DNA of 64,000 nucleotides. Origin: Candidatus Moraniibacteriota bacterium. GTDB taxonomy: Bacteria; Patescibacteriota; Minisyncoccia; Moranbacterales; UBA11712. The notes beneath the pieces were generated by a model. It searched no databases, was not told where the DNA came from, and saw nothing but the letters and a program-made list of their open reading frames with translations. The DNA lies in assembly GCA_030679895.1 (NCBI GenBank), contig JAUXSN010000039.1, forward strand, positions 34,128-98,127. The letters run 5' to 3'. Positions within the stretch are counted from its first letter, which is position 1, and the number at the start of each line of letters is the position of its first letter. Below, one piece after another: positions 1-64,000 of the stretch. A program made the position numbers and the translations under genes.

Positions 1-1167
1 AATTTTTGGTATATATACAGTCTTCTTGCCGGAACTTTTCTGGTCTCGCGTCTTCCGCTGGCTTTTATGCACAAAGATGCATATGCGAATTCTCGTGAAA
101 AAAATGACAACTATATATATCCGAATGTAAGTTTTATTATTGCTGCGAAAAACGAAGAGGAATCGATATACAAAACGATCGAGGCTTGTATGGAATCTGA
201 TTATCCTGCTGAAATGGAGTGCATTGCAATTGATGACGGATCAACCGATAAAACTCTCTCGGAAATGCAGCGGGCAAGTGTTGCGTTCGGCTCTGACGAG
301 GTAAGGGCAGTAACCCTCGGTGTTAATAAAGGAAAGCGCGAGGCTATGTTTGAAGGGGTGAGACTTTCAAAAAATGAAATTATTGTCTTTGTTGATTCCG
401 ACAGTTTTCTGGAAAAGGGGGCTTTGCGGTTGCTTATTCATCATTTCTCTGATGATAAGGTCGGAGCAGTTTCGGGAAATACCGGGGTTGCAAATCACTG
501 TTCAAATCTATTAACGAAAATGCAATCTATACGGTATGCGGTTTCATTCGATATCTTTAAATCCTCCGAAAGTTATTTTGGAGTTGTAACTTGCTGCCCC
601 GGCTGTTTTTCCGCTTATCGCATGAAAGCGATCACGCCGGTGCTTTCCTCGTGGCGCAATCAAATGTTCATGGGGACACGCAGCACTTTTGGTGATGATC
701 GGAGTCTTACGAATTTTGTGCTTCGAGATTGGAAAGTAGCTTATTGTGAAAGTGCAAAAGCGACTACTATTGTTCCTGAAAAATACATGAAGTTCTTGAA
801 GCAGCAACTCCGATGGAAAAAATCATGGATTCGCGAAGGATTTGTCTCGTCTTCATTCATGTGGAAAAAGCATCCGATAGCGGCATTGTCTTTTTATGTC
901 AATTTGATTTTGCCGACTCTAGGGCCATTCGTTGTCGGGTGGGTTCTATATATGACGATTGCGCATTATAACCTGCTATTTCTTATTACATTTTTATTTG
1001 GGGTTACAACAGTAGGGTTATTGTATAGCACCTTCCTTTTTATTATTCAAAGAGAAAAATATTGGTTATATATGCCTGCCTTTTCTATTTTTTATACACT
1101 AATAATGATATGGCAGATGCCATACGCAATCCTAACGCTTAGAAAAACCCACTGGGGTACAAGATAA
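1..1167 (+). CDS. Processive family-2 glycosyltransferase (NodC/hyaluronan/chitin-synthase-like), 5' end truncated by window edge
   Basis: Frame 1 is open from nt 1 into the ORF called at 67, and the upstream residues (FWYIYSLLAGTFLV) look like a TM helix. GT-A motifs DDGSTD and VDSDS are present, as is QQLRW (the QxxRW processive-GT2 signature), followed by C-terminal TM helices. Confidence 0.8.
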   Translation, partial: NFWYIYSLLAGTFLVSRLPLAFMHKDAYANSREKNDNYIYPNVSFIIAAKNEEESIYKTIEACMESDYPAEMECIAIDDGSTDKTLSEMQRASVAFGSDEVRAVTLGVNKGKREAMFEGVRLSKNEIIVFVDSDSFLEKGALRLLIHHFSDDKVGAVSGNTGVANHCSNLLTKMQSIRYAVSFDIFKSSESYFGVVTCCPGCFSAYRMKAITPVLSSWRNQMFMGTRSTFGDDRSLTNFVLRDWKVAYCESAKATTIVPEKYMKFLKQQLRWKKSWIREGFVSSSFMWKKHPIAALSFYVNLILPTLGPFVVGWVLYMTIAHYNLLFLITFLFGVTTVGLLYSTFLFIIQREKYWLYMPAFSIFYTLIMIWQMPYAILTLRKTHWGTR

Positions 1168-1170
1168 TTT

Positions 1171-4100
1171 ATGGCTGCGCAAAATAAGAAAACAATTCTC
1201 ATGATAACAATTGCAGTTCTGATATTATTGGTAGCTGCTTTTTCGTACCCATTTGGCAAGAGAGTCCGGGACATGATGTATACAAACTCTCGTCCTGTTG
1301 AATATGGCAAGGAGGTTATATATTCATATATCGAAGAAGGTGACATTCGTGTTGCAGACGAAATTTCTGAAAATAAATATGAAGTAAGTCGTTTCCAGCC
1401 TGTTCAAATTGACGAGTTAAAATGGAAAGAAGATCCATTTTCTGATTTATATTGGCGCTTCAATTTTTATAATCTGGAGCCTGTAAGAAATCTTCTTTTT
1501 GCTTGGGGGAAAACGGATAATCCGAAGTATAAGGATAAGTTAATAGAAATCACTGAATCATTTATAGATAATGGCATGAACGGACCATATTCTTGGGATT
1601 ATCACGGCGCGTCATTCAGAACCATGACACTTATTAATGTAAGGGAAAAACTTCGCCAAAAAAACGAATTGCCGGCTGACCTGGATAAAAAAATTATTGA
1701 TGCGCTGAAAACTCACGGAGACTTTTTGGCCAACCCAGATCATTTTGAAAAGGACTATAATCACGGTCTTGATCAGGCTGCCGCGCTGTATCTTCTAGCT
1801 GTCAATTATCCAAAACTGTCAGGGGCGGATGTTTGGCTAAAGCTATCTTCTGAACGAATGGCGGGGGTACTTTCTGGAATCATTGATGATGACGGAATCT
1901 TGGTTGAAAATTCTCCCTATTATCATCTTTATGTTCTAGAAAAAATATTGGACATCGATAAATATTTGAAAAAAAATAATTTAGCTATTAAAGGTTTTTC
2001 TGACGAGAAGGTGGACAAAATGGTGTCTTATGCTGTTTATATGTTACAACCCGATTTGAATGTGCCAACAATTGGCGCTTCTATCACGAGGCAGATTGGC
2101 TTGTCGGGAATATATAAAGAAATTGCAGCATCCCATCCGAATCTACTATATGTTTTGACACAAGGCGCCTACGGTGAAAAACCTTCGAACCTGAATGTCC
2201 AGTATCCAGTCAGTGGCGAGACCATAATGCGTTCTGGATGGGGAAGAGGAAAAGATTATATAAATCAGACCCAGCTTATTTTTGATGCAGGCAATTACAG
2301 GACCAATCACAGTGATCTTGATGCGCTTAGCTTCAATTTATTCAGCAAGGGTGTTGCATTGATGCCTGACGCAGGTCTTTATTCCTATGAACCGGGACCG
2401 TATCGCTCATATTTTCATGGTACAAAATCTCACAATACCGTCGTTGTTGATGGAAAAGATCAGAGTGTGGGAGATATAGCAACCTCGATGAAGGCTTCTC
2501 ACGGCTCTTTTCAGGAAGGACCTGGCTATGTTTATCAGTCTGGAGAGAGCAATCTTTACGCCGGAGTTTCTCATGAAAGAGCTGTTGCAATGATTGAGGA
2601 TTCCACGATACTTATATTTGACAACCTTAGATCATCTTCTGACCATACGTATGAGCAAATGTTTCACATTTTTCCAGATGCTAAAGTAAGTTCAGATGGG
2701 TTGACTTTCACAGCGCAAGGAGATAAACCCGAGCAATTATTAACTATAAAGCAATTTATTACTGACGGAGTCGAATTGCATACAACCATCGGTGATCAAA
2801 ATACGCCAAATAGCCTTTGTTCGTCTGAGTATAATAAGGCGCTTCCTTGCCATGCCCTTTCATATACTCAAAAAGGAAAACATGTCTCTTATGTAACAGC
2901 AGTCAGTATTGGCAAAAAAAAGACAGAAATTAAAGCAGAAAAAGACGGAGAAACTTTGACTATTAAGACAGATAAAGGTGAATACACTATAAAAATAAAC
3001 GAAGTGATGGGCGCGGAAAGAAAAACAGAAGTAGATAAAAAAAATGATGCATCTGCGATTTATTCAGAAGCTCAATCGAGTAGCTCGCTGAATATACCAA
3101 ATGAATGGAAAAATGTTACTGGATTTAATGGAGGTTCGGTGGCTGTCGACGGGAAGGAAAATAGTTTGGAAATAATGACACCCTTGGATGGATCAATAAT
3201 TGATGCGGTGAAAACTGCCAATCTGGATTTATCAAACAAAAATATATACTTCAAAATTAAAATTGACAAAACTTCAAACTTGCAAGGGATTGATATTGGC
3301 CTTTCAAATAATAATTGGAAAACAGATGCCAGATATAATATTGACGAAGTATTCAACTACCAATTTGCAAACAGAGAAAGCGATTGGTTACAATTCGGAG
3401 TCGGAAAGAGCGGTTTGCGGAAAGAAGAATTGGGGGGTTGGATAAAAAGCTCCCCATATTTTGACTGGTCAAGAGTTGACGCTGTAAAAATCACTGCTAG
3501 ATCAAAGCAGGGGCAACAATCCACAATAAATATCAAGGAATTCATATTGGTTCCTGATCAAAAGGAGGCTCGCGCGGTTATTGTATTTGATGATGGTTGG
3601 TCTTCAGTTATGGATGCGGCTACGAGTATGAACAAATATGGCATCAAGGGTAATGTCGGTGTTATAACTAACAGCATTGGAAAAAACAGCTATCTGACGC
3701 TGGATAATTTAAAAGAGCTCCAAAATAATTATGGCTGGAACATAGCGAACCATTCAAGTCTCCATAAAAATGCCTTTAACGATTATGAGTCTAACAATAA
3801 TTTGCAGGGGCTTGATGACGATGTGGTCGATGCCCTCCAATATTTGATTCAAAATGATATCAACTCTGCCCCCAACTGGTATATTTACCCAGATGGCAGT
3901 ACTGATGGTTCTATCAAAAAGATAATTAGTAAGTATTATAAATTTGGACGGGCGACATCGGGCATAACGCAATTATTCCCTTTTTCTGAGCCGCTCGAAG
4001 TGGGAGTATTTCCAGTATACAGTGATCGGGCTACGCCCGCCGATGTTCATAGCGCCATTAGCGATGCTATAAAGTACAACCAAACAATTTTCCTAATGTT

Positions 4101-4455
4101 TCACAAAATTTCAGAAGAGCAGCCCTCAATGTTCACAGAAGTTTCACAAAATGATTTTGACACAATTATAAACGACATAAATGCGCAAGGCATAAAAGTA
4201 GTTACTTTATCTGAACTAGATAAAGAAAATAACATACCGGAAACAGAATTTATGCTGCATTCCGCTGTTCCGGGGCAGATTAAATTAGATGTTTCCTCAA
4301 AGCGCATGTCCAATATATTCAGTTATGCTATACTCCAAATATGGGAATATCTAACAAATTCCGGAAAAAGCCTGGCTCAAGGCTTAAAATATATTTATTT
4401 TTTCTCTTTGTTGGGATTATATTTGGATCATCCTACTTTATTTTCATATTTTTAA
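1171..4455 (+). CDS. Multidomain exopolysaccharide-modifying protein: N-terminal TM anchor, heparinase II/III-like (alginate-lyase-like) domain, C-terminal polysaccharide deacetylase (CE4/NodB-like) domain
   Basis: The N-terminal hydrophobic segment is ILMITIAVLILLVAAF. DYNHGLDQAAALYLLA and NHSDLDALSFNLFSKGVALMPDAGLYSYEPGPY match the Hepar_II_III signature H.H.D..SF....G. The C-terminal VIVFDDGWSS...NHSSLH resembles CE4 deacetylase motifs. The gene starts 4 nt after the GT2 stop. Confidence 0.7.
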   Translation: MAAQNKKTILMITIAVLILLVAAFSYPFGKRVRDMMYTNSRPVEYGKEVIYSYIEEGDIRVADEISENKYEVSRFQPVQIDELKWKEDPFSDLYWRFNFYNLEPVRNLLFAWGKTDNPKYKDKLIEITESFIDNGMNGPYSWDYHGASFRTMTLINVREKLRQKNELPADLDKKIIDALKTHGDFLANPDHFEKDYNHGLDQAAALYLLAVNYPKLSGADVWLKLSSERMAGVLSGIIDDDGILVENSPYYHLYVLEKILDIDKYLKKNNLAIKGFSDEKVDKMVSYAVYMLQPDLNVPTIGASITRQIGLSGIYKEIAASHPNLLYVLTQGAYGEKPSNLNVQYPVSGETIMRSGWGRGKDYINQTQLIFDAGNYRTNHSDLDALSFNLFSKGVALMPDAGLYSYEPGPYRSYFHGTKSHNTVVVDGKDQSVGDIATSMKASHGSFQEGPGYVYQSGESNLYAGVSHERAVAMIEDSTILIFDNLRSSSDHTYEQMFHIFPDAKVSSDGLTFTAQGDKPEQLLTIKQFITDGVELHTTIGDQNTPNSLCSSEYNKALPCHALSYTQKGKHVSYVTAVSIGKKKTEIKAEKDGETLTIKTDKGEYTIKINEVMGAERKTEVDKKNDASAIYSEAQSSSSLNIPNEWKNVTGFNGGSVAVDGKENSLEIMTPLDGSIIDAVKTANLDLSNKNIYFKIKIDKTSNLQGIDIGLSNNNWKTDARYNIDEVFNYQFANRESDWLQFGVGKSGLRKEELGGWIKSSPYFDWSRVDAVKITARSKQGQQSTINIKEFILVPDQKEARAVIVFDDGWSSVMDAATSMNKYGIKGNVGVITNSIGKNSYLTLDNLKELQNNYGWNIANHSSLHKNAFNDYESNNNLQGLDDDVVDALQYLIQNDINSAPNWYIYPDGSTDGSIKKIISKYYKFGRATSGITQLFPFSEPLEVGVFPVYSDRATPADVHSAISDAIKYNQTIFLMFHKISEEQPSMFTEVSQNDFDTIINDINAQGIKVVTLSELDKENNIPETEFMLHSAVPGQIKLDVSSKRMSNIFSYAILQIWEYLTNSGKSLAQGLKYIYFFSLLGLYLDHPTLFSYF

Positions 4456-5336
4456 ATTTGAACCATCGGCTCTCAAATTCAACTACTGTTGATTCCGTAA
4501 CTCAAGGTTTAGTAGGCGCGGATTATATCATTGATCCAATTAATGAAAATAACATTAAAATGTTGTATCCAACGAAAGAAAATGGACGCGTCTGGAGCGC
4601 AAAATGGTCAAATGGAAATAAGGAGACCATTGCAAGCGGAGAACGCGATCCTTTTGATTCGGAGTTTATTGCGCGGGGAAACGGCGATGTCTCTATCGAT
4701 GGTGACGGTGTAGCGCAACTTCAAGGAGATTCTCCAAGAATGTATATCTACGATCCTGCCAAGGATAAAAAATGGAATAATGTTGAAGTTACCGTTTATG
4801 CCAAACGCATATCGGAAACGGAGTCGGTGAGCTACCAGGGGATAGTAATCGGTGCGAGAAGCGAACATCAGGATGCAACCCTAAAAAAACCCTGTCTCGG
4901 CGCGACATATTATGGAAGATTGCTCTATGATGGTCGGGCAGTTTTTCAAAAAGAAGTGATTCATGAAGGCGCATATAGCACCAATAAGCCATCAGAAAAT
5001 AATAAAGCGAAATGGAATACCCCCAATGGAACAATGCCAAAAAATGAGTGGATTGGAGTCAAATTTATTGTAAAAACTAACCCAGACGGAAAGTCAGTAA
5101 AACTAGAGCTCTATAGGGATTTAACAGATGGAAAAGATGGAGGAACATGGGAAAAAGTTGCTGAATATAATGATAACGGGAAATGGTCGCAAACAAACTC
5201 TGGCGCTGATGTCAAAGAAAAGTGCGGTTATCAGGCAAATAAAGTACTCTTAAAATCTGGCACCTCGGTATTTATTAGAAATGATAAAATAAAAAATGCG
5301 GAATATAAGTTATTCAGTATTAGAGAAATAGATTAG
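4341..5336 (+). CDS. Hypothetical membrane-anchored/secreted protein
   Basis: There is an N-terminal TM segment (IYLFFLFVGIIFGSSYFIFIFL) and no recognisable catalytic motif. The called start overlaps the upstream gene by 115 nt, and the next in-frame ATG (4560) lies after the TM segment, so the start is uncertain. Confidence 0.5.
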   Translation: MGISNKFRKKPGSRLKIYLFFLFVGIIFGSSYFIFIFLNLNHRLSNSTTVDSVTQGLVGADYIIDPINENNIKMLYPTKENGRVWSAKWSNGNKETIASGERDPFDSEFIARGNGDVSIDGDGVAQLQGDSPRMYIYDPAKDKKWNNVEVTVYAKRISETESVSYQGIVIGARSEHQDATLKKPCLGATYYGRLLYDGRAVFQKEVIHEGAYSTNKPSENNKAKWNTPNGTMPKNEWIGVKFIVKTNPDGKSVKLELYRDLTDGKDGGTWEKVAEYNDNGKWSQTNSGADVKEKCGYQANKVLLKSGTSVFIRNDKIKNAEYKLFSIREID

Positions 5337-5362
5337 TTTTTCTAAAGCTTCGCCTTAATGAC

Positions 5363-5390
5363 GCTTCCCAACATCCGATGTTGGGAAGCG
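5363..5390. terminator. Perfect palindromic hairpin (cgcttcccaacatc|cgatgttgggaagcg) immediately after gene 4341-5336
   Basis: A 13-bp inverted repeat sits 27 nt after the stop codon. Its stem sequence CCCAAC..GTTGGG is related to the dispersed REP-like palindromes. Confidence 0.5.
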
Positions 5391-5841
5391 ATTCAGATTC
5401 TTCTTGCAGCTTCTCTTAATTATGCCATAAAATTGGTGAAGGGGTGAAGTTATCCACATATTGGCTTGCTTTTTGCGGCACAGTTTGCTTTTATAAAGAC
5501 AGAAACAAAAAAGAAAAAAGAAGATTTTCAGGAAGAGGACTTCTTTTTATTTTGCAAAAACAATAAAAACAATGCTTATGCTCAATAAAAAGCATAACTT
5601 AAAAAAGGCCGGTCTAAAGTTGTCACAATAGTGGCGGGTTTGGATTGGCTTTTTTGTTTTCTCAAAATTCAAATGGGAAAATAAAAATTAAGCAGCTGAA
5701 TAATTTATGCCCTCTTAACGAGGGCGGTCTGGAGGAGGGCCTAAAAGATTTGTTGCTTATCAAAAAAAAGCCTTGAAAGGTCGAAGGCGACTGGCTGCCT
5801 CAAATGCGGGAAATAATAATTGGTAAAAATTAATTAAAACT

Positions 5842-6408
5842 ATGAAAAATATAATCAAAAGTCTGGTGATTGTCTTCGCCGTCGCGGCGGTGGCAAGCGT
5901 TGCGACTTATGCTTACTTTTCAAGTCAAGCAACGGTAACAGGCAATACTTATTCTACTGGAACGCTAGAAATTAGAGTAAATGGGCAGCCTTCAATAGCT
6001 GGATTTACTGCATCAAATATGGCGCCTGGCGATTGTAAAGCAGGAGAATTTACAGTAATGAATTATGGAGCGCCTTGGTTTGGTGGCCCAAGCACATTAA
6101 CCGCTGAAGAGCTTGTTATAAGCACCAATAATTTTGGTGGCGATACGAGTGGTTTATGTAATGCGCTAACAGCTGAAATTCAGAACTGTGCAGGGCCATG
6201 CGAAACCGCATATGCTACCGGACCAGTAAACGCTGTAAGTGAGGAAGATCTGCTAATGTCATGGTTTTCAAGTGGATTGGCTGCTGGAAATTCTGAAATT
6301 ATAAAATACGATGTGTGCTTGCCAGATACAGGTTCTGCTCAAGATTCATTACAGGGCAAAACTTGTACATTTGACTTTGTAGTTGACGCATACAACCCAA
6401 AAAGATAA
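5842..6408 (+). CDS. TasA/camelysin-like secreted fibre subunit with SipW-cognate-type signal peptide
   Basis: The N-terminus MKNIIKSLVIVFAVAAVASVATYAYFSSQATVTGNTYSTGTLEI fits the A.F.D....N.F..GTL pattern of TasA/CalY signal regions. An AGGTG-like RBS lies upstream. A paralog is at 6505 and a SipW peptidase at 7178. Confidence 0.65.
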   Translation: MKNIIKSLVIVFAVAAVASVATYAYFSSQATVTGNTYSTGTLEIRVNGQPSIAGFTASNMAPGDCKAGEFTVMNYGAPWFGGPSTLTAEELVISTNNFGGDTSGLCNALTAEIQNCAGPCETAYATGPVNAVSEEDLLMSWFSSGLAAGNSEIIKYDVCLPDTGSAQDSLQGKTCTFDFVVDAYNPKR

Positions 6409-6421
6409 TCCAATCTCTTTT

Positions 6422-6447
6422 CTCTCCGCGTGGCAGGGAACGGAGAG
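6422..6447 (+). terminator. Hairpin between the two TasA-like paralogs (ctctccg..cggagag)
   Basis: A 7-bp stem with a 12-nt loop sits 14 nt after the stop and upstream of the RBS (aaggaggtg) of the next gene. This placement suggests a partial terminator or attenuator. Confidence 0.35.
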
Positions 6448-6504
6448 ATGAGAGCGAGGATTTTGAAGCTCGCGAAACAAAAATAAAAGAAAGGAGGTGA
6501 AAAA

Positions 6505-7113
6505 ATGAAAAATATAATTCGAAGCTTGGTAGTTGTCTTTGCCGTTGCGGCGATTGCCGGAAGCGCGACATATGCGCTTTATCACGCGGAAGGCACAGTT
6601 TCTGGCGTAACCGCTTCAGCCAGCGATATGGATCTGAAGATAGATTCAAATCCGGATCCGAGTGGGTATAATTGGTCGGATGGCTTTGCCGTCACCAACG
6701 CGCAACTTGAAGCGCTGGGGCTTGACAGCTTGAAGCCGGGCAGTCATGGCCAGCAGATATTCGACATCAAAAATGTTGCAGGCGATGTTGATGGCGCTGC
6801 CTCAATAAAGTTGCATAGGACGTCTGCATGGAGCGATCTTGTGAACAACCTAAGGTTCACTGTATATTTCGATCCTGATAACAACGGAGCCTTTGGATCA
6901 GCTCTTGTGTCAGGCACTCTGGGTGAATTCGAGGGCAATACTTATACTCTCGGTCAGATCGTAGGTACTGCAACCCAAGAAAATACAGGTGGCGTTTTGG
7001 GAAAAAATGCTAGTGTCAAAATAGAATGGGACATTCCGAGTACTGCCGGAAACGAGATAATGGGAGACAGCGTCACATTTGACATCACTTTTGGTCTTGA
7101 TCAGACTCCATAA
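6505..7113 (+). CDS. TasA/camelysin-like secreted fibre subunit (paralog)
   Basis: MKNIIRSLVVVFAVAAIAGSATYALYHAEGTVSG is near-identical to the signal region of 5842. A strong RBS (aaaggaggtg) lies upstream. Confidence 0.65.
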   Translation: MKNIIRSLVVVFAVAAIAGSATYALYHAEGTVSGVTASASDMDLKIDSNPDPSGYNWSDGFAVTNAQLEALGLDSLKPGSHGQQIFDIKNVAGDVDGAASIKLHRTSAWSDLVNNLRFTVYFDPDNNGAFGSALVSGTLGEFEGNTYTLGQIVGTATQENTGGVLGKNASVKIEWDIPSTAGNEIMGDSVTFDITFGLDQTP

Positions 7114-7177
7114 TTCCCTTTCAGATCACATCTCTTGAAGGTGTGGTCGATAAAGGAAAATATTATCAAATTAATCC

Positions 7178-7783
7178 ATGAAATCAATCGGAAAAATATT
7201 CAAGTATGCCGTAAATACGATCTTGGTCTTGCTGGTTCTTCTCGGCGTGTTTGTCGTGTTCTCCTTTGTTCCTTTTCCGGGGAATTACAAGGTTTTCACG
7301 GTTATGTCGGGGTCAATGGAGCCGACGATCAAGACGGGGAGTTTGATTTTCGTGAAGCCGATGGCGGATTATGGCGTTGGAGACATCGTGACGAGGCGGA
7401 CGACCGATGCCAAAGTGACGATCACGCACAGAATTGTTTCCAAGGAAGAAATTCAGGGGAAAATTGCATTTGAAACGAAAGGCGACGCGAACGACGCGCC
7501 GGACGGGGAAAAATTCACGGCCGAGGGAATTGTCGGAAAATCAATCTTGAAAATTCCGTGGCTGGGGTATCCGGTGGGATACGCGAAGACCACGCCTGGA
7601 TTGATATTGCTGATAGTGATTCCGGCGGTGATCATCATCTATGACGAGATGAACAAGATAAAAGATGAGATCAAGAAGAAGTTCAGATATCGAAAAGCGG
7701 TTGCCGCAAGAAATGATAACAAAAATAGTGAAGATGTGATCGAGGAAATTAAAAAGGAAGAGACACCCCGTAAAATCATTTAA
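7178..7783 (+). CDS. sipW: Signal peptidase I, SipW/archaeal type (S26)
   Basis: An N-terminal TM segment is followed by the MSGSMEPT motif containing the catalytic Ser (S26 box B) and a C-terminal TM. The gene sits between the TasA-like genes and a large SipW-cognate protein. Confidence 0.75.
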   Translation: MKSIGKIFKYAVNTILVLLVLLGVFVVFSFVPFPGNYKVFTVMSGSMEPTIKTGSLIFVKPMADYGVGDIVTRRTTDAKVTITHRIVSKEEIQGKIAFETKGDANDAPDGEKFTAEGIVGKSILKIPWLGYPVGYAKTTPGLILLIVIPAVIIIYDEMNKIKDEIKKKFRYRKAVAARNDNKNSEDVIEEIKKEETPRKII

Positions 7784-7788
7784 ATCAG

Positions 7789-9795
7789 ATGAAGCGAATA
7801 ATCAGAAAAAAATTCAGGAGGTTCTGGAGGTCGGTGATCAACAGGCGATTAGTAAAGTACGCCTCTCGTTTCGGTCTGGCCGTTTTCCTGCTGGCAATGG
7901 TTTTGAGTTTTGGAAAAATCCAGGGGACAAATTCTTTTTTCATGGACACGGCGACTGTGGCAGGAAATGAGATTTCAGCCGGATATTGGATTCCGGTTTT
8001 GACGATGACCGTTTCGCCAAAAAATCCCGATGGGCAGAACAATTTTTATGTTTCTCATCCCTGCGTGACACTTGAAGCGAAATTGGGAGGCTCTGTCGCG
8101 TCGCTTTCGGAAGTGGATATATTTTATGAATTCTCGAACGACGGCAATCCGGTTTCGGGCGGAACGAAATACGACGGAACCTGTGTTTCGATTCCCGACG
8201 GAAACCCGACTTATTTTCAGGCGATTGCCGTGAACAAATTGAATTCCGACTGGAAAAGCAATGTCGTGAATGATCAGTTCAAGGTTGACACGCAATGTCC
8301 GGTTGTTGAAATCACAAATCCTGACAGCGGTGACGATTTGAGCGGTTCGGTTGAAATCCGCGGCACTGTGACGGACGCCAATCCGCACCACTACTGGCTG
8401 GTGATCGAAAATTCATCCGGCGCGAAAGTCGCGGGTCCGGGAACGGTGAACGATGCGAATTCTTTCACGGACAAGAAATTTTTCGACTGGGACACGACGG
8501 CGGTTCTGGACGGAGATTATAAAATAAAGCTCGAAGCGCGCGACGCCGCGGGAAACAAATGCCCGAATCAGGCGCCGGTTCTTGCCGATCCGAATGATCC
8601 AAACGATTCAGTTGATTGGATTGATGTGACTGTGGCCAACACGCCGGTTGTTTCTGCCGGTGATGTGATCATCAATGAAGTGATGTGGATGGGAAGCTTT
8701 GCGCATCCACATGATGAATGGATTGAACTCAAGAATACAACCGGACATCCGATAAACGTGAAAAATTGGAATATCGAGGGAGCAGTTGAAGGAAGCGGCG
8801 GGCATCTCGAAATTGCCGGAAACACGGGACACGAAGGCGACGACATGATCATCCCCGCGCACGGATACTTTCTTATTGCAAACTATAACCGAGATTCATC
8901 GGATATAAATGTTGATGTGGATTTGGTGAAAACTAGTATAAGCCTCAATGATGAATATGACGACAACGGCCCGTTGGTTTTGAAAGATACTTCAGATCAA
9001 ACGATTGACGCGACTGCGGCGCCGACAGGACACAGTTGGCCGGCGGGCATTCATGGACTTGTCGTTCCCGGCGGGATATTGCATTGGTCAATGGAAAGAA
9101 ACAACACTCCGTCAAGCGGCTGGCACACCTGCGATCCTACGGCGATGACGCCAGCCCAATTTCTAACGATGAAAAGCTATTGGGATTGGGACGCCTTATT
9201 GTTCAACTGCGGCACGCCGGGGCATGCCAATCTTTCCAAAAACGATCCTTCCAAAAGTGACATTGAAGAATATTTCAATAAAAGTGAAATAAAAGAGGAT
9301 GTGGTTTTGGAGCCGCTTGAGAAAAGTGGAAATGATGGTGTTGAAGCGTTGAAAATAACGAAAAAAGTCCCGATAAAAGTTGTTGGCGCGCCGGATGTTG
9401 CGGAGGGCTTGAAATACAAAATCGACCAGCGGATAAAAAAAGTCAATCTTTCCGGAGATTTTCCGGACAAGGAAATAATCGTAGATTTAGCCAAACTGGG
9501 ACTCATTGAAAAAACCGGCGAGATCAAAATCAGGATCAGCGACCTCGATTTACCGGATGGTGTGGAAGTCGTTTCGCAGAAAGACAACGGGCTGGTGCTT
9601 TTGATTACGGTTGAAAAGCAAAAAGACAAGGTTGCGAAAGTCGCGAAGAAAAACAATAAGTCCGGAAAAAAGTCGAAGAAAAAAGGAAAAGCCGAGCTGA
9701 AACAGGCGGAGCAGGCCGCTCTTCCCGATAGTGGAAAAGAAAGCGGGAGCGGAGACGGCGATCCGAATAACAATAATAAAAATCCCATTACATGA
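7789..9795 (+). CDS. Large secreted protein with SipW-cognate-like signal region and a lamin-tail domain (LTD)
   Basis: An N-terminal TM is followed by GTNSFFMDTATVAGNEISAGYW, which resembles the TasA signal pattern. VIINEVMWMGS...DEWIELKNTTGHPINVKNWNIEG matches the LTD signature. The C-terminus is lysine-rich. Confidence 0.55.
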   Translation: MKRIIRKKFRRFWRSVINRRLVKYASRFGLAVFLLAMVLSFGKIQGTNSFFMDTATVAGNEISAGYWIPVLTMTVSPKNPDGQNNFYVSHPCVTLEAKLGGSVASLSEVDIFYEFSNDGNPVSGGTKYDGTCVSIPDGNPTYFQAIAVNKLNSDWKSNVVNDQFKVDTQCPVVEITNPDSGDDLSGSVEIRGTVTDANPHHYWLVIENSSGAKVAGPGTVNDANSFTDKKFFDWDTTAVLDGDYKIKLEARDAAGNKCPNQAPVLADPNDPNDSVDWIDVTVANTPVVSAGDVIINEVMWMGSFAHPHDEWIELKNTTGHPINVKNWNIEGAVEGSGGHLEIAGNTGHEGDDMIIPAHGYFLIANYNRDSSDINVDVDLVKTSISLNDEYDDNGPLVLKDTSDQTIDATAAPTGHSWPAGIHGLVVPGGILHWSMERNNTPSSGWHTCDPTAMTPAQFLTMKSYWDWDALLFNCGTPGHANLSKNDPSKSDIEEYFNKSEIKEDVVLEPLEKSGNDGVEALKITKKVPIKVVGAPDVAEGLKYKIDQRIKKVNLSGDFPDKEIIVDLAKLGLIEKTGEIKIRISDLDLPDGVEVVSQKDNGLVLLITVEKQKDKVAKVAKKNNKSGKKSKKKGKAELKQAEQAALPDSGKESGSGDGDPNNNNKNPIT

Positions 9796-10871
9796 AAATG
9801 CTTTCAGAAAAAAAATTTGAAAATAGATTTTATATTTTTGGGCTCGCTATCTTGTTTTGTGGGTTGATGTTTTTCAGTTTTTCTGAAAAAGCCGAAGCAA
9901 AAACCGTGACTGACGGAAATCTTGCCATAACTTATAGCGATCCTTTGTTTGCAGTTACGAACGCGGTGCCGGGACAAACCTATTTTTCAGATATGACAGT
10001 GGAAAATTTGGGCGGAGCGGACAGAAAATTCCAATTTGAACTGAATATTGCGGCGAGTTCCAGCAATCTGACGGAAAGGCTTTTTCTCAAAATATACAGC
10101 CTTGACGAAATCGGCAAGGAATATTGCGAATACGGCTGCTTGGCAAACGAGGACATTAAGAGTCTTGACGGAGGCGAATTTGAAATAAAGACAATGCCTG
10201 GAAATTCCACGAAAAATTTCCGCTTCGCGCTGGCTTTTGATCCCGACGCGGGAAATGATTTTCAGAACGTGAGCGCCGGGTTTGATATGAAAATAGGATT
10301 TGAGGATGAATTTCAGGGAGTTACTGGCGGCGGAGGGGGAGGCAATGGAGCTACCGCGGCCGGAACAGCTCCGACGGGATTTTTGACATCGCTGTTTTCT
10401 GCCGTTTCCACGGGGACGACAGCCGGAGCAGAAACAGAAGGAGAAATGCCGCAAGGGCAGGAAGGCGAAGTTAAAGGTGAAGAAACAACGCCGGGACAAG
10501 TCGAGGGTATTTCAGTGTCATCCTGCCAAAGTTGGCCGAAATGGATTTGGGTTTTGATGCTGATTGCTTATTTCGCCGCGTTTTTGTGGCGGACATTTTC
10601 GAATTTATCGGGGCAGATTGAGAAGCGCGAAATGAGATGGGGATGGCAGGCAATTTTGGCAGGCGTGGCGTTTCTTGTCTGGTATTTCTTTGACAAGTGC
10701 CGTGAGTTTCAATGGTTTGTGATCATCGCTCTTGTCGGCGGCGCAGTGGTTTATCTTTTTTATCTTTATTTGTTCAGGAATAATATTCGCGAAGAGCACG
10801 CGGATATAGAAAGCGGATCCGGCCAAGAACCGCCGGAAAATCCAACTGATCAGGCGTCGCCGATTGTATAG
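9792..10871 (+). CDS. Membrane-anchored TasA-like beta-sandwich protein (possible fibre anchor)
   Basis: The start overlaps the upstream stop (ATGA). A signal-like N-terminus is followed by AVTNAVPGQTYFSDMTVENLG (TasA-body-like), a Gly-rich linker and three C-terminal TM helices. Confidence 0.45.
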   Translation: MKMLSEKKFENRFYIFGLAILFCGLMFFSFSEKAEAKTVTDGNLAITYSDPLFAVTNAVPGQTYFSDMTVENLGGADRKFQFELNIAASSSNLTERLFLKIYSLDEIGKEYCEYGCLANEDIKSLDGGEFEIKTMPGNSTKNFRFALAFDPDAGNDFQNVSAGFDMKIGFEDEFQGVTGGGGGGNGATAAGTAPTGFLTSLFSAVSTGTTAGAETEGEMPQGQEGEVKGEETTPGQVEGISVSSCQSWPKWIWVLMLIAYFAAFLWRTFSNLSGQIEKREMRWGWQAILAGVAFLVWYFFDKCREFQWFVIIALVGGAVVYLFYLYLFRNNIREEHADIESGSGQEPPENPTDQASPIV

Positions 10872-10907
10872 ATAACCAGCCAAAAATTAGTTTTATAAAA
10901 TAAATTT

Positions 10908-10947
10908 CAAGAAAAACAACCCCGACGTTGCATCGGGGTTGTTTTTT
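10908..10947. repeat. Repeat family C copy 1: caagaaaaacaacccc-N-ggggttgttttt terminator hairpin
   Basis: A long GC stem is followed by a T-run. The conserved flanks are shared with copies at 12627-12660 (degenerate), 14688-14734 and 15710-15749. Confidence 0.7.
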
Positions 10948-11099
10948 GTTAACCTTGTAAAAAATCCCCACCAGGGGCGGGGATTAGTTTAGAGGATTGG
11001 GAATTCTGTGATATATTTGGATTAGCAATGGCAATGATTTGATGCTATAGTTAAATCTGCCTTGTATTTAAGGCTAAACTCTAGCGAGAATGCAATTCT

Positions 11100-12590
11100 A
11101 TGAATGATGATTTGAATATTTTTTTAGCAAAATTTGATATATCGGAGAAGGACTTTGAATCCACAAATTTGAAGTGGGAAGATCTGCAATCCATAAAAGA
11201 AGATTATAAAAAAATCAAAAAAGAATTATATCTTATCGCCAGGTATATAGAGGAAAAATTGCACACTTTGGACATAGTGCATTCAGTCAGATATAGGATA
11301 AAAGACTCCGAACATCTTTTAGCCAAGATCATAAGAAAGAAAATTGAGGATCCGCATCGCGAGATCACGATCCGCAACTATAAATCTTCGATAACGGATC
11401 TAATCGGGATAAGAGCCATTCATCTGTTCAAGGAAGACTGGGTGTTTATTCATAAATTCATAGAGGAAAATTGGGATTTGAACGAGCAACCACTTGCTTA
11501 TATTAGGGAAGGAGACGCAGCTCCTTGTGTCGAGGAATACGAAAAGTATAAATGCAATATCGAATTGCATCCCCATGGCTATAGGTCGGTTCATTACCTG
11601 ATCCGCTCATGTCCCGGCAAGGATCCCTATATTGCTGAAATACAAGTCAGAACTATTTTTGAAGAAGGATGGAGCGAAATAGATCATACGATAAAATATC
11701 CCAGTAACATCGTTAATCCTCTATTGAATAAATTTCTTGATACATTCAATGTGCTGGCCGGGAATTCTGATCAGATGGGATCTTTTGTGAGGCGCTTGAA
11801 AGATGATTTGCTGAAAGGCACAGAAAAGATTGAAGAGTATGAAAAATTGACCGAAAAGAATACGGAAATAATCAATGATCTGCAGAAAAGAATCGCGGGA
11901 ACCATTGGCGAACTCAATTCCAAGATCCGAAATGCCGAATCAAAAATAAATGCTTTGACCTCTCGCGGAATTGCCGCGGAACCATTCAAGAATATTCTCA
12001 GCGAAGTGAGGGTCAAAGCTTCCAGATTTGAGCTAATGATGGCCGCCAATCCTCATGAAGCGGCAAATCTTCTCGAATCAGCCGAACAAAAACTGGAACG
12101 ATTGGAAAAGTTGCTCGAGATGACTATCGAAGAAGATAATCATGCAAATAATACTGATGATAATAGCGAAGAAGAAGCCGGTTCTTATAAAAATAATGTC
12201 AATCGCTTCATTCATAACTTGAAAACCATAGCGGAGCTGGAGGGAAGCATTGCGCCCAAAACGCTAACGAATGTGGAGGGGCAGGCTGATTCAGGGGCAA
12301 AAATTGAAAACGCAGTCAATGAGATCAGCAGTAGAAGCGGATTTGCAAAATTTCTTATCGGGCCAAAATATAAAGGCATCAAATCTTTGAATGTTGAGAT
12401 AGTTGCCAATCAAGCAAGAATCAAGACTCTGACTGACGCAGCGAATTCGATAACTGATCCTGCCGTGAAGTTTGTTCTGCAGAAGCAAATTGGTCTGTTC
12501 ACTCGCGAGAACAATAAGCTGCGGGCGTTTGTTGCCAAAAGAAAGCGAAGCGCAAGTTTGTTCGGGTGGGCGGCCAAGCTATTTAATTAA
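11100..12590 (+). CDS. RelA/SpoT-domain nucleotide pyrophosphokinase (small alarmone synthetase / toxSAS-like) with ~270-aa C-terminal coiled-coil extension
   Basis: The synthetase-domain motifs are intact: HSVRYRIKDSEHLLAKIIRK, ITDLIGIRAIHLF (Asp retained), HGYRSVHYL and AEIQVRTIFEEGW (catalytic Glu retained). The C-terminal half has heptad-like K/E-rich repeats. Confidence 0.7.
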   Translation: MNDDLNIFLAKFDISEKDFESTNLKWEDLQSIKEDYKKIKKELYLIARYIEEKLHTLDIVHSVRYRIKDSEHLLAKIIRKKIEDPHREITIRNYKSSITDLIGIRAIHLFKEDWVFIHKFIEENWDLNEQPLAYIREGDAAPCVEEYEKYKCNIELHPHGYRSVHYLIRSCPGKDPYIAEIQVRTIFEEGWSEIDHTIKYPSNIVNPLLNKFLDTFNVLAGNSDQMGSFVRRLKDDLLKGTEKIEEYEKLTEKNTEIINDLQKRIAGTIGELNSKIRNAESKINALTSRGIAAEPFKNILSEVRVKASRFELMMAANPHEAANLLESAEQKLERLEKLLEMTIEEDNHANNTDDNSEEEAGSYKNNVNRFIHNLKTIAELEGSIAPKTLTNVEGQADSGAKIENAVNEISSRSGFAKFLIGPKYKGIKSLNVEIVANQARIKTLTDAANSITDPAVKFVLQKQIGLFTRENNKLRAFVAKRKRSASLFGWAAKLFN

Positions 12591-12592
12591 AG

Positions 12593-12622
12593 TTTCGCCA
12601 AGGTCGAACCTTGGCGGGAAAT
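12593..12622. repeat. Repeat family A copy 1: tttcgccaaggtcgaaccttggcgggaaat hairpin directly after a stop codon
   Basis: The stem is 8 bp (cgccaagg/ccttggcg). Copies at 14555-14584 and 17401-17431 carry a compensatory base change that preserves pairing. Confidence 0.7.
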
Positions 12623-12733
12623 CGAAACAACTCTGTCACTCGCGCGATGGGGTTGTTTTTTCATTTCCAAAAATTAAAATATCTTGAAGATAAAAATTTG
12701 CTTTTGCATAATAGAATATAGGCTTGTATCCCG

Positions 12734-12754
12734 CCCCAACATTCAATGTTGGGG
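12734..12754. repeat. REP-like palindrome ccccaacattcaatgttgggg
   Basis: A 10-bp inverted repeat belonging to the same family as the CCTAACATT(C/G)AATGTTAGGG copies at 15760 and 63808. Confidence 0.7.
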
Positions 12755-12826
12755 TAATGAACTCTGGGAATTCACCTGCCAAGTTATCCACAGTATGCAA
12801 TTTAGACAGGACAAGCGAAAAGGAGT

Positions 12827-14551
12827 ATGATACATACAGCGATAAAAATTAAAAATAAAAGCATGAAAAAAACAGCAATGTTTGCGCTTGCGTTTGTTTT
12901 TCTCCTTGGGACAACAGGCGTAATCGCAAAAAACAACGGAGACGGCAAGAATTTTCACAAGCCTCTCCAAGTGAACAAGGAGAAAGTGAAGCATTTTGCA
13001 AAGAAACCGATTTCTAACAGCGACCGGAAAAGAGGGGATTTGCTCGAGGAGATGATAATCAAGGAAAAACCCGCCAACGTTAAACCGGCACCCACCGATC
13101 CCACTTCCGGAGGAGTGACCGGAAATCTGGGTGACCAAATGGAACCTGGCGAAGGCAAAAAATATGCCATCGTGATCGGGCTTGCCAACTATCCCGGGAC
13201 GAGCATAGTCGAAAGCGACGAGATCCTCCCTGATTTGTGCGTATCGCCAATCGCGGAAAATGACGCTTCGGTATATGAAGGGACGAACGAAGTAAAAGCC
13301 AACTGCAAAGACGGTGACAGCGTGAATATGGAAAAGACTTTGATCGAAAAATACGGCTTCGCGCCGAGCAATGTTTTTCGCTTGAGCGATTCAGAAGCCA
13401 CATTTTCTGCAATCGAAGAAAAAATAATGTACTTAGTCGGAGGAATAGATAGCAAGGAATTTAATCACACAGGAATTTTGAAACCGGAAGACGAATTAGT
13501 ATTCTTTTTCAGCGGTCATGGAGCTTTGAGTGAGGATGATAGTATTGATGGGGACATTGACGAAAATGACGATGGAGGCATTGTTGTCTATGACGAAGAG
13601 TATAGTGATGATTCATACATGAGCACAGATCCTGCGTCTACGTACGCAGCAGACTATAACAAAAATGGCTATAGTGACAGTGCCTACATCTGGGACGGCC
13701 AATTGCGAGCGTGGTTTGCGAACGCTGCCACTGACCGGATTTTCTTCGCCTTTGACACCTGCCGCGCGGAAGAAATGGATGATTTGGTATGGACGGATAT
13801 CTATAGGACCACAAAGGAACCAGACCGCGTTCTCGCTTTCTCCAGCGGGAAAGAAGAAAGTTCCTATACCTACTATCTCGGTGGGGCCAATAATAGTGGC
13901 AATATTCACGACAGCGAAGGCCTATTCTCGCACTATTTCGTTTTGCGGGCGATGTATGACGGATATGCGGACGGATTCAATCCCATCAATAAACGGAGCA
14001 AGGATCCTCTCAAATACGACGGCAAGGTGGCAGTGGAAGAAGCTTTCAGCTATGCCTATCCGCTGGTGAGAGAAGCGTCAAGCAATAACCAAACGCCGCA
14101 TCTCGATGATCTTTTCACAAATGACCTTCTGTTGGGAACGCCGCCGGAATTGGTGAAAACTGTGTATGTTTACGCAAACAATAGCGAAGAAACAGCACCT
14201 TATACTTTGAAGAGCGGCGTGAAATATCTTCTGGAAGCAAGCAAAGTTGCCGCAGCCGACGAAACTAACACGATTCGTTTTGACGCCAAATATTCAACCA
14301 ATACCACGACTGGTCTTTGGACAGATCTGGTTGATCAATCTTATGCGGACGCTACAATCTATCCAACGCTTTTGGAATTGTTTATGAACGACGCATCTGT
14401 CGATTGGGGAGAATACAACGACGAACATAAGTACAGAAAGGAAGTGACTGGCAGCGACTCTTTGCTCCCCTCCGTGAACTTCAAAATCAACGACACTGAT
14501 TATTCTGACAACAGCGAAGAGTTGCTAGTTAAAATTTATCAATTAGACTAA
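12827..14551 (+). CDS. Secreted clan-CD cysteine peptidase (caspase/metacaspase-like, C14)
   Basis: A signal peptide (MKKTAMFALAFVFLLGTTGVIA) is followed by KKYAIVIGLANYP, FFFSGHG (catalytic His) and FAFDTCRAE (catalytic Cys), which are typical of Peptidase_C14. The start may instead be the internal Met at 12863. Confidence 0.6.
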   Translation: MIHTAIKIKNKSMKKTAMFALAFVFLLGTTGVIAKNNGDGKNFHKPLQVNKEKVKHFAKKPISNSDRKRGDLLEEMIIKEKPANVKPAPTDPTSGGVTGNLGDQMEPGEGKKYAIVIGLANYPGTSIVESDEILPDLCVSPIAENDASVYEGTNEVKANCKDGDSVNMEKTLIEKYGFAPSNVFRLSDSEATFSAIEEKIMYLVGGIDSKEFNHTGILKPEDELVFFFSGHGALSEDDSIDGDIDENDDGGIVVYDEEYSDDSYMSTDPASTYAADYNKNGYSDSAYIWDGQLRAWFANAATDRIFFAFDTCRAEEMDDLVWTDIYRTTKEPDRVLAFSSGKEESSYTYYLGGANNSGNIHDSEGLFSHYFVLRAMYDGYADGFNPINKRSKDPLKYDGKVAVEEAFSYAYPLVREASSNNQTPHLDDLFTNDLLLGTPPELVKTVYVYANNSEETAPYTLKSGVKYLLEASKVAAADETNTIRFDAKYSTNTTTGLWTDLVDQSYADATIYPTLLELFMNDASVDWGEYNDEHKYRKEVTGSDSLLPSVNFKINDTDYSDNSEELLVKIYQLD

Positions 14552-14554
14552 CGC

Positions 14555-14584
14555 TTCGCTAAGGTTCGACCTTAGCGGGAAAAT
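14555..14584. repeat. Repeat family A copy 2 (cttcgctaaggttcgaccttagcgggaaaat)
   Basis: Lies 4 nt after the stop of 12827-14551. The stem cgctaagg/ccttagcg covaries with copy 1. Confidence 0.7.
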
Positions 14585-14664
14585 AGCCGAAAGAGTTCCG
14601 ACATGGGGTCGGGACTCTTTTTCTACTTGGAAACTCGGTTTCCAAGTAAATCGTCCTTGATTTT

Positions 14665-14683
14665 CCTAAAGTTAAGCTTTAGG
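14665..14683. repeat. REP-like palindrome cctaaagttaagctttagg
   Basis: CCTAA..TTAGG arms surround a 9-nt loop. The same family occurs at 39538/39561 with the loop in both orientations. Confidence 0.7.
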
Positions 14684-14687
14684 AATT

Positions 14688-14734
14688 CAAGAAAAACAAC
14701 CCCTTTGCTCGCGAGCAGAGGGGCTGTTTTTGTT
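14688..14734. repeat. Repeat family C copy 3 (caagaaaaacaacccctttgctcgcgagcagaggggctgtttttgtt)
   Basis: The flanks are conserved, the middle varies with compensatory changes, and a T-run follows. A TATAAT-like -10 box lies about 15 nt downstream. Confidence 0.7.
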
Positions 14735-14779
14735 ACCCGCTATTTATGATATAATATAAAAAAAATCGAATAATAAACT

Positions 14780-15478
14780 ATGTCCGATGACAATCAAAAG
14801 ATAATTGAAGAAGCTGAAGCGTTTATCAAAGAGCACAAGAAAAGTCTGATTGCTCGCTTTGCTGATCCGGAAAAGTATCATTCAGTTGAACATCCGATTT
14901 CGCTTTTTATGGCTGGCTCCCCAGGCGCTGGCAAGACCGAAGTTTCCAAGCGGCTCATTGAGCAGTTCGCTGACAACGCTCCTGTAAGAATTGATGCGGA
15001 TGATATCCGCGAAATGTTTCCGAGCTACACTGGCGTCAATTCGCATATTTTCCAGCGCGCCTGCACGACAGGCGTCAATAAGCTATTCGATTATGTTTTG
15101 GATCACAAGCTCAATGTCATCCTGGATGGAACTTTCGCCTATGAGCGGGCGATGGAAAATATCGAGCGGTCTTTGAAGCGCGATCGGCGCGTTATCATCT
15201 ATTATCTTTTTCAGGATCCGGTCATCGCTTGGAAATTCACCAAAATTCGCGAGGAAACCGAGGGTCGCCGGGTTTCAAAAGAAGTTTTTATTTGCTCTTT
15301 TCTCCGTGCTCGTGAAAATGTAAATGAGGCCAAAGCGCATTTTGGCGAAAAAATTGAATTAAACATGATTATCAAGGATTTCACCAACAATTTCGAGAAA
15401 GTTTTTTCGAATATTGGGAGTATTGATAAATATCTGCCAAGGGTGTATACTAAAAACGAACTTGAAAAAATATTATGA
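14780..15478 (+). CDS. Zeta-toxin family P-loop kinase
   Basis: The Walker A motif MAGSPGAGKT, the RIDADDIRE region and DGTF match the Zeta_toxin (UNAG kinase) fold. The protein is 232 aa long. Confidence 0.7.
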   Translation: MSDDNQKIIEEAEAFIKEHKKSLIARFADPEKYHSVEHPISLFMAGSPGAGKTEVSKRLIEQFADNAPVRIDADDIREMFPSYTGVNSHIFQRACTTGVNKLFDYVLDHKLNVILDGTFAYERAMENIERSLKRDRRVIIYYLFQDPVIAWKFTKIREETEGRRVSKEVFICSFLRARENVNEAKAHFGEKIELNMIIKDFTNNFEKVFSNIGSIDKYLPRVYTKNELEKIL

Positions 15479-15660
15479 TCAAGAAAATAAAAAGCTATTT
15501 TTGCCCCAAACGCGAAGAGAAAAAGGATTTTTCTTCTTTTTTTAACCGTGCCTCAGAAGCGGAAAAGCGAAAATTGATGGAAGATGTCGCCCGAAAAGCC
15601 AACGAAGATCAGCGGAATTTGATCGAGCGATACGAACGAACCAACCACAAAATCGCCTAA
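15475..15660 (+). CDS. Small K/E-rich protein translationally coupled to the zeta-toxin gene (candidate antitoxin/partner)
   Basis: The ATG overlaps the zeta stop (ATGA). The product is a 61-aa charged, predicted helical protein with no homology I can recognise. Confidence 0.35.
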   Translation: MIKKIKSYFCPKREEKKDFSSFFNRASEAEKRKLMEDVARKANEDQRNLIERYERTNHKIA

Positions 15661-15685
15661 GATATTCTTTTTGACATTAATTTTT

Positions 15686-15705
15686 CCTAAGTATTTAGCT
15701 CTAGG
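15686..15705. repeat. REP-like imperfect palindrome cctaagtatttagctctagg
   Basis: CCTAAG..CTAGG arms; directly abuts family-C copy 4. Confidence 0.5.
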
Positions 15706-15709
15706 AATC

Positions 15710-15749
15710 CAAGAAAAACAGCCCCGCCTCACCGGCGGGTTGTTTTTTT
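15710..15749. repeat. Repeat family C copy 4 (caagaaaaacagccccgcctcaccggcgggttgttttttt)
   Basis: Conserved flanks and a T-run. Confidence 0.7.
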
Positions 15750-15759
15750 ATTAACCCAT

Positions 15760-15779
15760 CCTAACATTCAATGTTAGGG
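15760..15779. repeat. REP palindrome cctaacattcaatgttaggg (plus adjacent half-copy aatgttagggtg)
   Basis: A perfect 9-bp inverted repeat with near-identical copies at 63808-63827 and 12734-12754. Confidence 0.75.
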
Positions 15780-15877
15780 TAAATAATGTTAGGGTGAATA
15801 GGTGAAAATCTTGATATTTTGGCTCGGACGTGCTATCAAGTGTCTATCAAACCTATGCCGGGGAGGGCAAATTCATT

Positions 15878-16621
15878 ATGAAAGTAAAGGCGGTTTTGGC
15901 CGGATTCTTCGTGATTTGCGGCTTATTGTTCTTTAACAAGCCCGTAATGGCGGGTTATCAACTCAATAAAGGCCAGCTGGAGCGGGAAATCAGCGCGGCT
16001 GGGCTGCGGCTTATCGGCGAAACTGATTATTATGGCGTTCCGTGCCTTGAGGTGGAGCTTCCGCTTGACGAAGCGATTTTTCAGATCTGCCGGAAAGTTC
16101 CGACGCTGAACGCGTTCTATCTTGAAACGCGGGAAGCGATCGCCATTATGAATGGCCTCAATCCTTTTTATCCGCGGAGCCAGCGAGGCCGTCAGTTCGA
16201 TACGGTCAGAAAAACCATCCTGATTCCGCTGGATACGACCATCCAGCCCAAGCTTTTTCCTTCATCCAACGGGAACTTCGCGTCATACGCCCAGGCTATT
16301 TTTGTGGACCGGGAGAAACAAGCGCTGGCTTATTATGAACACGGCCAATTGGTTGCCTGCTTTCCCGTTTCCACGGGCCGTTCCGGAAAGGGAACTCCAG
16401 CCATGCAAGGCTGGATAAAGCTCAAGGACGAGGACCATATTTCTTCAATCTATGACGTCCTTATGCCGTTTTCACTATTACTGGCAAGCCCCTATTTTGT
16501 TCACGCAGGCGTAATGCCGGGGATGCCGGATTCAGCCGGATGCATTAGGATGTTCACGGAGCATGCCAGATGGCTTTTTGACCGAATTGAAAGCCGGAAA
16601 ACGCGGTTCAAAGTGGCTTGA
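15878..16621 (+). CDS. L,D-transpeptidase (YkuD-domain) protein, secreted
   Basis: VSTGRSGKGTP, HAG and SAGCIRM (catalytic Cys) are present. The start was moved to MKVKAVLAGFF (signal peptide), which follows GGAGGG. Confidence 0.65.
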   Translation: MKVKAVLAGFFVICGLLFFNKPVMAGYQLNKGQLEREISAAGLRLIGETDYYGVPCLEVELPLDEAIFQICRKVPTLNAFYLETREAIAIMNGLNPFYPRSQRGRQFDTVRKTILIPLDTTIQPKLFPSSNGNFASYAQAIFVDREKQALAYYEHGQLVACFPVSTGRSGKGTPAMQGWIKLKDEDHISSIYDVLMPFSLLLASPYFVHAGVMPGMPDSAGCIRMFTEHARWLFDRIESRKTRFKVA

Positions 16622-16655
16622 GAACAAAATCTCAATTTTGATCCGGAGGAAACAT

Positions 16656-17399
16656 ATGAAAGCAAGACTGATGATTTTTTTGTTCGCTGTCATCGCAGTA
16701 GCGCTTCCGGCCACCAACTCGCTGGCCGATTACCAACTTGACCCGAACCGGCTCCGGGCGGAACTGGCCGCGGCGGGCATCAAAGCGGGGAAACTGGGGA
16801 AAATCAGCAACATTCCCTATTTGGAAGTAGCCTTTCCAGACGGGAAAAGCGTTGACGATCTCTGCGAGATAATTTCCTCGCTCAAGGAAAATATGCCCGA
16901 GACGCGGTTGGTCATCGCCATTTCCAACCGGCTTCATCCTGATCTTATCCGGGGAAAGGAAGGCGAGCCTTTTACCACCGAACTCCGGTGGCTGAAGGTC
17001 GTTCTGGACACGAAGGTCAAGTCCAAAAATATCTTTCCCGAGTTTGACGAAAAACTGGCCGGGAAAGAGAGTCATTTCATCATTGACTTGTCGAAGCAGG
17101 TTATGACCCTCTATGAATTCGGGCAGATGACGCTCTTTCTTCCTGTGTCAACCGGAAAACCGGGCCGGGAAACGCCCAAAATCAGCGGGGTGGTTCAGGG
17201 AAAGGCCGCGGATCTCTGGATCGAAAAGTATCAGGTCGCGATGTCCTGGGTGGTGAAGCTTTCTCCAACAATATGCGTTTACGGCGGGCTGATGGACGGG
17301 ATGTTCACCACTGCCGGCAGCGTCAAGACCTACCCCAGCGAAGCGGAAAAGCTTTTCCGTCTGGCGAAGGTGGGCGTAACCAGCTTTGAAGTCCGCTAG
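16656..17399 (+). CDS. L,D-transpeptidase-like paralog with Cys-to-Ser substitution at the catalytic position
   Basis: GGAGG lies 6 nt before ATG 16656. The N-termini align with the paralog (DYQLDPNRLRAELAAAGI versus GYQLNKGQLEREISAAGL). VSTGKPGRETP is conserved, but the SAGCIRM position reads TAGSVKT. Confidence 0.55.
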   Translation: MKARLMIFLFAVIAVALPATNSLADYQLDPNRLRAELAAAGIKAGKLGKISNIPYLEVAFPDGKSVDDLCEIISSLKENMPETRLVIAISNRLHPDLIRGKEGEPFTTELRWLKVVLDTKVKSKNIFPEFDEKLAGKESHFIIDLSKQVMTLYEFGQMTLFLPVSTGKPGRETPKISGVVQGKAADLWIEKYQVAMSWVVKLSPTICVYGGLMDGMFTTAGSVKTYPSEAEKLFRLAKVGVTSFEVR

Positions 17400-17400
17400 A

Positions 17401-17431
17401 TTTCGCCAAGGTCGAATCTTAGCGGGAAAAT
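17401..17431. repeat. Repeat family A copy 3 (tttcgccaaggtcgaatcttagcgggaaaat)
   Basis: Lies 2 nt after the stop of 16656-17399 and has the same 30-nt consensus as copies 1 and 2. Confidence 0.7.
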
Positions 17432-17486
17432 AAAAAAACTATCAGGGAGGTGCGGATCGTTGAAGGACGAATGCCATCCATGTTGC

Positions 17487-17518
17487 GGGGGAAGCCGAGT
17501 CTTCCCCTGTTTTTTTTT
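17487..17518 (+). terminator. Rho-independent terminator (ggggaagccgagtcttcccc + T9)
   Basis: A 7-bp GC stem with a 6-nt loop is followed by nine T residues. Confidence 0.6.
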
Positions 17519-17661
17519 AGCAGCTCGTTTTTCGGCGGGCTGTTTTTTTGTTCTTTAATTTAGGGAGGGAAAAATATTGTTTATTTTATTTTCGCGTGCT
17601 ATTATATTTTCGTTATAAATATTGCAAAAATATTTGAAAGTTGCCGTATTTATGCTAAGAT

Positions 17662-17734
17662 GCCGTTGTAGCTCAGTTGGCAGAGCGCATCCATGGTAAG
17701 GATGAGGTCCGCGGTTCGATTCCGCGCAACGGCT
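17662..17734 (+). tRNA. tRNA-Thr (anticodon GGU)
   Basis: The cloverleaf was folded by hand: acceptor gccgttg/caacggc, D arm gctc-agttggca-gagc, anticodon arm catcc-atGGTaa-ggatg, T arm cgcgg-ttcgatt-ccgcg. The 3' end has no encoded CCA. Confidence 0.8.
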
Positions 17735-17779
17735 CATGCGGAAAGATTTAATAAATAATTAATAATAACTAATAAAAAA

Positions 17780-18670
17780 ATGCTAAAAAAAGGAAAAACA
17801 ACGACGGTAATAATGATTGTTTTGATTGTAGCGGTGGCTGGATTTTTGTGGTATCGCAGTTCCGTCCAAAAAAGGAATACGATCCAGCCGGAGAACAGTA
17901 CCGGCGAAGCGGAAAAAAGCATTCAGGACGAGAGTTTGGCCAACAATTTGTCCAATGAAACGGACGCCAACAGCGAAGAAGCGGATCTGGAAGATACGGA
18001 TTTCAACGCCCTTTGCGAGAACGGGGAATGGATGAAAATCGCGGATTTGTCAGGAGAGATGTCAACTGCTTCCGGCAAATTGAGGAAAATTTATCCGGAT
18101 GACGAAGCCGCCGCAGAATTCGCGAGCTATTTGTTTTATCTGGAAGGAAATGACAGGATCGCCCTTTCCGGAAAAGACTTGACGAATCTTGATTATTTCG
18201 AAGACCGGGAAGTCGAGGCGCAAGGCGTGAAGGCCTCCGGCGGAAAAGCGCTTGAAGTTTCCCAGATCCGATGCGCCGGTAAAGAAACGGACAAAGATTT
18301 GATCAGCCAAAGGAACAAAGTGCTGGATTATATATCCGCGAACATCAATTCGATCGCTCCCAAAAAAGCGCCTTACCAGAAGTGGACGGTTGACATAGTT
18401 GACTTTGCGGATGAGAATAACGCGTATGTTGAATATTATGATGTAGCGGAGGATGAGGAAGATGCCGACGTACCAGTGGACACGGGCCGGAATATTTTGG
18501 TGGAAATAAGCGCCAAAACAGCCGGGAGCTATTCAGCCAAAGTGCTGGCCTATTGGGAGATGGGAGAAGACGATTATGTCTTGAAAAGCGGAACCGACAA
18601 ATTTGAAGATGTTGAAGACGTTTCTTCCTATCAATATGATTCGGAAACCAAAAAGTGGGAGAGGATATAG
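17780..18670 (+). CDS. Hypothetical membrane-anchored acidic protein
   Basis: N-terminal TM (VIMIVLIVAVAGFLW) followed by an acidic, D/E-rich body. No motif recognised. Confidence 0.45.
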   Translation: MLKKGKTTTVIMIVLIVAVAGFLWYRSSVQKRNTIQPENSTGEAEKSIQDESLANNLSNETDANSEEADLEDTDFNALCENGEWMKIADLSGEMSTASGKLRKIYPDDEAAAEFASYLFYLEGNDRIALSGKDLTNLDYFEDREVEAQGVKASGGKALEVSQIRCAGKETDKDLISQRNKVLDYISANINSIAPKKAPYQKWTVDIVDFADENNAYVEYYDVAEDEEDADVPVDTGRNILVEISAKTAGSYSAKVLAYWEMGEDDYVLKSGTDKFEDVEDVSSYQYDSETKKWERI

Positions 18671-18694
18671 TCTTAAATTTTAATTTAAAACATT

Positions 18695-18850
18695 GTGTCA
18701 CAAGAAAATATAGCCAAACTGCGCTGCGACGTCTGTAAGAGAGTGAATTATCAATCGACGCGCAACAAGAAAAAAATCAAGGAGAAACTGCAGCTCAAGA
18801 AATATTGCTCGAAGTGCAAAAAGCATACGCTGCATAAGGAAGCGAAATAA
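18695..18850 (+). CDS. rpmG: 50S ribosomal protein L33 (GTG start; below ORF-track size cutoff)
   Basis: Translation from GTG 18695 gives (M)SQENIAKLRCDVCKRVNYQSTRNKKKIKEKLQLKKYCSKCKKHTLHKEAK. This carries the C-x2-C...C-x2-C zinc ribbon and the KHTLHKE motif of L33. Confidence 0.75.
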   Translation: MSQENIAKLRCDVCKRVNYQSTRNKKKIKEKLQLKKYCSKCKKHTLHKEAK

Positions 18851-18910
18851 ACATAGGCTGTATTTGCATAATATTCAAAGTATGTGTAACATACAGAGTT
18901 TTCGATGTAT

Positions 18911-18984
18911 GCGGGTGTCGTATAGTGGCAGTACGGAGGTCTCCAAAACCTTTAGCGGGGGTTCGATTCCCTCCACCCGTGCCA
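18911..18984 (+). tRNA. tRNA-Trp (anticodon CCA), CCA end encoded
   Basis: Folded by hand: acceptor gcgggtg/cacccgt (G1-U72), D arm gtat-agtggca-gtac, anticodon arm gaggt-ctCCAaa-acctt, T arm ggggg-ttcgatt-ccctc, discriminator G, then CCA. Confidence 0.75.
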
Positions 18985-19033
18985 CAATAGATATTTTTTA
19001 CAATTTGAGTTAAAAAGCGCATAATAAACACAG

Positions 19034-19807
19034 ATGAGAAAAATCATCCTAATTTTTCTTTTTATTCTTTTTTTCGCGGGGCTGGCGACGCTGGTTTTCG
19101 GTTTTTATAATGCCGGAAATATCCGCCATTTCGCGGTATCGGCGGAAGCTTTGAACGCCAAATATGACGGAGCGCTGCGCCTCAAGGAAGTCGAAAAAAA
19201 CTATCAAAAAAGCGGAACGCGGGACGTGCTCCAGCTGAAAGTTGAATCCGAAAATTTCATTTCAAAGCTTGATGAAATGGCGGCCAGCGCCGAATCGGCC
19301 ACGCGGGAAATAGATCAGTTGAATATTCCGCTCACTGAAATGGGAATAAAAAAGGAAATGAAGGATTATTATACGAAAGCGGGAACACAGATAAGAGACG
19401 CCAAAAACATTTCCGAGTTCAGGAAACAGATATTTGAAGTCGCGGTGATTTTTGGTAAAATAAAAGAAGACGTGGCTCTTGACGAAATGAAAAATCTGAT
19501 TGCCGAGGCGAAGCAGGAAAATGCCAAAGTTGATGCCAGCCGATTGCCGAAAAATCTTCGGGAAAACGGGCAAGCGCTGAATGACGCTATGGATAAATTC
19601 CTGGTCGAAATGGAAAATGTGGCCGGCGGATCAATTGAAAATCCGGATCAGCTGAATGAAGCTTACGCGGAATTTTCAGCCAAAGAAGATGAGTTTTCCG
19701 TGAATTCGCGCGGCTTCATAAACTCGCTCGAAGATCTCAAGCCTCTCCAGGATAAAATCAGGGCGGATCTCGCGGGGATTGAGAAAATATATTTTAAGAT
19801 AAAATAA
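19034..19807 (+). CDS. Hypothetical membrane-anchored coiled-coil protein
   Basis: N-terminal TM (IILIFLFILFFAGLATLVFGF) followed by a helical K/E-rich body. Confidence 0.4.
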   Translation: MRKIILIFLFILFFAGLATLVFGFYNAGNIRHFAVSAEALNAKYDGALRLKEVEKNYQKSGTRDVLQLKVESENFISKLDEMAASAESATREIDQLNIPLTEMGIKKEMKDYYTKAGTQIRDAKNISEFRKQIFEVAVIFGKIKEDVALDEMKNLIAEAKQENAKVDASRLPKNLRENGQALNDAMDKFLVEMENVAGGSIENPDQLNEAYAEFSAKEDEFSVNSRGFINSLEDLKPLQDKIRADLAGIEKIYFKIK

Positions 19808-19845
19808 ACTCCCGCACCCAATTCGGTGAGAGAGCAGATATAATT

Positions 19846-21159
19846 ATGTCGCAGAAAAAAACCATAATCTGGACAATAATCGCCTTTGCCATAATCGGCG
19901 GGATTGTTTATTTTTCGTTTCTTCGAAAACCAAAAGTACAGTACGTAACAACGGACGCAAAAACGGAGGATCTCAAGGAAACAGTTTCCGTGACCGGAAC
20001 GCTGAAGGCTAATGACACCCTATTGCTAAATTTTGAAACCACCGGGCGAGTCAGATCGGTGGATGTCAGGGTTGGCCAAAAAGTGGGAAAGGGCGACGTA
20101 GTCGGATATCTTGACAATGCCAACTTACAGCTGGCGACTGACCAAGCTAAGGCTAATCTGGAAAAAGCGCAGGCTGATGCCGGTATAAGTTATGATACCA
20201 TCAACAGCGCCGAGGTGGGCGCAGACAACGCGGATAAATATCTTGACGACACAAAGAGCCTTAATAAAAGAAATATTACGGCCGCCGAACAGAAAGTCAG
20301 CGATGCAAAAAATTATTCCGAAGACGCCCAAAGCTACTATGATAAGGTGAAAGACGACAATGGCGCGGACAGTTCAGCGACCAAGCTGGCGAAACTCACG
20401 CTTGACACGGCCGAGGCCAACTACGAACAAGCCAAAAAAGCCCTGGACGTGGCTGATCAGACAGCCGATCTTTCTGAAACATCAGCGGAAAATTCCCTCG
20501 AAACGACCGAAGCGACACTCTCCGCGGCAAAATCGAAATATGTCACGGCTTCAAAAGACGCAACGGTAGCGAGTTTTGAAGCCGCGTATCAGACAGCGCT
20601 CAACAATCTTGACAAAGCCGTGCTTCGCGCGCCCGCGTCCGGCATGATCAAAGAAGTGAACTACAAGGCTGGAGAAGTTCTTGGTTCGACCGCGACAACA
20701 TCTTTTGCCAAAATGATTTCCTATGACTTTATTCTTGAGGCGAAAGTTTCCGAATCGGACATTGCCAAAATAAAATTAGGCCAGAAAGCGGCTCTTTCCT
20801 TTGACGCTTTTGATCCGGATGAGAAATTCACGGCCTCGGTCGTTTCGATTGATCCTTCAGCCACAGTCGTTCAGGACGTGGTGGATTATGTCGTGAAACT
20901 TTCGATGGAAAAAGACGATTTGCGCCTTAAGGACGGCATGAGCGCCGATTTGGATATCCTTATTTTTGAAAAAGATGACGTTTTAGCCATTCTGGAACGG
21001 GCGATAAAAGATGTTGACGGGAAAAAGATCGTGCAAATTCTTGAAAAAGGAAAGCCGATTGACAGGGAAGTGAAAACGGGGACGAAGGGCGATGGGGGAA
21101 TGATCGAAATCATTTCCGGGCTGAAGGAAGGGGAATTAGTAATCACTTCGCAAAAATAG
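19846..21159 (+). CDS. Efflux periplasmic adaptor (HlyD/MacA-family membrane fusion protein)
   Basis: An N-terminal TM is followed by a biotin-lipoyl-like hairpin (TGTLKANDTLLLNFETTGRVRSVDVRVGQKVGKGDVVGYLD), a long coiled coil and a C-terminal beta-barrel region. An ABC ATPase and two FtsX permeases follow. Confidence 0.7.
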   Translation: MSQKKTIIWTIIAFAIIGGIVYFSFLRKPKVQYVTTDAKTEDLKETVSVTGTLKANDTLLLNFETTGRVRSVDVRVGQKVGKGDVVGYLDNANLQLATDQAKANLEKAQADAGISYDTINSAEVGADNADKYLDDTKSLNKRNITAAEQKVSDAKNYSEDAQSYYDKVKDDNGADSSATKLAKLTLDTAEANYEQAKKALDVADQTADLSETSAENSLETTEATLSAAKSKYVTASKDATVASFEAAYQTALNNLDKAVLRAPASGMIKEVNYKAGEVLGSTATTSFAKMISYDFILEAKVSESDIAKIKLGQKAALSFDAFDPDEKFTASVVSIDPSATVVQDVVDYVVKLSMEKDDLRLKDGMSADLDILIFEKDDVLAILERAIKDVDGKKIVQILEKGKPIDREVKTGTKGDGGMIEIISGLKEGELVITSQK

Positions 21160-21245
21160 CGCAAAGCTCAAAACTCAAAGCTCAAAACCACAGCGTAAAA
21201 TTCAAAGCTAAAAATAAAAAAGTTCTACGCTTTAAGTTGTAGTTT
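21160..21245. repeat. Low-complexity imperfect inverted repeat (gctcaaaactcaaagctcaaaacc ... gttttgcgttttgcactttgcgttttgag)
   Basis: The two arms are roughly reverse-complementary and could form an extended hairpin between the adaptor and ATPase genes. Related motifs occur at 39061-39120 and 45151-45176. Confidence 0.5.
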
Positions 21246-21280
21246 TGCGTTTTGCACTTTGCGTTTTGAGTTTTTTTATT

Positions 21281-22006
21281 ATGTTGATCAGCGTAAGAAA
21301 TTTGTGCAAGGAATACGACAACGAAGGCGTCAAAACCAAGGCGCTTTGCGGCGTTTCTTTTGATATTGATAAGGACGAATTCGTGGCTATTATGGGCCCG
21401 AGCGGCAGCGGAAAATCAACCCTGATGCAGCTTTTGGGATTTTTGGACCGGCCGTCGGACGGACAATATTTTTTTGAAGGGCGCGACACGAAAGATTTTT
21501 CCGACGATGAGCTGGCATATTTTAGAAATCAAAAAATCGGTTTTGTTTTTCAGTCTTTCAATCTTTTGCCCAGAACGACCGTTTTTGAAAACGTGGAATT
21601 GCCACTCTTATATGACGAGCGGAAGGAATCGTCCGGCCTTATAAACAAGAAAGTCCACGAGGCTTTGAGAGCGGTTGATCTTGAGCATCGCGTCAACAAT
21701 TTATCCAACCAGCTTTCCGGAGGAGAGCAGCAGCGTGTTGCGATTGCGAGAGCTTTAGTCAATGATCCGGCGCTAATCTTGGCCGACGAGCCGACTGGAA
21801 ATCTTGATTCAAAAAACGGTCTTCAGATAATGCGGATTCTCCAAAATCTTAACAGGGATGGTCATACTATCATCATGGTTACCCACGAGACCTATACTTC
21901 CGAACACGCCAAGCGCATCATCCAAATGCTGGACGGGAAAGTGGAAGATGATTATTTGGTGAAGAAGAGAAGGATCGCGGACGGAGAAGAAAGACTTTTG
22001 AAATAA
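21281..22006 (+). CDS. ABC transporter ATP-binding protein (MacB/LolD-type)
   Basis: Walker A (GPSGSGKST), the ABC signature ([15 protein letters not shown]), Walker B ([11 protein letters not shown]) and the H-loop are present. The start is set at [12 protein letters not shown] (21281); the ORF-track start at 21245 lies inside the hairpin repeat. Confidence 0.8.
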
Positions 22007-22150
22007 TTTTCAATTTTCAAGTCTCAATTTACAATCAATTTTCAATGATGCAATTTTCAATTATTAAAAGGCTCCAAAGTTTTGAAATTGATCATTGATA
22101 AATTGAAAATTCATTGAAAATTGTAAATTGGTAATTGAAAATTAAAACGC
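22007..22150. repeat. AT-rich inverted repeat built from caattttcaa / ttgaaaattg units
   Basis: The left arm is tttcaattttcaagtctcaatttacaatcaattttcaatg and the right arm cattgaaaattgtaaattggtaattgaaaatt. They are approximately reverse-complementary across about 140 nt. Confidence 0.5.
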
Positions 22151-23395
22151 ATGCGTTTTAGTGATCCCGTAAAAATAGCCTATGGCAATATCAAGGGGGC
22201 GAAATTCCGCTCTTTTTTGACTATTCTCGGGATTGTGATCGGGATCGCGTCCGTAATCATAATCATCGCCATCGGATCCAGCGCCCAGGAGCTGATTTTG
22301 GATCAGGTGAAGGGAGTCGGGTCGAATCTCATTGGAGTTCTTCCCGGAGCCTCCGAGGAAAAAGGGCCGCCGGCGAGCGCGATGGGCGTCATAATCACCA
22401 CCCTCAAATATAATGACCTCAAAGCTATTCTTCAGAAAAGCAATGTTCCTGACGCGGTTGACGGAGCGGCTTATATCAGCGGAAACAATACTGTCCAATA
22501 CGAAGACAAGGACAAAAATTTCACTTTCCAGGGAACGACTGCCAGCTATGTAAACGTCGAGAATGCTGAAATCGACAAGGGGCGCTTTTTCACCAAAGAA
22601 GAAGAAACAAGTTTGTCCCGTTTCGCCGTGATCGGCGCTGAAGTGGCGACAGACCTTTTCGGGGAAGGGGGCAATCCGGTCGGAAAAAGAATAAAGATCG
22701 GAAAACAAAACTTCGAAGTGATCGGTGTTTTCACCAAGCGCGGTTCGGCCGCTTTTTCCAATCAGGATACGGCTATTTTCATACCTCTGTTCACGGCGCA
22801 AAAAGTGATGCTCGGAGTGGACTATCTCAACTTCATCCGCGTCAAAGTTGACAGCGAAGCGAATATCGATCGGGCAAAGCTGGACATCACTGCGACGCTT
22901 CGCGAGCAGCATGACATCAAAAAAGCAATCGATGATGATTTTTCGGTGCGCGACCAAAAGGCCGGCCTTGATGCCATTACAAATATCACCGGGGCGATAA
23001 AATATTTTTTGGCGGCGATCGCGGCTATTTCTCTCCTTGTCGGCGGAGTGGGCATAATGAACACGATGCTCATTTCCGTCAACCAAAGAATTCGCGAAGT
23101 GGGGCTTCGAAAAGCGATCGGAGCCAAAAATTCCCTGATCATGCTCCAGTTTCTGGTTGAGTCGATTTTTGTGACGCTTTTGGGCGGTGTCATTGGAATC
23201 ATCATTGGAATTCTGGTAACTTTTCTGGCGGCAGTGATCATTCAAAAGCTGGGATATCATTGGCCGTTTATCGTCACGATGTCGTCGATTTTGCTCGCGA
23301 CCGGAATCTCACTGCTTATCGGAGTATTTTTCGGAATTTATCCCGCCCGCAAGGCCGCGAAGTTGAATATCGTGGAAGCGCTGAGATATGAATAA
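22151..23395 (+). CDS. ABC transporter permease, MacB/FtsX family
   Basis: The N-terminal TM with KFRSFLTILGIVIGIASVI, a periplasmic MacB-type domain and three C-terminal FtsX TM helices (LLVGGVGIMNTMLISVNQRIREVGLRKAIGA) are present. Confidence 0.8.
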   Translation: MRFSDPVKIAYGNIKGAKFRSFLTILGIVIGIASVIIIIAIGSSAQELILDQVKGVGSNLIGVLPGASEEKGPPASAMGVIITTLKYNDLKAILQKSNVPDAVDGAAYISGNNTVQYEDKDKNFTFQGTTASYVNVENAEIDKGRFFTKEEETSLSRFAVIGAEVATDLFGEGGNPVGKRIKIGKQNFEVIGVFTKRGSAAFSNQDTAIFIPLFTAQKVMLGVDYLNFIRVKVDSEANIDRAKLDITATLREQHDIKKAIDDDFSVRDQKAGLDAITNITGAIKYFLAAIAAISLLVGGVGIMNTMLISVNQRIREVGLRKAIGAKNSLIMLQFLVESIFVTLLGGVIGIIIGILVTFLAAVIIQKLGYHWPFIVTMSSILLATGISLLIGVFFGIYPARKAAKLNIVEALRYE

Positions 23396-23400
23396 AAAGT

Positions 23401-24696
23401 ATGGGTCTAGATCATAAAACAATTTTCAGATTCGGTATCAGATCTCCCCACGAATGGGCGGTTGTTTTTCGCTTGGCGCTTCGCAATCTGCGCATGAATA
23501 AGATCCGAACCGCGCTTACGGTAATTGGGATTGTAATTGGGATTATGTCGGTGATAATAGTAATGGCCGGCGGAACCGGCCTCAAAAACTATGTTTTGGG
23601 GCAGGTCGATGTTTTTGGAACGGATTATATCCAGGTGGAGGTGAAGGTTCCCGGTGTTTCGGAAATGTCGTCGGAAAATATTTCCGGCAGAGGAACGGGT
23701 CTTGCCATCACAACGCTCAAAGAAAAAGATGCCGAAGCGGTCGCAAAAATTCCCAATGTCAGAACTTGGAGCGCGGGAAATATGGACCAGGAGCTGGTAA
23801 GCTATAGCAGCGTGAACAAAAGAGTGATGATCTTCGGCGTGAATCCCGCGTATGTCGAAATTGACCGCCAGATCCAGCCGGTTGAAGGAACCTTTTTCTC
23901 CGAGAGCGATGAAGCCGGAGCCGCCCAGGTGGCGGTTATCGGCGCCGGGGTTAAAAAAAGTTTTTTCGGAGAAGGGGATGCCGCGGGAAAAAATATCAAA
24001 ATAAAGGACCAAAATTATCGGGTCGTCGGAGTGCTCAAAGAAAGGGGAGCCGGCGGATTTTTCAATTTTGACGATGTTGTCTATATTCCCTTCAAAACGC
24101 TCAATAAAAAACTGCTCGGAATTGACTATGCCCAGTTCATCACGTTTAAGGTCAAAGATACGGCGCGCATGGAGGAAACAGCCGTTGATATCCGGGAAAC
24201 GATGCGGCGCGAGCATGATATAACTGATCCCGCGAAAGAAGATTTCATAGTTATGTCCGCGGCGGAAGGGAAAGATATGATCGACAAAGTTTTTGGGACG
24301 ATCAACTATCTGCTTTTGGCTCTCACCTCCATCTCTCTTTTGGTTGGGGGAGTTGGTATTATGAATGTCATGTATGTGGCCGTCACCGAGCGGACGCGCG
24401 AGATCGGGCTTCGCAAAGCGCTCGGCGCGACAAACTCGGGAGTTCTGCGGCAATTTCTTTTTGAAGCCGTTATTGTGACATTCATCGGCGGAGCGGTTGG
24501 AATTCTTTTCGGGGTGATTTCGACCTATCTTCTTAATAATTTTTTGATCCGGCTCGGATATATGCTTCAATTTTCCGTTCCCGCGAAATCCATCATCACC
24601 GCGGTCGGATTTTCCGTTTTCACCGGCCTCATTTTCGGCATCTATCCCGCGTGGAAAGCCTCGCAACTCTCGCCAATCGAAGCGTTGCGAAAATAA
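23401..24696 (+). CDS. ABC transporter permease, MacB/FtsX family (second copy)
   Basis: Same architecture as the first permease. The FtsX signature reads LLVGGVGIMNVMYVAVTERTREIGLRKALGA. Confidence 0.8.
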   Translation: MGLDHKTIFRFGIRSPHEWAVVFRLALRNLRMNKIRTALTVIGIVIGIMSVIIVMAGGTGLKNYVLGQVDVFGTDYIQVEVKVPGVSEMSSENISGRGTGLAITTLKEKDAEAVAKIPNVRTWSAGNMDQELVSYSSVNKRVMIFGVNPAYVEIDRQIQPVEGTFFSESDEAGAAQVAVIGAGVKKSFFGEGDAAGKNIKIKDQNYRVVGVLKERGAGGFFNFDDVVYIPFKTLNKKLLGIDYAQFITFKVKDTARMEETAVDIRETMRREHDITDPAKEDFIVMSAAEGKDMIDKVFGTINYLLLALTSISLLVGGVGIMNVMYVAVTERTREIGLRKALGATNSGVLRQFLFEAVIVTFIGGAVGILFGVISTYLLNNFLIRLGYMLQFSVPAKSIITAVGFSVFTGLIFGIYPAWKASQLSPIEALRK

Positions 24697-24736
24697 GCTT
24701 CCATCCTAAGATCCGATCTTAGGATGGAATAAATCT

Positions 24737-25402
24737 ATGCGAAAAGAGCGATTTTTTGAAGATCAATATTACCACATATTTAACAGAGGAACAGACAAGA
24801 GAAAAATATTTCTGGATGATTTTGATTATCGCCGCTTCTTACTTTCTATGCGGCTTATGAATGACGAAAAAGACGGTTTAATGATCCGATGGAGAGATTA
24901 TAAAAAAACTTATTCCAGTTCGACGGTCGAAGCTTTCCTAAGATCGGATCTTAGGAAAAGAAATTCACTGGTTGAAATTGTTTGTTTTTCTCTTCTTCCT
25001 AACCACTATCATTTCATTCTGAAACAGCTGGCAAGAAATGGAATTGAAAAGTTTATGCAAAGAATTGGAATAGGATATACGATGTATTTTAACAAAAAAT
25101 ATGATCGCAGCGGAGTTTTGTTTCAGGGAAAATGCAAATCTAGTCTTATCAAAGCGACTCATCACCTTCTTTACCTTTCTGTCTATGTGAATTGCAACGC
25201 GGAAGTGCACGGTATCGCGAAAGCTGAAAATTATCGTTGGAGCAGTTTTTCTAATTCTATAAATAGAAGCAAGGATAATATCTGCAACGGAAAAGTGATA
25301 TTTGATAATTTCAAGGAAAGTGAAGATTATAAAATTTACGCAAAGGAAAATGTAGAAGCGATGAAACAAAAAAAAGAGGACGAGAAATTAGTCTTGGAAT
25401 AG
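24737..25402 (+). CDS. REP-associated tyrosine transposase (RAYT; IS200-like HuH Y1 transposase, COG1943-like)
   Basis: YYHIFNRGTDKRKIFLDDFDYRRFL matches the COG1943 N-terminus. LLPNHYHFIL carries the HuH motif. The downstream GYTMYFNKKYDRSGVLFQGKCKS contains the candidate catalytic Tyr and an RxG..Q motif. Confidence 0.7.
   Translation: MRKERFFEDQYYHIFNRGTDKRKIFLDDFDYRRFLLSMRLMNDEKDGLMIRWRDYKKTYSSSTVEAFLRSDLRKRNSLVEIVCFSLLPNHYHFILKQLARNGIEKFMQRIGIGYTMYFNKKYDRSGVLFQGKCKSSLIKATHHLLYLSVYVNCNAEVHGIAKAENYRWSSFSNSINRSKDNICNGKVIFDNFKESEDYKIYAKENVEAMKQKKEDEKLVLE
24937..24955. repeat. REP palindrome cctaagatcggatcttagg located in-frame inside the RAYT ORF
   Basis: The 25-nt string agctttcctaagatcggatcttagg is identical to the copy at 25401-25425. 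It encodes AFLRSDLRK within an extra segment of about 25 aa, relative to typical COG1943 proteins, between the N-terminal motif and HuH. Confidence 0.65.
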
Positions 25403-25608
25403 CTTTCCTAAGATCGGATCTTAGGATGGAATTTGCCAACAAAAAAAGCCTTCTTTCGAAGCGCTTGAAAAATAAAGATGTGATCCGGAAGAGCCTCATG
25501 GCTCTCCCGGATCGGAACTGCAAGACAGGAAGGATTTTGAGATGTTATCTCTGCCCGGAAGTCGGTTCTCCGGAAAGATTCCTTACCGTCTTTTACTTCG
25601 GCAGGGTG

Positions 25609-26034
25609 TTACTGCAGCATGACCTCGAAGGGAACCGCCGTCGCTGTCAGGAGAGCGTAGGCGGGGGTGCCCCGGGAGGTCGCGATGATGGCCATGCAGG
25701 TCCGGGGATCAAAGATGGCGCCTTTTGCCTTCTTAGCATCGGCGAAATCCTGGATTTCCCAGGGGATCCCCTTGCAGAACTCGGCGGGCAGAGCCTGATC
25801 GGCGCGCTTTTTTTGCCCATAGTCCGCTTCCGCCAGCAGGGTATTGTTGGCCGGATGGAAATGGTAGACGCCACGTGGCGACCCCAAATTTACCTTGATC
25901 GTGAACTCATCCATCCGCTGCCCCGCCGGCATTGCCAGCATACGTGGGCTTTTTTCTTTTCCGCACTGGGGGACGTAACCCATGAGCTCGATGGGTGCCG
26001 CCCTCGGGTCTGCCAAAGGGTGCTGGTTGAACAT
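25609..26034 (-). CDS. Hypothetical protein encoded in a GC-rich (foreign-looking) segment
   Basis: A 141-aa ORF with a GGAGG RBS 7 nt upstream of its ATG (minus strand). Its codon usage and GC are clearly higher than in neighbouring genes. I recognised no family. Confidence 0.4.
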   Translation of the reverse strand: MFNQHPLADPRAAPIELMGYVPQCGKEKSPRMLAMPAGQRMDEFTIKVNLGSPRGVYHFHPANNTLLAEADYGQKKRADQALPAEFCKGIPWEIQDFADAKKAKGAIFDPRTCMAIIATSRGTPAYALLTATAVPFEVMLQ

Positions 26035-26847
26035 AGAAACCTCCGTTAAGCGGTGGTTGTTTTTCGCGCAAGTGAAGGCGGGACACGCTAGCCTTCTCTC
26101 GCACAGCCATAGCCGCGTACATATCGGGGAATAGATTTTTTAGGTACTTCTCCTCCTTTGTGATGGGTTGATATTTGTCCCCGTCTGCCATCTCTTTAGA
26201 AAATTATAACAAAAATAAAAAAAATACACAATTATTTCCCGTATAGAACCATTTGGAACTCTAAAATTAAAAACCCCAGGCAAGTGAGCTTGGATGGAAT
26301 GCGGGGCGGCATCCACAAGACATCACTCGCCTGGGGCCAGCCAGGAGGAAGGTGAAACATGGCCTCCGAGGTAAGTTTTTTCTAATATCGATCTTAGAAC
26401 AGCCTCGAACGCATCTAAAAATTTTAGACCTTTCTGCTTCATAAAGAACAAATATTGATCATGTAAAAAGGATCCACGGGCGGTCTAGGCTCCAAAACAA
26501 AAAAATGTATTGGTGGCGCGGAGTTGAAGCGTCGTTTGGCGAATCGCTCGACCATGCATGGTGTCGGGTTCTCCCCGGAGCAACTCCGACCATGAAATTG
26601 CCCAAAAAGGCGCAAATAATGGCCTTCTTAGCCGGACGGCGCATTTTCACCCTCCGCGTTGCCGTTTCTCCTTTTCCACCCGTGGATTTTGGATATTAAC
26701 AAAATTTTGTAAACTTGTCAAATTTAAAAAAGCCCAGGAAACTGCTATTGACGGGGGATAACATTCCTGCTACAATTTAAAGTTAAAAAATTAAGAAGAA
26801 AGCGTATTACTAAACATATAAATATTTACCTTATTTAAAGCAAATTT

Positions 26848-28239
26848 ATGGCTAATGAAGTAAAAACTTTGCGCGAAAAAGAAGGAAAGAAAACGTGGAA
26901 ATTTTGGTTGGCCTTTTGGTTTATTGCGGCCATTTTGCTTTTTTCCTGGTATGTATTTTTGCAAATAAGAAACAAAAATATTCAAAATCTGAAATCTTTG
27001 ACAAGTTTTTTGCCGGTAGGGAGCGAACGAAGAAATGAACTCACGGTTCTGGCTGATATATATGACAAGGCCGGCGGATTTGATCGCGAACAAACTTTTC
27101 TCATTCTTTTCCAAAACGACATGGAGCTTCGCCCGGGCGGCGGCTTTATCGGGTCATTTGGAATTCTCAAAGCAAAAAATGGAAAGGTGGGCGATATTCA
27201 GATTCACGATACGGGCGTTTTTGACGGCCGCGTTCCTGACACAGAGCAACCCCCGTATCCCATGGCGGAAATGCTCCATATAAAAAGCTGGCAGATGAGA
27301 GATTCCAATTGGTCGCCTGATTTTCGCGTGAACGCCGAAAAGGCGGAATATTTTTATAAGCTGGGACAAGGCGGTGAAAATTTTGACGGAGTGATCGCTA
27401 TCAATACCAAGGTTCTGAATTCCATCCTTGAAATCACAGGGCCGGTCAAAATCGCCGATTATCCCGGTGAATATAACGATGAAACGGCCATTCTTCAGCT
27501 TGAATACCAGGTGGAGAAAGGCTATCAGGAACAGGGAATCATGAAGGGAGAGCGGAAAAGCGTCATGAAAGACATGGCTAAAGTCTTGATTGAAAAAATA
27601 CATAACTTGAATGTTTCGCAGCAGTTGGAGCTGGCGAAAAAAATAGAGGAAAATCTCAAACAAAAGAATATCCAGATGTTTTTCAAGGACGAAAGTCTGC
27701 AAGCGGAAGCGGAAGAAATAAACTGGGCGGGGCGGGTGAAAAATTATAAGGGAGATTATCTGATGGTTGTTGACGCGAATCTCAATTCCTTGAAGAGCGA
27801 TCTTTGCATAAAACGGGAAATTAAATACGAAGTCGACTTGAGCGCTGAAAAACCGCAAGCAGAGCTCGCGCTCACCTATGATCATACTTGCCGCACACGC
27901 GACTGGATGACGGCCAATTATAACGATTGGCTGCGGGTTTATATTCCGGACGGATCGTGGCTGGCGGATTCCAGTGTTCCTCAAGAAAATCTTCGCTTTG
28001 GTAACGATTTAGGCAAGAAAGTTGTCGGTGTGCCGGTTTATGTTGAAATCGGAAAAAAAGAAACTATCACCTTGAAATATGATTTGCCTGCTGAACTAAA
28101 AAACAATAATTACAGTTTGTTTATCCAAAAACAATCCGGATCAGGGGAGGTGCCGGTCAGCATTTCGGTGAAAAAAGCGGACGGATCAGTCAGTGAAATA
28201 AACGAGGTGCTGCTGGAAGACAAGATGTTCAGTTTCTAG
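26848..28239 (+). CDS. DUF4012-family protein (membrane-anchored, polysaccharide-locus associated)
   Basis: An N-terminal TM is followed by FLILFQNDMELRPGGGFIGSFGILKAKNGKV. This matches the characteristic LxQNNAELRPTGGFIGSY motif of DUF4012 from memory. Confidence 0.6.
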   Translation: MANEVKTLREKEGKKTWKFWLAFWFIAAILLFSWYVFLQIRNKNIQNLKSLTSFLPVGSERRNELTVLADIYDKAGGFDREQTFLILFQNDMELRPGGGFIGSFGILKAKNGKVGDIQIHDTGVFDGRVPDTEQPPYPMAEMLHIKSWQMRDSNWSPDFRVNAEKAEYFYKLGQGGENFDGVIAINTKVLNSILEITGPVKIADYPGEYNDETAILQLEYQVEKGYQEQGIMKGERKSVMKDMAKVLIEKIHNLNVSQQLELAKKIEENLKQKNIQMFFKDESLQAEAEEINWAGRVKNYKGDYLMVVDANLNSLKSDLCIKREIKYEVDLSAEKPQAELALTYDHTCRTRDWMTANYNDWLRVYIPDGSWLADSSVPQENLRFGNDLGKKVVGVPVYVEIGKKETITLKYDLPAELKNNNYSLFIQKQSGSGEVPVSISVKKADGSVSEINEVLLEDKMFSF

Positions 28240-28313
28240 AGCCTGACTTCGGGATTGACAATTTCTCCGGGATGATGTATAATTATCGGTTAATTTAATA
28301 AATAAGCATTACT

Positions 28314-29036
28314 ATGAATTATTCTCAATTTAGGTCCATTTTATCAAGAAAAATAGGTCTTATGCTGCTGGCCGGCCTTCTTCTCGCGGCTATTTCGTTT
28401 TGGGGAATAATGCTTCTTTCTCCGCGCTATCAATCTAATTTCGACGTTCTGGTGATTCAAAACCAGGAAAGTTTTGTTGATTCCTATACGCTTGCCAAAT
28501 CAACGGAGCATTTTTCAAAGTTGCTTTCGGAGAGCGTCTATACGGAAACTTTTCTCAATAAAGTCATAGAAGGCGATCCGGAACTTTCGAAAATTTTGCC
28601 GATTGAAAGAGAAGATCGCATGAAAGCCTGGGGGAAAATGGTTCAAACTTCCATCAATGCCGAGTTGGGAATGATTCACCTCAAAGTTTTGTCGAATGAC
28701 AAAGGACAGGTTGAAAGATTGTCGAAAACGGTCGCGAGCGTCCTTGCGGAAAATAACAATTTGTTCATCAGCGAAAACCAAAAAATTGAAGTGCGCATGA
28801 TAAACGCGCCGCTGATCAAGAATAATCCCGGAATGAATATGCTGTCTTTCACTGTCGTGGCTTCTTTCCTTATCGGGGTACTTCTGGTGTTTATTGCCTC
28901 ATTTTACAAAAATTTCATTGATCAGGAGAAATCAAAAGTTGATAGAACGGCGGAAATAAATAATTGGAATCGAACCGTGGCGGAGGATGACCTTGGAAAT
29001 ATAATTGACGCTGAAACCGGAGAAATTATTTTGTGA
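28314..29036 (+). CDS. Polysaccharide chain-length determinant / CpsC-YveK (Wzz-family) protein
   Basis: The protein has the two-TM topology of CpsC-like proteins, about 230 aa long. The N-terminal TM (LMLLAGLLLAAISFWGIML) is followed by PRYQS, and the C-terminal TM reads MLSFTVVASFLIGVLLVFIASF. Confidence 0.55.
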   Translation: MNYSQFRSILSRKIGLMLLAGLLLAAISFWGIMLLSPRYQSNFDVLVIQNQESFVDSYTLAKSTEHFSKLLSESVYTETFLNKVIEGDPELSKILPIEREDRMKAWGKMVQTSINAELGMIHLKVLSNDKGQVERLSKTVASVLAENNNLFISENQKIEVRMINAPLIKNNPGMNMLSFTVVASFLIGVLLVFIASFYKNFIDQEKSKVDRTAEINNWNRTVAEDDLGNIIDAETGEIIL

Positions 29037-29268
29037 TGATTGCCGGCTTGGAACTTTTTCCAAGCCTTTAAATCCTCATAAATGAGGTGGAAACAGTTTT
29101 TTTAAAAACTGAATACGTGAATAAATGAACAAATTCTCCCCGCCAAAGTGGCGGAGGAGGATTGAGTATAAGTCAAACCATGGCTCCGCCTGCGGCGGAT
29201 GCCTAAAAAATTTCTTGCGACTCGTTAGTTTTTCCAAAAAGAAAACAAAAGCAAGGTTTTTCGCAGAA

Positions 29269-29341
29269 AATTCAGTGGGAGCTCACTGACTGCGAAAGCG
29301 GAATTTTTCTATTCAGATATTCAGTGGGAGCTCGCTGACTG
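29269..29341. promoter_or_regulatory. Two 23-bp direct repeats (aattcagtgggagctcactgactg / attcagtgggagctcgctgactg) upstream of the GC-rich gene 29410
   Basis: The copies differ by one mismatch and are spaced about 50 bp centre to centre. Each contains a cagtGGgagctcactg dyad and looks like an operator or transcription-factor site. They lie 70-140 nt upstream of an ATG preceded by aaggag. Confidence 0.45.
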
Positions 29342-29409
29342 TATAGGACTTTCAAGCCGAGTTTTGTTCAGGAAAACAAAAAGAGAAGCGAGAACAAAGG
29401 AGTTCGACC

Positions 29410-31746
29410 ATGGTCATCAGAAAGTTTTTAGTAACTGCGCTGGTTGGCCTTTCGCTGTTTTTCTTCAGCGGCCAAGCGCAAAGCGCAGACCCGATCCCCG
29501 CTGAAGAGTCCGGTGAGAAGACGGGTTGGTATAGGTGCTCCGGCGGCGGAGGAGAGGCTCCAGAAGCCGCTTCCGCCGAAAAATCCGATCCGAGTGTGAT
29601 CCGCGAGTGGAAAGACGCCCGCGACGGCCACACTTATCAGGAACGGAGAAACCAGGAGAGCGGGCATCTTTACACGGCTCGCAAACCCAACAAGTGGGAA
29701 AGCGCTAAGAACGAGGACAGAGAAGACGGGAAGTTTTGGAAATCCCCGTTCTGTAGTCCTCGTGACTCCTGGTCGGCCAAAAAACCGCCAAAAGAGTCGA
29801 AAAAGGTTACGGCGGTCAAGGGTTTCATCCCCACTCCGGCACTCAAGTTTGCCAAGGGGAAAACCATGAAAGTCGTGGCGGTTAATGCCAATTTGGGCCG
29901 GATCGAGGATGGTTTTGTCCTGCCGGCTGGCGGCGACCAAAATGGGAAAGTCCCCGTGGTAGTCTGCTTCAATTCCGAACTCCCCGGCTCTGGCTGGAAA
30001 GTCGTGAGTGGCGACCGCTATTTCAACAACGCGCTTGGCGGCAGCAAGCGAGGCGAGTTGATTGTTTGGGGACTAGACGGCGCAAGCTATGCCAAGATGC
30101 AGGGCGGGATGTTCGAGGAAAGAGACCCTGCTTATATGGCATTGGTCGCCGAAACTTATGGCAGCGACTTGGATAAGCTCGAAAGAGCATCCCTGATCAA
30201 CAAGGGACAGCTGGATGGGGTTATTCAGGCTTGCGGTCTCAAGAAGTTTGATGTCCCGATGGACGGCATCCGCTACGCGGCCGATCGCGGTGAACTGGTT
30301 CAGGCTTGCAAAAAGGCGGATCGGCGCCGGGGTTACATTCGCTTTGCGGATGATGGTGGTCTAACCATTAGTCCTGAGCCGATCGGAATGATTATGAGTG
30401 CTGGATCGGCATTATTCACGTCCACGGTCCTGCGTAACCACAATACCCCTTGCCTCTCGACTGAGAGCAATGGCGTGGAGCTTTTCGAAAAGGATTTTGC
30501 CTTCTGGCAATCTTTCCGGAAAGACGAAAAAGTCGGTGCATACCCAAATCCGGCTCAAGGCGCAAGAAGATATACCTCCCAAGGAACCGAAGCTCCCGTC
30601 AATAACGGCGGTGAGGTTTCTTACCAGCAGTTCGCGGCTGGTTTGGGCGGGGGATACAGCGACTACCTTGACCTCCCCGGACGCACCCGCTGGTGGGTGA
30701 ACCCGAAGCGGGTGGAGATTCCGATCGGCGGCGGAATAAGCCGCGATCCGAATTTCCGCGGACGGTTTGCATGGCATAATATCGCCTTGCGGCCGTTTGA
30801 TTTCGAGCTGTCCCCGGATGCTTTTCTCGGGGTTGGCCCGGCGGCGAAGTTTGGCTGGTATAAGTATCAGGTACTGCCATCTAGATTTTCGGGGCACGGC
30901 CAAAGCCGATCCTTTGGGATTTGGCCCGAGCTGATAACCAGAGAATCCTGGGGCGGGACGGATACGACCATCGGTTTGCTTTTCGGCCGCCGATGGGAAA
31001 AAGGCGACTTTAATTTTTCCGCTAGCCGTCGTTTTGGCACAATCGATGCCGCGACGGAGTGGTGGTGGAATCCGGTTGCCAGTGGAAAATGGGGAAAGCT
31101 CCTCCCCGGCGCGAAGGCTTTTGCGCTCTGGGAAACTGACGGGTTCTTTCATGCAGGTTTGATGCCGGTGATCTACCAATCCCCGTGCGATGACCTGTTC
31201 AAGATCTCCGCCGGTCCGGCTTTCATGCGTTTCCGCCATGGGCCCATGGGAGGCGGGGTGAAGGTTCAGGCTGAAGTTTTCGGCGGCGTGTATCTGTCTT
31301 ACGGCCGCTATTTCGGCAAACGGAATTTCTTTATGGGTTCTGTCGACCCCTATCGCGTATACTGGACGCTTCAGAATGCGATGGTGGAATGCGGAACCAA
31401 GGAGGTTCCCTGGGACGTGCCAGAAATCGAGCCGATTGTTCCACAAATTTCACCTCCGGCTCCGGTAATCCCAGCCGCGCCGAAGTTGATCTCTCCTCCT
31501 CCGGCGATTGAAACACCGCCGGTTAAAATAAAAAAACTCAAGCTGCGTAAAAAGCAGTTAAGGGAGCGGTGCCTAGTGACACAGCCGGAAGCGCCGATCC
31601 AGGTTCCAAAACCGCCCGAAAAAGGGTGGCAGGAGACCGTAAAGGAGTGGTGGATTTCTCTCACTGCTTCCCCTTCGGCGGATCCGAACAAAACCGAGGC
31701 TAAGCCGGTGGAAACACCCGCAACAGCGCCTCCAAAAACGATGTGA
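29410..31746 (+). CDS. Large secreted protein of unknown function encoded in a GC-rich segment; Pro-rich C-terminal tail
   Basis: A signal peptide (LVTALVGLSLFFFSGQAQSA) is followed by an aromatic/Gly-rich central region and a C-terminus with PPAPVIPAAPKLISPPPAIETPP. The coding GC is far above the window norm, and many overlapping antisense ORFs appear, as expected in high-GC DNA. Confidence 0.55.
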   Translation: MVIRKFLVTALVGLSLFFFSGQAQSADPIPAEESGEKTGWYRCSGGGGEAPEAASAEKSDPSVIREWKDARDGHTYQERRNQESGHLYTARKPNKWESAKNEDREDGKFWKSPFCSPRDSWSAKKPPKESKKVTAVKGFIPTPALKFAKGKTMKVVAVNANLGRIEDGFVLPAGGDQNGKVPVVVCFNSELPGSGWKVVSGDRYFNNALGGSKRGELIVWGLDGASYAKMQGGMFEERDPAYMALVAETYGSDLDKLERASLINKGQLDGVIQACGLKKFDVPMDGIRYAADRGELVQACKKADRRRGYIRFADDGGLTISPEPIGMIMSAGSALFTSTVLRNHNTPCLSTESNGVELFEKDFAFWQSFRKDEKVGAYPNPAQGARRYTSQGTEAPVNNGGEVSYQQFAAGLGGGYSDYLDLPGRTRWWVNPKRVEIPIGGGISRDPNFRGRFAWHNIALRPFDFELSPDAFLGVGPAAKFGWYKYQVLPSRFSGHGQSRSFGIWPELITRESWGGTDTTIGLLFGRRWEKGDFNFSASRRFGTIDAATEWWWNPVASGKWGKLLPGAKAFALWETDGFFHAGLMPVIYQSPCDDLFKISAGPAFMRFRHGPMGGGVKVQAEVFGGVYLSYGRYFGKRNFFMGSVDPYRVYWTLQNAMVECGTKEVPWDVPEIEPIVPQISPPAPVIPAAPKLISPPPAIETPPVKIKKLKLRKKQLRERCLVTQPEAPIQVPKPPEKGWQETVKEWWISLTASPSADPNKTEAKPVETPATAPPKTM

Positions 31747-31836
31747 ACCCCGTTCCGCGCCAGAAGCAAAAAAGCTGACGGCGCGGGACACAACTTCCCT
31801 GCGTGAAGTGGGGATAACACTGAAAAGGAGTGAATT

Positions 31837-32208
31837 ATGAATGCGAAGAGATTGGCAAACCGGATGTTGTTTCTCATTTTGGTCCTGGCCATTGCGGTTC
31901 CGGCCACGGCTCTGGCGGCAACCTATCTGCCTCACGGCGCCACGATTACGGCGACCGTTTCCGGAGACACTGCCACTATCACCGTTACTGGGATCTCCGG
32001 AGCTTCCGTGGAGCGCTATTATTGGGAGCGTATTGACAAGTCTCCCGGGATGACCATGGACCTCAAGCAAGGCCGGCGATTCCAGGTGATGTCCGGGGGC
32101 AAGTACCTCCTGATCACTCCTGAAATGGCCTCGGGCGGGCCCTATAAGCTCATCGGAGTCGGCATCGACTGCTCCAATGAAAAGGGCTGCTGTCTCATCG
32201 TTAAGTAA
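31837..32208 (+). CDS. Small secreted protein (GC-rich segment)
   Basis: A signal peptide (MLFLILVLAIAVPATALAA) is followed by 123 aa with paired Cys near the C-terminus. A GGAG lies upstream. Confidence 0.45.
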   Translation: MNAKRLANRMLFLILVLAIAVPATALAATYLPHGATITATVSGDTATITVTGISGASVERYYWERIDKSPGMTMDLKQGRRFQVMSGGKYLLITPEMASGGPYKLIGVGIDCSNEKGCCLIVK

Positions 32209-32280
32209 AATTCCGGCCGGACCCCGGCCATCATCGCCCCCATAAGGAGGTAACAAAGGGGGCAAAGAAGTAGAAGTATT

Positions 32281-32334
32281 GAGCCGTATCAGAATGTGAT
32301 CTGCCATCGCGCAGACATGTATCTGATACGGCTC
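32281..32334. terminator. Long hairpin between convergent genes (gagccgtatcaga ... tctgatacggctc)
   Basis: A 13-bp perfect stem encloses a 28-nt loop and sits between the 3' ends of 31837-32208 (+) and 32388-32876 (-). A second small hairpin, agcgagc..gctcgct, lies at 32364-32386. Confidence 0.55.
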
Positions 32335-32387
32335 TTAATTTTGGAAAAATTATATAAAAAATAAGCGAGCCGGATTTCAGCTCGCTG

Positions 32388-32876
32388 TCAGTCCCCGGAA
32401 CGTGTCCCGTGGATGATAATTTTGGTCTTGCCCTCCTCCGCCCAGTCGAACAGCCGGACAATCTCGGGCCGCGTGACATGGACGCATCCGTTGGTCGCGA
32501 GCGCGCTTCTTCTCTTTTTGGGATTTAGGTGCTCTTTTGGAGGCACTTCTCCCTCATGAATGGCCTTGCGGTCGCCATTCCAAATGAAGAAAAGAGAATA
32601 GGGCATCCAAGTGTTGTGGGTCTTGGAAAAATAGCGCCGTCTTTTTTGGACAACAACATATTCTCCCGGATCGGTTATTTTGACGCCATCACCCGTAATG
32701 ACGTTAAAATCGAAGAGCTTTATCCCGTTTTCGTAGGCTGTTCCCGTCTGGGTCAACTGGTTGATGAAAATCACCTTGCCTTCTTTTGGAATTGAAGGTG
32801 AATTTTCCCCGAAAGCCGGCAAAAATCCGACAAGTATGAATAAAAGAACAAAGGCTATATTCATGATTTCCCCCAA
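32388..32876 (-). CDS. L,D-transpeptidase (YkuD-domain) protein
   Basis: An N-terminal signal/TM is followed by HG...GCVHV, the catalytic His/Cys pair of the YkuD fold. Confidence 0.6.
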   Translation of the reverse strand: MGEIMNIAFVLLFILVGFLPAFGENSPSIPKEGKVIFINQLTQTGTAYENGIKLFDFNVITGDGVKITDPGEYVVVQKRRRYFSKTHNTWMPYSLFFIWNGDRKAIHEGEVPPKEHLNPKKRRSALATNGCVHVTRPEIVRLFDWAEEGKTKIIIHGTRSGD

Positions 32877-33137
32877 AGATCATAAGATATCCCCATATTT
32901 GAGGTTTGGAAATTATATTACTATATATAGGTCCAGTCAACAAAAACGCTCCTGGCTTATTAAAAATAACAAAATAATGCTTTATATAAGCCATAAAAAC
33001 ACTTGACAAAATTATTGCAAAATGATATTATACGAAGTTAAAACAAAAAGTTAACCTCTCGAAAAATGCGCTTCCATAAGCCCATTTTCCGGGAGATAAA
33101 CCTATCTTTCCCGATATCTTAAAAAAAAGGTGGTTCT

Positions 33138-33647
33138 ATGAAAAAAGGTATTTTTCTGCTGGCGTTGACGACCTTTATTCTTTTCTCCGGCAATGCTCAG
33201 GCCAAGGGAAAAGCGGTTGGCCGATTGACTGCTCTCGTCGCTACGGAGTCTCTCCGGGATAAGGGCTACAATTTTACAGGAGGTCACTGGTTTACCGAAC
33301 AGCGATCTTTCCAAAAAAAAGCCAAGGGCGGCGGTAATATAATTGTTATCTTGGGAGCAGACGAGGAAGGAAAAGAAGTCAAGTCATTTTTCATCTCCCT
33401 ACCCTTATCTGCTCAGGATGAAGTCAAGGAAGCTGTACTGACTGCGGTTTTGAGCCTGGCTTCTGCAAGAGGAGCGAAAAGTCCGGATCTGATTGAGGTC
33501 GGGACCGATTTGCTTCTTGATCTCTGGCCCAAAAAGATTGCAAAGTATTGGGGGACCAATACTAGCGGCCTAAAATTGAAAGGTTGCCAGATCGCAGTTT
33601 CGCTGAGAAATATCGGCGGCGGCAAAGTCCAAATCCAGATCAACTGA
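33138..33647 (+). CDS. Hypothetical secreted protein
   Basis: A signal peptide (LLALTTFILFSGNAQA) and an AAGGTGG RBS are present. No motif recognised. Confidence 0.45.
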   Translation: MKKGIFLLALTTFILFSGNAQAKGKAVGRLTALVATESLRDKGYNFTGGHWFTEQRSFQKKAKGGGNIIVILGADEEGKEVKSFFISLPLSAQDEVKEAVLTAVLSLASARGAKSPDLIEVGTDLLLDLWPKKIAKYWGTNTSGLKLKGCQIAVSLRNIGGGKVQIQIN

Positions 33648-33745
33648 CTGGCCGCGCGTCCGGGAGCATTCCTCTCTCGAGGAAAGGGGAATGCTTCGCT
33701 TTACAAAGTGCGTGAAAATATCATTCATTTTGTGAGAGCGAATAT

Positions 33746-35197
33746 ATGATTAAAAAATATTCTCAAAATCTCATCGAAACCTCAACCGCGATTTTCATTG
33801 TCGCGGCGGTTTCGATTTTTATTTTCGCCAATTTCATCGTCGGCTTCAGTTTGCCGCTCTATCTTTTCGCGGTCGCGTTCGGCTTTGTCCTTTCAGTCGT
33901 TTATCCAAGAAGCGGATTTTACGCCATTGTTTTTCTCACGGTTATTTTTGAAAGGTTTTTCACTCTAGTTCCGATATATTGGAACCGGGCAGAATACAAA
34001 ATATATCCGATCGACATCATTTTCGCCGGAGTGATACTGGGAATTATTTTTCAACTCATAAAAAACGGCCTGCCGAGAAAGCTGAAAATCGCTGATTATC
34101 TGGTCGCGGTGTTTATTTTTGCCGGCGCGGCTTATTTTATCGCCAGCGCATATCTGCTCCGGACGGACGCATCGATCGCCTTCAGCACGTTCAAAAATTA
34201 TTCTTTTTACGGACTTTTCTATTTTGTCGTCATATTCCTGTTCAGCGATAAAGAAAGACTCCTTAGACTTCTTAAGTTTTTTATGGCCGGCGCGGTTGTC
34301 GCGACAATCTTCATTTTCATCGGAATAATCCGCGGCGAAGGATTGTGGACCGGGTTCACCCCGCTTTCCACTCCAGGAACGCGCATTCTGGCTTTTCCGC
34401 ACGCTTTTTTCTTCACGATGGCCGTTCTGGTTTCGCTCGCTTGGATCGCTTTTCGAAAAGACAGCTATGCAACATTTCTCAAAATAATGATTCCGATCTG
34501 GGCAATCGGCATTGTCGGCTCCCTTATGCGCCATCTTTGGATAAGCCTTTTTGTCTCAATAATTTTTATCTTTTTTCTTCTGCCGAAGGAAAACAGAAAC
34601 CGGCTTAAAAAAATTATGTTCCATTACGCGTTGATCGGAGTCATCGCCATGATTTTTTTGTCATATTTGTCTTTTCTTTTTCCCGCCTCTGATTTTTCAA
34701 AAACTTTCGCGAGCGCAACAGGAATAACCGGGAAACGTTTTGTTTCCACGGTCCAGGTGACTTCCGATGAAAGTCTCAACTGGCGAAAATCCGTTTGGCA
34801 GAGCACCTGGCGGGAATATAAAGACAATTTGATTTTTGGCCTTGGATATGGAAAAAAAGTTTCGGTTGAGATCGGCACGAAATACAAAGATTTTGTTGAA
34901 ATCCGAAATATCCACAACTCGCTTCTCACTATTTTCATTCAAATGGGGCTCTGGAGCGCGCTTTTGTTCGCATCCCTCTTCTGGCTACTGGCAAAACCTC
35001 TTCTGATGAAAGTATCCCGCGCTTTTGACCCGTTTGATCTTCAGTTTCTTAAGATTGCCTTTTTAGCCATATTTTTGAATTATCTGATCGCGTTTCTGTT
35101 TCAGACATATCTCGAAACAAATCTTCTGGGAATATTTTTTTGGATAATTTTGGGCGGATTAGCCGTGTTAAATTCAAATACTAAAATCGAGTCTTAG
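33746..35197 (+). CDS. O-antigen ligase / polymerase family (Wzy-like) polytopic membrane protein
   Basis: The protein has ten or more TM helices, and NIHNSLLTIFIQMGLWSALLFASLFWLL resembles the Wzy_C signature. Confidence 0.6.
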   Translation: MIKKYSQNLIETSTAIFIVAAVSIFIFANFIVGFSLPLYLFAVAFGFVLSVVYPRSGFYAIVFLTVIFERFFTLVPIYWNRAEYKIYPIDIIFAGVILGIIFQLIKNGLPRKLKIADYLVAVFIFAGAAYFIASAYLLRTDASIAFSTFKNYSFYGLFYFVVIFLFSDKERLLRLLKFFMAGAVVATIFIFIGIIRGEGLWTGFTPLSTPGTRILAFPHAFFFTMAVLVSLAWIAFRKDSYATFLKIMIPIWAIGIVGSLMRHLWISLFVSIIFIFFLLPKENRNRLKKIMFHYALIGVIAMIFLSYLSFLFPASDFSKTFASATGITGKRFVSTVQVTSDESLNWRKSVWQSTWREYKDNLIFGLGYGKKVSVEIGTKYKDFVEIRNIHNSLLTIFIQMGLWSALLFASLFWLLAKPLLMKVSRAFDPFDLQFLKIAFLAIFLNYLIAFLFQTYLETNLLGIFFWIILGGLAVLNSNTKIES

Positions 35198-35205
35198 AAA
35201 AAAAT

Positions 35206-36378
35206 ATGCGTATTCTGGAAGTCAACAAATTCAACCACGTTCGTGGCGGAGCCGACAAGCACTTCGTGGATTTGGCAAATCTGCTTCAAGAAAATGGAAA
35301 TGAAGTGGCGGTTTTCGCGATGGATCATCCGGAAAATATCCCTTCTGAATGGTCAAAATATTTCGTCAGCCGCGTGGATTATGAAAACGGAAGCGCTCTG
35401 AATAAAATCAAAGGCGCATTGAGAATTTTTTGGTCATTTGAAGCCCGCCGTAAAATCGGAAAACTGCTTGATGAATTCCAGCCGGAAATTGTTCATATTC
35501 ATAACATCTATCATCAAATTTCTCCATCTATTTTATCGGAAATAAAAAAGCGCGGAATTCCGGTTGTGATGACAGTCCACGACTGGAAAATGATTTGCCC
35601 TAATTACCTTTTGAATTGTGGAGGAAAACTCTGCGAAAAATGCGTCGGCGGAAAATACTGGCACTGTCTCAAAAATAAATGTGTGAAAAAATCATATCTC
35701 AAAAGCTTGATCTCAATGCTGGAAATGTATTTCCATCGATTTATCAGGGTTTACGAAAAAAATATTGACCTATATATCGCTCCCAGCCAGTTTGTGAAGG
35801 ATAATCTCGCAAAAGCCGGATTTTCTGAAAGCAGAATCAAGGTTTTACCGCATTTTGCAAAAGCCGTAGACGCCCGACGTCTGCTAAATATGCAAAGCAA
35901 TAATTACGCCCTTTACCTCGGACGCGTCTCGAAAGAAAAAGGCGTCGACGAGCTGATTGAAATTTTCAAGGATCTGCCAATCGATCTTGTCCTGGCTGGA
36001 AAAAGGGACTCGGATTTTATGATTCCGGATTTGCCGAACATCAAGCACGTCGGGTTTAAGCCATCTCAAGAAATTGAAAGCTTGATTCGAAATTCTCAAT
36101 TTGTCGTTTCGGCTTCGCAACTTCCTGAAACTTTCGGCCTCATCGCGCTTGAAGCGATTGCCAATCAAAAGCCTTTTATCGGCTATAGAGCCGGCGCCTA
36201 CGGAGAGATTGTCCGAAATGGAGTAAACGGATCCTTGGCCGAAAGCAAAGGAGAACTAAAATCTAGAATTGAGGAATTTTTGGTAAATAAAAACCGAAAA
36301 TATTATTTTGACATAAGCCGATTCAGTCCTGAAAAGTATCATCAGAGCATAATTGACATTTTTCGGAGCCTTTGCTAA
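35206..36378 (+). CDS. Glycosyltransferase family 4
   Basis: The C-terminal Glycos_transf_1 motifs are present (ETFGLIALEAIANQKPFIGYRAGAYGEIV, with the E-x7-E region). Confidence 0.7.
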   Translation: MRILEVNKFNHVRGGADKHFVDLANLLQENGNEVAVFAMDHPENIPSEWSKYFVSRVDYENGSALNKIKGALRIFWSFEARRKIGKLLDEFQPEIVHIHNIYHQISPSILSEIKKRGIPVVMTVHDWKMICPNYLLNCGGKLCEKCVGGKYWHCLKNKCVKKSYLKSLISMLEMYFHRFIRVYEKNIDLYIAPSQFVKDNLAKAGFSESRIKVLPHFAKAVDARRLLNMQSNNYALYLGRVSKEKGVDELIEIFKDLPIDLVLAGKRDSDFMIPDLPNIKHVGFKPSQEIESLIRNSQFVVSASQLPETFGLIALEAIANQKPFIGYRAGAYGEIVRNGVNGSLAESKGELKSRIEEFLVNKNRKYYFDISRFSPEKYHQSIIDIFRSLC

Positions 36379-36414
36379 AATGTAAGGTCAATTTTTAAGT
36401 CTTAATTTAAACCT

Positions 36415-37014
36415 ATGAAAATCGCAAAAAGAGCCATTCCATTCATCGTCGCTGCCGGACTTCTGGCGGCTTCGACCGCGTTTGCCGGAAGCGATCCGGA
36501 GCTTTATAAGCTTTCAAAATACAAAGGTTACGCAGGTGAAAAAGTGAAAATAACGGGGATAAATTTCGGGAAAAAGTCAGGAAAAGTCATGTTCGACGAC
36601 TGGACAAAAGCCGAGATTGTCAGTTGGAGTAAAAAGAAGATCGTCATTCGCGTTCCTGATGTCGCCGTGACAAAAACGCATAAAGTGCGAGTCTGCAAAA
36701 GACACGACGACTGCACGAGGTCCCAAAAGTTTTTTGTGAAAAGAACCGGACCGGAACTTTGGAAAATCAAAAATTTGAGCGGTTCCAAAAAGTATCAGGG
36801 AAAACCGGGAGATAAATTAAAGCTGACCGGGCAAAACTTCGGCTCTGGACATGTCTCCGTTCTCTTCGGCAGCACTCCGGCAAAAATCACGTCGCGGACG
36901 AAGAAATGGATAAAAGTCATTGTTCCCGAATTGGCGCGCGACAGGACATACGCGGTCAAGGTGACCGATGGAGATCCTGATTCCAATACCCAAGATTTTT
37001 ACGTGATTCCATAA
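36415..37014 (+). CDS. Secreted protein with two IPT/TIG-like repeats
   Basis: A signal peptide is followed by tandem repeats of about 95 aa (YKGYAGEKVKITGINFGKKSGKVMFDD...IRVPDV and YQGKPGDKLKLTGQNFGSGHVSVLFGS...VIVPEL). Confidence 0.55.
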   Translation: MKIAKRAIPFIVAAGLLAASTAFAGSDPELYKLSKYKGYAGEKVKITGINFGKKSGKVMFDDWTKAEIVSWSKKKIVIRVPDVAVTKTHKVRVCKRHDDCTRSQKFFVKRTGPELWKIKNLSGSKKYQGKPGDKLKLTGQNFGSGHVSVLFGSTPAKITSRTKKWIKVIVPELARDRTYAVKVTDGDPDSNTQDFYVIP

Positions 37015-37034
37015 CTAAAGAATTTCCTAATCTT

Positions 37035-38222
37035 ATGCGCATCGCATATATCGGACAAAAAGGAATACCGGCCAAAATCGGTGGAGTCGAAAGATACGTC
37101 GACGAAGTGGCGGTTAGAATGGCAAAGAAAGGCCATGAGGTTTTTGTCTATGTGAGGAGCCACTACACCCCTCAAAATATGAAGAGCTACAAAGGAGTAA
37201 AGCTGGTTCATCTGCCGACAATCAAGACCAAGCACCTCGATGCCATCTTGCATACTTTTTTTTCGACGATCCATGCCCTTTTTCAAAATTACGACGCGAT
37301 ACACTACCATTCTCTCGGCCCGACATCTCTTTCTTTTGTTCCCAAGATTTTTTGCCGCAAGACTGCAATTATCGCAACCTATCAATCACAAGATTATTAC
37401 CAAGCTAAATGGGGATTTTTGGCGCGCTTATATTTGCGTTTTGGCGAATTTATGACGCTTCATATGCCTGATAAGGTAATCTCGGTTTCTGAAATCCTGC
37501 GCAATTATGGCCTTAAATTTTATAGGAAGGATTCAATAATTATACCCAACGGCGTGACGCTATTCCGAAAAGCAGGATCTCTTAACATTTTCAAAAAATG
37601 GGATCTTAAGCGCGGAAGATATTTTTTGACGGTGAGCCGTCTTGTGCCGCACAAGGAAATTCACACGCTTATCAAAGCTTTCGCGAGTCTTAAAACGATG
37701 AAAAAAATAGATCGTGACTGGAAGCTTGTAATTGCTGGGGGAGGCAGTTACACAGATCGCTACGTGAAAGAGCTAAAAGACATGAATCGCGGGCGGAATG
37801 ATGTGATACTCGCCGGAGTGCAGAAAGGAGAAAAACTGGCCGCGCTTCTCCAGAACGCCTACGCCTTTGTCCAGCCTTCACGGTCGGAAGGCCTGTCGCT
37901 CGCGCTTCTTGAAGCCATGGGAGCGGGGCTGGCGCCGCTGGTGAGCGATATTCCGGAAAATATGTCCGCGGTCAAGGGAAACGGTTTTATTTTCCGGACC
38001 GGAGACGTTTTTGACCTCATGAACAAAATAGAATATCTTGTCAATAATCCCGGCAAGGTTAAAAAAGCCGGTCAAAAATCCATAGAGATAACGAAAGATT
38101 ACTATAATTGGGATAAAATCGTAAAAGAGATAGAAGCGGTTTATACTGAAGCTATTGAAGAGAAATCAAGAAAAAATTTTCGTCGGGAAATTAATTTCGC
38201 GAGGAAAACTCGCATTTTTTAA
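37035..38222 (+). CDS. Glycosyltransferase family 4
   Basis: VQPSRSEGLSLALLEAMGAGLAPLVSDIPEN matches the GT4 EX7E motif region. Confidence 0.7.
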   Translation: MRIAYIGQKGIPAKIGGVERYVDEVAVRMAKKGHEVFVYVRSHYTPQNMKSYKGVKLVHLPTIKTKHLDAILHTFFSTIHALFQNYDAIHYHSLGPTSLSFVPKIFCRKTAIIATYQSQDYYQAKWGFLARLYLRFGEFMTLHMPDKVISVSEILRNYGLKFYRKDSIIIPNGVTLFRKAGSLNIFKKWDLKRGRYFLTVSRLVPHKEIHTLIKAFASLKTMKKIDRDWKLVIAGGGSYTDRYVKELKDMNRGRNDVILAGVQKGEKLAALLQNAYAFVQPSRSEGLSLALLEAMGAGLAPLVSDIPENMSAVKGNGFIFRTGDVFDLMNKIEYLVNNPGKVKKAGQKSIEITKDYYNWDKIVKEIEAVYTEAIEEKSRKNFRREINFARKTRIF

Positions 38223-38230
38223 GAGTAAAT

Positions 38231-39064
38231 ATGCCTAATACGTCCAAACTCAAAAACTTCCTCTCTCGCATAATCTTTATCGCCCTCGTCGGTGCGTTGG
38301 TCGCTTTTGTCTATTCCATGTTTCTTCCCAGATATTGGCAAGTGACCGGAAAAATCGTGGTTGTGCCGTCCGGGACATCGGTGACGGCAGGACAGAACTT
38401 ATATTTAGAAGCTGGGAATACGGCGGAAATCATGAATAGCCCGAGTTTCAAAAAAAACATTTTGGGCGATGATGCCAAGAATTATGATCATACGGAAACA
38501 GTTAAGAATTCTTCGACGGTCGCGGTAATTTTTTTAGCCACGGAAGCGGATATTAAATCAGCCGAAGATATAATCGTCACCTTACCGGAAAAAATAGCAA
38601 CCCATGCACGGGATCTGTATAGCGGCCAGCCTTTTAAATATCTTCTCGTGAGCGATCCGGAAGTCTCGGGAAGCCTGGTAAAGCCGGATGTTTATAAAAA
38701 TATTGCCTGGGGATTTTTGGCGGGCGCTATCATCTTTCTTTTATATTGGATTTTCATCGAAACTTTGCGAACGGCGCCCTCGGAAGCGGAAGAAAAATTT
38801 TCTGAAGAAAAACCGATCGTGCCGGATCTGCGGCCTGTTATTTCGCCTGCCATAGAACCGGAAATCGAAAAAGTTCCGGAGCCGGAAATTTTTTCCGCGC
38901 CGGAGCCGAAAGCGGAAGCGATTATCACTCCGCGCGATATGCAAAATGTCGCCCCTTCCAACCTTCCTATCGCCGAGGAAGATGAAACTCCGGCTGAAAT
39001 TCAGGAGCCAAGCGACGAGGAAGTGAAAGATAGACTCAACAAGTTAATGAGAGGGGAGCTATAA
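38231..39064 (+). CDS. Wzz/CpsC-like two-TM polysaccharide co-polymerase-like protein with acidic Pro/Glu-rich tail
   Basis: The N-terminal TM (IIFIALVGALVAFVYSMFLPRY) is followed by an extracytoplasmic region and a second TM (AWGFLAGAIIFLLYWIF). The C-terminus has PE repeats. Confidence 0.45.
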   Translation: MPNTSKLKNFLSRIIFIALVGALVAFVYSMFLPRYWQVTGKIVVVPSGTSVTAGQNLYLEAGNTAEIMNSPSFKKNILGDDAKNYDHTETVKNSSTVAVIFLATEADIKSAEDIIVTLPEKIATHARDLYSGQPFKYLLVSDPEVSGSLVKPDVYKNIAWGFLAGAIIFLLYWIFIETLRTAPSEAEEKFSEEKPIVPDLRPVISPAIEPEIEKVPEPEIFSAPEPKAEAIITPRDMQNVAPSNLPIAEEDETPAEIQEPSDEEVKDRLNKLMRGEL

Positions 39065-39179
39065 AAAGCTCAAAGCTAAAAGCGCAAAGCGTAAAGCCAC
39101 AGCTAAAAACTCAAAACTAACTTCATTGAAATTTTAGCTTTAAGCCGTGGTTTTATCAAAGCTTAAGGGAGGATGATTC

Positions 39180-39407
39180 ATGGCTTATCACTCGAGGAAG
39201 GGCGGCGGATTTAATAAAAAATCCGCGATAGATCACCTAGGGGAATTTAGCAAATCCCTCCAGCCGATCCAGGATGATCTATTTGATGAATGCGGTATAG
39301 AAGGGGAGGAAAAGGCCATAAACCAGCTAGCCATGCTCGTGTCGGGCGCGAGAAGCGCGATAGATATGGCGGTTGGGTTTATAAAACACCGAATGCCAAA
39401 GAAATAG
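39180..39407 (+). CDS. Small hypothetical protein
   Basis: A 75-aa ORF with GGGAGG upstream. A terminator hairpin (gaagggtaccggaatagcggacccttc + T-run) lies at 39442-39475. Confidence 0.35.
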   Translation: MAYHSRKGGGFNKKSAIDHLGEFSKSLQPIQDDLFDECGIEGEEKAINQLAMLVSGARSAIDMAVGFIKHRMPKK

Positions 39408-39537
39408 TACCATGTTCGAGGTGAAATCTCGACAAACCAGAAGGGTACCGGAATAGCGGACCCTTCTTTTCTTTATCAATTTTGATTTTTTTGATGAGAT
39501 GGGGTAATATGAAAATACTAAAAGTGCCAAGAGTTAT

Positions 39538-39579
39538 CCTAAAGTTTAGCTTTAGGAGCGCCTAAAGCTAAACTTTAGG
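39538..39579. repeat. REP doublet: cctaaagtttagctttagg + agcg + cctaaagctaaactttagg (loops in opposite orientation)
   Basis: Two 19-bp CCTAA..TTAGG palindromes lie 4 nt apart with reverse-complementary loops, a BIME-like arrangement just upstream of rfbC. Confidence 0.7.
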
Positions 39580-39587
39580 ATAAAAAG

Positions 39588-40139
39588 ATGGAATTTATAA
39601 AAACTACTCTAAAAGACGTCTATCTTATCAAGCCCAAAGTCTTTCAGGACGAGCGGGGTTTTTTTCTTGAGTCATATAGCGAAAAAGTTTTTGCCGAAAA
39701 CGGAATTGAAGCGAAATTTGTGCAGGATAACCATTCTCTTTCGGTGAAAAAAGGCGTGCTGCGAGGACTTCATTTCCAAAATCTGCCGCACGAACAGGCA
39801 AAGCTGGTGCGGGTGACGCGCGGGAAAGTATATGACGTCATTGTCGATCTGCGCAAAGATTCCGAAACTTTCGGAAAATGGGAAGGTTTTGAGCTATCCA
39901 CTGACAATTTCCAAATGCTTTTCATTCCGCGCGGATTCGGCCACGCGTACTGCACACTCGAAGACAATACGGAATTTATGTATAAAGTAGACAATTTTTA
40001 CGCTCCGGAAGCCGATTCCGGAATCATCTGGAACGATCCGGATTTAGCTATCAGCTGGCCGATCAAAAATCCGATTCTTTCGGAAAAAGACAGTAAGCTG
40101 CAAAAATTTAAAGATTTTATTTCACCGTTCAAATTATGA
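39588..40139 (+). CDS. rfbC: dTDP-4-dehydrorhamnose 3,5-epimerase
   Basis: KPKVFQDERGFFLESYSE, VQDNHSLSVKKGVLRGLHFQ and the YAPE region match the conserved RmlC cupin motifs. Confidence 0.85.
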   Translation: MEFIKTTLKDVYLIKPKVFQDERGFFLESYSEKVFAENGIEAKFVQDNHSLSVKKGVLRGLHFQNLPHEQAKLVRVTRGKVYDVIVDLRKDSETFGKWEGFELSTDNFQMLFIPRGFGHAYCTLEDNTEFMYKVDNFYAPEADSGIIWNDPDLAISWPIKNPILSEKDSKLQKFKDFISPFKL

Positions 40140-41143
40140 AATTATTAATCACCGGCGGTGCGGGGTTCATTGGAAGTAATTTCATCCGGTATATTCTAAA
40201 CAAATACCCGGACTACAAAATCGTAAACCTGGATCTTTTGACATACGCGGGGAATTTGGAAAACTTGAGGGATGTTGAAAATAACCCCAATTATAAATTC
40301 ATAAAAGGCGACATCGCGGACAAGAATTTAGCTAATGATTTGGCAAAAGACGCGGATATTATCGTCAACTTTGCGGCTGAATCGCATGTGGATCGCTCGA
40401 TTTTGGACAGCGCGGCGTTCATCCACACCAATATTCTCGGAACGCATAATCTGCTCGAAGCGGCCAGAAATAACGGCCTCAAAAGATTCCATCATATCTC
40501 CACGGACGAAGTCTACGGCCATCTCGGCCCGAATGACCCCGCGTTTAACGAGAAGACGCCCTATGCGCCTCGCAGTCCCTACAGCGCCTCAAAAGCCGCC
40601 GCTGACCATCTGGTGATGGCCTATTTTCACACGTACAATCTGCCAGTCACAATTTCGAACTGCTCAAACAACTACGGCCCTTATCAATTTCCGGAAAAAC
40701 TTCACGGATTATTTATTACTAACTTATTGGAGGGGAAAAAAGTGCCGGTTTATGGCGACGGCCGGCAAGTCCGCGACTGGCTTTTTGTTTCGGACCATTG
40801 CGAAGCCATCGATTTGATAATCCATAAAGGAAAGATTGGCGAAACATATTGCGTCGGCGGCAACTGCGAAAAACCGAATCTCGAGATAACCCAAAAAATT
40901 CTGGAACTTCTCGGAAAAGGCGAAGAGATGATAGAATACGTGAAAGACCGTCCCGGACACGATCGCCGCTACGCGATGAATTTCGCGAAAATAAAAAGCG
41001 AACTGGGTTGGGAGCCGCGGACGAATTTTGACGAAGGAATGCGAAAAACAGTCGAGTGGTATAAAAATAACGAGGATTGGTGGAAAACAATCAAGAGCGG
41101 GGAATATTTGAAATATTATGAAAAGCAGTATAAAGAAAGATAA
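40136..41143 (+). CDS. rfbB: dTDP-glucose 4,6-dehydratase
   Basis: MKLLITGGAGFIGSNF is the Rossmann motif and the YSASKAA catalytic motif is present. The start overlaps the rfbC stop. Confidence 0.85.
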   Translation: MKLLITGGAGFIGSNFIRYILNKYPDYKIVNLDLLTYAGNLENLRDVENNPNYKFIKGDIADKNLANDLAKDADIIVNFAAESHVDRSILDSAAFIHTNILGTHNLLEAARNNGLKRFHHISTDEVYGHLGPNDPAFNEKTPYAPRSPYSASKAAADHLVMAYFHTYNLPVTISNCSNNYGPYQFPEKLHGLFITNLLEGKKVPVYGDGRQVRDWLFVSDHCEAIDLIIHKGKIGETYCVGGNCEKPNLEITQKILELLGKGEEMIEYVKDRPGHDRRYAMNFAKIKSELGWEPRTNFDEGMRKTVEWYKNNEDWWKTIKSGEYLKYYEKQYKER

Positions 41144-41145
41144 TT

Positions 41146-42015
41146 ATGAAAAATAAAGTCCTCATCATTGGTTCCCACGGAATGCTTGGCCAGGATCTGG
41201 TGAAAGTTTTTGAAAAAGATATGAACTGGGAGGTTTTTGCTTATGACCGGGGAGAAATCGATATAACTTCCGAAGAAAGTTTGCGAAAAAAAATCGACGA
41301 ATTTGAGCCGAGCGTGGTCATCAATGCAACGGGATATAACGCGGTGGATAAATGCGAATCGGACGAGATCGAATATGAACTGGCGAAAAAAATAAACGGC
41401 TATGGCCCGGGAATTTTGGCAAAAATATGCAAAGAAAAAGATATTCCGGTGGTTCATTATGTCAGTGATTATATCTTCGACGGCGAAAAGGGAGAATATG
41501 CCGAAAACGACAAACCGAATCCGATCAGCAACTACGGCCGGTCAAAACTGTTAGGGGAAGAAGAAATTAAGAAAAACACAGACAAATATTATCTCATCCG
41601 CACCTCCAAACTTTTCGGAGCTCACGGAAAATCAACGATGTCCAAGCGCAGTTTTTTTGACACGATGATCCATTTTTCCAAAGACAACAGTCTTATGAAA
41701 ATTGTCGATGAAGAAAAAAGCTGTTTTACCTATACGCCGGATTTGGCGCTGGAGACCAAAAAAATGATCGAAGAGCCGGTTCCTTTCGGGATTTATCACG
41801 TGGTGAATGAAGGTCCCTGCACCTGGTACGAAGCGGCTTGCGAATTGTTCAAGCTGGCGAAAATTGAAGTGGAAGTGGTGCCGGTTCCGTCATCCGAATT
41901 TCCCCGTCCCGCCAAAAGACCGCCTTCGTCGGTGCTCGTGAACACAAAATTGAAACCGCTCCGAAACTATAAAGACGCCCTTAAGGAATATTTGGATAAA
42001 AATTATAATTTCTAA
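41146..42015 (+). CDS. rfbD: dTDP-4-dehydrorhamnose reductase
   Basis: VLIIGSHGMLGQDL is the Rossmann motif and YGRSK the catalytic motif. The length (~290 aa) fits, and the start is 3 nt after the rfbB stop. Confidence 0.8.
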   Translation: MKNKVLIIGSHGMLGQDLVKVFEKDMNWEVFAYDRGEIDITSEESLRKKIDEFEPSVVINATGYNAVDKCESDEIEYELAKKINGYGPGILAKICKEKDIPVVHYVSDYIFDGEKGEYAENDKPNPISNYGRSKLLGEEEIKKNTDKYYLIRTSKLFGAHGKSTMSKRSFFDTMIHFSKDNSLMKIVDEEKSCFTYTPDLALETKKMIEEPVPFGIYHVVNEGPCTWYEAACELFKLAKIEVEVVPVPSSEFPRPAKRPPSSVLVNTKLKPLRNYKDALKEYLDKNYNF

Positions 42016-42018
42016 ATT

Positions 42019-42831
42019 ATGAGTAAAAAGCAAATGAAAGGCATTGTGCTGGCCGGTGGCACGGCCACAAGGTTGTTTCCCCTTACCGCGACAACCAGCA
42101 AGCAATTGCTGCCTGTTTATGACCGGCAAATGGTGTTTTATCCCCTAAATGTCTTGGTTAAGGCGGGGATAAAAGATATTCTGGTCATTGTTGCTCCGGA
42201 ACATTCGGGCCAATTTTTGAATCTTTTAGGATCAATTTTCAAAAACTACGGAATCCATCTTTATTTTGAAGTCCAAAAAGTTCCGCGAGGGCTGGCGGAC
42301 GCTTTTATCCAGGGAGAATCTTTTATCGATGAAGGCAATGTGACAATGATACTGGGAGACAATATCTTTGAAGATGATTTATCGGGCCACATCAAGAATT
42401 TTGCTTCGGGCGGCATGATTTTCGCAAAACAAGTTCCGGATCCGGAACGTTTCGGAGTGGTGGACTTTGACGCGCAAGGCAAAGCGCTTTCCATTGAGGA
42501 AAAACCGGAAAATCCAAAAAGCAATTTTTGCGTGACAGGAGCGTATATCTATGACAACAGGGTGGTGGAGATCGCGAAAAATTTGAAACCTTCAACGAGG
42601 GGCGAAATAGAAATAACCAGCATCAATCAGAAATATCTTGAAATGGGGGAATTGGCAGTGAACACGATCTCGGGCGAATGGCTGGATGCCGGAACTTATG
42701 ACTCGCTTCTCGCGGCGGGCAACATCGTCAAGGACAAAGGAATTAATAAAAACTTTGATCCGCTGATTGACAAGGCTATTTCCGAATTCAATATGGAGCT
42801 CAAAGCGATCGCGAAAAAAAAGTTGTTATAG
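42019..42831 (+). CDS. rfbA: Glucose-1-phosphate thymidylyltransferase
   Basis: MKGIVLAGGTATRLFPLTATTSKQLLPVYDRQMVFYPL aligns with the RmlA N-terminus (GGSGTRLYPIT..KQLLPIYDKPMIYYPL). Confidence 0.75.
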   Translation: MSKKQMKGIVLAGGTATRLFPLTATTSKQLLPVYDRQMVFYPLNVLVKAGIKDILVIVAPEHSGQFLNLLGSIFKNYGIHLYFEVQKVPRGLADAFIQGESFIDEGNVTMILGDNIFEDDLSGHIKNFASGGMIFAKQVPDPERFGVVDFDAQGKALSIEEKPENPKSNFCVTGAYIYDNRVVEIAKNLKPSTRGEIEITSINQKYLEMGELAVNTISGEWLDAGTYDSLLAAGNIVKDKGINKNFDPLIDKAISEFNMELKAIAKKKLL

Positions 42832-42859
42832 TATTTAGTAACTATTCATTCTATATTCT

Positions 42860-43717
42860 ATGAAGATCAAAAAAGCGATTATCGCCGTGGCCGGATCAGG
42901 AACGCGTTTTTTGCCGGCCACGAAAGCCATGCCCAAAGAAATGCTTCCGATCGTCGATAAGCCGATCATTCAGCTGGTAGTTGAAGAACTGGTCGAGGCG
43001 GGGATCGAAGATATTATTTTGGTTACCAAATGGGACAAAAAACCTTTGGAGGACCATTTTGATTATAGCTGGGCTTTGGAAAATGATCTGGAAAAAAACG
43101 GCAAACTGGAACTTTTGAAAAAAATTAGAAAAGTTTCGGAGATGGCAAATTTTATTTATGTCCGTCAGAAGGGGCCGTATGGAAACGGAACGCCTGTTCT
43201 TTCCGCCGCCAGTCTTGTTGATGATGAGCCATTCGTGTTCGTTTGGGGAGACGATCTTGTGAAATCAAAAGTTTCTTTCACGAAACAAATGATCGAAGAT
43301 TACGAAAAAAACGGAAAACCGATGATTGGTGTGCAAAAAGTCGCAAAAGAAGATGTTGTGCGCTACGGAATAGTCAAACTGAGAGAAGGAACAAATGTAA
43401 TTGAGGATATCATAGAAAAGCCATCTGTTGAAGATGCGCCCTCGCAATTGGCTGACTTCGGCCGGATGATCTTAAATCAAGAAATTATTGACGTTCTCAA
43501 AAAAACAGCGCTGGGAAAGGGAAATGAGCTTTGGATCACCGACGCAATAAAGAGTTATGTAAAAAACGGCGGAATATTTCTGGCGAAAGAAATAAAAGAC
43601 GGCCAATGGCTTACGACCGGCGATCCACTCAATTATCTCAAAGCCTTATTGGTATACGCTTTTGAAAGAGAAGATATCGGGGAGGATCTTAAAAAGTTTA
43701 TAAAATCGAAAGTATAA
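42860..43717 (+). CDS. galU: UTP--glucose-1-phosphate uridylyltransferase
   Basis: KAIIAVAGSGTRFLPATKAMPKEMLPIVDKPIIQLVVEELVEAGIEDIILVT is a near-canonical GalU N-terminus. Confidence 0.85.
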   Translation: MKIKKAIIAVAGSGTRFLPATKAMPKEMLPIVDKPIIQLVVEELVEAGIEDIILVTKWDKKPLEDHFDYSWALENDLEKNGKLELLKKIRKVSEMANFIYVRQKGPYGNGTPVLSAASLVDDEPFVFVWGDDLVKSKVSFTKQMIEDYEKNGKPMIGVQKVAKEDVVRYGIVKLREGTNVIEDIIEKPSVEDAPSQLADFGRMILNQEIIDVLKKTALGKGNELWITDAIKSYVKNGGIFLAKEIKDGQWLTTGDPLNYLKALLVYAFEREDIGEDLKKFIKSKV

Positions 43718-43976
43718 TAAAAGGGCTCTGCAATGCAGCAGAGCCGGAGGGTGATAGCGCTACCGCGCAACTTAAGGGGCAAGCGCCTAGAGCTTCGGTA
43801 CATCGGCCAAAGTATTTATTGCGCTGAAGACCGCAACCTTAACTTCTAGTCAGGGTGTTACCCTTTTGTCCCTCTGCTACTTGCCGTAAGAGCTTGATTC
43901 CCGACTCACCCCTTAGAGTCAGCTGTCTTAGACAAAGAGAGGCTTTCGCGCCATCATTTAATAAAAGTATATAACA

Positions 43977-45119
43977 ATGAAAATTGCTGTCAACGCGGCC
44001 GATCTTGATCATTCACGGATTGACGGCACGCGTATTTATATCCAAAATATTTTGAAAAACTTTGGTCCCGCCTCTCGCGATCGGCGGGACCATTTTTTGA
44101 TTTACCATAAAAACAAACTCAATCCGGAACTAATTTTTCCTGTTTTTGATAATTATTCCATAAAAAAGCTGCCTTTCCCTTTCTATTGGACGCAAACCAG
44201 ATTTGCCTGGGAAATTTTCCGGACTCGGCCCGATGTTTTATGGATGCCGATGCATTCCTTGCCGTATCTTAGGAGCAAGAAAACGAAAACCGTTGTGACG
44301 ATCCATGACCTGGCCTTTAAGTTCTTCCCGCAATTTTTCAATAGAAAGGATCTGCGAAGATTGAATTTTTTTACCGACTACGCGGTTCGCAATGCCGATC
44401 GCCTCATTGCCGTTTCCAATTCGACTAAAAAAGATATTCTAAAACTTTATCCGGAGACAAAGGAAGACAAAATAAAAGTCATCTACCACGGCTATGATAA
44501 AGATTTATTTAATGAAAATATTTCGGAAGAAGAAATGAATGAAGTAAAATCTCGTTACGGGTTACCTGCCTCGCCGTCAGGCAGGCGCGTTTCACGTTAC
44601 GTGATTTATGTCGGCGCCTTGCAGCCTCGCAAAAACCTTGATGTTCTGGTTGACGCTTTTGAGTCTTTGCGCCGCGATGAATCGTATAAAGATATAGGGC
44701 TTGTAATCGCCGGTGATTTGGGCTGGATGTACAAAGATTTTCTTAAAAGGATAGAAACTAATCCCGCCATTACGGCGATCGGAAAATTTGAAACGAGAGA
44801 TCTCCCGATGCTTCTTCGAGGAGCGGAAGCGCTTATTTTCCCGTCGCTCTATGAGGGATTCGGTTTGCCGGCGCTCGAAGCTATGGCCTGCGGGGTGCCG
44901 GTTATCGCGGCGGATAATTCAAGCCTTGCGGAAATAGTTGGCGAGGCGGGAATCCTTTTTGACGCTTATTCAAGGGATAATTTAGCTAAGTCTTTGATAA
45001 AAATTCTGGAAAGTGATAAACTGCGAGATGACCTTCAGCAGAAAGGGCTCGAGAGAGTGAAAGGTTTTTCATGGGAAAAATGCGCGAGAGAGACGCTGGA
45101 ATGGTTAACAAAATGGTGA
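43977..45119 (+). CDS. Glycosyltransferase family 4
   Basis: FPSLYEGFGLPALEAMACGVPVIAADNSSLAEIVG is present. Confidence 0.7.
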   Translation: MKIAVNAADLDHSRIDGTRIYIQNILKNFGPASRDRRDHFLIYHKNKLNPELIFPVFDNYSIKKLPFPFYWTQTRFAWEIFRTRPDVLWMPMHSLPYLRSKKTKTVVTIHDLAFKFFPQFFNRKDLRRLNFFTDYAVRNADRLIAVSNSTKKDILKLYPETKEDKIKVIYHGYDKDLFNENISEEEMNEVKSRYGLPASPSGRRVSRYVIYVGALQPRKNLDVLVDAFESLRRDESYKDIGLVIAGDLGWMYKDFLKRIETNPAITAIGKFETRDLPMLLRGAEALIFPSLYEGFGLPALEAMACGVPVIAADNSSLAEIVGEAGILFDAYSRDNLAKSLIKILESDKLRDDLQQKGLERVKGFSWEKCARETLEWLTKW

Positions 45120-45186
45120 TGTCTTAACATCATATTTATGTACTCATTAAAACTATCTTTAAGTTTTGAGCTTTGAGTTTGTCTGT

Positions 45187-46128
45187 ATGAAGAAAAAAAT
45201 AATTATTTTGGTCATCCTTTTTCTTCTTGGATTATTATTTTCTGACATATCTTTGGCTGCCAAAAAATCAAAATGGCAATCGATGCTGGAACGAAACAGC
45301 GTTCCGATTATTTATTGGCAGAAATATCTTCCCAAAGTCAGCCGGGGAGAATATCGGAAAGCGGTAAAAAATTATCAAGATAAAGAAGATAACGAAGAAG
45401 TGAATATTATTGAAGGAAAATATCCATTGCCCGACCCCGAGGGAAAAATCGCCCGCGAACAGCATCTCTGGCTTAAGGATAATCAGTCTTCCTCCAGCCA
45501 TTATAAGATGACGGATACTTCAAAATCATGCCAAAATGGAATGGCTGGCGGATACGGCGCGTTTGGTGCGCTCAATAGAGGAGACAAGGGCGAAGAAAAA
45601 TATTATGTCAATATGCGCTGGGGATACGCGGATTGGGTGGAACCCGAATCCGACCTTAAGGAAAAATTGGAAAAAAAGGATAAGTCACTGCTTTTGAAAT
45701 CGGCAGAAGGCTTTCCCAAGTCCGGTTACATAAAAATAGAAAGCGAATACATCAGATATTCCTCCAAAAGCGGGGACAAACTCAAGGGACTTTCAAGGGG
45801 TTATAAAAGTTCCGCTTCAGATCACGCAAAAGGCGATAACGCAAAACTGGAATATAAATATAAAGGCGGAAACTGGGAAAGAGTCACAAAAGTGATCAAT
45901 GTTGAAAAGAAGAAAAAGGATTGGTATAAGAGGAAAAAAGTTTTGGTGACGAATAACCGAAACGGGGAAAAAGTGGTGGCTTCGATACTCGAATCCGGTC
46001 CGGCTATTTGGACAGGGCGCGTGGGCGGCTTGTCGCCTGAAGCCTATGAAGCAATCGGCGCGAAGACAAACGAAAACTGCACGTTTCAGTATGTGGACGA
46101 AAAAACAAATCTTGGTTCTGTTAATTGA
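45187..46128 (+). CDS. Hypothetical secreted protein
   Basis: The start was moved to MKKKIIILVILFLLGLLFSDISLA (signal peptide). The mature protein is K/E-rich. Confidence 0.45.
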   Translation: MKKKIIILVILFLLGLLFSDISLAAKKSKWQSMLERNSVPIIYWQKYLPKVSRGEYRKAVKNYQDKEDNEEVNIIEGKYPLPDPEGKIAREQHLWLKDNQSSSSHYKMTDTSKSCQNGMAGGYGAFGALNRGDKGEEKYYVNMRWGYADWVEPESDLKEKLEKKDKSLLLKSAEGFPKSGYIKIESEYIRYSSKSGDKLKGLSRGYKSSASDHAKGDNAKLEYKYKGGNWERVTKVINVEKKKKDWYKRKKVLVTNNRNGEKVVASILESGPAIWTGRVGGLSPEAYEAIGAKTNENCTFQYVDEKTNLGSVN

Positions 46129-46138
46129 GACACTAACT

Positions 46139-47680
46139 ATGCCATACAAAACAAAAAAAATAATCTTGCCTCTAGCGGTTTTTATTGTCTGCTTCTGCTT
46201 TTTTGGATACAGCAACTATTTTGCTTTAGCAAAAAAAGTTCAAAAAAACCAAATTGCGACGAATATTCCCACGATCTATCCTCGCTCTTCCTGGTCAAGC
46301 CTAAGCGATGACAAGAGATCAAAAAAGATTTGGCCGGCGGAAATTGAAAATCCCAAGGTGCTCATCATTCATCACACGGCGACGTCCTATAAAGGATCGA
46401 CTTCGAAACAGATCAAAAAAATATACCGGTATCATTCCTATACCCGAAAATGGGGCGATATCGGCTATAACTATATTATCGGCAAAGACGGAGCTATTTT
46501 CGAAGGGCGCTACGGAGGAAACGGGGTTATCGGAGGGCATACCTCCGGTTATAACGAAGGATCGATCGGAATTTCGGTTATCGGAAATTATCAGTCGGAA
46601 AAAATAAGTTCCGAGGCGCTGGATTCGCTTGAAAAGCTGATAGGTTGGCTGGCGGCCAACAATAGCATAGATATCTCAAACGGAATAAGTTTTCACGGCG
46701 AAAAATTGGATTCTGCCGTTATCGGCCACAAGGACGTAGCCAGCACCGCTTGCCCTGGAAAAAATATCTATAGCGATATGACGCAAATCAGAACCGCGAG
46801 CGTTGGTTTTTCCGGAACATATGCGAATTATGCTTATCAAGCGGCTGGCGACAGCCAGGTTTATGAAATAAAAAACAGCCAAAGATATTCCGGAAGCGCG
46901 AAATCGAGTATAGTTAGTATTTCAAAAACCCAGCTGGAAGCTTATTCCACGGCTGGATCGGATTCAGAAGCAATCACTTATCCCTCCGGCACGCTGGTGA
47001 AATTAAGCGCGAACGGCCGGATGGGAATTATTGATAACGGATCAATCCGGCCGGTGGAAAACAGCATTCTTTTAACCGGCTATAATGCAAAAAACATTAT
47101 TGGAATTGACCAGGCGAAATGGAACGGGTATTCAGCCGGAGATCCGGTTTCATTTCGTTCCGGATCGGTTGTCAAAAGCGCGAGCAGTTATTATTTTATG
47201 GAAAATAACCAAAAAAGGCTTCTGAAACTTCCGGACGGCCAAAATAAATACCTCGATCTAAGTTCGCCGCAAGAGGCCACCGCCGAAGAAATGCGCAATT
47301 ATCCCGACGGTCTTCAAGTTTCGGAAATATCCGATTTTCCCGCCGGGACAATCCTGACTCCAAACAATAAAAATTATTATTATATTGACGCCGGGAAGAT
47401 CAAAAGAAAAATGCCGCGAAACGTGTTTCAAGCCAGATTTTCCCGCCAAGGGGCGCTCAAGGTTTCCAGAAAACTGCTGAAGCTGTACAAAACTTCCGGG
47501 AAGGTTTCTTTTCAGGATGGATCAGTCGTGAAGTATAGAAAAAAGTATTATTTTATAGAAAATCAGAAAAAAAGGAAATTTCAAAATAAAAAACTCGTAA
47601 GCTCGATGGGCTACAAAAATGTGGTTAACGCAAAAAGAACGGAGATGAGCGGAATCGGGATCGGAGCGGACATTAAATAA
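46139..47680 (+). CDS. N-acetylmuramoyl-L-alanine amidase (Amidase_2/PGRP domain) with C-terminal repeats
   Basis: The start was set at MPYKTKKII, 8 nt after the upstream stop, followed by a TM/signal. VLIIHHTATSY, WGDIGYNYIIGKDGAIFEGR and GHTSGYNEGSIGISVIGNY match the Amidase_2 zinc site. The C-terminus has repeated SGSVVK...YYF(M/I)ENNQK(R)L modules. Confidence 0.7.
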   Translation: MPYKTKKIILPLAVFIVCFCFFGYSNYFALAKKVQKNQIATNIPTIYPRSSWSSLSDDKRSKKIWPAEIENPKVLIIHHTATSYKGSTSKQIKKIYRYHSYTRKWGDIGYNYIIGKDGAIFEGRYGGNGVIGGHTSGYNEGSIGISVIGNYQSEKISSEALDSLEKLIGWLAANNSIDISNGISFHGEKLDSAVIGHKDVASTACPGKNIYSDMTQIRTASVGFSGTYANYAYQAAGDSQVYEIKNSQRYSGSAKSSIVSISKTQLEAYSTAGSDSEAITYPSGTLVKLSANGRMGIIDNGSIRPVENSILLTGYNAKNIIGIDQAKWNGYSAGDPVSFRSGSVVKSASSYYFMENNQKRLLKLPDGQNKYLDLSSPQEATAEEMRNYPDGLQVSEISDFPAGTILTPNNKNYYYIDAGKIKRKMPRNVFQARFSRQGALKVSRKLLKLYKTSGKVSFQDGSVVKYRKKYYFIENQKKRKFQNKKLVSSMGYKNVVNAKRTEMSGIGIGADIK

Positions 47681-47689
47681 AGCTTCTTG

Positions 47690-48070
47690 CTATTTATCGC
47701 TATCTGAAACCAGCATTTTGTCGGCTGATATCATAAGAACAATTGAAAGGGCCAGGACGATCAATATTTGCCAAATCTTCATTTTATAAAGGCTTAGCGC
47801 CAGCATAACCAAGACGACAAATAAAATAATATTCAGCAAGTTGCGCGAAATTGCCCGGAACTTAATATTTTCTCTGGCGGGATATTTTTTCCCCAGCCAG
47901 GAAAAAATCAGTCCCAAAATCAAAATGATAACCAGAAAATATTTAGGATTAAAATGAGAGCTTACGATTCCCGGCAGCACCAGTTCCGGAATGAGCAGTA
48001 AAAAATAGGTTATGATAAAAGTGATAAGTAAGTCTCTGGTGATTTTATATAAAAATTTTTCCAGTGTCAT
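47690..48070 (-). CDS. Hypothetical small membrane protein
   Basis: Four predicted TM helices; convergent with the amidase gene, leaving a 9-nt gap. Confidence 0.4.
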   Translation of the reverse strand: MTLEKFLYKITRDLLITFIITYFLLLIPELVLPGIVSSHFNPKYFLVIILILGLIFSWLGKKYPARENIKFRAISRNLLNIILFVVLVMLALSLYKMKIWQILIVLALSIVLMISADKMLVSDSDK

Positions 48071-48088
48071 AAAAAGATATTATGAAGA

Positions 48089-49081
48089 TTATTTTTGTAT
48101 GTAGCGGTTAAGAATCGAAGCGAAAATTGTCCTGATAGTGTCTTTGATTGTTGCGTATGATTTCGCAGGTCTGAAATTGATAAGAGCATTATTAATGTGG
48201 ATATTTTCCACCAAACAGACGTCCTGATACTCAAGAGTGAATAAATAATATTTTCCGAGCGCTACAGGAAGGTTATCCGCATAAAAAGCGCATTTTATAT
48301 TTCCATTAGTATAATCCTTTGCTGAAATCTGGCATTGAGAGCGGTTGGCCGGAGTTATGTCATTTACGGGTATCGAATAATGTTCCGGCCATGCCTTATC
48401 CATAAAATTCGGATCAGTAATCAAGCGTTTTTGTCCGTTGAGAATGAGATAAAACGAGTGCGTTGGAAAACTTTCGAAAATAATTCCGTCCGGATGAGGA
48501 AGTGTCCAAAGAAAAACTCCCTCGTCCGCTTCCGGATATTGGTCGATCACTGATTGATCAACGTCAACCATATAATCAAAACCGTATCCAAAGGCGAGCA
48601 GTATTTCCGGTCCCGGAAAAAGGATTTTTTTGCCGTGGCTGATGAGAAAAACTCGATCCGTCGGCTTATTATGAAGCAGTGTCCCGTTGGAATATTTTGT
48701 GGAGTTGTCGATGTAGAGTAAATTTCTCAATTCATCCTGGCTGTTTATATCCGGTCCGGCGGGATAGAGAAAGGCCTGATAAGTTCTTTCGAGCGATACA
48801 ACAGGTAAATTTTCTTTACAAGATTTCTTCTCAGTCTTCTTCAGGTTCACATCCAGATTTATAATATTATTTTTCTTGAGGGGAAAAACACCGAACGAAA
48901 GTTCATTGGCGCCGGTGTCTTTTCGGATATCAAATTTGGAAAGTTTCGGCTGGCCGCTCAAATAAGCGAATTTTTCAACTGGGAAAAAGACAAGATAAAG
49001 ACCGACAATCACCACAACGACAGGAATCAGATAGATTAATATTCTTATAATTTTATAAATCTTACCAAGTGATGCTTCCAT
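48089..49081 (-). CDS. Hypothetical membrane-anchored protein
   Basis: N-terminal TM (IIRILIYLIPVVVVIVGLYLVFF); transcribed divergently from the ftsA-like gene. Confidence 0.4.
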   Translation of the reverse strand: MEASLGKIYKIIRILIYLIPVVVVIVGLYLVFFPVEKFAYLSGQPKLSKFDIRKDTGANELSFGVFPLKKNNIINLDVNLKKTEKKSCKENLPVVSLERTYQAFLYPAGPDINSQDELRNLLYIDNSTKYSNGTLLHNKPTDRVFLISHGKKILFPGPEILLAFGYGFDYMVDVDQSVIDQYPEADEGVFLWTLPHPDGIIFESFPTHSFYLILNGQKRLITDPNFMDKAWPEHYSIPVNDITPANRSQCQISAKDYTNGNIKCAFYADNLPVALGKYYLFTLEYQDVCLVENIHINNALINFRPAKSYATIKDTIRTIFASILNRYIQK

Positions 49082-49221
49082 GGCCTCATGTTAGCTAATT
49101 AGTCCGGTTTCTGTCAAAGATTAAGCGGCTCGAAAAAATAAACTTTTCGGCTTTCCAAAAAAAACTTTGCCTTTTCGTTATTTTTTAGTATAATTAAATC
49201 AAGAACAAAGAACAAAAGAAT

Positions 49222-50484
49222 ATGGGAATATTCTCGAAAATTTTTAGGCGGCGCGGGGCAGGCCATGCGTTGGCTTTGGATATTGGAACCGAAGTGGTCA
49301 AGGCTTTGATTTTTAAGATTGACGAAGAATCAGAGAAAGGGATTGTGGCCGGCGTGGGGCGGGCCCGGCAGCGCCTGGGCGATATGCAATCAGGGGCGGT
49401 GAGCGATATTTCAGGGGTTGTCAGTTCCTGCGAAGAAGCTATCGCAAAAGCGGAAGAGATGGCGGGAGCCAGGAGGGTGGAACAAACGATTATGGGAATT
49501 GCCGGAGAATTGGTCAAGGGTTCAACAACCACCGTTCATTACGAGCGCTTAAAACCGGAAATCAGGATTGATCTTCCGGAACTTAAAAATATTATTCAAA
49601 AGGTCCAGTGGAAAGCTTTTGACCGCATTCGCCAGCAGTTAGCCTGGGAAACAGGACACAGCGAAATTGATGTAAAGCTGATCAACGCCGCGATCGTGGA
49701 TGTGCGAATAGACGGTTATCGGGTGACAAATCCTCTTGGATTTCAGGGAAGGGACGTTTCTATCGGAGTTTTTAACGCTTATGCGCCGATGGTTCATCTG
49801 GGCGCTCTTCAAAAAATTGCCGAGGAACTCGATCTTGATCTCTTAAGCATTGCCGCCGAGCCTTACGCGGTAGCAAGATCTATGGGACTGGAAAATACCG
49901 TTGATTTTAGCGCTATTTTTATCGATGTGGGAGGAGGAACGACCGATATAGCGCTGGTCAGAAATGGAGGCCTTGAGGGAACGAAAATGTTCGCGCTGGG
50001 AGGAAGAGCTTTTACCAAGCGTTTGGCCCAGGAGCTGAATATCAGTTTTGAAGAAGCGGAGCAGCTGAAAATAAGGTACGGCCGGGGAGAAACGGGAAGG
50101 GACGTCAGCGCGAGAATAAACAAGCTGCTCGAGGAAGATTGCCGGGTATGGCTGGACGGGATAGAGCTTTCTTTGAGCGAATACGCGGATTCCGACTTAC
50201 TGCCGAATAAAATTCTTCTTTGCGGAGGAGGATCGGCGCTGCCGGGGATCAAAAACGCCCTTCTTGACAAGGCATGGCTAAGAAACCTCCCTTTTTCAAA
50301 AATTCCTTCGATAAGTTTTCTTCAGCCGAAAGATGTTGTTAATATCCAGGATACCACGGGGCTTCTCCGGGATCCGCAGGACGTTACTCCTATGGGACTG
50401 GCCAATCTTGCTCTTGATTTGGTAGGAGAAGAAAAAGTCTTATCGAGTATGCTCCGCCGGGCGGTTAAAATGATGCAAAATTAA
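49222..50484 (+). CDS. ftsA: Cell-division protein FtsA-like actin-fold ATPase
   Basis: LALDIGTEVVKALIF is the phosphate-1 motif, DVGGGTTDIAL phosphate-2 and LCGGGSALPGI the adenosine motif. At about 420 aa the length fits FtsA better than PilM, which is not excluded. Confidence 0.55.
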   Translation: MGIFSKIFRRRGAGHALALDIGTEVVKALIFKIDEESEKGIVAGVGRARQRLGDMQSGAVSDISGVVSSCEEAIAKAEEMAGARRVEQTIMGIAGELVKGSTTTVHYERLKPEIRIDLPELKNIIQKVQWKAFDRIRQQLAWETGHSEIDVKLINAAIVDVRIDGYRVTNPLGFQGRDVSIGVFNAYAPMVHLGALQKIAEELDLDLLSIAAEPYAVARSMGLENTVDFSAIFIDVGGGTTDIALVRNGGLEGTKMFALGGRAFTKRLAQELNISFEEAEQLKIRYGRGETGRDVSARINKLLEEDCRVWLDGIELSLSEYADSDLLPNKILLCGGGSALPGIKNALLDKAWLRNLPFSKIPSISFLQPKDVVNIQDTTGLLRDPQDVTPMGLANLALDLVGEEKVLSSMLRRAVKMMQN

Positions 50485-50488
50485 AATC

Positions 50489-52450
50489 ATGTCTCACAAA
50501 ACAATCTACATTGATATAGACGAAGAGATAACTTCTGTTATCGACAGGATGAGGAAAGCCGAGGCCGGCGAGGTGATTATTGTCGCTCCCAAAAGAGCTT
50601 TGCTTTTGCAGAGCCTGGTTAATTTAAAACTGCTGAAGAAAGAAGCTGATCGTCGGAAAAGGCGTATTATGATTGTGACCCAGGACAAGATTGGAAAAAA
50701 ACTGATAGAAAAGGCGGGAATACTGGCTCATGGCAAAGTTGATGATTCGATGGCAGACAATGGCGAGACAGAAGAACCGGCGATAAAAGGAAAACAGCTG
50801 ATTAAAAATCAGGAATTGATTGAAAACATTGAAGGCGAGCAGGAAGAAGAACCTGTCGGGTCGGACAGCTATTTTGACGAACCCTTGAAAACGGAGGCGA
50901 GCCGGGAAGCTGCCAGTCCCGGAGAAGGATTGAAAAACAGCAATATTGACAAGATTCAATTTGAAATTCCCGCTTTTGAAAAAACAGAAAATATCCAATC
51001 CAAAAGCGCGAAAAGGGACAGCGCAAGAAAGGTAAAAGATCGCGGAAAACCTGATAAATCCGTGCAAATGTCGGATATTGTCGCCGGCTCCAAACCAAAA
51101 TCCAAAAGAAAAGAAGAAAATATCGTGGAAAAAAAAGATGAGGAAAATTATGAAACTGAAAAAACGCCTTTGGGATCCGGACAATTTTATAAAAAATCAG
51201 GCCATGATCCGCATTTCGAGAATCAAACGGAAAAGTTTTTCAGCGGAACCTCGATTATGAAGGAGACAGTTTCCCGCCGAAAAGCCGGAAAATTAAACGA
51301 AAGAAGGCTCAAAGGCAAAGTTGGCCGGTACTTTGTTTTTTTCGCCATAGCCATCGTTGTTTTGGGCGGCCTTGCTCTTGCGTACTATTACTTTCCGAAA
51401 GCGAAAATAACGCTTTATTTAAAGAGCCAGGTAAAAAGCAGTTCCGTTGATATCGAGGCGAGCCTTTCAGCGGCTGGAGTCAAAGGAGAAGAAGGAATAG
51501 CGCCGGCAAAACTGGAACAGCTGGAAAAAGAAAAAAAGGAAGAATTCAACGCCACGGGAAGCAAAAACGGCGGCGGGAAAGCAATCGGAAAAGTGGTAAT
51601 ATATAATGATTTTAGCGCGGATAACCAGCCCCTTGTCAGCACTACCCGCCTGGAAACGGCTGATGGGAAAATATTCAGAATCACCAAATCAATCATTGTT
51701 CCCGGAATGACAAAAGTTGGAACGGAAACGAAGTCCGGGGCAATCGAAGTTGATGTCGTGGCTGATAAAGCCGGGCGCGAATATAATATCGATCCGGCCG
51801 ATTTCAAAATACCGGGCTTTAAGGGCGGACCGAAATTTGATAAATTTTATGCCAGATCCGCGAAAGCCATGACTGGCGGATCAACCGGAGAAACACCACT
51901 TGTATCATCCCAAGATATCAGCCAGGCGAAAGAAAAAATAATCGCGGAGGCTAAAGAGGAAGCTATCCGGGATTTGAAACAAAGCCTTCCGGCCGAAAGA
52001 AAAATTTTTGATGATTCGGTGGTTGTGGAGCTGGAAAGCGCGGCTCCTTCAGCAGCCGCGGGAACGGAAACAGATAAGTTTTTTTATACCGTTAAAGTAA
52101 GAGCGAAAACCATTTCTTTTTCAGAAGATGATGTGAAAGAAATAATCAGAATGAAAACAGATGAAAATCGGGAAGGAACGATTAGTTTCAAAACCCCCCT
52201 GAATTACATGCTTTCGGAGGAAAATCTGGAAAAAGGATACGTGAAATTTGAAGTAAAAACGGATCTGGAAACAGCCGGTGACATTGATCTTGAAAATTTC
52301 AGGAAGGGAGTGCTGGGAAAGAATTCAGATGAAATAGCGTCTTTTGCCAAGGCGTACCCGGCCGTTTTGAAAGCAGACGTAAGCTTCTGGCCTTTTTTCA
52401 CCACTCGCGCGCCGATGAATGAAAAGAGGGTGGAAATTGAGATAAAATAG
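50489..52450 (+). CDS. Hypothetical bitopic membrane protein (cytoplasmic N-domain, K/E-rich linker, one TM, ~340-aa extracytoplasmic domain)
   Basis: TM at YFVFFAIAIVVLGGLALAYYYF. The last 54 nt of the gene are duplicated at 59237-59290. Confidence 0.45.
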   Translation: MSHKTIYIDIDEEITSVIDRMRKAEAGEVIIVAPKRALLLQSLVNLKLLKKEADRRKRRIMIVTQDKIGKKLIEKAGILAHGKVDDSMADNGETEEPAIKGKQLIKNQELIENIEGEQEEEPVGSDSYFDEPLKTEASREAASPGEGLKNSNIDKIQFEIPAFEKTENIQSKSAKRDSARKVKDRGKPDKSVQMSDIVAGSKPKSKRKEENIVEKKDEENYETEKTPLGSGQFYKKSGHDPHFENQTEKFFSGTSIMKETVSRRKAGKLNERRLKGKVGRYFVFFAIAIVVLGGLALAYYYFPKAKITLYLKSQVKSSSVDIEASLSAAGVKGEEGIAPAKLEQLEKEKKEEFNATGSKNGGGKAIGKVVIYNDFSADNQPLVSTTRLETADGKIFRITKSIIVPGMTKVGTETKSGAIEVDVVADKAGREYNIDPADFKIPGFKGGPKFDKFYARSAKAMTGGSTGETPLVSSQDISQAKEKIIAEAKEEAIRDLKQSLPAERKIFDDSVVVELESAAPSAAAGTETDKFFYTVKVRAKTISFSEDDVKEIIRMKTDENREGTISFKTPLNYMLSEENLEKGYVKFEVKTDLETAGDIDLENFRKGVLGKNSDEIASFAKAYPAVLKADVSFWPFFTTRAPMNEKRVEIEIK

Positions 52451-52460
52451 CGATTGGGGG
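52407..52460. repeat. Left copy of 54-bp direct repeat (gcgcgccgatgaaTgaaaagagggtggaaattgagataaaatagcgattggggg)
   Basis: Matches 59237-59290 at 53 of 54 positions and is co-linear with the 3' end (APMNEKRVEIEIK*) of gene 50489-52450. Confidence 0.85.
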
Positions 52461-52546
52461 GCTGGTTTTGCTCATCGCGATAAGCAGATAATTGCTTGTT
52501 TAATGATACTATAAAGTTATAGAAATCATCATTTTTAACGAAAAAT

Positions 52547-53572
52547 ATGAAAACTCAAGAAACAATCAAAAAAATCGAAGAATCGAGAGGGTCAAGAGTT
52601 GTAACCTATGTCACCAGCGATCGGCAAGGGCCGGTGAATGCCCGGGTGGCAATGGATATTATTCCAATTATCAGTAATCAACTGCGGAAAATTGGAAAGC
52701 AAGACAAGATTGATTTGGTGCTGTATAGCTCCGGCGGCGACACGATGGTGCCGTGGCGCTTGGTTTCTATGATCCGCGAGTATTGCGACCACTTTTCGGT
52801 TCTCGTGCCATATAAGGCTCACAGCGCCGCGACAATGATCGCTTTGGGTGCCGATGAAATAGTAATGAGCGATATGTCCGAACTCTCGCCGATTGATCCC
52901 TCAACCGCCAATGTTTTCAATCCCGTCGATCCACAAAATCCGCAAAACAGAATTCCGATCAGCGTGGAAGATGTTATGGCATATTTCGATCTGGCAAAAA
53001 ACAAATTCGGAATCAAAAGCGATGAGGAATTGACGGAAATATTCAAAAAATTTATCGACAGCAATCCTTCAATTCATCCTCTGGCTCTCGGAAATGTCAA
53101 TCGCACGCATAATCTGATCAAAATTCTCGCGAAGCGACTCTTGAAAAGCCATAAGGCGCCGATGAAAGAGGATGAGATTGAAAAAATAATTGAATTCTTA
53201 ACGGAAAAACTTTATTCACATCAATATTATATTGGTCGCAAAGAAGCTAAAGATGATCTTGGAATAAAGTCCGTTGTTTTCGCGGACAAAGAACTTTCTG
53301 ATCTGATGTCGGAACTTTATGAGGAATACAAACAAGAAATGAAAATGACAGAAATCTGGAATCCGGAAACAGAACTCGGCGAAAATCAGGTGATGAACAA
53401 GAAAGTTTACAAAATCGCTTATGTCGAGAATGCGGAAATCAGCAATTATTTTGAGGTAAATATGGAATTTAAGAAAGTTCAACAAAACGTTGCCCAGCAA
53501 ACTACAATAGGCCCAATAAATATCCCGCAGGAGCAAATTGTGTGGAGAATGATTGGGCAGGGGTGGAAATAA
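52547..53572 (+). CDS. ClpP/crotonase-fold serine protease of the SDH (serine dehydrogenase proteinase) / S49-like family
   Basis: EESRGSRVVTYVTSDRQG, LVLYSSGGDTMVPWRLVSMIRE, AHSAATMIALGADEIVM and LSPIDPS match the SDH_sah pattern (catalytic Ser in AHSAAT). Confidence 0.55.
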   Translation: MKTQETIKKIEESRGSRVVTYVTSDRQGPVNARVAMDIIPIISNQLRKIGKQDKIDLVLYSSGGDTMVPWRLVSMIREYCDHFSVLVPYKAHSAATMIALGADEIVMSDMSELSPIDPSTANVFNPVDPQNPQNRIPISVEDVMAYFDLAKNKFGIKSDEELTEIFKKFIDSNPSIHPLALGNVNRTHNLIKILAKRLLKSHKAPMKEDEIEKIIEFLTEKLYSHQYYIGRKEAKDDLGIKSVVFADKELSDLMSELYEEYKQEMKMTEIWNPETELGENQVMNKKVYKIAYVENAEISNYFEVNMEFKKVQQNVAQQTTIGPINIPQEQIVWRMIGQGWK

Positions 53573-53602
53573 AGGAAAAAGGGCTGGACAGAAAAAACGA
53601 GA

Positions 53603-53635
53603 GTGATATAATATCACTATATCACTATGATATCA
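53603..53635. promoter_or_regulatory. Tandem palindromes gtgatataatatcac and atgatatcat (shared TGATAT half-site) overlapping a TATAAT box
   Basis: A perfect 15-bp palindrome and a perfect 10-bp palindrome lie about 35 nt upstream of ATG 53671. They look like an operator overlapping the -10 region. Confidence 0.4.
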
Positions 53636-53670
53636 TGCGAAAATCCTCTAACAATTAACATTTTATATCT

Positions 53671-54144
53671 ATGAACTATAATTTTACTATCTATTCGGAC
53701 CAAGAAAAATTATCCACGACCTCTAATATAAGCAATGGCGGGTGGGTTAATCTTAATCTTGGATATCTGCCTATTTCCATTGGAGATCGCGTCGAAGCGG
53801 CTTATGTGGCTAAAGTCGAAATAAATACAAGCTCCACTTTGGATGATGACAACACCACAAATAATATCGGTAGTTATGAAAAAATCGAAAGTGCGTTATT
53901 AAATAACAGCAATACTTTTTTTGAGAACGATTTTTTCCCCAGCTTTGTATACGGAGTCAATTATTCTTGGGATAATAACAAGCTTCTAAATTTTGATTTA
54001 ACTGAGATCGAAAAAATAGATATTTCTTGTGCCAGCGATTTGCAAGATAGAGGCAATTATGTTCGTTTTATCCTTGGAAAAAGTAATAATTCTTTGCAAG
54101 CTGCTTTGAAGTTTTGTCGGATTCCTTTTTGGATTCATAAATAA
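53671..54144 (+). CDS. Hypothetical protein (island cargo)
   Basis: A 157-aa Asn-rich product from a coding region of about 30% GC. No motif recognised. Confidence 0.4.
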   Translation: MNYNFTIYSDQEKLSTTSNISNGGWVNLNLGYLPISIGDRVEAAYVAKVEINTSSTLDDDNTTNNIGSYEKIESALLNNSNTFFENDFFPSFVYGVNYSWDNNKLLNFDLTEIEKIDISCASDLQDRGNYVRFILGKSNNSLQAALKFCRIPFWIHK

Positions 54145-54161
54145 AATTAAAACATAAATAT

Positions 54162-54851
54162 ATGGAGCCTACAATTAAAAAAATACAAACGGCGATCTTT
54201 ATTAAGAATTTTCAGATTCAGAATGAGTATGAAAAATCTAATTTATTACTTGATTCAAAAGAAAAAATTGGTGATATTTTTGATGGTCAGCCAATCTTAA
54301 TTCCTGCACCAAACGAAATGCCGCCTGAAATTCCGAGGATTGTTTTAAATAGCGCTGATAATTTGTTTTCATGCAATATCGCTCTGAATCGAACTGATAT
54401 TTTTTTTAATTCTGCTAATAGCAAAGAGAAAGATGTAAATATCATATTGGAAAAACAAAAAACAAATTCCCTTAGAGTATTTGATTTTCTGAAAGAAAAA
54501 AACGTTATCATAAATAGAATTGGTTTCGTTGTTGATGTTGAGTATGCAATTGAAAATGCCATAGAATTTTTGAAGGCAGAATTCATTAATGAAAATAAGT
54601 TTGAAAGTCCCAAAGAACTTTCATTTAGATATAATAGAAGTAGTATTATCGAGGAAATTAATATTCCGATGAATAATTTGGTAACCGTGTCAGGAAAAAA
54701 TGATAGCAATGTTATTCAAATTCAACTTGATATCAATACTGTTTCCGAAATTATGAGTTCGAGTGATTTTTCAAAAGAATATTTTGATAAGATAATTACA
54801 TATTCGGAAAATAAAATAAATTCTATTATTAAAGAATTTCCTAATTTATAA
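54162..54851 (+). CDS. Hypothetical protein (island cargo)
   Basis: A 229-aa product from a gene tightly spaced with its neighbours. No motif recognised. Confidence 0.4.
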   Translation: MEPTIKKIQTAIFIKNFQIQNEYEKSNLLLDSKEKIGDIFDGQPILIPAPNEMPPEIPRIVLNSADNLFSCNIALNRTDIFFNSANSKEKDVNIILEKQKTNSLRVFDFLKEKNVIINRIGFVVDVEYAIENAIEFLKAEFINENKFESPKELSFRYNRSSIIEEINIPMNNLVTVSGKNDSNVIQIQLDINTVSEIMSSSDFSKEYFDKIITYSENKINSIIKEFPNL

Positions 54852-54853
54852 AA

Positions 54854-55366
54854 ATGGCTGATCAAAAAAAGAAGAGGAAAACTTCTACGGTTGAAGAAGA
54901 GCCATCTCCCTCACAGACTCCACAAGCAGAAGATTCTTTGCAGGTTTTAGCGTATGAATTAGCCAAGAAAACAAAGGAAGATTTTGACGAATTTAAAATA
55001 AACTCGAAAAGCCCAGAATGGGCTCAAAAATTAATAGATTCTCAACTCAGTTTGCAGAGGGTTATGAGAATTATTTTTTGGTTATTTTTTACTTTTTTAG
55101 TGTTTGTAATAATATCTTTTATTCTCTTTTCTGTGTTCGAGCTCAATAATCTACTTAATGTCCTGGAATATATTAGAGATAGTAAAAGAATGGAACAAAG
55201 CGATGAAATATTAAAACAGTATAATCAATTATTTTTTTATTGCAAAAGCATTACGACTTTCTTCGCATCAGTAATCGGAACTCTTGGAATTATTGGCTTT
55301 TTTATTTTTATATTCACAAAAGTTTCCGAAAATTTAACAAAAAATATTATTAATAAAGATAAATAG
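54854..55366 (+). CDS. Hypothetical two-TM membrane protein (island cargo)
   Basis: A charged N-terminal region is followed by TM helices at IIFWLFFTFLVFVIISFILFSVF and FFASVIGTLGIIGFFIFIF. The stop is adjacent to the mod start. Confidence 0.45.
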   Translation: MADQKKKRKTSTVEEEPSPSQTPQAEDSLQVLAYELAKKTKEDFDEFKINSKSPEWAQKLIDSQLSLQRVMRIIFWLFFTFLVFVIISFILFSVFELNNLLNVLEYIRDSKRMEQSDEILKQYNQLFFYCKSITTFFASVIGTLGIIGFFIFIFTKVSENLTKNIINKDK

Positions 55367-56934
55367 TGCCCACACTAAACTGGATCGGCAAGGAAGCGGT
55401 TGTGAATCATGACAAAGAAGTTCCGTTCAAGCTTCTTCGGAAAGTGAAATCCGCTTCGGTCGGTGAAAATTCGCAAAACTTGATTATGCACGGGGACAAT
55501 CTTGAGGCGCTGAAAGCCCTCATGCCTTTTTATGTTGAAAAAATAAAATGCATATACATTGATCCGCCATATAATACCGGAAATGAAAAATGGGTGTATA
55601 ACGATAAATTAAATTCTCCGAAAGTCAAAAAATGGATAGGAAAAGTCGTCGGGAATGAAAAAGAAGATTTGAGCAGGCATGATAAATGGTTATGCATGAT
55701 ATATCCACGATTAAAATTACTAAAGGATTTACTTAAAGAAGATGGGGTTATATTTATTTCCATTGATGACAATGAACACTGCAATCTTAAACACGCAATG
55801 GATGAAATCTTTGGGGAGGAAAATTTTGTTTGCAATATAATCTGGCAAAAAAAATACTCACCTCAAAATGATGCTAAATATTTCTCTAATATGCACGACT
55901 TTATAGTTGTTTACGCAAAAAAGAAAAATACCAACGGATACATTGGTGGTTGGACAAGAAATCTTATGAATAGAAGCGAGAAGCAAAATGCGAGATATAA
56001 AAATCTCGATGACGATCCAAGGGGAATTTGGAAACCAAGTGATTTATCAGTAAAAACATATTCAGCTTCGACGGATTATCCTATAAAAACTCCAAGCGGA
56101 AGAATTGTTAATCCACCGGCGGGATATTGTTGGCGCGTAACGAAAGAAAAGTTTGAAGAGATGGTAAAAGATAATCGCATATGGTTTGGAAAAGAAAAAA
56201 GCAATGTTCCATCAATCAAACGATTTTTATCTGATGTTCAGCAAGGAATCGTTCCAAGCACAATTTGGTTCAGAGAAGATGTCGGAGATAATCAAGAAGC
56301 AAGCAAAGAAATAAAAGAATTATTCAAGGATTCTGATTTTCCATTTGAAACACCGAAGCCAGTTCGACTGATAAAGCGTATCATTGAAATAGCCTCACAA
56401 AATGGCGATATTTTTCTAGATTCTTTCGCCGGCTCTGGCACAACCGGACACGCGGTTTTAGATTTGAATAAGGAAGACGGCGGGAATCGAAAATTTATTT
56501 TAGTTGAAATGGAGGATAAAGTCGCGAAAGATATTACTGCCGAAAGAGTGAAAAGAGCGATCAAGAAATACGATTATAAAGACGGTTTTGAATATTGTGA
56601 ATTGGACAAGCCGCTGTTCAACGAACACGGAAATATTGAAGGGACGTGCGACTTCAGCCAATTCGCGACCTATATTTATTTCACCGAAACGCAGACAAAC
56701 ATCGACAAGAAAAAAATCAAAGGCAATCTTGTCGGAGAATATAACAATGTTGATTATTATTTGATCTATAAAGGAAAAAATAAAAATGTTTTGGACAAAG
56801 CATTTTTGAAAAAAATAAAGAAAAGCGAGAATAAAAAAGTCATCTATGCAGATTGGTGTTCGATTGACGATGATATTTTGGAAAAATACAATATTGAGTT
56901 CAAGCAAATTCCTTATGAAGTAAAAGTTTATTAA
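55366..56934 (+). CDS. mod: Type III restriction-modification DNA methyltransferase (Mod; N6-adenine, beta-class)
   Basis: HGDNLEALKAL is followed by DPPYNTG (motif IV), and then DSFAGSGTTGHAV (motif I) lies C-terminal to it. This IV-then-I order is beta-class. A Res helicase-nuclease gene starts 2 nt downstream. Confidence 0.75.
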   Translation: MPTLNWIGKEAVVNHDKEVPFKLLRKVKSASVGENSQNLIMHGDNLEALKALMPFYVEKIKCIYIDPPYNTGNEKWVYNDKLNSPKVKKWIGKVVGNEKEDLSRHDKWLCMIYPRLKLLKDLLKEDGVIFISIDDNEHCNLKHAMDEIFGEENFVCNIIWQKKYSPQNDAKYFSNMHDFIVVYAKKKNTNGYIGGWTRNLMNRSEKQNARYKNLDDDPRGIWKPSDLSVKTYSASTDYPIKTPSGRIVNPPAGYCWRVTKEKFEEMVKDNRIWFGKEKSNVPSIKRFLSDVQQGIVPSTIWFREDVGDNQEASKEIKELFKDSDFPFETPKPVRLIKRIIEIASQNGDIFLDSFAGSGTTGHAVLDLNKEDGGNRKFILVEMEDKVAKDITAERVKRAIKKYDYKDGFEYCELDKPLFNEHGNIEGTCDFSQFATYIYFTETQTNIDKKKIKGNLVGEYNNVDYYLIYKGKNKNVLDKAFLKKIKKSENKKVIYADWCSIDDDILEKYNIEFKQIPYEVKVY

Positions 56935-56935
56935 T

Positions 56936-59197
56936 ATGCAACTAAAAAAATACCAGCAAAAAGCCATTGAGAATCTCAGCGAATATTTAAAAAGGGTCGA
57001 GGAAACCGATCCAAAGACGGCTTTTATTTATGCCGCTGAAATGCCCTATAATTCCGATTTTTACGGCGACGTTCCTTTTGTTTGCGTGAAAATTCCAACC
57101 GGCGGCGGAAAAACTTTAGTCGCTTGCCATGCGGTCGCGAAGATTATGCAGACAATTCTCAAAAACAAAATGGATCGGGGAATTGTGATGTGGTTTGTGC
57201 CGTCTGAAGCCATAAAAAGCCAAACACTTCGAAAACTGAAAGACAGAACCGATTGGCACAGAAAAGCTCTGGATGAAGCTTTTGAAAATAAAGTTAGAAT
57301 TTTTTCTAACGAAGAAGCCTTGCGAATCAGGAAAGAGGATGTTTCCGACAATATTTGCGTTGTCATTTCCAGCTTGGACGCTTTTCGGAAAGAAAAGCAG
57401 AAGCGGGGAAAATATAAAGTATATCAGGAAAACGGGTCGCTCTTGAGCCATTTTGAGAATATGAAAGATGATAAGGCTTTGGAAAAAGACGAGCAGAAAA
57501 CAGTCATCAATTCCTTGGCGAATGTTGTCCGAATGAGCAACCCTCTTGTTGTTCTTGATGAGGGCCAACGAGTGCAATCCTTCATTTCAATCGAATTTAT
57601 CAAAGACTTAAATCCAAGCTTTATTATTGAATACACTGCGACTCCTCGAAGCGGAAGCAATATTTTGGTGGATATTCATTCCGGAGAATTGAAAGAAGAA
57701 GAAATGGTGAAAATCCCGATAGTTCTTGAAAGTTCGCTGCATTGGGAGCAATCAACCGAGGCGGGAATAAAAAAACGAAAAGAGCTCGAAAAAATTGTCA
57801 AAAAAAGCGGGGAATATATCCGTCCGATTGCTCTTTTCCAAGCCGAGCAGGAAAAAGAAAGTGAAAAAAAGATAACCGTTGGAAAGATAAAAGAATTTTT
57901 GATGAAAGCAGGAATTCATGAAGACGAAATCGCAATCAAGACTGCGAGCCGCAATGATATTGAAAACGTCAATCTTTTCAGCAAAAAGTGCAAAATAAAA
58001 TATATTATTACCGTTAATGCTCTGGCAGAAGGTTGGGACTGCTCTTTTGCTTACATTTTGGTTTCGGTTGCCAATATTGGCTCAAAAATTGCTGTGGAGC
58101 AGATAATCGGCCGGATTATGCGGATGCCGAATGCCAAGAGAAAGAAAGACGAAGATTTGAACAGATGCTATGTTTTTGCTTCGGCTAGAAATTTCAACGA
58201 AGCAGCCAATCAAATAATTTCCGGACTTGAGAAAAATGGATACAGCCGCGGCGATGTTATCAACGCCAACCAAAAAAATCAGAAAGACGAGTTTGTGATC
58301 GAAAGAAGGGTTCGAAAAGATTTTTCTGTTCCTATTATGTCCCTTGAGGGCGATAAATTATCTTTCGAAGATTTGGTTGGTGAAAATTTTGAACTTGCCA
58401 AGCAAAACCATGAGTTTGAATTCACGACGCACTATGACAGCGATGGCAGGGCAATTATTGATATTAAAGATGACAAATGGGTGCGAGGCATTCAGCAAAA
58501 TTTGAATTTGAATTATGGCGACAAAAATTTCACGAAAGTCGAGCTGGTCAACTGGCTGGACCGAAAACTTCACTTCACAATTCTTGAGCAGAAAGACAAG
58601 AGGGCTTTTCTTGAAAAGGCTGTTGATTATCAGCTGAAAAGTTTCAGCGTTACGGATCTTTCGGTCAATCGCTATGTTTTTATGGCAAGATTGGACGAAG
58701 TAATTCACAATCTTTTGGAGGAATACGCCAAGAAAAGGTTTGATAAATTTATTGCCAATAAGAAAATTATCTTGAAAAATTTTGATAAATTTCCGGAAAA
58801 AATAATCATCAATCAGGAAATTCCGGAGGAATTCGGCAAAAACTATTATCAAAAGATTGATAAACTGAATAAAGAGGAATTATCTTTCATTGAGAGAATT
58901 GACCTTGATTCTTTGCCGAATGTAGAATTTTGGATCAGAAATCGTGAAAAGAAAGACCCTTTTTATATCCAAGGATGGCGAAAAGGAAAATTCTATCCCG
59001 ATTTTGTTGTACTCACGAAAAAAGGAAACATTGTGGCTTGCGAGTGGAAAGGCGAGGATAGAATCAGCAATGATGATACGAAATACAAGGAAGAAATCGG
59101 AAAAATTTGGGAAAGTTTAGGAAAAGGGAAAACGCATTTCTTTCTGGCGAACAATAAAAATGTCGAGGAAGTTTTGAGTGGGATAAAAAAATTGTAG
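56936..59197 (+). CDS. res: Type III restriction enzyme Res subunit (SF2 helicase + PD-(D/E)xK nuclease)
   Basis: The helicase motifs are IPTGGGKT (motif I), VLDEGQR (motif II) and QIIGRIMR (motif VI). The C-terminal region has IDLD...EFWIRN...YPDFVV...EWKGE, which is nuclease-like. Confidence 0.7.
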   Translation: MQLKKYQQKAIENLSEYLKRVEETDPKTAFIYAAEMPYNSDFYGDVPFVCVKIPTGGGKTLVACHAVAKIMQTILKNKMDRGIVMWFVPSEAIKSQTLRKLKDRTDWHRKALDEAFENKVRIFSNEEALRIRKEDVSDNICVVISSLDAFRKEKQKRGKYKVYQENGSLLSHFENMKDDKALEKDEQKTVINSLANVVRMSNPLVVLDEGQRVQSFISIEFIKDLNPSFIIEYTATPRSGSNILVDIHSGELKEEEMVKIPIVLESSLHWEQSTEAGIKKRKELEKIVKKSGEYIRPIALFQAEQEKESEKKITVGKIKEFLMKAGIHEDEIAIKTASRNDIENVNLFSKKCKIKYIITVNALAEGWDCSFAYILVSVANIGSKIAVEQIIGRIMRMPNAKRKKDEDLNRCYVFASARNFNEAANQIISGLEKNGYSRGDVINANQKNQKDEFVIERRVRKDFSVPIMSLEGDKLSFEDLVGENFELAKQNHEFEFTTHYDSDGRAIIDIKDDKWVRGIQQNLNLNYGDKNFTKVELVNWLDRKLHFTILEQKDKRAFLEKAVDYQLKSFSVTDLSVNRYVFMARLDEVIHNLLEEYAKKRFDKFIANKKIILKNFDKFPEKIIINQEIPEEFGKNYYQKIDKLNKEELSFIERIDLDSLPNVEFWIRNREKKDPFYIQGWRKGKFYPDFVVLTKKGNIVACEWKGEDRISNDDTKYKEEIGKIWESLGKGKTHFFLANNKNVEEVLSGIKKL

Positions 59198-59236
59198 ACT
59201 TTCCTTACACTTAGTAAACCACAATAATCCGGAAAA

Positions 59237-59290
59237 GCGCGCCGATGAACGAAAAGAGGGTGGAAATTGAGATAAAATAGCGATTGGGGG
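59237..59290. repeat. Right copy of 54-bp direct repeat
   Basis: Identical to 52407-52460 except T to C at position 14. It retains the ...APMNEKRVEIEIK* coding remnant. Confidence 0.85.
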
Positions 59291-59320
59291 CGCTATTTCC
59301 GCCTGTTGGGATAGTCTGGG

Positions 59321-59350
59321 TTGACAAAAAAAAATAAAACCGTTAATATA
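59321..59350 (+). promoter_or_regulatory. Candidate sigma70-type promoter for the infA-rpmJ-rpsM operon (TTGACA-17-TAATAT)
   Basis: TTGACA at 59321-59326 and TAATAT at 59344-59349 are 17 nt apart. Confidence 0.45.
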
Positions 59351-59482
59351 CATAAAGAGATCAAAAAAAGCCGAAAAATACAGTCATTCAAGCAATCGGA
59401 TTGAAGTGCCCTATAAAATCGCTTTTAAAAAAGCAGGGCATTGGCCTTTGTTTTAATATTGGGCGTTTCAGACAACGCAACT

Positions 59483-59701
59483 ATGTCAAAAGAGAAAGAA
59501 ATTATAAAACTTCAGGGCTTGGTCAAGGAGACTCTGCCCAATACAACCTTTCGGGTTGAACTGGAAAACGGCCATGAGATACTGGCCCATATATCAGGCC
59601 GAATGAGGGTGAATTATATCCGGCTTCTCCCCGGTGACGGGGTTATGGTTGAAATGAGTCCGTATGATCTTACTAAAGGAAGAATAGTCAAAAGATTGTA
59701 A
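59483..59701 (+). CDS. infA: Translation initiation factor IF-1
   Basis: [69 protein letters not shown] is a canonical IF-1 S1-fold sequence. The start was set at the internal Met, because the track start at 59441 adds 14 non-conserved residues. Confidence 0.8.
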
Positions 59702-59716
59702 TTTACAGAAAATTTT

Positions 59717-59830
59717 ATGAAAGTTCGCGCGTCCGTCAAAAAAATTTGTAATAAATGCAAAGTCATAAAAAGGAAAGGAAAACTTTTTGTTATTTGCAGT
59801 GTGCCAAAACACAAGCAAAGGCAAGGATAA
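59717..59830 (+). CDS. rpmJ: 50S ribosomal protein L36 (below ORF-track cutoff)
   Basis: The translation [37 protein letters not shown] is a canonical L36 zinc ribbon. Confidence 0.85.
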
Positions 59831-59849
59831 TTTTTACGCGACATAGTTT

Positions 59850-60239
59850 ATGGCAAGAATCGCCGGGGTATCCATACCTGATGACAAAAGAATAGAAATT
59901 TCCCTGACTTACATACACGGGATAGGGAAATCAAGAAGCGGCAAAATACTGGCTGCTTTAAAATTGGATCCGAACACGAGAGCTAAGGATCTTGACGAAA
60001 GCGTGGTTAACAGCCTGAAGGATTATATTGAGAAAAATTTTACCATCGAAGGCGAACTGAAGCATCAAAAACAGACGAATATAAAAAGATTGAAAGATAT
60101 CGGATGCTATCGCGGAACGAGACATATGAAAGGATTGCCGGTACGAGGGCAAAGGACAAAGACCAACACAAGAACGGTCCGCGGCAATATCAGAAAGACG
60201 GCCGGAAGCGGACGAAAATCGTCAACGGAAAAAACGTAG
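59850..60239 (+). CDS. rpsM: 30S ribosomal protein S13
   Basis: [30 protein letters not shown]...[15 protein letters not shown] is present. Confidence 0.9.
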
Positions 60240-60272
60240 TCTCTGCGAATTTATTTGTAAAATTTTTAAATA

Positions 60273-60818
60273 GTGACCAAGAAAGAAGAGAAAATCAATA
60301 ATAAACCGGAACTAATTGATGAAAAATCAGAGGTTGTTGTTATTGAAAAAAACGCGGCGGAAGTAAAGAAAGATGCTGGAAAAAAAGAATCCGCCTCTTC
60401 GGCGGACATGGCGGAAGGGGAAACCGCGGAAAAGAAACCGATTGTCAAGAAAAAGAAAAAAATTCGCCGGCAGATTCTCAAAGGCCAGGCTCATGTAAAA
60501 TGCAGTTATAACAACACAATCGTCGCTTTTTCGGATCTTAGCGGAAAAATTTTATCCTGGTGCAGCGCCGGATCGCTCGGATTCAAGGGGGCGAAAAAAG
60601 CGACTCCTTATGCCGCCACTCAAATAGTGAACACGGCCGCTGAAAAGGTCGCGAAATACGGATTGCGCGACATTGATGTTTACGTAAAAGGGGTGGGATC
60701 AGGAAGGGAAGCTTCAATCAGGGCTCTGGCTAACAATGATTTTGAGATAACATTAATTAAGGACATAACCCCGATTCCGCATAACGGATGCCGGCCTAGA
60801 AAACCGAGAAGGGTATAA
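60273..60818 (+). CDS. rpsK: 30S ribosomal protein S11 with ~50-aa K/E-rich N-terminal extension
   Basis: The core GQAHVKCSYNNTIVAFSDLSGKILSWCSAGSLGFKGAKKATPYAA...RPRKPRRV is present. The alternative start at Met46 (60408) would remove most of the extension. Confidence 0.8.
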   Translation: MTKKEEKINNKPELIDEKSEVVVIEKNAAEVKKDAGKKESASSADMAEGETAEKKPIVKKKKKIRRQILKGQAHVKCSYNNTIVAFSDLSGKILSWCSAGSLGFKGAKKATPYAATQIVNTAAEKVAKYGLRDIDVYVKGVGSGREASIRALANNDFEITLIKDITPIPHNGCRPRKPRRV

Positions 60819-60825
60819 AAAAATA

Positions 60826-61464
60826 ATGAGCAGTAATTCCAATAAAAAATGCCGGCTTTGCCGCCGAGCCAAAGAAAAGCTTTTTTTGAAAGGCGATCGT
60901 TGCGGCACGCCTAAATGCGCCATGGTTCGGCGCGCTTATCCGCCCGGCGTCCACGGAGCCAAAGGAAAGAAAGCGCTTAGCGAATTCGGCCAGCAGCTTC
61001 TTATGAAGCAAAAAATCAAAAGGATATATAATGTCCTGGAGAGGCAGTTCAAGAAATATTTTAAAGAAGTCCAGAATAAACCGGGTGTTACCGGAGATTT
61101 ATTGCTGCAAAAACTGGAAATGAGGCTTGATAACGCGGTCTATAGAGCAGGTCTGGCAGCGAGCAGAAGGCAAGCCCGCCAAATTGTTATGCATTCCCAT
61201 TTTTTTGTTAACGGCAAGCGAGTGAATATACCGTCTTATGAAGTGAAAGCCGGGGATCTAGTGGAAGTGAAGCAAAATAAGATAAATAAAGGATATTTTC
61301 TCAAAACAGCCGAGATCCTAAAAGGCAAGAAAGGGATGAAATTGCCTTCCTGGTTCGAAGTGAATACTGAAAAAATGTCGATTTTGATCAAGTCAAAACC
61401 CGCCAAGGAGGATTTGAATATAGATGTTGACGCCCAAATGGTAGTTGAATATTATTCAAGATAA
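60826..61464 (+). CDS. rpsD: 30S ribosomal protein S4
   Basis: The CRLCRRAKEKLFLKGDRCGTPKC zinc finger and the S4 domain (LDNAVYRAGLAASRRQARQIV) are present. Confidence 0.9.
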   Translation: MSSNSNKKCRLCRRAKEKLFLKGDRCGTPKCAMVRRAYPPGVHGAKGKKALSEFGQQLLMKQKIKRIYNVLERQFKKYFKEVQNKPGVTGDLLLQKLEMRLDNAVYRAGLAASRRQARQIVMHSHFFVNGKRVNIPSYEVKAGDLVEVKQNKINKGYFLKTAEILKGKKGMKLPSWFEVNTEKMSILIKSKPAKEDLNIDVDAQMVVEYYSR

Positions 61465-61488
61465 CTCTAAATTGCTTAAGATAAAAAA

Positions 61489-62475
61489 ATGATAAAGGTA
61501 TCAATGCCCAAAAAACCAAGCTATATTGAAATTCGTGACAATATGGCAAAAATTGAAATAGACGGCTGCTATCCCGGATACGGAACAACGCTGGGAAACG
61601 CGATAAGGCGGGCTCTTTTATCATCGCTTACCGGAGCGGCCGTGACATCGGTTAAGATCAAGGGAGTTTCGCATGAATTTTCGACTCTTCCCGGAGTGCT
61701 GGAGGATGTTATCCAGATAATATTGAATCTCAAAAAAGTGAGGTTTAGGGTCCACAAGGATGAACCGATAAAACTTACGCTCAAGGAAAAAGGGATAAAA
61801 GAAATTACAGCCGCTCATATCCAGTGTCCGGCCGACGCGGAGGTTGTTAACAAAGAGATGCCCATAGCCACCATCACCGACAAAAAAGGAGAACTGGAAA
61901 TAGAAATCGAAGTGCAAAAAGGCCTGGGTTATGTGCCGGTCGAACAGCAAGAAAGAGAAAAAAAGGAGATCGGGCTGATTGCTATCGATGCTATTTACAC
62001 CCCGATAAGGAGAGTCAATTATACGGTCGAGAACACGCGTGTCGGAAAAAGAACTGACTATGACAAAATAACGTTTGAAGTTGAAACAGACGGAACGATA
62101 TCTCCCAAAGAGGCATTTGAGAAAGCGATGCAAATAATCATTGAACAATTTGAAGCAGTGAGCAGTTTCGAAGAGGAAACAAAAAAGCAGGAGAAAAACA
62201 TAAAGCCGGAAGAGACGGGGGAAAAGGATCTGGAGGAAACAGCAAGGAAATCGAAAGAAGAGTCGGATAAGGGCGACGTAATGGCCAAAAGAGTTGAAAC
62301 AATCGCTTTTTCCACAAGAACGGCAAATGTGCTGGAGAAAAATAATATTGAAACAGTTGCTGATCTGGTTGAATTAAGCGAAGAAGATCTGATGGAAATG
62401 GAAGGCATGGGAGGAAAAGGAGCGAAAGAAATTAAAAAAGCGATCGGAAATTTCGGACTAACATTGAAGTCATAA
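61489..62475 (+). CDS. rpoA: DNA-directed RNA polymerase alpha subunit
   Basis: The N-terminal domain (GYGTTLGNAIRRALLSSLTGAAVTSVKIKGVSHEFSTLPGV) and the C-terminal alpha-CTD helix-hairpin-helix (TANVLEKNNIETVADLVELSEEDLMEMEGMG) are present. Confidence 0.9.
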   Translation: MIKVSMPKKPSYIEIRDNMAKIEIDGCYPGYGTTLGNAIRRALLSSLTGAAVTSVKIKGVSHEFSTLPGVLEDVIQIILNLKKVRFRVHKDEPIKLTLKEKGIKEITAAHIQCPADAEVVNKEMPIATITDKKGELEIEIEVQKGLGYVPVEQQEREKKEIGLIAIDAIYTPIRRVNYTVENTRVGKRTDYDKITFEVETDGTISPKEAFEKAMQIIIEQFEAVSSFEEETKKQEKNIKPEETGEKDLEETARKSKEESDKGDVMAKRVETIAFSTRTANVLEKNNIETVADLVELSEEDLMEMEGMGGKGAKEIKKAIGNFGLTLKS

Positions 62476-62479
62476 CAGG

Positions 62480-62857
62480 ATGAAGCATCTAAAAAAGGTC
62501 AGAAAATTTAGCCGGGAGAAAAAGCAGAGAGAAGCAATGCTGAAAACTATGCTGGGAAGCTTTATTTTGAAAGAAAAAATCACAACAACGGAAGCGAAAG
62601 CGAAAGAGCTGAAAAGAATATGCGACCGGCTGTTTGGAAAAGCCGTAAAAGCGATTTCTCAAGGAGAAAAAAAAGACAAACTGGCGGCTCTGCGGCTTTT
62701 GTCTTCCCGCCTGCCGAGAAATATCAGGGTTGATAAGATAAGAAAACTAGCCGAAAGTTTTTCCGCGAAGAAAAGCGGTTTTACCAGAATAATAAAAAAA
62801 GGAGCCCGGCGTTCGGACAGCGCGAAAATGGCAATAATCGAAATAATCAAGGATTAA
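62480..62857 (+). CDS. rplQ: 50S ribosomal protein L17
   Basis: MKHLKKVRKFSREKKQREAMLKTMLGSFI...TTEAKAKELKRICDRL is present. Confidence 0.85.
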   Translation: MKHLKKVRKFSREKKQREAMLKTMLGSFILKEKITTTEAKAKELKRICDRLFGKAVKAISQGEKKDKLAALRLLSSRLPRNIRVDKIRKLAESFSAKKSGFTRIIKKGARRSDSAKMAIIEIIKD

Positions 62858-62880
62858 TTCACCAAGACGTTTATCTTTTT

Positions 62881-63297
62881 ATGAAAAGCAAGAAACCAAA
62901 AGCATCAAGAAAATATTTCCTTTTTGACTGCGATGATTTTATCCTCGGAAGAATGTCGACGCGAGCCGCTTTCCTTCTACAAGGGAAGCATAAACCCGAT
63001 TATCTCCCGAATAACGACCAAGGCGATTTTGTTGTGGTGATAAACAGCGACAGAGTCCGTGTTACCGGGAATAAACAGGAAAAGAAGATGTACCATTCTT
63101 TTTCCGGTTATCCGGGAGGGATTACGTCCCGCACGCTGAAAGACAAGATAAAGCTGGATTCACGCGAAGTTATATCCGGATCGATCTATGGCATGCTGCC
63201 GAAAAATAAGCTAAGAGACCGGATGATGAAAAGGCTTCTGATATTCAAAGATAAGGAGCATGGCCTCAAGGAGAAACTGGAAATAATAGATAACTAA
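62881..63297 (+). CDS. rplM: 50S ribosomal protein L13
   Basis: ILGRMSTRAAFLLQGKHKPDYLPNNDQGDFVVVINSDRVRVTGNK...GMLPKNKL is present. Confidence 0.85.
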   Translation: MKSKKPKASRKYFLFDCDDFILGRMSTRAAFLLQGKHKPDYLPNNDQGDFVVVINSDRVRVTGNKQEKKMYHSFSGYPGGITSRTLKDKIKLDSREVISGSIYGMLPKNKLRDRMMKRLLIFKDKEHGLKEKLEIIDN

Positions 63298-63317
63298 CTA
63301 GCGGTTAATAATTACCA

Positions 63318-63743
63318 ATGGCGGAAAAAAAAGAATCAAACAAGTATTTTAAAGGGATCGGCCGGAGAAAATCATCTGTGGCGCAAGTCAGGCTTTTTGT
63401 TTCTCCGGGAAAGAAATCTTCTCCGGGAGATATTTCAATCAATGGGCGGGCAGTTAATGATTTTTTCGGGTTAAGCGAGCTTCGAAGTATCGCCTCTATA
63501 GCCCTGGAGAGCGTTGGGACGACGTCAGCCTTCAAAGTGACTGTAAACGTAAAAGGAGGCGGAATACGCGGCCAGGCGGAGGCTATTCGCCTGGGAATCG
63601 CGCGAGCTCTGGTCGTCTTCGACGAATCCTTCAAAAAACCGCTGCGAGACCTCGGATATTTAACGAGGGACGCGAGGATTGTGGAAAGAAAAAAACCGGG
63701 CCTCAAAAAAGCGAGAAGAGCTCCACAGTGGGCCAAACGATAA
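63318..63743 (+). CDS. rpsI: 30S ribosomal protein S9
   Basis: YFKGIGRRKSSVAQVRLF...GGGIRGQAEAIRLGIARAL...DARIVERKKPGLKKARRAPQWAKR is present. Confidence 0.9.
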   Translation: MAEKKESNKYFKGIGRRKSSVAQVRLFVSPGKKSSPGDISINGRAVNDFFGLSELRSIASIALESVGTTSAFKVTVNVKGGGIRGQAEAIRLGIARALVVFDESFKKPLRDLGYLTRDARIVERKKPGLKKARRAPQWAKR

Positions 63744-63766
63744 CTCTTTTTTTCGTGTCTTACTCA

Positions 63767-63797
63767 AAGCCTCATCCCCGCGGTGAGGCTTCTTTTA
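63767..63797 (+). terminator. Rho-independent terminator after rpsI (aagcctcaccgcggggatgaggctt-like hairpin + T-run)
   Basis: The stem aagcctca/tgaggctt encloses the loop tccccgcgg and is followed by ttttattt. Confidence 0.65.
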
Positions 63798-63807
63798 TTT
63801 GAACTTT

Positions 63808-63827
63808 CCTAACATTGAATGTTAGGG
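63808..63827. repeat. REP palindrome cctaacattgaatgttaggg
   Basis: A perfect 9-bp inverted repeat. Compared with the copy at 15760 the loop is inverted (C/G centre), i.e. the opposite orientation. Confidence 0.75.
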
Positions 63828-64000
63828 TAATATTAAATTTACTCAAAATTACCCTCCAAAGAAGCCAGTTTTTTCGGGCAGTTGCATTTGAAACAAAGTA
63901 TTCGCGGAGTTTCCGCTGCCTGTAAAATAATAGTATTCATTTCTTGAATCATAAGCCGCCGGAAAAATGTCCAGATTGTTTTCGAAAATATTTGCCGAGA

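Follow-up and report, generated by a model that had tools for sequence, protein, structure and literature searches.

Five co-directional open reading frames on the forward strand (A to E, positions 5842-10871) of the window, i.e., of the whole 64,000-nucleotide stretch of DNA that was analysed, are, on the sequence evidence, a TasA-type surface fibre operon of an ultra-small Candidatus Moranbacteria (CPR/Patescibacteria) cell. The boundaries agree with those in the initial annotation of this DNA. We believe, with a probability of about 0.65, that the operon encodes a SipW-processed donor-strand fibre of the TasA type on the surface of Candidatus Moranbacteria, in which D would be the nucleator and tip and E the terminator and anchor. 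The features are listed in Table 1.

Table 1. Features of the proposed fibre operon (positions refer to the window)
Feature	Position	Strand	Basis
A, major TasA-like subunit, 188 aa	5842..6408	+	PF12389, TIGR04088, AF2/Foldseek
Stem-loop directly 3' of the A stop codon	6415..6454	+	13 bp, one bulge; outer pairing to 6408-6461
B, divergent TasA-fold paralog, 202 aa	6505..7113	+	profile-profile comparison
Second stem-loop, 3' of the B stop codon	7117..7156	+	10-bp inner and 5-bp outer stem; z -3.1
C, SipW-type (ER/archaeal-type) signal peptidase I	7178..7783	+	TIGR02228, catalytic residues
D, 668-aa accessory protein	7789..9795	+	PF00932, profile comparisons
D residues 50-67, FFMDTATVAGNEISAGYW	7936..7989	+	donor-strand mimic, read from sequence
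D lamin tail domain, residues 289-408	8653..9012	+	PF00932
E, surface-anchored TasA-fold protein, 359 aa	9792..10871	+	hhalign, AF2/Foldseek
E C-terminal membrane module, residues 242-336	10515..10799	+	conserved residues

Results

The assignment of the operon to the TasA/SipW type, made in the initial annotation, holds, since A matches both the TasA/camelysin model PF12389 (36.8 bits, cutoff 22.5) and the SipW-cognate signal model TIGR04088 (24.5 bits, cutoff 19) above the curated cut-offs. The protein consists of a signal peptide (residues 1-24, predicted cleavage between TYA and YF), a donor-strand segment (approximately 25-37) and a jelly-roll core (38-188). Its monomer AF2 model (pLDDT 87) has the TasA fibre 8AUR as the top Foldseek match in PDB (E 2.4e-7, prob 1.0), with modest TM-scores of 0.55/0.46; donor-strand pilins, including Fim and Cfa, come next. 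The profile of the A family also finds TasA in PDB (E 7e-7), and several of the homologs (n=93) are named “TasA family protein” in Patescibacteria. The NCBIfam TasA equivalog NF046066 gives 12.2 bits at a cutoff of 450; A is a member of the TasA family and not an ortholog of B. subtilis TasA.

It has been described that TasA polymerises via its mature residues 28-38, and that the N-terminus of TapA copies this strand and nucleates the fibre (PMC9674648, PMC10151520). The segment of A at about 25-37 is a putative donor strand for fibre polymerisation: F26, A30, and N35 are invariant in the family, and the segment is a coil with pLDDT of about 54-82 in the monomer model.

The Pfam family carries the name “Camelysin metallo-endopeptidase”, and one could propose from it that, instead of being structural subunits, A and B are secreted as metalloproteases of the camelysin type (M73) or as antimicrobial proteins. 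This is very improbable: the Pfam match spans just positions 19-75 of the 196 in the profile, i.e., the region of the N-terminal strand, and the structural matches lead to fibre-form TasA and then to donor-strand pilins. As for A itself, its sequence has neither a histidine nor an HExxH-type motif, and the metalloprotease reading was rejected on this ground.

B was initially described as TasA-like with a signal region nearly identical to that of A, and both points are borne out. The first 24 residues coincide at 19 positions (79%), and the identity over the first 59 residues is 46%; the donor-strand segment of B is degenerate. Alone, B has no match in the Pfam and NCBIfam libraries, including PF12389 and TIGR04088; the A-derived profile detects it with E 1.1e-4, the full-length hhalign comparison with the A family gives 99.9% (E 3.5e-35), and the B family profile finds TasA in PDB (E 1.8e-7). 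Half of the 16 distinct loci (8, the window counted) have a second TasA-like gene. A strong Shine-Dalgarno sequence (AAAGGAGGTG) precedes B.

The peptidase C is, as had been claimed, of the ER/archaeal SipW type and not a generic LepB-type enzyme: the model TIGR02228 gives 114.1 bits (E 5e-33, cutoff 51.85), and the bacterial LepB-type model TIGR02227 gives 26.7 bits, below its cutoff of 47. The catalytic set is Ser-His, not Ser-Lys; S46 (SGSM), H84 (THR), and D103/N105 (GDxN) are invariant in 13 orthologs. TM segments lie at both termini of the protein, and its cytoplasmic tail is rich in K/E. The Bacillus SipW equivalog NF046067 gives 111.3 bits at a cutoff of 190, and C is of the SipW type without being an ortholog of SipW.

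The protein D begins with a long signal (residues 1-49, predicted cleavage between TNS and FF) and a donor-strand mimic (50-67), which are followed by an Ig-like domain (approximately 68-170), a Big_7-like domain (171-247), the lamin tail domain (LTD; 289-408, extending to about 470), a beta domain weakly similar to bL25/Ctc-C (522-601), and a Lys-rich tail. The LTD reported initially is clear (PF00932: 44.3 bits, E 2.5e-11, cutoff 34.3), and a region of this type was found in every D-position protein examined. The “LPDSG” of D has no hydrophobic segment after it and so is not a sortase signal. D is 100% identical to the NCBI protein named “lamin tail domain-containing protein” of Candidatus Moranbacteria bacterium (P0094); the NCBI annotation already covers A and D, and the locus tag given there is Q8L09_03580.

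The initial annotation also ascribed to D the same signal motif as in A and B. For the window protein taken alone this is marginal: TIGR04088 has no match in D, and the A-derived profile matches residues 46-65 with E 0.016, a value marginal by itself; residues 50-65 share 8 of 16 positions with residues 25-40 of A (mature N-terminus YFSSQATVTGNTYSTG). At the family level the claim is clearly correct. A related N-terminal motif occurs in all 10 D-position proteins examined, in most of them as TNA followed across the cleavage site by YFxDxAxVxxNxFxTG(Y)W. Among 1179 ORFs, matches to the A-derived profile at E <0.1 are limited to genes in the positions of A, B, and D, with half (5/10) of the D-position proteins below E 0.1. 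D homologs at the short end of the range (211-254 aa) consist of little more than the strand and the LTD, and have no basic tail.

The further claim that D is a giant subunit with the TasA fold has to be withdrawn, as its residues 66-170 do not resemble the A family. The search for a globular TapA domain in D likewise gave no TapA-related match in Pfam, NCBIfam, or PDB. Considering that D has only the donor-strand mimic together with LTD and Ig-like domains, we presume that it is an analogue of TapA, in function only.

The last gene, E, overlaps the stop codon of D by 4 nt. Its product was described initially as a membrane-anchored TasA-like protein, which agrees with the hhalign comparison to the A family (98.7%, E 4.4e-16) and with three C-terminal TM helices. 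The top PDB match of its AF2 model is again the TasA fibre 8AUR (E 2.8e-6), with a TM-score for the full-length protein lower than that of A. The Pfam and NCBIfam libraries (including PF12389 and TIGR04088) and the A-derived profile have no match in E. A generic signal peptide (predicted cleavage between AEA and KT) is followed by a TasA-like ectodomain (approximately 37-172) that has no donor-strand segment, a disordered linker rich in G/T/E (172-244), and a conserved 3-TM module (approximately 245-330). The alignment of E with A begins at residue 38 of A, and in 17 of 18 E homologs the predicted cleavage site lies only 0-6 residues ahead of the first core strand (the 18th is N-terminally truncated). 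That E has neither a SipW-cognate motif nor a donor-strand segment suggests that it is the terminator and anchor of the fibre. Alternatively, E may be self-complemented at all times and take up no strand.

The membrane module of E has invariant C245, W248, P249, W251, W253, D301, C303, R304, and W308. It was found in 120 cluster representatives, always at the C-terminus, among them adhesin-like proteins of 900-1900 aa (SpaA/SdrD-type). In the window E is terminated by this 3-TM module, and the combination of LPXTG, a hydrophobic stretch, and a basic tail is absent from it; elsewhere, E-type proteins have LPRTG/LPITG followed by TM and R/K (loci L011 and L013) or LAATG (L009). E is missing at L003, L005, and L006, so anchoring is not universal.

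The gene order A-(B)-C-D-E was observed at 15 further loci of Patescibacteria (16 counting the window). The 16 loci belong to Moraniibacteriota, Andersenbacteria, Berkelbacteria, WWE3, and others, and a 23-sequence alignment served in the search for related loci. The parallel with tapA-sipW-tasA, noted initially along with a different accessory set, is borne out, and CPR lineages have conserved the operon. Natural fusions join SipW with E (L011, L013), SipW with D (P0181, P0196, P0200), and a TasA domain with LTD (P0158, P0191); we count this physical linkage of the components in favour of the operon model. The flanks vary between the loci, and the flanking genes were judged to be outside the system; in the window PADLOC gives weak caspase and PDC matches and nothing else among them. 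There are no chaperone or usher domains in the operon and flanking proteins (Pfam, NCBIfam), and no sortase gene among about 20 window proteins scanned (Pfam).

It could be proposed, as for B. subtilis, that the products form a released scaffold of the biofilm matrix, i.e., a mesh of A and B nucleated by D and combined with the exopolysaccharide encoded upstream, while E is unrelated to it, self-complemented, and shares only the fold. An exopolysaccharide-type cluster (a GT2/chitin-synthase-like gene, then a fusion of heparinase II/III and deacetylase) does lie directly upstream, GT2 and GH18 genes are upstream in L003 as well, E is missing at several loci, and the characterised systems nearest to this one make matrix or bundling fibres. 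We nonetheless regard this proposal as unlikely, because E is syntenic, translationally coupled to D by the overlap, and fused with SipW in two lineages; every form of E has a cell-anchoring signal; and an E unrelated to the assembly would leave the precise absence of its donor segment hard to account for.

A hairpin between the paralogs, suggested initially as a means of stoichiometric control, is indeed present after A (Table 1). In the window it is weak by itself (z about -1.5, no U-tract); its conservation across the loci strengthens the idea. A hairpin occurs at the equivalent position at all 16 loci (mean z -4.8), with z < -3 at 14 of them versus 27% of control sites. RNAalifold gives no consensus for the post-A hairpins because of their unequal loop lengths and of misaligned arms in the MAFFT alignment; conservation was judged by per-sequence z-scores and control sites. 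Rfam has no family over the hairpins and the 5' leader, and a scan for sigma-70 promoters and terminators yields little above shuffles (13 vs 8.9; 11 vs 6.7). The hairpins have no U-tracts; together with the tight packing of C, D, and E they may set a high expression of A and a low expression of the accessory genes.

Discussion

The following mechanism may be proposed. Cleavage by C after the T-x-A/S site would expose the N-terminal strands of A, B, and D. D would donate its strand, in the manner of TapA, to the first A and nucleate the fibre; it would come to lie at the far end of the fibre, and its LTD and Ig-like domains could serve there as an adhesin. The chain would continue as each A, or at times a B, inserts its strand into the subunit that emerges next at the membrane, so that growth would take place at the base. 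E would take the last strand and, having none to donate, would terminate the fibre and tie it to the cell. We infer from the distribution of strands that such a fibre is probably polar, with D as the donor only, A and B as the polymer, and E as the acceptor only.

The roles could also be reversed, with E as a membrane assembly platform or nucleator and D as a cell-proximal anchor that binds the wall via its Lys-rich tail. This is consistent with the strongly basic C-terminus of D, with the reported colocalisation of TapA and the B. subtilis cell envelope, and with the membrane module of E being more conserved than its ectodomain, which hints at an active role. We consider such a reversal quite improbable; under the mechanism of TasA, strand exchange cannot start from a subunit that has no donor strand, the occurrence of the E-type module on many unrelated adhesins fits a passive anchor, and the minimal D homologs do without the tail.

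Under the preferred polarity (D at the tip, E at the base), the operon can be compared with several known systems. It shares with tapA-sipW-tasA of B. subtilis a major subunit of the TasA fold with a SipW-cognate signal, an ER-type peptidase within the operon, and a long-signal accessory protein that copies the donor strand (TapA there, D here). However, the gene of the major subunit is the first here and the last there; A is smaller than TasA (164 versus 234 mature residues); D has no detectable homology to TapA beyond the strand and has LTD and Ig-like domains instead; and E, an extra anchored TasA-fold protein without a donor strand, has no Bacillus counterpart. The sipW-tasA-calY locus of the Bacillus cereus group contains two TasA/camelysin paralogs beside SipW and is not known to have a TapA ortholog; a paralog pair adjoining SipW and the absence of a TapA ortholog are common to it and the operon under study. 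We are unaware of an LTD protein or a membrane-anchored TasA-fold protein at that locus.

The archaeal proteins AbpA/AbpB (Pyrobaculum) and AbpX are likewise TasA-related jelly-roll subunits that polymerise by a donor strand. AbpX is a weak profile match (E 0.005-0.006 for the A and B family profiles versus PDB), and the similarity of A to AbpA is weak and structural only (Foldseek E 0.03). The larger accessory protein AbpB has been proposed as a filament starter and adhesin; unlike the present operon with its C, the archaeal ABP operon lacks a dedicated signal peptidase (PMC9245690).

With the chaperone-usher pili (Pap/Fim) there is an analogy only: a donor-only or tip part, a rod subunit, minor subunits, a basal terminator (PapH), and a hairpin after the gene of the major subunit. 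Here there is no chaperone, usher, or outer membrane, and the proteins are not demonstrably homologous. The LPXTG- or LAXTG-like ends of the E-type proteins at L011, L013, and L009 resemble the basal pilin by which the sortase-assembled Gram-positive pili are fixed to the wall; in contrast to those pili, the subunits here are presumably joined by strand exchange and not by isopeptide bonds, and E of the window ends in the 3-TM module.

The PF12389 survey of Wang et al. 2022 had already recorded homologs of TasA in Patescibacteria, and our literature search for TasA and Patescibacteria gave nothing beyond it. No paper combining SipW with “lamin tail domain” was found, and a search for SipW/camelysin and CPR gave nothing relevant among the top matches listed. 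None of the searchable papers was found to describe this operon architecture; the type of system is already known. If the polarity model is wrong, the operon is just one more TasA/SipW locus, already recognised by automated annotation.

If the model is correct, the operon would extend the TasA/TapA principle of strand complementation past Bacillus and archaea, and both the bacterial lamin tail domains and the new C-terminal 3-TM anchor module would gain a concrete functional context. With its tasks divided among an LTD-bearing strand donor, subunits that polymerise, and an anchor that only accepts a strand, the operon suggests a model that can be tested, in which the fibre is anchored to the cell and is plausibly the attachment fibre of an epibiont. 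The attachment of CPR/Patescibacteria is largely credited to type IV pili, and the TasA-type operon would be a second candidate appendage. It is tempting to go further, as a tentative suggestion only, and to regard it as a minimal self-contained polar donor-strand pilus of CPR that needs no chaperone, usher, or sortase, in which a peptidase would free the strands, an LTD protein would be the primer and tip adhesin, growth would be basal, and an anchored terminator would lack a donor strand; as such, it could be the second attachment organelle of the episymbionts besides type IV pili.

Results

The initial annotation placed a TasA/SipW-type fibre operon at 5842-10871, and five co-directional ORFs, A to E, are indeed found there (see the table), with a gap of 5 nt between C and D and an overlap of 4 nt between D and E. 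The window is densely coding, nearly all of it on the forward strand, with a GC content of about 43%; it holds no further paralogs of A-E.

Coordinates of the operon genes, the upstream genes and the motif-bearing hairpins
Feature	Locus	Position	Strand	Description
GT2/chitin-synthase-like glycosyltransferase	window	67-1167		upstream of operon
Heparinase II/III N + C domains fused to polysaccharide deacetylase	window	1171-4455		upstream; 1094 aa
Secreted protein	window	4341-5336		upstream; 331 aa, no family match
A, TasA-like major subunit	window	5842-6408	+	188 aa, PF12389 and TIGR04088
B, TasA paralog by profile comparison	window	6505-7113	+	202 aa
C, SipW-type signal peptidase	window	7178-7783	+	201 aa, TIGR02228
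D, lamin tail domain (LTD) protein	window	7789-9795	+	668 aa, PF00932
E, membrane-anchored protein	window	9792-10871	+	359 aa, TasA-fold ectodomain and 3-helix module
Motif-bearing hairpin	L007	8558-8594
Motif-bearing hairpin	L008	8555-8590
Motif-bearing hairpin	L016	1711-1749
Motif-bearing hairpin	L010	4026-4062
Motif-bearing hairpin	L017	748-796
Motif-bearing hairpin	L005	10568-10616

Seventeen related loci (L001-L017) were collected by look-up of the exact proteins and by a scan of the GTDB species genomes. L001, a fragment, is nearly identical to the window's own A-B-C region, and L004 duplicates L003; the distinct relatives thus number 15, and the loci 16 when the window is counted. The order A, C, D, E, with or without a second TasA-like gene after A, recurs in Moraniibacteriota, Andersenbacteria, Berkelbacteria, WWE3, Saccharibacteria and unclassified Patescibacteria bins; since the flanks vary between loci, the conserved unit is A to E. 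Equal sizes of the longest contig (for example, 254,552, 47,364, 7,472 and 15,406 bp) suggest that eight more E homologs lie on contigs with D or A homologs.

The assignment of A as a TasA-like protein with a SipW-cognate signal holds: A scores 36.8 bits against a cutoff of 22.5 for Pfam PF12389, and 24.5 bits against 19 for the signal model TIGR04088. Nearly all of the 93 homologs of A belong to metagenome bins of Patescibacteria; the name “TasA family protein” is already attached to several. The AF2 model (51 homologs, pLDDT 87, core above 93) has the cryo-EM TasA fibre 8AUR as its top PDB match (E 2.4e-7), followed by TasA monomer structures and then by donor-strand pilins (Fim, Cfa, AbpA, CanA); the A-family profile also finds PDB TasA (E 7e-7). 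A has no histidine, which excludes the metalloprotease that the Pfam name of PF12389 would suggest. Cys65 and Cys159 are invariant across the 23 closest family members, which suggests a structural disulfide; the window protein has four more cysteines, at 107, 117, 121 and 176.

B has no direct library match. Its signal peptide is identical to that of A at 19 of 24 residues, and the identity across the first 59 residues is 46%. A profile made of the B-position proteins of seven loci can be aligned, along its full length, to the A family (hhalign 99.9%, E 3.5e-35) and finds PDB TasA along the whole chain (E 1.8e-7), so that B, by these profiles, is a divergent TasA paralog, as had been supposed.

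C scores 114 bits against TIGR02228, the archaeal/ER-type signal peptidase I model (cutoff 51.85), and is far under the cutoff of the bacterial LepB-type model. Ser46 (SGSM), His84 (THR) and Asp103/Asn105 (GDxN) are invariant in 13 orthologs, none of which has a catalytic Lys; C is thus of the SipW/ER type, in agreement with the initial annotation.

D, identical at 100% to an NCBI “lamin tail domain-containing protein” of a Candidatus Moranbacteria bacterium (P0094), had been described as a giant fibre subunit carrying the A signal motif and an LTD. The LTD (PF00932, 44.3 bits, cutoff 34.3, residues 289-408) and the A-like motif stand; the TasA-fold subunit does not, as residues 66-170 have no TasA-family similarity (hhalign probability 0.2%). 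Residues 171-247 give a sub-threshold Big_7 match. In the C-terminal part (D residues 522-668, window 9352-9795), a beta domain has a weak likeness to the bL25/Ctc C-terminal domain (PF14693, E 9e-4, below cutoff), a Pfam family also precomputed for one D homolog (P0100); after it come a strongly Lys-rich tail and an “LPDSG”, which is no sortase signal.

During TasA polymerisation the mature N-terminal residues 28-38 insert into the next subunit, and the N-terminus of TapA, which is similar to that strand, acts as the fibre's nucleator through strand complementation (PMC9674648, PMC10151520). Predicted cleavage of A after T22-Y23-A24 gives the mature N-terminus YFSSQATVTGNTYSTG; this stretch includes the family-invariant F26, A30 and N35 and is unstructured, with lower confidence, in the AF2 monomer model. 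A related N-terminal motif is found in 10/10 D-position proteins, in most of them as T-N-A/S followed by [FY][FY]x[DS]xAx[VI]xxNx[FI]xxG(Y)W, and residues 50-65 of the window D (FFMDTATVAGNEISAG) are identical to A residues 25-40 at 8/16 positions. A strand profile of A residues 8-42, searched over the 1179 ORFs of the window and all loci, gave no match below E 0.1 outside the A, B and D positions: the window B is at 1.1e-4, the window D at 0.016, and five of the ten D proteins in all, with short D homologs down to 6e-10; the next unrelated ORF is at 0.72. The smallest D homologs (211-254 aa) consist of signal, strand and LTD and nothing more.

Natural fusions link peptidase, LTD protein and fibre fold functionally. 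SipW is fused to an E-type domain in L011 (8556-9926) and L013 (8628-10070), and to a D-type part (TM, donor motif, LTD) in the proteins P0181, P0196 and P0200, while P0158 and P0191 combine signal, strand, TasA-like domain and LTD in a single chain. The fusion of SipW to its presumed substrates implies cleavage in cis.

E has no direct library match; across 99% of its length it has 100% identity with the NCBI “hypothetical protein Q8L09_03580” of a Candidatus Moranbacteria bacterium (P0214). Its description as membrane-anchored and TasA-like is nonetheless borne out: hhalign places the E-position profile on the A family (98.7%, E 4.4e-16; E 40-170 against A 38-183), and in the AF2 model a beta ectodomain (35-169, pLDDT about 75-89) is joined by a disordered linker (172-244) to three membrane helices (250-270, 284-301, 307 to about 330), with 8AUR as the model's best PDB match (E 2.8e-6). 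Cleavage is predicted at AEA|KT in the window, and 17/18 E homologs have 0-6 residues between the predicted cleavage and the first core strand, the 18th being N-terminally truncated. The alignment with A begins at A residue 38, and the strand profile has no match to E. Judged from these alignments, E is an acceptor fold with no donor strand.

The three-helix module of E (residues 242-336, window 10515-10799; about 90 aa, with no Pfam family) is conserved more than the ectodomain, with C245, W248, P249, W251, W253, D301, C303, R304 and W308 invariant. Conserved Cys pairs occur both in the ectodomain (C112/C116) and in the module (C245/C303). A search of 1.84 billion cluster representatives found the module in 120 clusters, always C-terminal, and among its hosts are proteins of 900-1900 aa that carry SpaA, SdrD-B, Big, HYR, beta-helix and cadherin-like domains; given this position, also on large multi-domain hosts, it looks like a general surface anchor. 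The hosts fall into three size classes: about 170-200 aa with little beyond the module (e.g., an additional gene in L002, 14490-15101), E-like proteins of about 300-370 aa, and the 900-1900-aa adhesin-like ones. The module may represent a domain, so far undescribed, by which CPR bacteria anchor or sort surface proteins. The E-type domains of L011 and L013 end in LPRTG/LPITG, a hydrophobic stretch and R/K, and that of L009 in LAATG with the same layout; these C-termini resemble sortase signals.

A hairpin had been proposed between A and B, and a 13-bp stem-loop lies at 6415-6454, weak alone (z about -1.5) and with no U-tract. The 70 nt that follow the stop codon of the major subunit, however, fold far better than shuffles in 16/16 loci (mean z -4.8; z < -3 in 14/16), as compared with a mean z of -1.35, and 27% below -3, for other window genes followed by a gap of at least 50 nt. 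Stem sequences vary by lineage; several, in distant CPR lineages, have TTTTAGTCCCG...CGGGACAATAAAG in common, a core that occurs once per locus, at the post-subunit site only. Rfam has no family for this hairpin, which may be a specific RNA element or a protein-binding site and not a generic terminator. A second hairpin follows B (7117-7156, z -3.1). The hairpins and the tight C-D-E packing would fit a high level of A and lower levels of the accessory products. In the region before B (6480-6504) there is a strong Shine-Dalgarno, AAAGGAGGTG, whereas A has none recognisable and its ATG follows an AT-rich leader, AATTAATTAAAACT (region 5820-5841), which is odd for the presumed most abundant product.

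The region 67-5336, directly upstream of the operon, is an exopolysaccharide-type cluster, and in L003, too, the TasA operon is preceded by GT2 and GH18 genes; the cluster may supply a matrix polysaccharide partner of the fibre. The ORF at 4341-5336 overlaps the preceding one by 115 nt, and its true start is probably later. Downstream, 11100-15478 encodes a small alarmone synthetase-like protein of 496 aa, whose RelA_SpoT domain is accompanied by a long coiled extension at the C-terminus, a secreted protein of 574 aa that has a weak caspase-like match, and a kinase of the Zeta-toxin family. They resemble stress or toxin genes, and the other loci do not conserve them beside the operon. A pair of adjacent YkuD-type L,D-transpeptidase genes (15830-17399) and a cluster of HlyD, an ABC ATPase and two MacB-FtsX permeases (19846-24696) indicate peptidoglycan remodelling and an export system nearby. 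Against the window's average GC of about 0.43, 30001-32000, around a 778-aa ORF (29410-31746), has 0.557 and 54001-56000 has 0.307.

Discussion

The A-E system is of the TasA/SipW kind. It differs from that of Bacillus: A fails the TasA equivalog model and C that of SipW, and D is no homolog of TapA. Homologs of PF12389 in Patescibacteria have already been reported (Wang et al. 2022), and A and D are already named by the NCBI pipeline. Our literature search found no paper joining SipW with lamin tail domains and no description of the A-E operon in CPR bacteria.

From the sequences and models we infer the following assembly. C would cleave A, B and D; the strand of D would go to the first A subunit and so nucleate the fibre, and D would remain at the distal end, showing its Ig-like and LTD domains. 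A (and B) would join at the cell-proximal end by strand exchange until the last strand is taken up by E, which would end the fibre and hold it at the cell. Such a scheme is similar, by analogy only, to the tip-first assembly of Pap pili with a terminator. A bolder reading, in which the A-E operon would make a self-contained polar pilus for episymbiotic attachment, has in our estimate roughly three chances in ten.

Follow-up and report, generated by a model that had tools for sequence, protein, structure and literature searches.

The window analysed here, 64 kb of a Candidatus Moranbacteria (CPR/Patescibacteria) MAG, contains a 6.5 kb stretch in which hairpin-forming repeats recur between accessory genes. 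What are these hairpins, and do they delimit the genes between which they stand? The initial annotation had seen an array in which every unit was bounded by the same three repeat families, with a layout recalling integron cassettes or REP-mediated gene capture. The genes, all on the forward strand, encode a RelA/SpoT-domain protein of 496 residues (11100–12590), a caspase-family (C14) protein (12827–14551; the likely start at 12864 yields a signal peptide), a 232-residue Zeta-toxin-domain kinase with an overlapping 61-residue ORF (14780–15660), and two YkuD (L,D-transpeptidase) paralogues, LDT1 and LDT2 (15830–17399). The latter are 32% identical to each other, and in LDT2 the catalytic Cys is replaced by Ser. 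These gene calls, already made in the initial annotation, were borne out by matches to RelA_SpoT, Zeta_toxin and two YkuD domains and, for the caspase-like protein, by homologues carrying PF00656 and the NCBI name. The labels 'toxSAS' and 'defence' received no support from PADLOC. RelA/SpoT homologues with 72–91% identity occur in several CPR lineages. The genes are separate transcription units, and each unit comes with a terminator and promoter-like sites of its own. As a whole, the 6.5 kb are best read as part of a variable accessory-gene region directly upstream of a conserved tRNA-Thr(GGU) (17662–17735, forward strand), which forms the left edge of a block syntenic with relatives.

Family A hairpins form the first group of repeats. 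The motif TTCGCYAAGG-N6-CTTRGCGGGAAA occurs exactly three times in the 64 kb (12593–12621, 14554–14583 and 17401–17430, forward strand), against none expected from shuffled sequences. The copies begin 2, 2 and 1 nt past the stop codons of the RelA/SpoT gene (12588–12590), the caspase-family gene (14549–14551) and LDT2 (17397–17399). Copy 1, TTTCGCCAAGG-TCGAA-CCTTGGCGGGAAA, folds with −17.4 kcal/mol (z −3.8) and reaches 51.7 bits with the covariance model; copy 3 has a hybrid stem with one C·A mismatch and one G·U pair. The compensatory change reported between copies 1 and 2 (GCCAAGG/CCTTGGC versus GCTAAGG/CCTTAGC) is real. When the window copies were aligned with five metagenome copies, 92.7% of the cells of the 12-bp hairpin were paired and two stem pairs were changed on both sides; the loops vary. 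In seven of the eight copies, U·G pairs at two stem positions extend the stem on the sense strand only. Copy 2 is kept at the same place in a 71%-identical orthologue (L035), where 30 of 32 nt (94%) are identical, as compared to 77% for the adjacent CDS and 58% for the upstream spacer. Pairing, compensatory changes and conservation in L035 thus support a structural constraint, in line with the selection on hairpin structure proposed previously. Such conservation is no less compatible with homogenisation, or with selection for a function in the host, than with selfish spread. Other metagenome contigs carry family A beside unrelated ORFs (a 143-aa ORF, GIY-YIG), once with a partial tandem duplication (L019) and once together with CATT-like and AAAG-type palindromes (L020). 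Co-orientation with the upstream ORF holds for all three copies of the window and, among metagenome copies, for those whose upstream ORF could be identified. Family A copies with a nearby stop codon were found between 8 nt upstream of the stop and overlapping it. A search of 185,579 species-representative genomes returned only chance matches to family A, so that this census is based on a handful of copies.

The second group consists of CCYAA..TTRGG palindromes. Those annotated at 12734, 14663/14665 and 15760 stood, that at 15684/15686 is present but imperfect, and a further one was found at 14624–14648 (TACTTGGAAAC-tcg-GTTTCCAAGTA), of the same type as a doublet in L034 (7045–7082). The 19-nt form, CCYAA-N9-TTRGG, has 10 copies in the window, six of which lie outside the region (5367, 24705, 24937, 25407, 39538/39561 and 63808). 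CATT-type palindromes stand upstream of the caspase gene (12734–12754, CCCCAACATT-c-AATGTTGGGG), at 15760–15778 (CCTAACATT-c-AATGTTAGG, then a partial extra half-site at 15786–15794) and, outside the region, at 63808–63826. Also outside it are a CATC-type palindrome (5362–5390, CGCTTCCCAACATC-c-GATGTTGGGAAGCG), a palindrome 8 nt past a stop codon (29045–29066, GGCTTGGAA-cttt-TTCCAAGCC) and a REPIN-like inverted doublet of the AAAG type (39534–39583). REPIN-like doublets were also observed in L031 (18352–18400), L033 and L034. Palindromes are found outside the region and in other organisms, beside unrelated genes.

A covariance model built only from the eight family A copies gave, as next-best matches in the window, palindromes at a RayT-like transposase gene (24926–24961, E 3.6e-5; 25396–25434, E 1e-3). 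It then picked the CATT palindromes at 15750 and 63797, and RayT-linked palindromes were also picked in other loci. Both family A and the CCYAA..TTRGG group fall, as sub-types, into one lineage-wide superfamily of palindromes of 19–31 nt, with the frame (stop)-GC-TT(T)C-..CYAA[G/C/A]..-loop-..TTRG..-GGAA. Members of this superfamily also stand on either side of RayT-like Y1/HUH transposase genes and in-frame inside them. Six of the 14 extragenic palindromes of the window start no more than 10 nt past a stop codon (5.3% expected, P = 4e-5), and eight of the 14 lie within the 1157 nt of intergenic DNA of the region (odds ratio 7.8, P = 2.7e-4).

The RayT-like gene itself (24737–25402, forward strand) lies 7 kb from the region and, with its palindromes, spans 24699–25426. 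Its presence with cognate palindromes in the same window shows that the earlier label 'REP-like' was right. The cognate palindrome, TCCTAAGATC-n-GATCTTAGGA, occupies three sites: 24699–24729, 7 nt ahead of the ATG; 24934–24958, in-frame in the ORF; and 25406–25426, 3 nt past the stop. The protein has a 100% identical counterpart in a Candidatus Moranbacteria MAG. It carries HUH (NHYH) and Tyr motifs and matches weakly Pfam Y1_Tnp (E 2.5e-4) and NCBIfam REP_Tyr_transpos (E 1.4e-5). The best PDB match of its structure model (pLDDT 87.7) is 4ER8, the complex of E. coli TnpAREP with a REP hairpin (E 1.7e-6), with the IS608 and ISDra2 TnpA structures ranking behind. Sequence searches of the PDB with the protein and its profile returned nothing, so that the link to TnpAREP comes from the fold search only. 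Seven RayT genes were compared in five genomic contexts. Each is flanked on both sides by its own palindrome type, 6–12 nt ahead of the ATG and a few nt from the stop (2–8 nt past it in six of the seven), and a third, in-frame palindrome lies about 197 nt into the ORF of every gene examined. Palindrome sub-types co-vary with the RayT paralogues. The core of one flanking type, TTTTTAAGG-ttcgg-CCTTAAAAA, is like that of family A; among the RayT genes examined, none flanked by family A itself was found, and dispersed copies of the window gene's own palindrome type (GATC) are absent from the 64 kb. Relatives that are only 78–79% identical carry the RayT-like gene at the corresponding syntenic position, so that it behaves as a resident gene and not as a hopping IS.

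Family C is one sequence family of factor-independent terminators. The sequence CAAGAAAAACARCCCC occurs only at 10908, 14688 and 15710 (0.14 expected). These three sites agree with the initial annotation, but at its fourth site, 12627, the hairpin behind family A copy 1 (12624–12661, forward strand) matches family C in its 3′ half only, GGGGTTGTTTTTT. The motif GGGYTGTTTTT is found five times on the forward strand, one per intergenic space of 10.9–17.6 kb and nowhere else in the window, and all five sites fold as strong terminator hairpins. Terminator 1 (10906–10950, TTCAAGAAAAACAACCCC...GGGGTTGTTTTTT) stands behind a 359-aa gene. A fifth, family C-like member absent from the initial annotation (17519–17552, ..CGGCGGGCTGTTTTTTT) lies upstream of tRNA-Thr, with another terminator ahead of it at 17485–17510. 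A strong but unrelated terminator hairpin (14590–14620, forward strand) directly follows family A copy 2. Terminators 3 and 4 belong to composite modules, also on the forward strand. At 14661–14735, the REP-like hairpin TTCCTAAAG-ttaag-CTTTAGGAA precedes the terminator, and this module makes up the left member of the direct-repeat pair that brackets the zeta operon. At 15682–15750, the REP-like hairpin is imperfect (TTCCTAAGTA..CTCTAGGAA); this module is 84% identical to 14661–14703 and has similar counterparts in L036 and L038. The fusion of family C with an upstream REP-like hairpin into a module of about 75 nt recurs in other Moranbacteria. Of family C, with and without this hairpin, only 8–9 copies were seen in about 370 kb examined.

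Comparison with relatives bears directly on whether the repeats delimit the genes. Synteny with L027–L031 and L038 begins at tRNA-Thr. In L038, window positions 12591–17644 are replaced by 0.9 kb, and a close relative is devoid of the caspase, zeta and LDT genes; the region is polymorphic between relatives, which supports the initial annotation on this point. Orthologous or homologous RelA genes differ in what stands past their stop codon: family A in the window, a CATC-type palindrome (the type of 5362–5390) 2 nt past the stop at the same locus in L038, and no palindrome in either L037 or L039. This indicates that the palindromes are independent insertions and not cassette ends. Moreover, nucleotide homology of the RelA gene to the non-syntenic L037 starts at −57 and breaks off precisely with the stop codon, leaving out family A and family C. 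On the evidence of these alignments, the repeats are not boundaries of mobile or variable units. The three families do exist near the positions first proposed, far above chance, but their layout is not uniform: family A stands behind three of five units, the CCYAA-type palindromes first listed occupy three of six intergenic spaces, and the LDT1–LDT2 gap is without punctuation. It is very improbable that an integron-like system, or another one for cassette capture, recombines at these repeats, with gene and repeats forming a mobile cassette. In favour of such a system would be the single-gene units in one orientation with recurring punctuation, the differences between relatives, the spread of the RelA gene over several CPR lineages at 80–91% identity and the 84%-identical 44-nt direct repeat around the zeta operon. 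Among about 68 ORFs scanned in the 64 kb, none matched integrase or recombinase families, and nothing attC-like is present: the repeats are perfect hairpins of 30 nt, not attC sites of 57–141 nt with R''/L''-L'/R' cores. In addition, every unit has its own terminator, the homology of the RelA gene leaves out the repeats behind it, and palindromes elsewhere stand beside housekeeping and RayT genes. Overall, the cassette reading is largely refuted.

Other explanations have to be weighed against a REP origin. Family A could primarily be a host cis-acting RNA, a 3′-UTR hairpin 1–2 nt past the stop codon, tuning translation termination, tmRNA tagging or mRNA 3′-end stability and maintained by selection independently of any transposase. 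We regard this as possible but doubtful. Co-orientation with the upstream ORF near stop codons, the stem extended by U·G pairs on the sense strand only, the compensatory changes at two pairs and the higher conservation to L035 than that of the CDS all agree with it, and PMC12306157 reports that E. coli REPs no more than 15 nt from the stop stall ribosomes. However, the orthologous RelA site has a different palindrome or none, showing that family A is dispensable for the RelA gene, and ssDNA transposition with a replication-strand bias would likewise favour the sense strand in a genome with nearly all genes on one strand. A host RNA role and a REP origin are not exclusive and can both hold. For family C, the similarity of the terminators and of the REP-plus-terminator modules might come only from local duplication or gene conversion of neighbouring intergenic regions, without a dispersal mechanism. 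All five GGGYTGTTTTT terminators indeed lie within 6.7 kb, and their outer frame is kept while the inner stems differ. This explanation is nevertheless unlikely, because near-identical modules sharing the loop TCA(C/T)C and GGAATTCAAGAAAAACAAC with those of the window stand behind unrelated genes in L036 and L038, and a related module is present in L027–L030.

Perfect dyad symmetry, and the location of some palindromes 70–110 nt upstream of start codons (12734, 15760), would suit operator sites for a dimeric transcription factor. There is little chance that this is so: many palindromes are directly past stops, inside RayT ORFs or in inverted doublets, their inner sequences differ strongly between sub-types yet stay self-complementary, and the sub-types follow the RayT paralogues. 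Hardly any credit can be given to family A being att-type scars, that is, tRNA 3′ ends duplicated by successive island integrations at tRNA-Thr. The region adjoins this tRNA and, by eye, the loop region GGTTCGA resembles a T-arm, but the loop has 3–5 nt instead of 7, the ORFs scanned include no integrase, neither ARAGORN nor Rfam detects a tRNA-like element at family A, and copies on other contigs are without tRNA. Mismatch between family A and the 3′ ends of tRNA-Thr and tRNA-Trp ruled out such scars.

Considering known systems, RAYT genes flanked by REPs have been described as 'REPtrons' (PMC8266576). The Moranbacteria elements resemble the REP/REPIN-RAYT systems of E. coli, Pseudomonas and Stenotrophomonas in having short extragenic palindromes of several sub-families, as singlets and inverted doublets, many near stop codons; a Y1/HUH transposase gene that keeps its syntenic place and has its cognate palindrome on both sides; sub-types varying with the enzyme; and a fold closest to 4ER8. 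They differ by the CPR host, by several RayT paralogues per genome instead of one, by a GC-TT(T)C flank in place of the classical GTAG/CGTC 5′ tag, by perfect palindromes with loops of 1–5 nt, by the third, in-frame palindrome, by flanking copies abutting ATG and stop (2–12 nt), and by a 220-aa protein that has an insertion and ends in a long helix. In the literature searched, no link of RAYT/REPIN to Patescibacteria was found, with one incidental co-mention of REP with CPR. IS200/IS605 elements (TnpA Y1) share the HUH/Y1 fold (2VJV, 2XMA and others), subterminal hairpins on both sides of the gene and an expected ssDNA mechanism in which a short target lies 5′ to the left end; here, however, the gene is resident at a syntenic position and the hairpins are dispersed without it. 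Integron cassettes also combine co-oriented unrelated accessory genes with hairpin-forming repeats, whereas this locus has neither IntI nor attC architecture, terminators and promoter-like sites belong to its individual units, and its repeats are not homology boundaries of genes. Family C, whether alone or joined to the upstream hairpin, recalls Neisseria Correia elements and enterobacterial BIMEs as a dispersed terminator module of about 45–75 nt with a conserved frame, but is devoid of terminal inverted repeats or target duplications.

Stop-proximal REPs of E. coli offer a further parallel. According to the summary of Liang, Rudd and Deutscher (2015) in PMC12306157, they act on translation, and a stable hairpin begins up to 15 nt past the stop, as here. 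Distances in the window are even shorter (1–2 nt for family A, 0–8 nt for three other palindromes), and some related contigs, such as L020, have the stop codon within the palindrome itself.

Overall, the hairpins are probably small REP-type palindromes, with a RayT-like gene nearby, plus one terminator family, scattered through a variable accessory region. No pair of empty and filled sites with identical flanks was recovered. Following what has been proposed for REP/REPIN-RAYT systems, RayT-like transposases would copy the palindromes, as single-stranded hairpins, to new places in the genome, and these would end up preferentially in the first few nucleotides past stop codons, a pattern seen in the window. 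Once in the mRNA 1–2 nt behind the stop codon, a family A hairpin could, by analogy with the stop-proximal REPs of E. coli, hinder the terminating ribosome and/or protect the mRNA 3′ end. Our verdict is that the locus reflects a REP/RayT system of a CPR bacterium, in several features an unusual one.

The window has a G+C content of 43% and carries almost all of its genes on the + strand. In the region under study (about 10.9 to 17.6 kb, upstream of tRNA-Thr at 17662-17735), Pfam assigned RelA_SpoT to 11100-12590 (+), Zeta_toxin to 14780-15478 (+), which is accompanied by an overlapping 61-aa ORF, and YkuD to two paralogues with 32% mutual identity (LDT1, 15830-16621, and LDT2, 16656-17399, both +). 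The ORF at 12827-14551 (+) has no Pfam match. An identical NCBI protein is named 'caspase family protein' and homologues carry PF00656; a PDB sequence search with the caspase-like protein returned nothing useful. The initial annotation had described these genes as defence-type. Because PADLOC gave just a weak caspase match when applied to the region's proteins, this label is an impression rather than a result. In LDT2, the TAGSVKT motif places a serine at the position of the catalytic cysteine of LDT1 (SAGCIRM); judged from its sequence, LDT2 is probably not an active L,D-transpeptidase. A third YkuD gene of the window lies on the minus strand (32388-32876). A conserved motif, AAAATTGGTG-N10-AGTTATCCAC(A/T), which contains a DnaA-box-like TTATCCACA, was found upstream of caspase-family genes in three genomes and of one gene at 5.8 kb (window 5425-5460 and 12781-12792; contig L035 ~165-200; contig L036 ~9905-9940). 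It could be a promoter or a regulator site.

The window carries a RayT-like gene (24737-25402, +) with an HUH (NHYH) motif and a conserved tyrosine; no second RayT gene was found in the window. The ORF matches Pfam Y1_Tnp with an E value of 2.5e-4, under the gathering score that many of its homologues pass, and NCBIfam REP_Tyr_transpos with an E value of 1.4e-5, under the cut-off. PDB searches by sequence, using either the protein or a RayT profile, gave nothing useful. The AlphaFold model (pLDDT 87.7) had as best fold match 4ER8 (E 1.7e-6, TM 0.65), a structure of the REP-associated tyrosine transposase of E. coli in complex with a REP hairpin, followed by the TnpA proteins of IS608 and ISDra2. 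From its motifs, the profile matches and this modelled fold, the gene is taken to encode a Y1/HUH transposase of the RAYT (TnpAREP) type. The protein has a 100% match in a Candidatus Moranbacteria MAG and more than 1400 homologues, mostly from Moranbacteria and Patescibacteria, some of them named 'REP element-mobilizing transposase RayT' by JGI. Orthologues that are 78-79% identical occupy the same syntenic position in contigs L027-L031, and therefore behave as resident genes and not as insertion sequences. Several RayT paralogues are present per genome: contigs L028 and L034 come from one assembly (GCA_003489455.1), and L033 carries two such genes.

A palindrome, TCCTAAGATC-n-GATCTTAGGA, is found 7 nt before the ATG of the window RayT gene and 3 nt past its stop codon, and a third copy lies in frame at +197 (24934-24958). 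We compared seven RayT genes (window, L028, L031, L032, two from L033, L034). In each of them, one matching palindrome lies 6-12 nt ahead of the ATG and another close to the stop codon, at a distance of a few nt (2-8 nt past it in 6/7); a further one sits in frame inside the ORF at +197 to +205. The palindrome type differs between paralogues, and the internal copy co-varies with the flanking copies. The peptide encoded by the internal palindrome, F-L/P-R-x-x-L-R/K/G-K, is present in about 100 of the 120 best RayT homologues and is doubled in a few (P0031-P0033). We know of no described RAYT with such an in-frame internal palindrome.

The REP-like CCYAA..TTRGG palindromes reported for the region do exist there, but they are not private to it: CCYAA-N9-TTRGG has ten copies in the window, including those at 5367, 24705, 24937, 25407, 39538/39561 and 63808. 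REPIN-type inverted doublets, a feature of REP/RAYT systems, were present in five places (window 39534-39583; L031 18352-18400; L033 6902-6948 and 15294-15338; L034 7045-7082). The doublets at L034 7045-7082 and L033 6902-6948 fall within regions annotated as coding (a topoisomerase I gene and a DUF2341 gene). The GTAG/CGTC tetranucleotide is absent from the hairpin foot, where the flanking sequence is (stop)-(A/C)GC-TT(T)C.

Fourteen extragenic palindromes were counted in the window, namely 11 dispersed copies of sub-types other than GATC, the pair flanking the RayT gene and one borderline case. The GATC type, which is the window RayT gene's own palindrome, has no dispersed copy within the 64 kb, and the RayT genes of the window's other sub-types lie outside the window. 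Six of the 14 begin at most 10 nt past a + strand stop codon, as compared to an expected 5.3% of intergenic positions (binomial P=4e-5). Eight are located in the region's intergenic DNA, which makes up 1157 of 7932 nt (odds ratio 7.8, P=2.7e-4). In related loci, stop-adjacent palindromes were observed at L031 9965, 10669 and 18354, L033 6770 and 13092, and L038 7492. Overall, the palindromes constitute a single superfamily linked to RayT-like genes and lie preferentially near stop codons and in the accessory region. The enrichment of the region is real, although the elements themselves are generic to the genome.

Family A, the hairpin TTCGCYAAGG-N6-CTTRGCGGGAAA (short form TTCGCYAAGG..CCTTRGCGGGAA), has exactly three copies in the window (12593, 14554 and 17401). 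They begin 2, 2 and 1 nt past stop codons. A covariance model (R1) was built from the three window copies and five metagenome copies, with no other palindromes. These eight copies support the hairpin: 92.7% of cells are paired and compensatory changes occur at two pairs. Two U.G pairs in 7/8 copies make the extended stem strand-specific. In the window, the top matches of R1 after its own copies were the RayT-internal palindrome (E 3.6e-5) and the RayT-downstream palindrome (E 1e-3), followed by two CATT palindromes (15750 and 63797) and the copy upstream of the RayT gene. On other loci, R1 matched a true family A copy in L035 and then RayT-linked palindromes. Family A and the RayT palindromes have in common the frame GC-TTC..CTAAG-(7-9 nt, self-complementary)-CTTAG..GGAA, and the RayT palindrome of L032, TTTTTAAGG-ttcgg-CCTTAAAAA, is nearly identical to family A in its core. 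Family A is in the same superfamily as the RayT-linked palindromes. No RayT paralogue flanked by family A was found among the loci fetched.

In L035, the caspase orthologue (71% aa identity) has retained family A 2 nt past its stop codon. Of this copy, 30/32 nt are identical to the window copy; the coding sequence reaches 77% and the spacer upstream 58%. Family A is therefore under constraint or has been homogenised. A family A 5′ half, AGCTTCGCC, was noticed at window 5348-5356, 12 nt past the stop of ORF 4341-5336 and immediately before a CATC palindrome (5362-5390); it may be the remnant of a replaced family A copy. This 331-aa ORF, for which no Pfam match was found, shares 115 nt, in a different reading frame, with the end of a 1094-aa heparinase-like gene (1171-4455), and its true start is probably further downstream. 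Two genes next to each other, a camelysin-like M73 gene and a 202-aa ORF, have 5′ ends with 74% identity over 76 nt (5837-5912 and 6500-6575); they are tandem paralogues with a shared signal-peptide region.

Beyond these loci, a search for family A among 185,579 species genomes gave only nine single non-palindromic chance matches in unrelated phyla, and one among viral contigs gave three chance matches. A metagenome scan yielded five genuine copies (L011/L014, L017, L019, L020b), with a sixth, L020a, on the same contig as L020b. The loops of the metagenome copies vary (TTGAA, CTAAG, CTTAG) and the copies adjoin unrelated ORFs. That of L019 shows a partial tandem duplication, and those of L020 lie beside CATT-like and AAAG-type palindromes. 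Two stop codons of L020 are located inside palindromes (451-473 and 105-129); the palindromes supply the stops of two ORFs. One of these ORFs resembles a truncated Zn-ribbon gene.

The family C hairpins had been listed at four places. The 5′ motif CAAGAAAAACARCCCC occurs in the window at 10908, 14688 and 15710 only; these three copies stand, whereas the hairpin at 12624-12661 matches in its 3′ half only. A fifth member was found at 17519-17552. Within the 64 kb, the sequence GGGYTGTTTTT is confined to the five large intergenic spaces of the region, with a single copy in each. The five hairpins fold as strong terminators (-14 to -25 kcal/mol, z -4.2 to -5.9) and each is trailed by a run of 5-7 T. 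Members of family C are intrinsic terminators. Their frame, T(T/C)CAAGAAAAACARCC..GGGYTGTTTTTT, with a REP-like hairpin ending GGAAT(T/C) upstream in two cases, is conserved beyond the requirement of a terminator. Family C recurs behind unrelated genes in L036 (GGAATTCAAGAAAAACAACCTGCC-tcatc-GGCGGGTTGTTTTTT), twice in L038, and in L027-L030, and on these sequences it can be read as a dispersed terminator module.

The initial annotation had likened the region's layout to integron cassettes or REP-mediated gene capture, though with repeats unlike attC, each unit being punctuated by the same three repeat families. The punctuation is not uniform. Family A stands behind 3/5 units, the CCYAA-type palindromes originally listed occupy 3/6 intergenic spaces, and the LDT1-LDT2 gap is without any. 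Integron attC sites measure 57-141 nt, have imperfect R″-L″/L′-R′ repeats with a GTTRRRY core and lie between promoterless cassettes. This architecture was not seen in the region, where the repeats are perfect hairpins of 21-31 nt and the units have their own terminators and promoter-like sites, and no integrase or recombinase (including Phage_integrase and IntI) was found among the ~68 window ORFs scanned. An integrative island targeting the neighbouring tRNA-Thr was rejected as well, in view of the missing integrase and of a tRNA-Thr 3′ end that family A does not resemble. Neither a tRNA-like (T-arm) element nor an att-scar accounts for family A: its loop is too short, ARAGORN and Rfam gave no signal, and the neighbouring tRNAs do not match it. 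Rfam, at gathering and at permissive thresholds, returned just tRNAs and sub-threshold matches driven by terminators.

The site behind the RelA/SpoT gene bears on whether the repeats are cassette ends. Homologues of this gene, 72-91% identical, are annotated as Parcubacteria, Nealsonbacteria, Peregrinibacteria and Moranbacteria. With the non-syntenic contig L037 (91% aa identity), nucleotide homology extends from 57 nt upstream of the ATG to the exact stop codon, leaving out family A and family C. Past the stop codon, the window reads TAA-ag-family A. Contig L038, which covers this locus in a more closely related genome (HlyD 83%, RelA 84%, then tRNA-Thr), reads TAA-cg-CTTCCCAACATC-c-GATGTTGGGAA, a palindrome of the CATC sub-type like that at window 5362. 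No palindrome was found at this site in L037 and L039. Occupancy therefore varies at orthologous sites, and the filling of the same position, 2 nt past the RelA stop, by different palindromes fits inserted elements and not cassette ends. Overall, the repeats do not mark cassette boundaries, and the original cassette reading is mostly unsupported. The RelA/SpoT gene itself (compared over 11043-12591 with L037, L038 and L039) encodes a protein 80-91% identical to those of contigs annotated as other CPR lineages (Peregrinibacteria, Nealsonbacteria), with flanks that are not shared. This comparison suggests a recent horizontal transfer of the single gene with its -10 region.

The window is syntenic with four related contigs from tRNA-Thr rightwards, in the order p296, tRNA-Trp, p257, HlyD, ABC, two MacB, RayT and DUF4012. 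To the left of tRNA-Thr, all differ: LTD/TIG proteins are encoded in L028, AlaRS and two metallophosphatases in L031, and a sortase, RelA and two small ORFs in L038; L036 carries a caspase homologue downstream of AlaRS. Window 12591-17644, with the caspase, zeta and its partner, LDT1, LDT2 and the punctuation, is represented by just 0.92 kb in L038. Presence/absence polymorphism is thus observed between species at the level of the block, but not cassette by cassette. These comparisons show that the accessory genes upstream of tRNA-Thr form a variable stretch in Moranbacteria. Elsewhere in the window, a 54-nt direct repeat (52407-52460 and 59237-59290, 98% identical) brackets a 6.8 kb block (52407-59290) with an SDH-type protease, small ORFs, an N6/N4 DNA methylase and a ResIII helicase. 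The block may be an inserted restriction-modification/defence island that duplicated the 3′ end of gene 50489-52450.

To our knowledge, work on REP/RAYT systems has been confined almost entirely to Proteobacteria, and there is still debate about what these systems do and how they spread. Our literature search returned no paper linking RAYT/REPIN with Patescibacteria and one incidental co-mention of REP and CPR. The layout of the flanked RayT genes is that of the REPtron, a RAYT gene flanked by REPs (PMC8266576), but the Moranbacteria genes carry the extra internal copy. The conserved GTAG/CGTC 5′ tag of REP/RAYT systems is lacking in the Moranbacteria palindromes. A RAYT gene would be expected to be single-copy and vertically inherited at a fixed locus; the window gene keeps its syntenic place in L027-L031, but several paralogues appear per genome. 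What is unusual here is the association of paralogues with matched palindromes, an internal in-frame copy, the absence of the tag and an extreme proximity to stop codons.

A mechanism can be proposed in which RayT paralogues would mobilise their cognate hairpins as ssDNA, with insertion guided by a short target sequence located at stop codons or beside them (flanks TAA/TAG-(A/C)GC-TTC). E. coli REPs located at most 15 nt from a stop codon stall ribosomes (Liang et al. 2015, as cited in PMC12306157). By analogy, a family A hairpin 1-2 nt past the stop would affect termination or 3′-end stability. Taken together, the data might reflect a multi-paralogue REP-RayT system of Moranbacteria with an undescribed design, having an in-frame REP in each RayT gene besides the two flanking copies, and stop-targeted REPs, family A included, some of which supply the stop. 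Such a system would act, as a layer spanning the genome, on translation termination and on the 3′ ends of mRNAs, would be concentrated in the accessory region upstream of tRNA-Thr and may promote the turnover of that region. We hold this joint reading only tentatively and consider it rather doubtful as a whole.

For annotation, such punctuation should not be taken as cassette boundaries or as new recombination sites. For the study of REP/RAYT systems, this tiny-genome CPR lineage would offer a compact natural test set for hairpin recognition, for the choice of insertion sites and for translation control by stop-adjacent hairpins.

Follow-up and report, generated by a model that had tools for sequence, protein, structure and literature searches.

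A small alarmone synthetase of a Patescibacteria bacterium with a C-terminal tail related to secreted envelope proteins

A gene in the window, the whole stretch of 64,000 nucleotides analyzed here, encodes a RelA/SpoT-domain protein in which a conserved synthetase module is joined to a tail homologous to secreted Patescibacteria proteins. The source of the DNA is a Patescibacteria (candidate-phyla-radiation, CPR) bacterium. The protein is read here as a small alarmone synthetase (ATP:nucleotide 3′-pyrophosphokinase) that is competent in catalysis and resides in the cytoplasm, and this reading, taken jointly with the subfamily, the tail origin, and the role proposed below, is given about an even chance of being correct. 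The reading frame of the gene is intact, and the gene and its encoded parts are as follows.

11100..12590, forward strand: small alarmone synthetase gene of the RSH family, 496 aa plus stop (ATG-to-stop ORF, exact ends)
11100..11717, forward strand: SYNTH (RelA_SpoT) catalytic domain, aa 1-206 (Pfam match, invariant columns, fold)
11289-11303, forward strand: SYNTH domain motif R64/R66/K68
11397-11414, forward strand: SYNTH domain motif D100-x-x-G103-x-R105 (ITDLIGIR)
11577-11594, forward strand: SYNTH domain motif G160-Y-R-S163 plus H165 (GYRS-V-H; G-loop Tyr)
11637-11654, forward strand: SYNTH domain motif E180-I-Q-V-R-T185 (AEIQVRT)
11718..11894, forward strand: subfamily-conserved stalk, aa 207-265, first part of the 82-residue helix (LDTFNVLAGNSDQMGSFVRRLKDDLLKG...) (BLAST, helix 207-288)
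11895..12182, forward strand: helical hairpin (…KLERLEKLLE…) and acidic linker, aa 266-361 (profile match, helices)
12183..12587, forward strand: ~135-aa helical module, aa 362-496 (SYKNNVNRFIHNL … FLIGPKYK … SLFGWAAKLFN) (module HMM)
12555..12587, forward strand: C-terminal S-L-F-G-W-x-x-K-L-F motif, aa 486-496 (conservation, hydrophobic moment)

By its sequence, the protein belongs to the small alarmone synthetase (SAS) class of the RSH superfamily. The Pfam model RelA_SpoT (PF04607) covers aa 66-203 with an E-value of 1.3e-18 and 67.8 bits (cutoff 27), which bears out the stand-alone RelA/SpoT-domain protein that a sequence-only reading had proposed at 11100-12590. That reading had also considered the catalytic residues intact, and all catalytic motifs, including ITDLIGIR, AEIQVRT, and GYRS, are invariant in 17 full-length orthologues and 80 subfamily members. 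W191, H196, and Y200 are further invariant residues of the SYNTH domain. In the AlphaFold2 full-length model (pLDDT 85.7, pTM 0.56), aa 1-200 form the alpha/beta SYNTH core and only helices follow from 207 to 495, the longest of which has 82 residues (aa 207-288). This succession of a SYNTH core and helices agrees with the claimed absence of hydrolase, TGS, and ACT domains, as no HD, TGS, or ACT match was returned by Pfam at E ≤ 0.01 in the 496-aa protein. Since the relative orientation of the SYNTH domain and the tail is not confidently modeled (pTM 0.56), no autoinhibited closed state is claimed. The N-terminus belongs to the conserved SYNTH module and not to an export signal: among the 15-residue windows of the first 45 aa, the highest Kyte-Doolittle value is 0.28, and neither a signal peptide nor a transmembrane segment is found in the 496-aa protein. 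Neither the window nor the loci examined hold a second RSH or a second copy of the tail module. The products are most likely (p)ppGpp and/or (p)ppApp, and the substrate would be a nucleotide, not tRNA.

Among proteins of solved structure, the closest relatives are RelP (YwaC/SAS2) and RelQ (YjbM/SAS1) of Bacillota (6fgj, 6ewz, 6fgk, 5dec, 2be3), which likewise possess one SYNTH domain and the catalytic motifs named above. RelP is the best PDB profile match (E 9.5e-13) and RelP and RelQ are the best fold matches (E 3e-9, target-normalized TM up to 0.77), with FaRel2 ranking far below them. The catalytic module is net acidic in the present protein and in RelP and RelQ; the net charge of aa 1-206 is -7 and the subfamily median is -4, values that describe net charge only and not surface electrostatics. 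RelP and RelQ have been described as acidic where the tRNA-targeting FaRel2 is basic. The kinship with RelP and RelQ and the acidic charge favor a housekeeping-type SAS, in which a non-toxic RelP/RelQ-like enzyme would synthesize (p)ppGpp at basal or stress-induced levels, possibly as the only RSH of reduced genomes, with the tail serving as an oligomerization element or membrane tether. Such a role is considered rather unlikely. Identity to the aligned structures is just about 19-20%, and the RelQ equivalog model (NCBIfam GTPPhKinYjbM) gives 31.1 bits, below its cutoff of 320. The present protein also differs from RelP and RelQ in its ~290 additional C-terminal helical residues and in its membership in a separate, mobile, multi-phylum subfamily.

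The SYNTH core and the stalk helix (aa 1-265) constitute the conserved module of this large solo-gene SAS subfamily. BLAST alignments of relatives stop near aa 265, and the stalk is also present in relatives of 330-400 aa from other phyla. The SYNTH module is found at 470 loci in many phyla among 185,579 GTDB species representatives; the subfamily is scattered across phyla already equipped with a long Rel, and plasmids such as pXO1 of B. anthracis and phages (phrog_2211) carry members too. The pXO1 protein WP_001176696.1 of Bacillus anthracis is 45% identical to the present protein over aa 8-233, while phrog_2211 matches the SYNTH-plus-stalk subfamily at E 2.7e-59. Both have the SYNTH-plus-stalk module and the solo gene in common with the present protein but reside on plasmids and phages, and WP_001176696.1, with 349 aa, carries a short tail unrelated to the present one. 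No characterization of the pXO1 RelA/SpoT domain protein was found in the literature search. The C-terminal tails of the subfamily are hypervariable: of 80 members, 11 have tails with two CxxC pairs, 13 have K/R-rich tails, and four carry the CPR tail module, while some tails are Cys4 zinc ribbons. The subfamily is a widespread, mobile, accessory group of solo-gene SASs. Its sporadic occurrence in phyla with a long Rel and its presence on plasmids and phages argue against a housekeeping function of the present gene, as does the distribution of the full-length form, which is present in just three of the 80 best loci among the 185,579 species representatives and amounts to only 33 clusters at 90% identity among 5.8 billion proteins. 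It is thus too rare for a general housekeeping gene of the CPR.

The tail had been described in the sequence-only reading as one long, K/E-rich coiled coil with heptad character. The last ~290 aa are all-helical, as proposed, but a plain K/E-rich coiled coil of heptads is not what they form; aa 207-265 belong to the SAS core, and aa 266-496 model as a compact, conserved helical bundle (pTM 0.79) with helices at 268-288, 294-316, and 318-351 and the conserved motifs LIGPKYK and SLFGW. This bundle has homologues in the C-terminal parts of Sec-secreted Patescibacteria proteins ending in ...SLFGWLVKLF, for which 1,717 cluster representatives were obtained at E ≤ 1e-3 and 957 at E ≤ 1e-10 (clusters at 50% identity). 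An N-terminal hydrophobic or signal segment is present in 132 of the 149 best secreted-family representatives. The unit at aa 266-361 recurs, sometimes twice, in longer secreted Patescibacteria proteins, and positions 4-228 of the tail profile match P0121-P0126 and others. The module HMM recovers the window ORF at E 1.9e-51 (169.9 bits); the Pfam-A search gave no match for the ~135-aa module, and two secreted-family clusters are labeled DUF5667 in UniRef. Homology to DUF5667-labeled proteins such as OGM89350.1 (UniRef A0A1F8DL66) and PIZ45073.1, with E-values down to 1e-64, covers the C-terminal ~135 aa, or ~230 aa where these proteins are longer; the motifs FLIGxxYK and FSLFGWxVKLF are common to these proteins and the present tail. 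The DUF5667-labeled proteins consist of a Sec signal peptide and an acidic low-complexity spacer in front of the module, with no enzyme domain, whereas the alarmone synthetase has its cytoplasmic enzyme where they have signal peptide and spacer. Judged by this homology, the tail is a helical module captured from a secreted envelope-protein family, minus the signal peptide. The literature searched offers no description of a domain combination of SAS and envelope module, in line with the earlier claim that the C-terminal partner lies outside the described architectures. A database chimera involving the module was also encountered, P0267, in which a dehydrogenase N-terminus is joined at a GIGQE-like motif.

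The end of the tail, aa 486-496, is a candidate membrane- or partner-contact element in the form of a short amphipathic hydrophobic helix. Its hydrophobic moment is 0.45-0.49 at a mean hydrophobicity of 0.4-0.5, and S221, G224, and W225 of the motif (alignment A5) are invariant. The motif is retained in 29 of the 33 full-length clusters, a few orthologues being C-terminally truncated and without it. In the model, the terminal helix (487-495) has low pLDDT.

Outside the alarmone synthetases, the tail module is almost exclusive to signal-peptide proteins, which raises the question whether it sends the enzyme to the cell surface or into cells of a host or a competitor. An episymbiotic way of life is frequent among CPR bacteria, and a HlyD/ABC/MacB transporter cluster lies downstream of the gene in the window and in locus L001. 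Exported alarmone synthetases are known (SaEAS, VpEAS, AaEAS; Apk1/Tas1) and carry N-terminal Sec signals or secretion-system domains (PMC12691689). As in these enzymes, a SAS domain is joined here to a secretion- or envelope-type module, and SaEAS (8vx3) is a fold relative of the present protein (E 3.6e-4). Nevertheless, export is considered highly improbable. Whereas the known export determinants are N-terminal, the present protein lacks any N-terminal signal peptide or known secretion domain and its envelope-derived module is C-terminal. In addition, a Sec signal accounts for the export of the secreted relatives, and nothing requires the module to act as an export signal; no conserved immunity-gene candidate is found nearby.

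The surroundings of the gene contain the following elements.

10912..10946, forward strand: terminator of the upstream gene, a perfect hairpin (14-bp stem) with a T run behind it (5′ boundary of the RSH transcription unit)
10988-11017, forward strand: second promoter candidate (consensus match only)
11022..11051, forward strand: sigma-70-like promoter candidate TTAGCA-18-TATAGT with extended TG (consensus match only)
12596-12616, forward strand: palindrome CGCCAAGGTCGAACCTTGGCG (3′ end of the transcription unit)
12624-12659, forward strand: terminator-like hairpin with a T run (3′ end of the transcription unit)

The upstream gene stops at 10871, and the promoter candidate at 11022..11051 lies 49 nt 5′ of the ATG. 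The upstream regions of orthologues are not conserved, yet each has its own -10-like box. These predicted elements support a monocistronic unit with its own promoter-like site and terminator. The gene had also been seen as an isolated cassette between repeats; the monocistronic arrangement holds, but the repeats are palindromes and terminators of a generic intergenic kind. The palindrome CGCCAAGGTCGAACCTTGGCG recurs behind two other genes, at 14557 and 17404, and because such palindromes recur at unrelated intergenic sites they are read as terminators or REP-like elements. Mobile-element ends were rejected as an explanation of the flanking palindromes, since the same ones lie at unrelated intergenic sites and are not conserved around orthologues. 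An upstream riboswitch or conserved leader was likewise rejected, an Rfam search at E ≤ 1 having returned sub-threshold noise and tRNA only.

The caspase-like and zeta-toxin genes that had been noticed beside the alarmone synthetase gene are real neighbors, but their adjacency is not conserved; the defense-island setting that they suggest is a strain-specific insertion. Genomic contexts differ among all full-length orthologues. The chromosomal position is kept between the window and its close relatives L001 and L010, and the full-length gene lies on long CPR contigs of chromosomal origin, with lengths of 172 kb, 339 kb (Ga0645779_00373), and 605 kb (Ga0130016_10000007). This conserved backbone position means that an ordinary chromosomal function, as in the housekeeping-type alternative, fits too, although L011 and L002 have the gene in common with no flanking synteny. 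A conserved antitoxin partner was sought by FlaGs-like clustering of the two nearest neighbors per side at 82 subfamily loci and rejected; no neighbor family recurs there beyond 3-4 closely related genomes. The lack of an antitoxin partner at these loci is also what a housekeeping enzyme would show.

By the features that can be tested from sequence and model, the protein is not a member of the CapRel or toxSAS groups, to which it had been likened. toxSAS modules (FaRel, FaRel2, PhRel, PhRel2, and unfused CapRel) are conserved bi- or tricistronic units that include an antitoxin gene (PMC7229694), whereas the 82 subfamily loci yielded no conserved antitoxin-like neighbor, and tRNA-targeting toxSASs possess a basic tRNA-binding cluster around the active site (10.1101/2021.04.30.441581). 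CapRel(SJ46) is a fused toxSAS toxin-antitoxin and phage capsid sensor, whose antitoxin domain is a zinc-finger-like (pseudo-ZFD) three-stranded beta-sheet with a YXXY motif that inserts into the ATP site (PMC9712102). The present protein resembles CapRel in combining an N-terminal SYNTH effector with a variable, non-catalytic C-terminal region in one polypeptide, without a separate antitoxin gene, and in belonging to a family linked to mobile elements. It differs in that its tail is an all-alpha bundle with no pseudo-ZFD beta-sheet (AlphaFold2 models), in that the tail has no YXXY, the sole YxxY being at aa 147 inside the SYNTH domain, and in that no prophage context is seen at the present locus. 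The acidic SYNTH module implies that the substrate class probably differs from that of CapRel.

A fused toxin-antitoxin of the CapRel type would pyrophosphorylate tRNA CCA ends or deplete ATP via ppApp, with the tail acting as a cis-antitoxin on the active site until a phage protein released it and caused abortive infection. The solo gene with its conserved effector and hypervariable tail would suit such a system, as would the mobility and phage association of the subfamily, and the Cys4 zinc ribbons in some subfamily tails recall the zinc-finger-like antitoxin domain of CapRel (PMC9712102). Defense or toxin-antitoxin genes also lie near some relatives, with LmuB_C and a group II intron RT at L006 and YafQ/ParE-like genes at L004, and the zeta gene is present in the window. 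This mechanism is nonetheless thought unlikely for the present protein. Besides the differences in tail structure and the net acidic charge of the SYNTH module, the phmmer and profile matches at E ≤ 10 and the top 50 Foldseek matches include RelP, RelQ, SaEAS, and FaRel2 but no CapRel chain, PADLOC gives no match for the gene, a closed conformation is not predicted with confidence, and the zeta and caspase neighbors belong to the strain-specific insertion. An effector-plus-variable-tail logic parallel to that of CapRel is still plausible by analogy; the scattered, mobile solo genes of the subfamily and their hypervariable tails follow a pattern known from fused sensor-effectors, CapRel among them.

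The pattern of selection bears on several of these alternatives. Across four orthologues, the whole gene has a dN/dS of about 0.15 (Nei-Gojobori), indicative of purifying selection. The lowest values, 0.06-0.08, are in the stalk (aa 207-265), and the tail module, at 0.19-0.37, is still under purifying selection. Positive selection on the tail was first suspected on account of similar nucleotide and protein identities and was rejected, since the Nei-Gojobori estimates are purifying in every region. Purifying selection throughout the gene favors a housekeeping-type enzyme. The tail module does not have the diversifying pattern expected of an arms-race sensor, which argues against a CapRel-like system and also counts against the conditional role proposed here. 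An assembly chimera or a decaying, functionless pseudogene might be considered in view of the module-containing database chimera and the C-terminally truncated orthologues, but the same architecture in 33 independent clusters from several sources and the dN/dS of the gene effectively refute it, and the reading frame is intact and the full-length and tail models are confident.

The explanation proposed here is that of an accessory solo-gene SAS whose recruited envelope-protein tail serves conditional growth control, an account that we judge to be as probably right as wrong. One Patescibacteria lineage would have recruited the ~230-aa tail, minus the signal peptide, from the abundant Sec-secreted envelope family, in the form of the helical hairpin and the ~135-aa helical module ending in the amphipathic SLFGW...KLF helix. 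The SYNTH domain would be the output, and the C-terminal module may be a regulatory or targeting element that sets the site and timing of enzyme activity. In this role, the helical bundle might act by self-association or partner binding, while the terminal helix might contact the membrane. Alarmone synthesis would then provide conditional growth control in stress signaling or phage defense and not the core stringent response. Weighing against this account are the lack of a PADLOC model for the protein, the backbone position kept among close relatives, and the few orthologues without the terminal motif.

A more specific form of regulation, as an integrated decoy or homotypic sensor, is speculative and improbable. 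Here the cytoplasmic, enzyme-linked copy of a module otherwise confined to abundant secreted envelope proteins would bind its ligand through helical-bundle interactions and thereby switch on alarmone synthesis. The ligand could be a phage protein with an evolved affinity for the envelope protein, for example a receptor-binding protein synthesized in the infected cell, or unexported precursors of the secreted family that pile up when secretion fails.

If the protein is merely a RelQ-like enzyme with an oligomerization tail, the interest of the finding is modest and taxonomic. If the accessory, tail-regulated SAS is confirmed, it would define a large, apparently unstudied SAS subfamily with a solo gene, a SYNTH-plus-stalk module, and hypervariable tails, in which the tail logic of CapRel is paralleled on a RelP/RelQ-like catalytic core. 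It would also give the first functional handle on an abundant, uncharacterized envelope module of Patescibacteria (>1,700 clusters at 50% identity). As no paper on alarmone signaling in CPR bacteria was found in the literature search, an alarmone enzyme linked to a surface module would offer a concrete entry point to this essentially unexplored signaling. Should the decoy reading be true, envelope-targeted attack or secretion stress would be coupled directly to growth arrest in these ultra-small bacteria.

The RSH gene begins with ATG and occupies exactly 11100-12590 on the forward strand, as the sequence-only reading had placed it, and encodes a product of 496 aa. An intact RelA/SpoT synthetase without hydrolase, TGS, or ACT domains had also been proposed, and database comparison bears this out. 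In the HMM search suggested at that time, RelA_SpoT (PF04607) matches aa 66-203, scoring 67.8 bits where the gathering cutoff is 27, while Pfam gives no match for HD, TGS, or ACT domains in the protein. The alignment named beforehand as able to overturn the proposal reveals no loss of catalytic residues: R64/R66/K68, D100-L-I-G-I-R105, G160-Y-R-S163 and H165, E180-I-Q-V-R-T185, and W191, H196, and Y200 are invariant in 17 full-length orthologues and 80 subfamily members. The sole NCBIfam match is the RelQ equivalog model, far below threshold (31 bits against a cutoff of 320), and PADLOC has no match for the protein.

The AlphaFold2 model, built on an 80-sequence alignment, is confident (mean pLDDT 85.7) and predicts an alpha/beta core up to residue ~200 and only helices beyond, including one 82-residue helix at 207-288. 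The top Foldseek matches in the PDB are structures of RelP and RelQ, with E from 3e-9 to 1e-5 and a target-normalised TM of up to 0.77; the exported synthetase SaEAS (8vx3; 3.6e-4) follows, then FaRel2 (1.4e-3) and Rel(Seq). RelP (9.5e-13) and RelQ are also the sole RSH structures matched by the subfamily sequence profile at E<=1, as they are at E<=10 for the N-terminal 267 aa. The catalytic domain is of intact small alarmone synthetase (SAS) type, nearest RelP/RelQ. Judged by sequence, the protein belongs to the SAS class of the RSH superfamily and would work like its members, although it is not an equivalog of either RelQ or RelP. Its synthetase (SYNTH) module has a net charge of -7 (subfamily median -4), and the region that forms a basic cluster in tRNA-targeting FaRel2 has been described as acidic in RelP/RelQ (10.1101/2021.04.30.441581). 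As a crude proxy, this net acidic charge suggests a nucleotide rather than tRNA as substrate.

The tail (aa 266-496) had been taken for a coiled coil; it is instead a helical module, conserved and derived from envelope proteins, that is carried here without an export signal. When searched against 1.84 billion cluster representatives, the tail profile matches 1,717 proteins at E<=1e-3, of which 957 reach E<=1e-10. Most are 200-260-aa proteins aligning their own C-termini to profile positions ~80-229 only (query aa ~345-496), and the alignment sets the module start at about aa 362. Longer matches (310-476 aa) cover the whole profile, sometimes with the first unit twice, and in one 1,052-aa protein (P0137) LVIVD beta-propeller repeats precede the module. 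The secreted relatives open with a classical Sec-type signal peptide followed by an acidic or low-complexity spacer, and 132 of the 149 best representatives have an N-terminal hydrophobic segment, the remainder being mostly fragments. Query tail and secreted members align unambiguously (SYKNNVNRFIHNL and EHRSAVATFVQSLL, respectively), with FLIGPKYK of the query opposite FLIGTDYK and its terminal SLFGWAAKLFN opposite FSLFGWFVKLFNK. MAGs of Wolfebacteria, Moranbacteria, Paceibacteria, and the 'Patescibacteria group' are the source of the named members, two of which UniRef calls 'DUF5667 domain-containing protein'; the Pfam-A copy searched has no match for the members so labelled or for the query tail. 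The query tail belongs to this family but lacks its signal peptide. Export of the whole protein as an effector, in the manner of the exported alarmone synthetases (PMC12691689), is very improbable, since it has no N-terminal export determinant. No description of this pairing of a SAS domain with this module was found in the papers searched.

The secreted family is very large in Patescibacteria (CPR), numbering over 1,700 clusters when grouped at 50% identity, and apparently uncharacterised; proteins P0121-P0381 share one architecture of signal peptide, acidic spacer, and ~135-aa helical module ending in FSLFGWFVKLFNK. In one 265-aa protein (P0267), a 2-hydroxyacid-dehydrogenase-like N-terminus runs into the module at 'GRIGQEIRVIAQ'; misassembly across a short motif common to both probably created this chimera, which is a warning for architecture mining. 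Neither the window nor the orthologue flanks hold a second copy of the module.

The last 11 residues of the query are computed to form a short hydrophobic amphipathic helix (hydrophobic moment 0.45-0.49, mean hydrophobicity 0.4-0.5). As a lead only, these values are comparable to those computed for what we take to be the membrane-targeting sequences of MinD and FtsA. The terminal SLFGW motif is kept in 29 of 33 full-length clusters. Early-ending orthologues without it (L011 6001-7446, L012 5968-7329, P0015, P0019, and P0033) finish in …FVAKESGV or …RLSPKMSIV, and may represent frameshifts, sequencing errors, or natural variants lacking the putative anchor.

Comparison of the query with four orthologues (Nei-Gojobori) gives an overall dN/dS of about 0.15, so the fused gene is functional throughout. 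Values are 0.07-0.18 for SYNTH, 0.06-0.08 for the stalk helix, 0.14-0.19 for aa 289-361, and 0.19-0.37 for the module; constraint on the tail is somewhat weaker, but the tail is not diversifying.

The 33 full-length clusters found by database search (52-92% identity) all derive from CPR MAGs or metagenomes, whereas thousands of 300-440-aa proteins align to aa ~1-265 only, at 42-56% identity. Among GTDB species representatives, the SYNTH-plus-stalk module occurs in at least 470 loci, a lower bound since the scan used two exact peptide patterns. Carriers span Bacteroidota, Ignavibacteriota, Gemmatimonadota, Acidobacteriota, Planctomycetota, Spirochaetota, Bacillota (Paenibacillus, Cohnella, Lentibacillus, Clostridium), and other Patescibacteria, as well as Myxococcus xanthus, Vibrio splendidus, Idiomarina, and Colwellia. 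The whole query is covered in only three of the 80 best GTDB loci (Parcubacteria, Nealsonbacteria, Yonathbacteria). Mobile elements carry the module too: 112 plasmid records contain it, as do two or three phage genomes, among them Ralstonia phage YO102_1 (H1) and Vibrio phage 10N.286.54.E11_PE002B (L091). It matches phrog_2211, a family annotated as function unknown (E 2.7e-59). On pXO1 of B. anthracis Sterne, the 349-aa WP_001176696.1 (L090 4980-6029) adjoins xerS and is 45% identical to the query over aa 8-233; no paper or functional study was found on this protein or the subfamily.

Clustering of the two nearest genes per side at 82 subfamily loci yielded no neighbour family recurring beyond 3-4 closely related genomes. 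An Xre-type HTH gene lies upstream of the SAS gene at L007; at L006 its surroundings include an LmuB_C gene as well as a group II intron RT, and the L008 context holds nothing notable. The stalk helix is common to a mobile, solo-gene SAS subfamily. A core housekeeping role for the enzyme is improbable, given that the gene is rare in CPR, mobile outside CPR, and solo; an accessory synthetase, active conditionally, is favoured on these same grounds and held with about even confidence.

Past residue ~265, the tails are mutually unrelated across the subfamily. Some have low-complexity 'LPDFSNIK' repeats and finish in a K-rich stretch, while others end in a Cys4 zinc-ribbon-like segment or in helices. 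Of 80 members, two CxxC pairs occur in 11, a K/R-rich tail in 13, and the CPR module in four, which leaves 52 of other kinds. Cys4 (two CxxC) or K-rich 'LPDFSNIK'-type tails, seen in many members from other phyla, occur at loci L028, L031-L034, L037, L058, L061, L066-L068, and L082. The zinc-ribbon type is reminiscent of CapRel, whose antitoxin domain is zinc-finger-like. The query tail, however, has neither a zinc-finger-like domain nor the YXXY motif, which makes a strict CapRel-like toxin targeting tRNA unlikely. Bicistronic toxSAS modules differ from the query subfamily as well, which has no conserved neighbour at the 82 loci compared. The toxSAS/CapRel reading first proposed is an analogy, unsupported by these comparisons.

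The window looks like a CPR chromosome, with nearly all genes on one strand, two tRNAs, and best homologues (84-92% identity) from Parcubacteria, Nealsonbacteria, and Moranbacteria MAGs. The features around the RSH gene, with recurrences elsewhere in the window, are as follows.

10912-10946: perfect terminator hairpin of the gene preceding RSH
10988-11051: predicted promoter-like sites 5' of RSH
12596-12659: palindrome and terminator-like hairpin 3' of RSH
5367, 12735, 15760, 63808: intergenic palindrome CCCAACATTCAATGTTGGGG, 70-90 nt upstream of the next gene in two cases
12596, 14557, 17404: palindrome CGCCAAGGTCGAACCTTGGCG, 6 nt past stop codons
12827-14551 (+): 574-aa caspase-like protein
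14780-15478 (+): zeta-toxin/AAA_33 kinase (PF06414, 1e-37)
15475-15660 (+): 61-aa ORF overlapping the zeta gene by 4 nt

From this arrangement, the RSH gene appears to be a monocistronic unit. The 'repeat elements' once thought to bound a cassette are hairpins that recur at 5367, 14557, 15760, 17404, and 63808, before or after unrelated genes, and are not conserved around orthologues; they are therefore read as generic terminators or REP-like elements rather than as the ends of a cassette. Both palindrome families recur well above chance (0 expected) and might serve this genome as operators, terminators, or REP-like elements.

DNA comparison with related contigs places the gene at a conserved backbone position (signal peptidase, RSH, tRNA-Thr, HlyD/ABC/MacB cluster). 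The more distant contigs L011 and L002 align with the window over the gene alone (nucleotide identity 86% and 78%, respectively), and their flanks do not align. The ~5 kb between RSH and tRNA-Thr (12590-17645) encodes the caspase-like protein, the zeta toxin and 61-aa ORF, and two YkuD L,D-transpeptidase-domain proteins. This block is missing in syntenic L001, where tRNA-Thr follows ~0.9 kb after RSH, and it has the appearance of a strain-specific insertion into a variable site close to the tRNA gene. The caspase-like and zeta genes are adjacent, as first reported, but the weight placed on them as defence context falls away, the 'defence-island' neighbourhood being strain-specific.

In the caspase-like protein, a Sec-type signal peptide (MKKTAMFALAFVFLLGTTGVIA) is combined with caspase-type His and Cys motifs (FFFSGHG, AFDTCRA), with weak database matches (PADLOC 'caspase', 2e-4; no Pfam C14 match). 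The protein resembles a clan-CD peptidase destined for secretion more than a defence caspase acting inside the cell. If the zeta gene and 61-aa ORF form a toxin-antitoxin pair, the small partner would lie downstream, the reverse of the classical epsilon-zeta order. Upstream of RSH lie genes for a camelysin/TasA-like protein, a SipW-like signal peptidase, and a lamin-tail-domain (LTD) surface protein. This surface-structure cluster differs between syntenic genomes: camelysin/TasA-like proteins, SipW-like peptidase, and LTD protein at 5842-10871 of the window versus an LTD protein, a 1,518-aa SpaA-type pilin, a sortase, and an Avd-like protein (bAvd/23S_rRNA_IVP match) at L001 1-7904, which suggests rapid turnover of cell-surface appendage genes.

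In CapRel, a variable C-terminal domain restrains the enzyme and senses the trigger (PMC9712102). Because the catalytic module is likewise constant and the tail variable in the query subfamily, the tail would, by analogy, be a regulatory or targeting part of the accessory synthetase. The position of the tail relative to SYNTH is of low confidence in the full-length AlphaFold2 model (pTM 0.56), and hence no closed autoinhibited state can be asserted. A long-shot extension is that the tail acts as an integrated decoy or homotypic sensor coupling an envelope-protein module to alarmone synthesis, which, if true, would be highly interesting.
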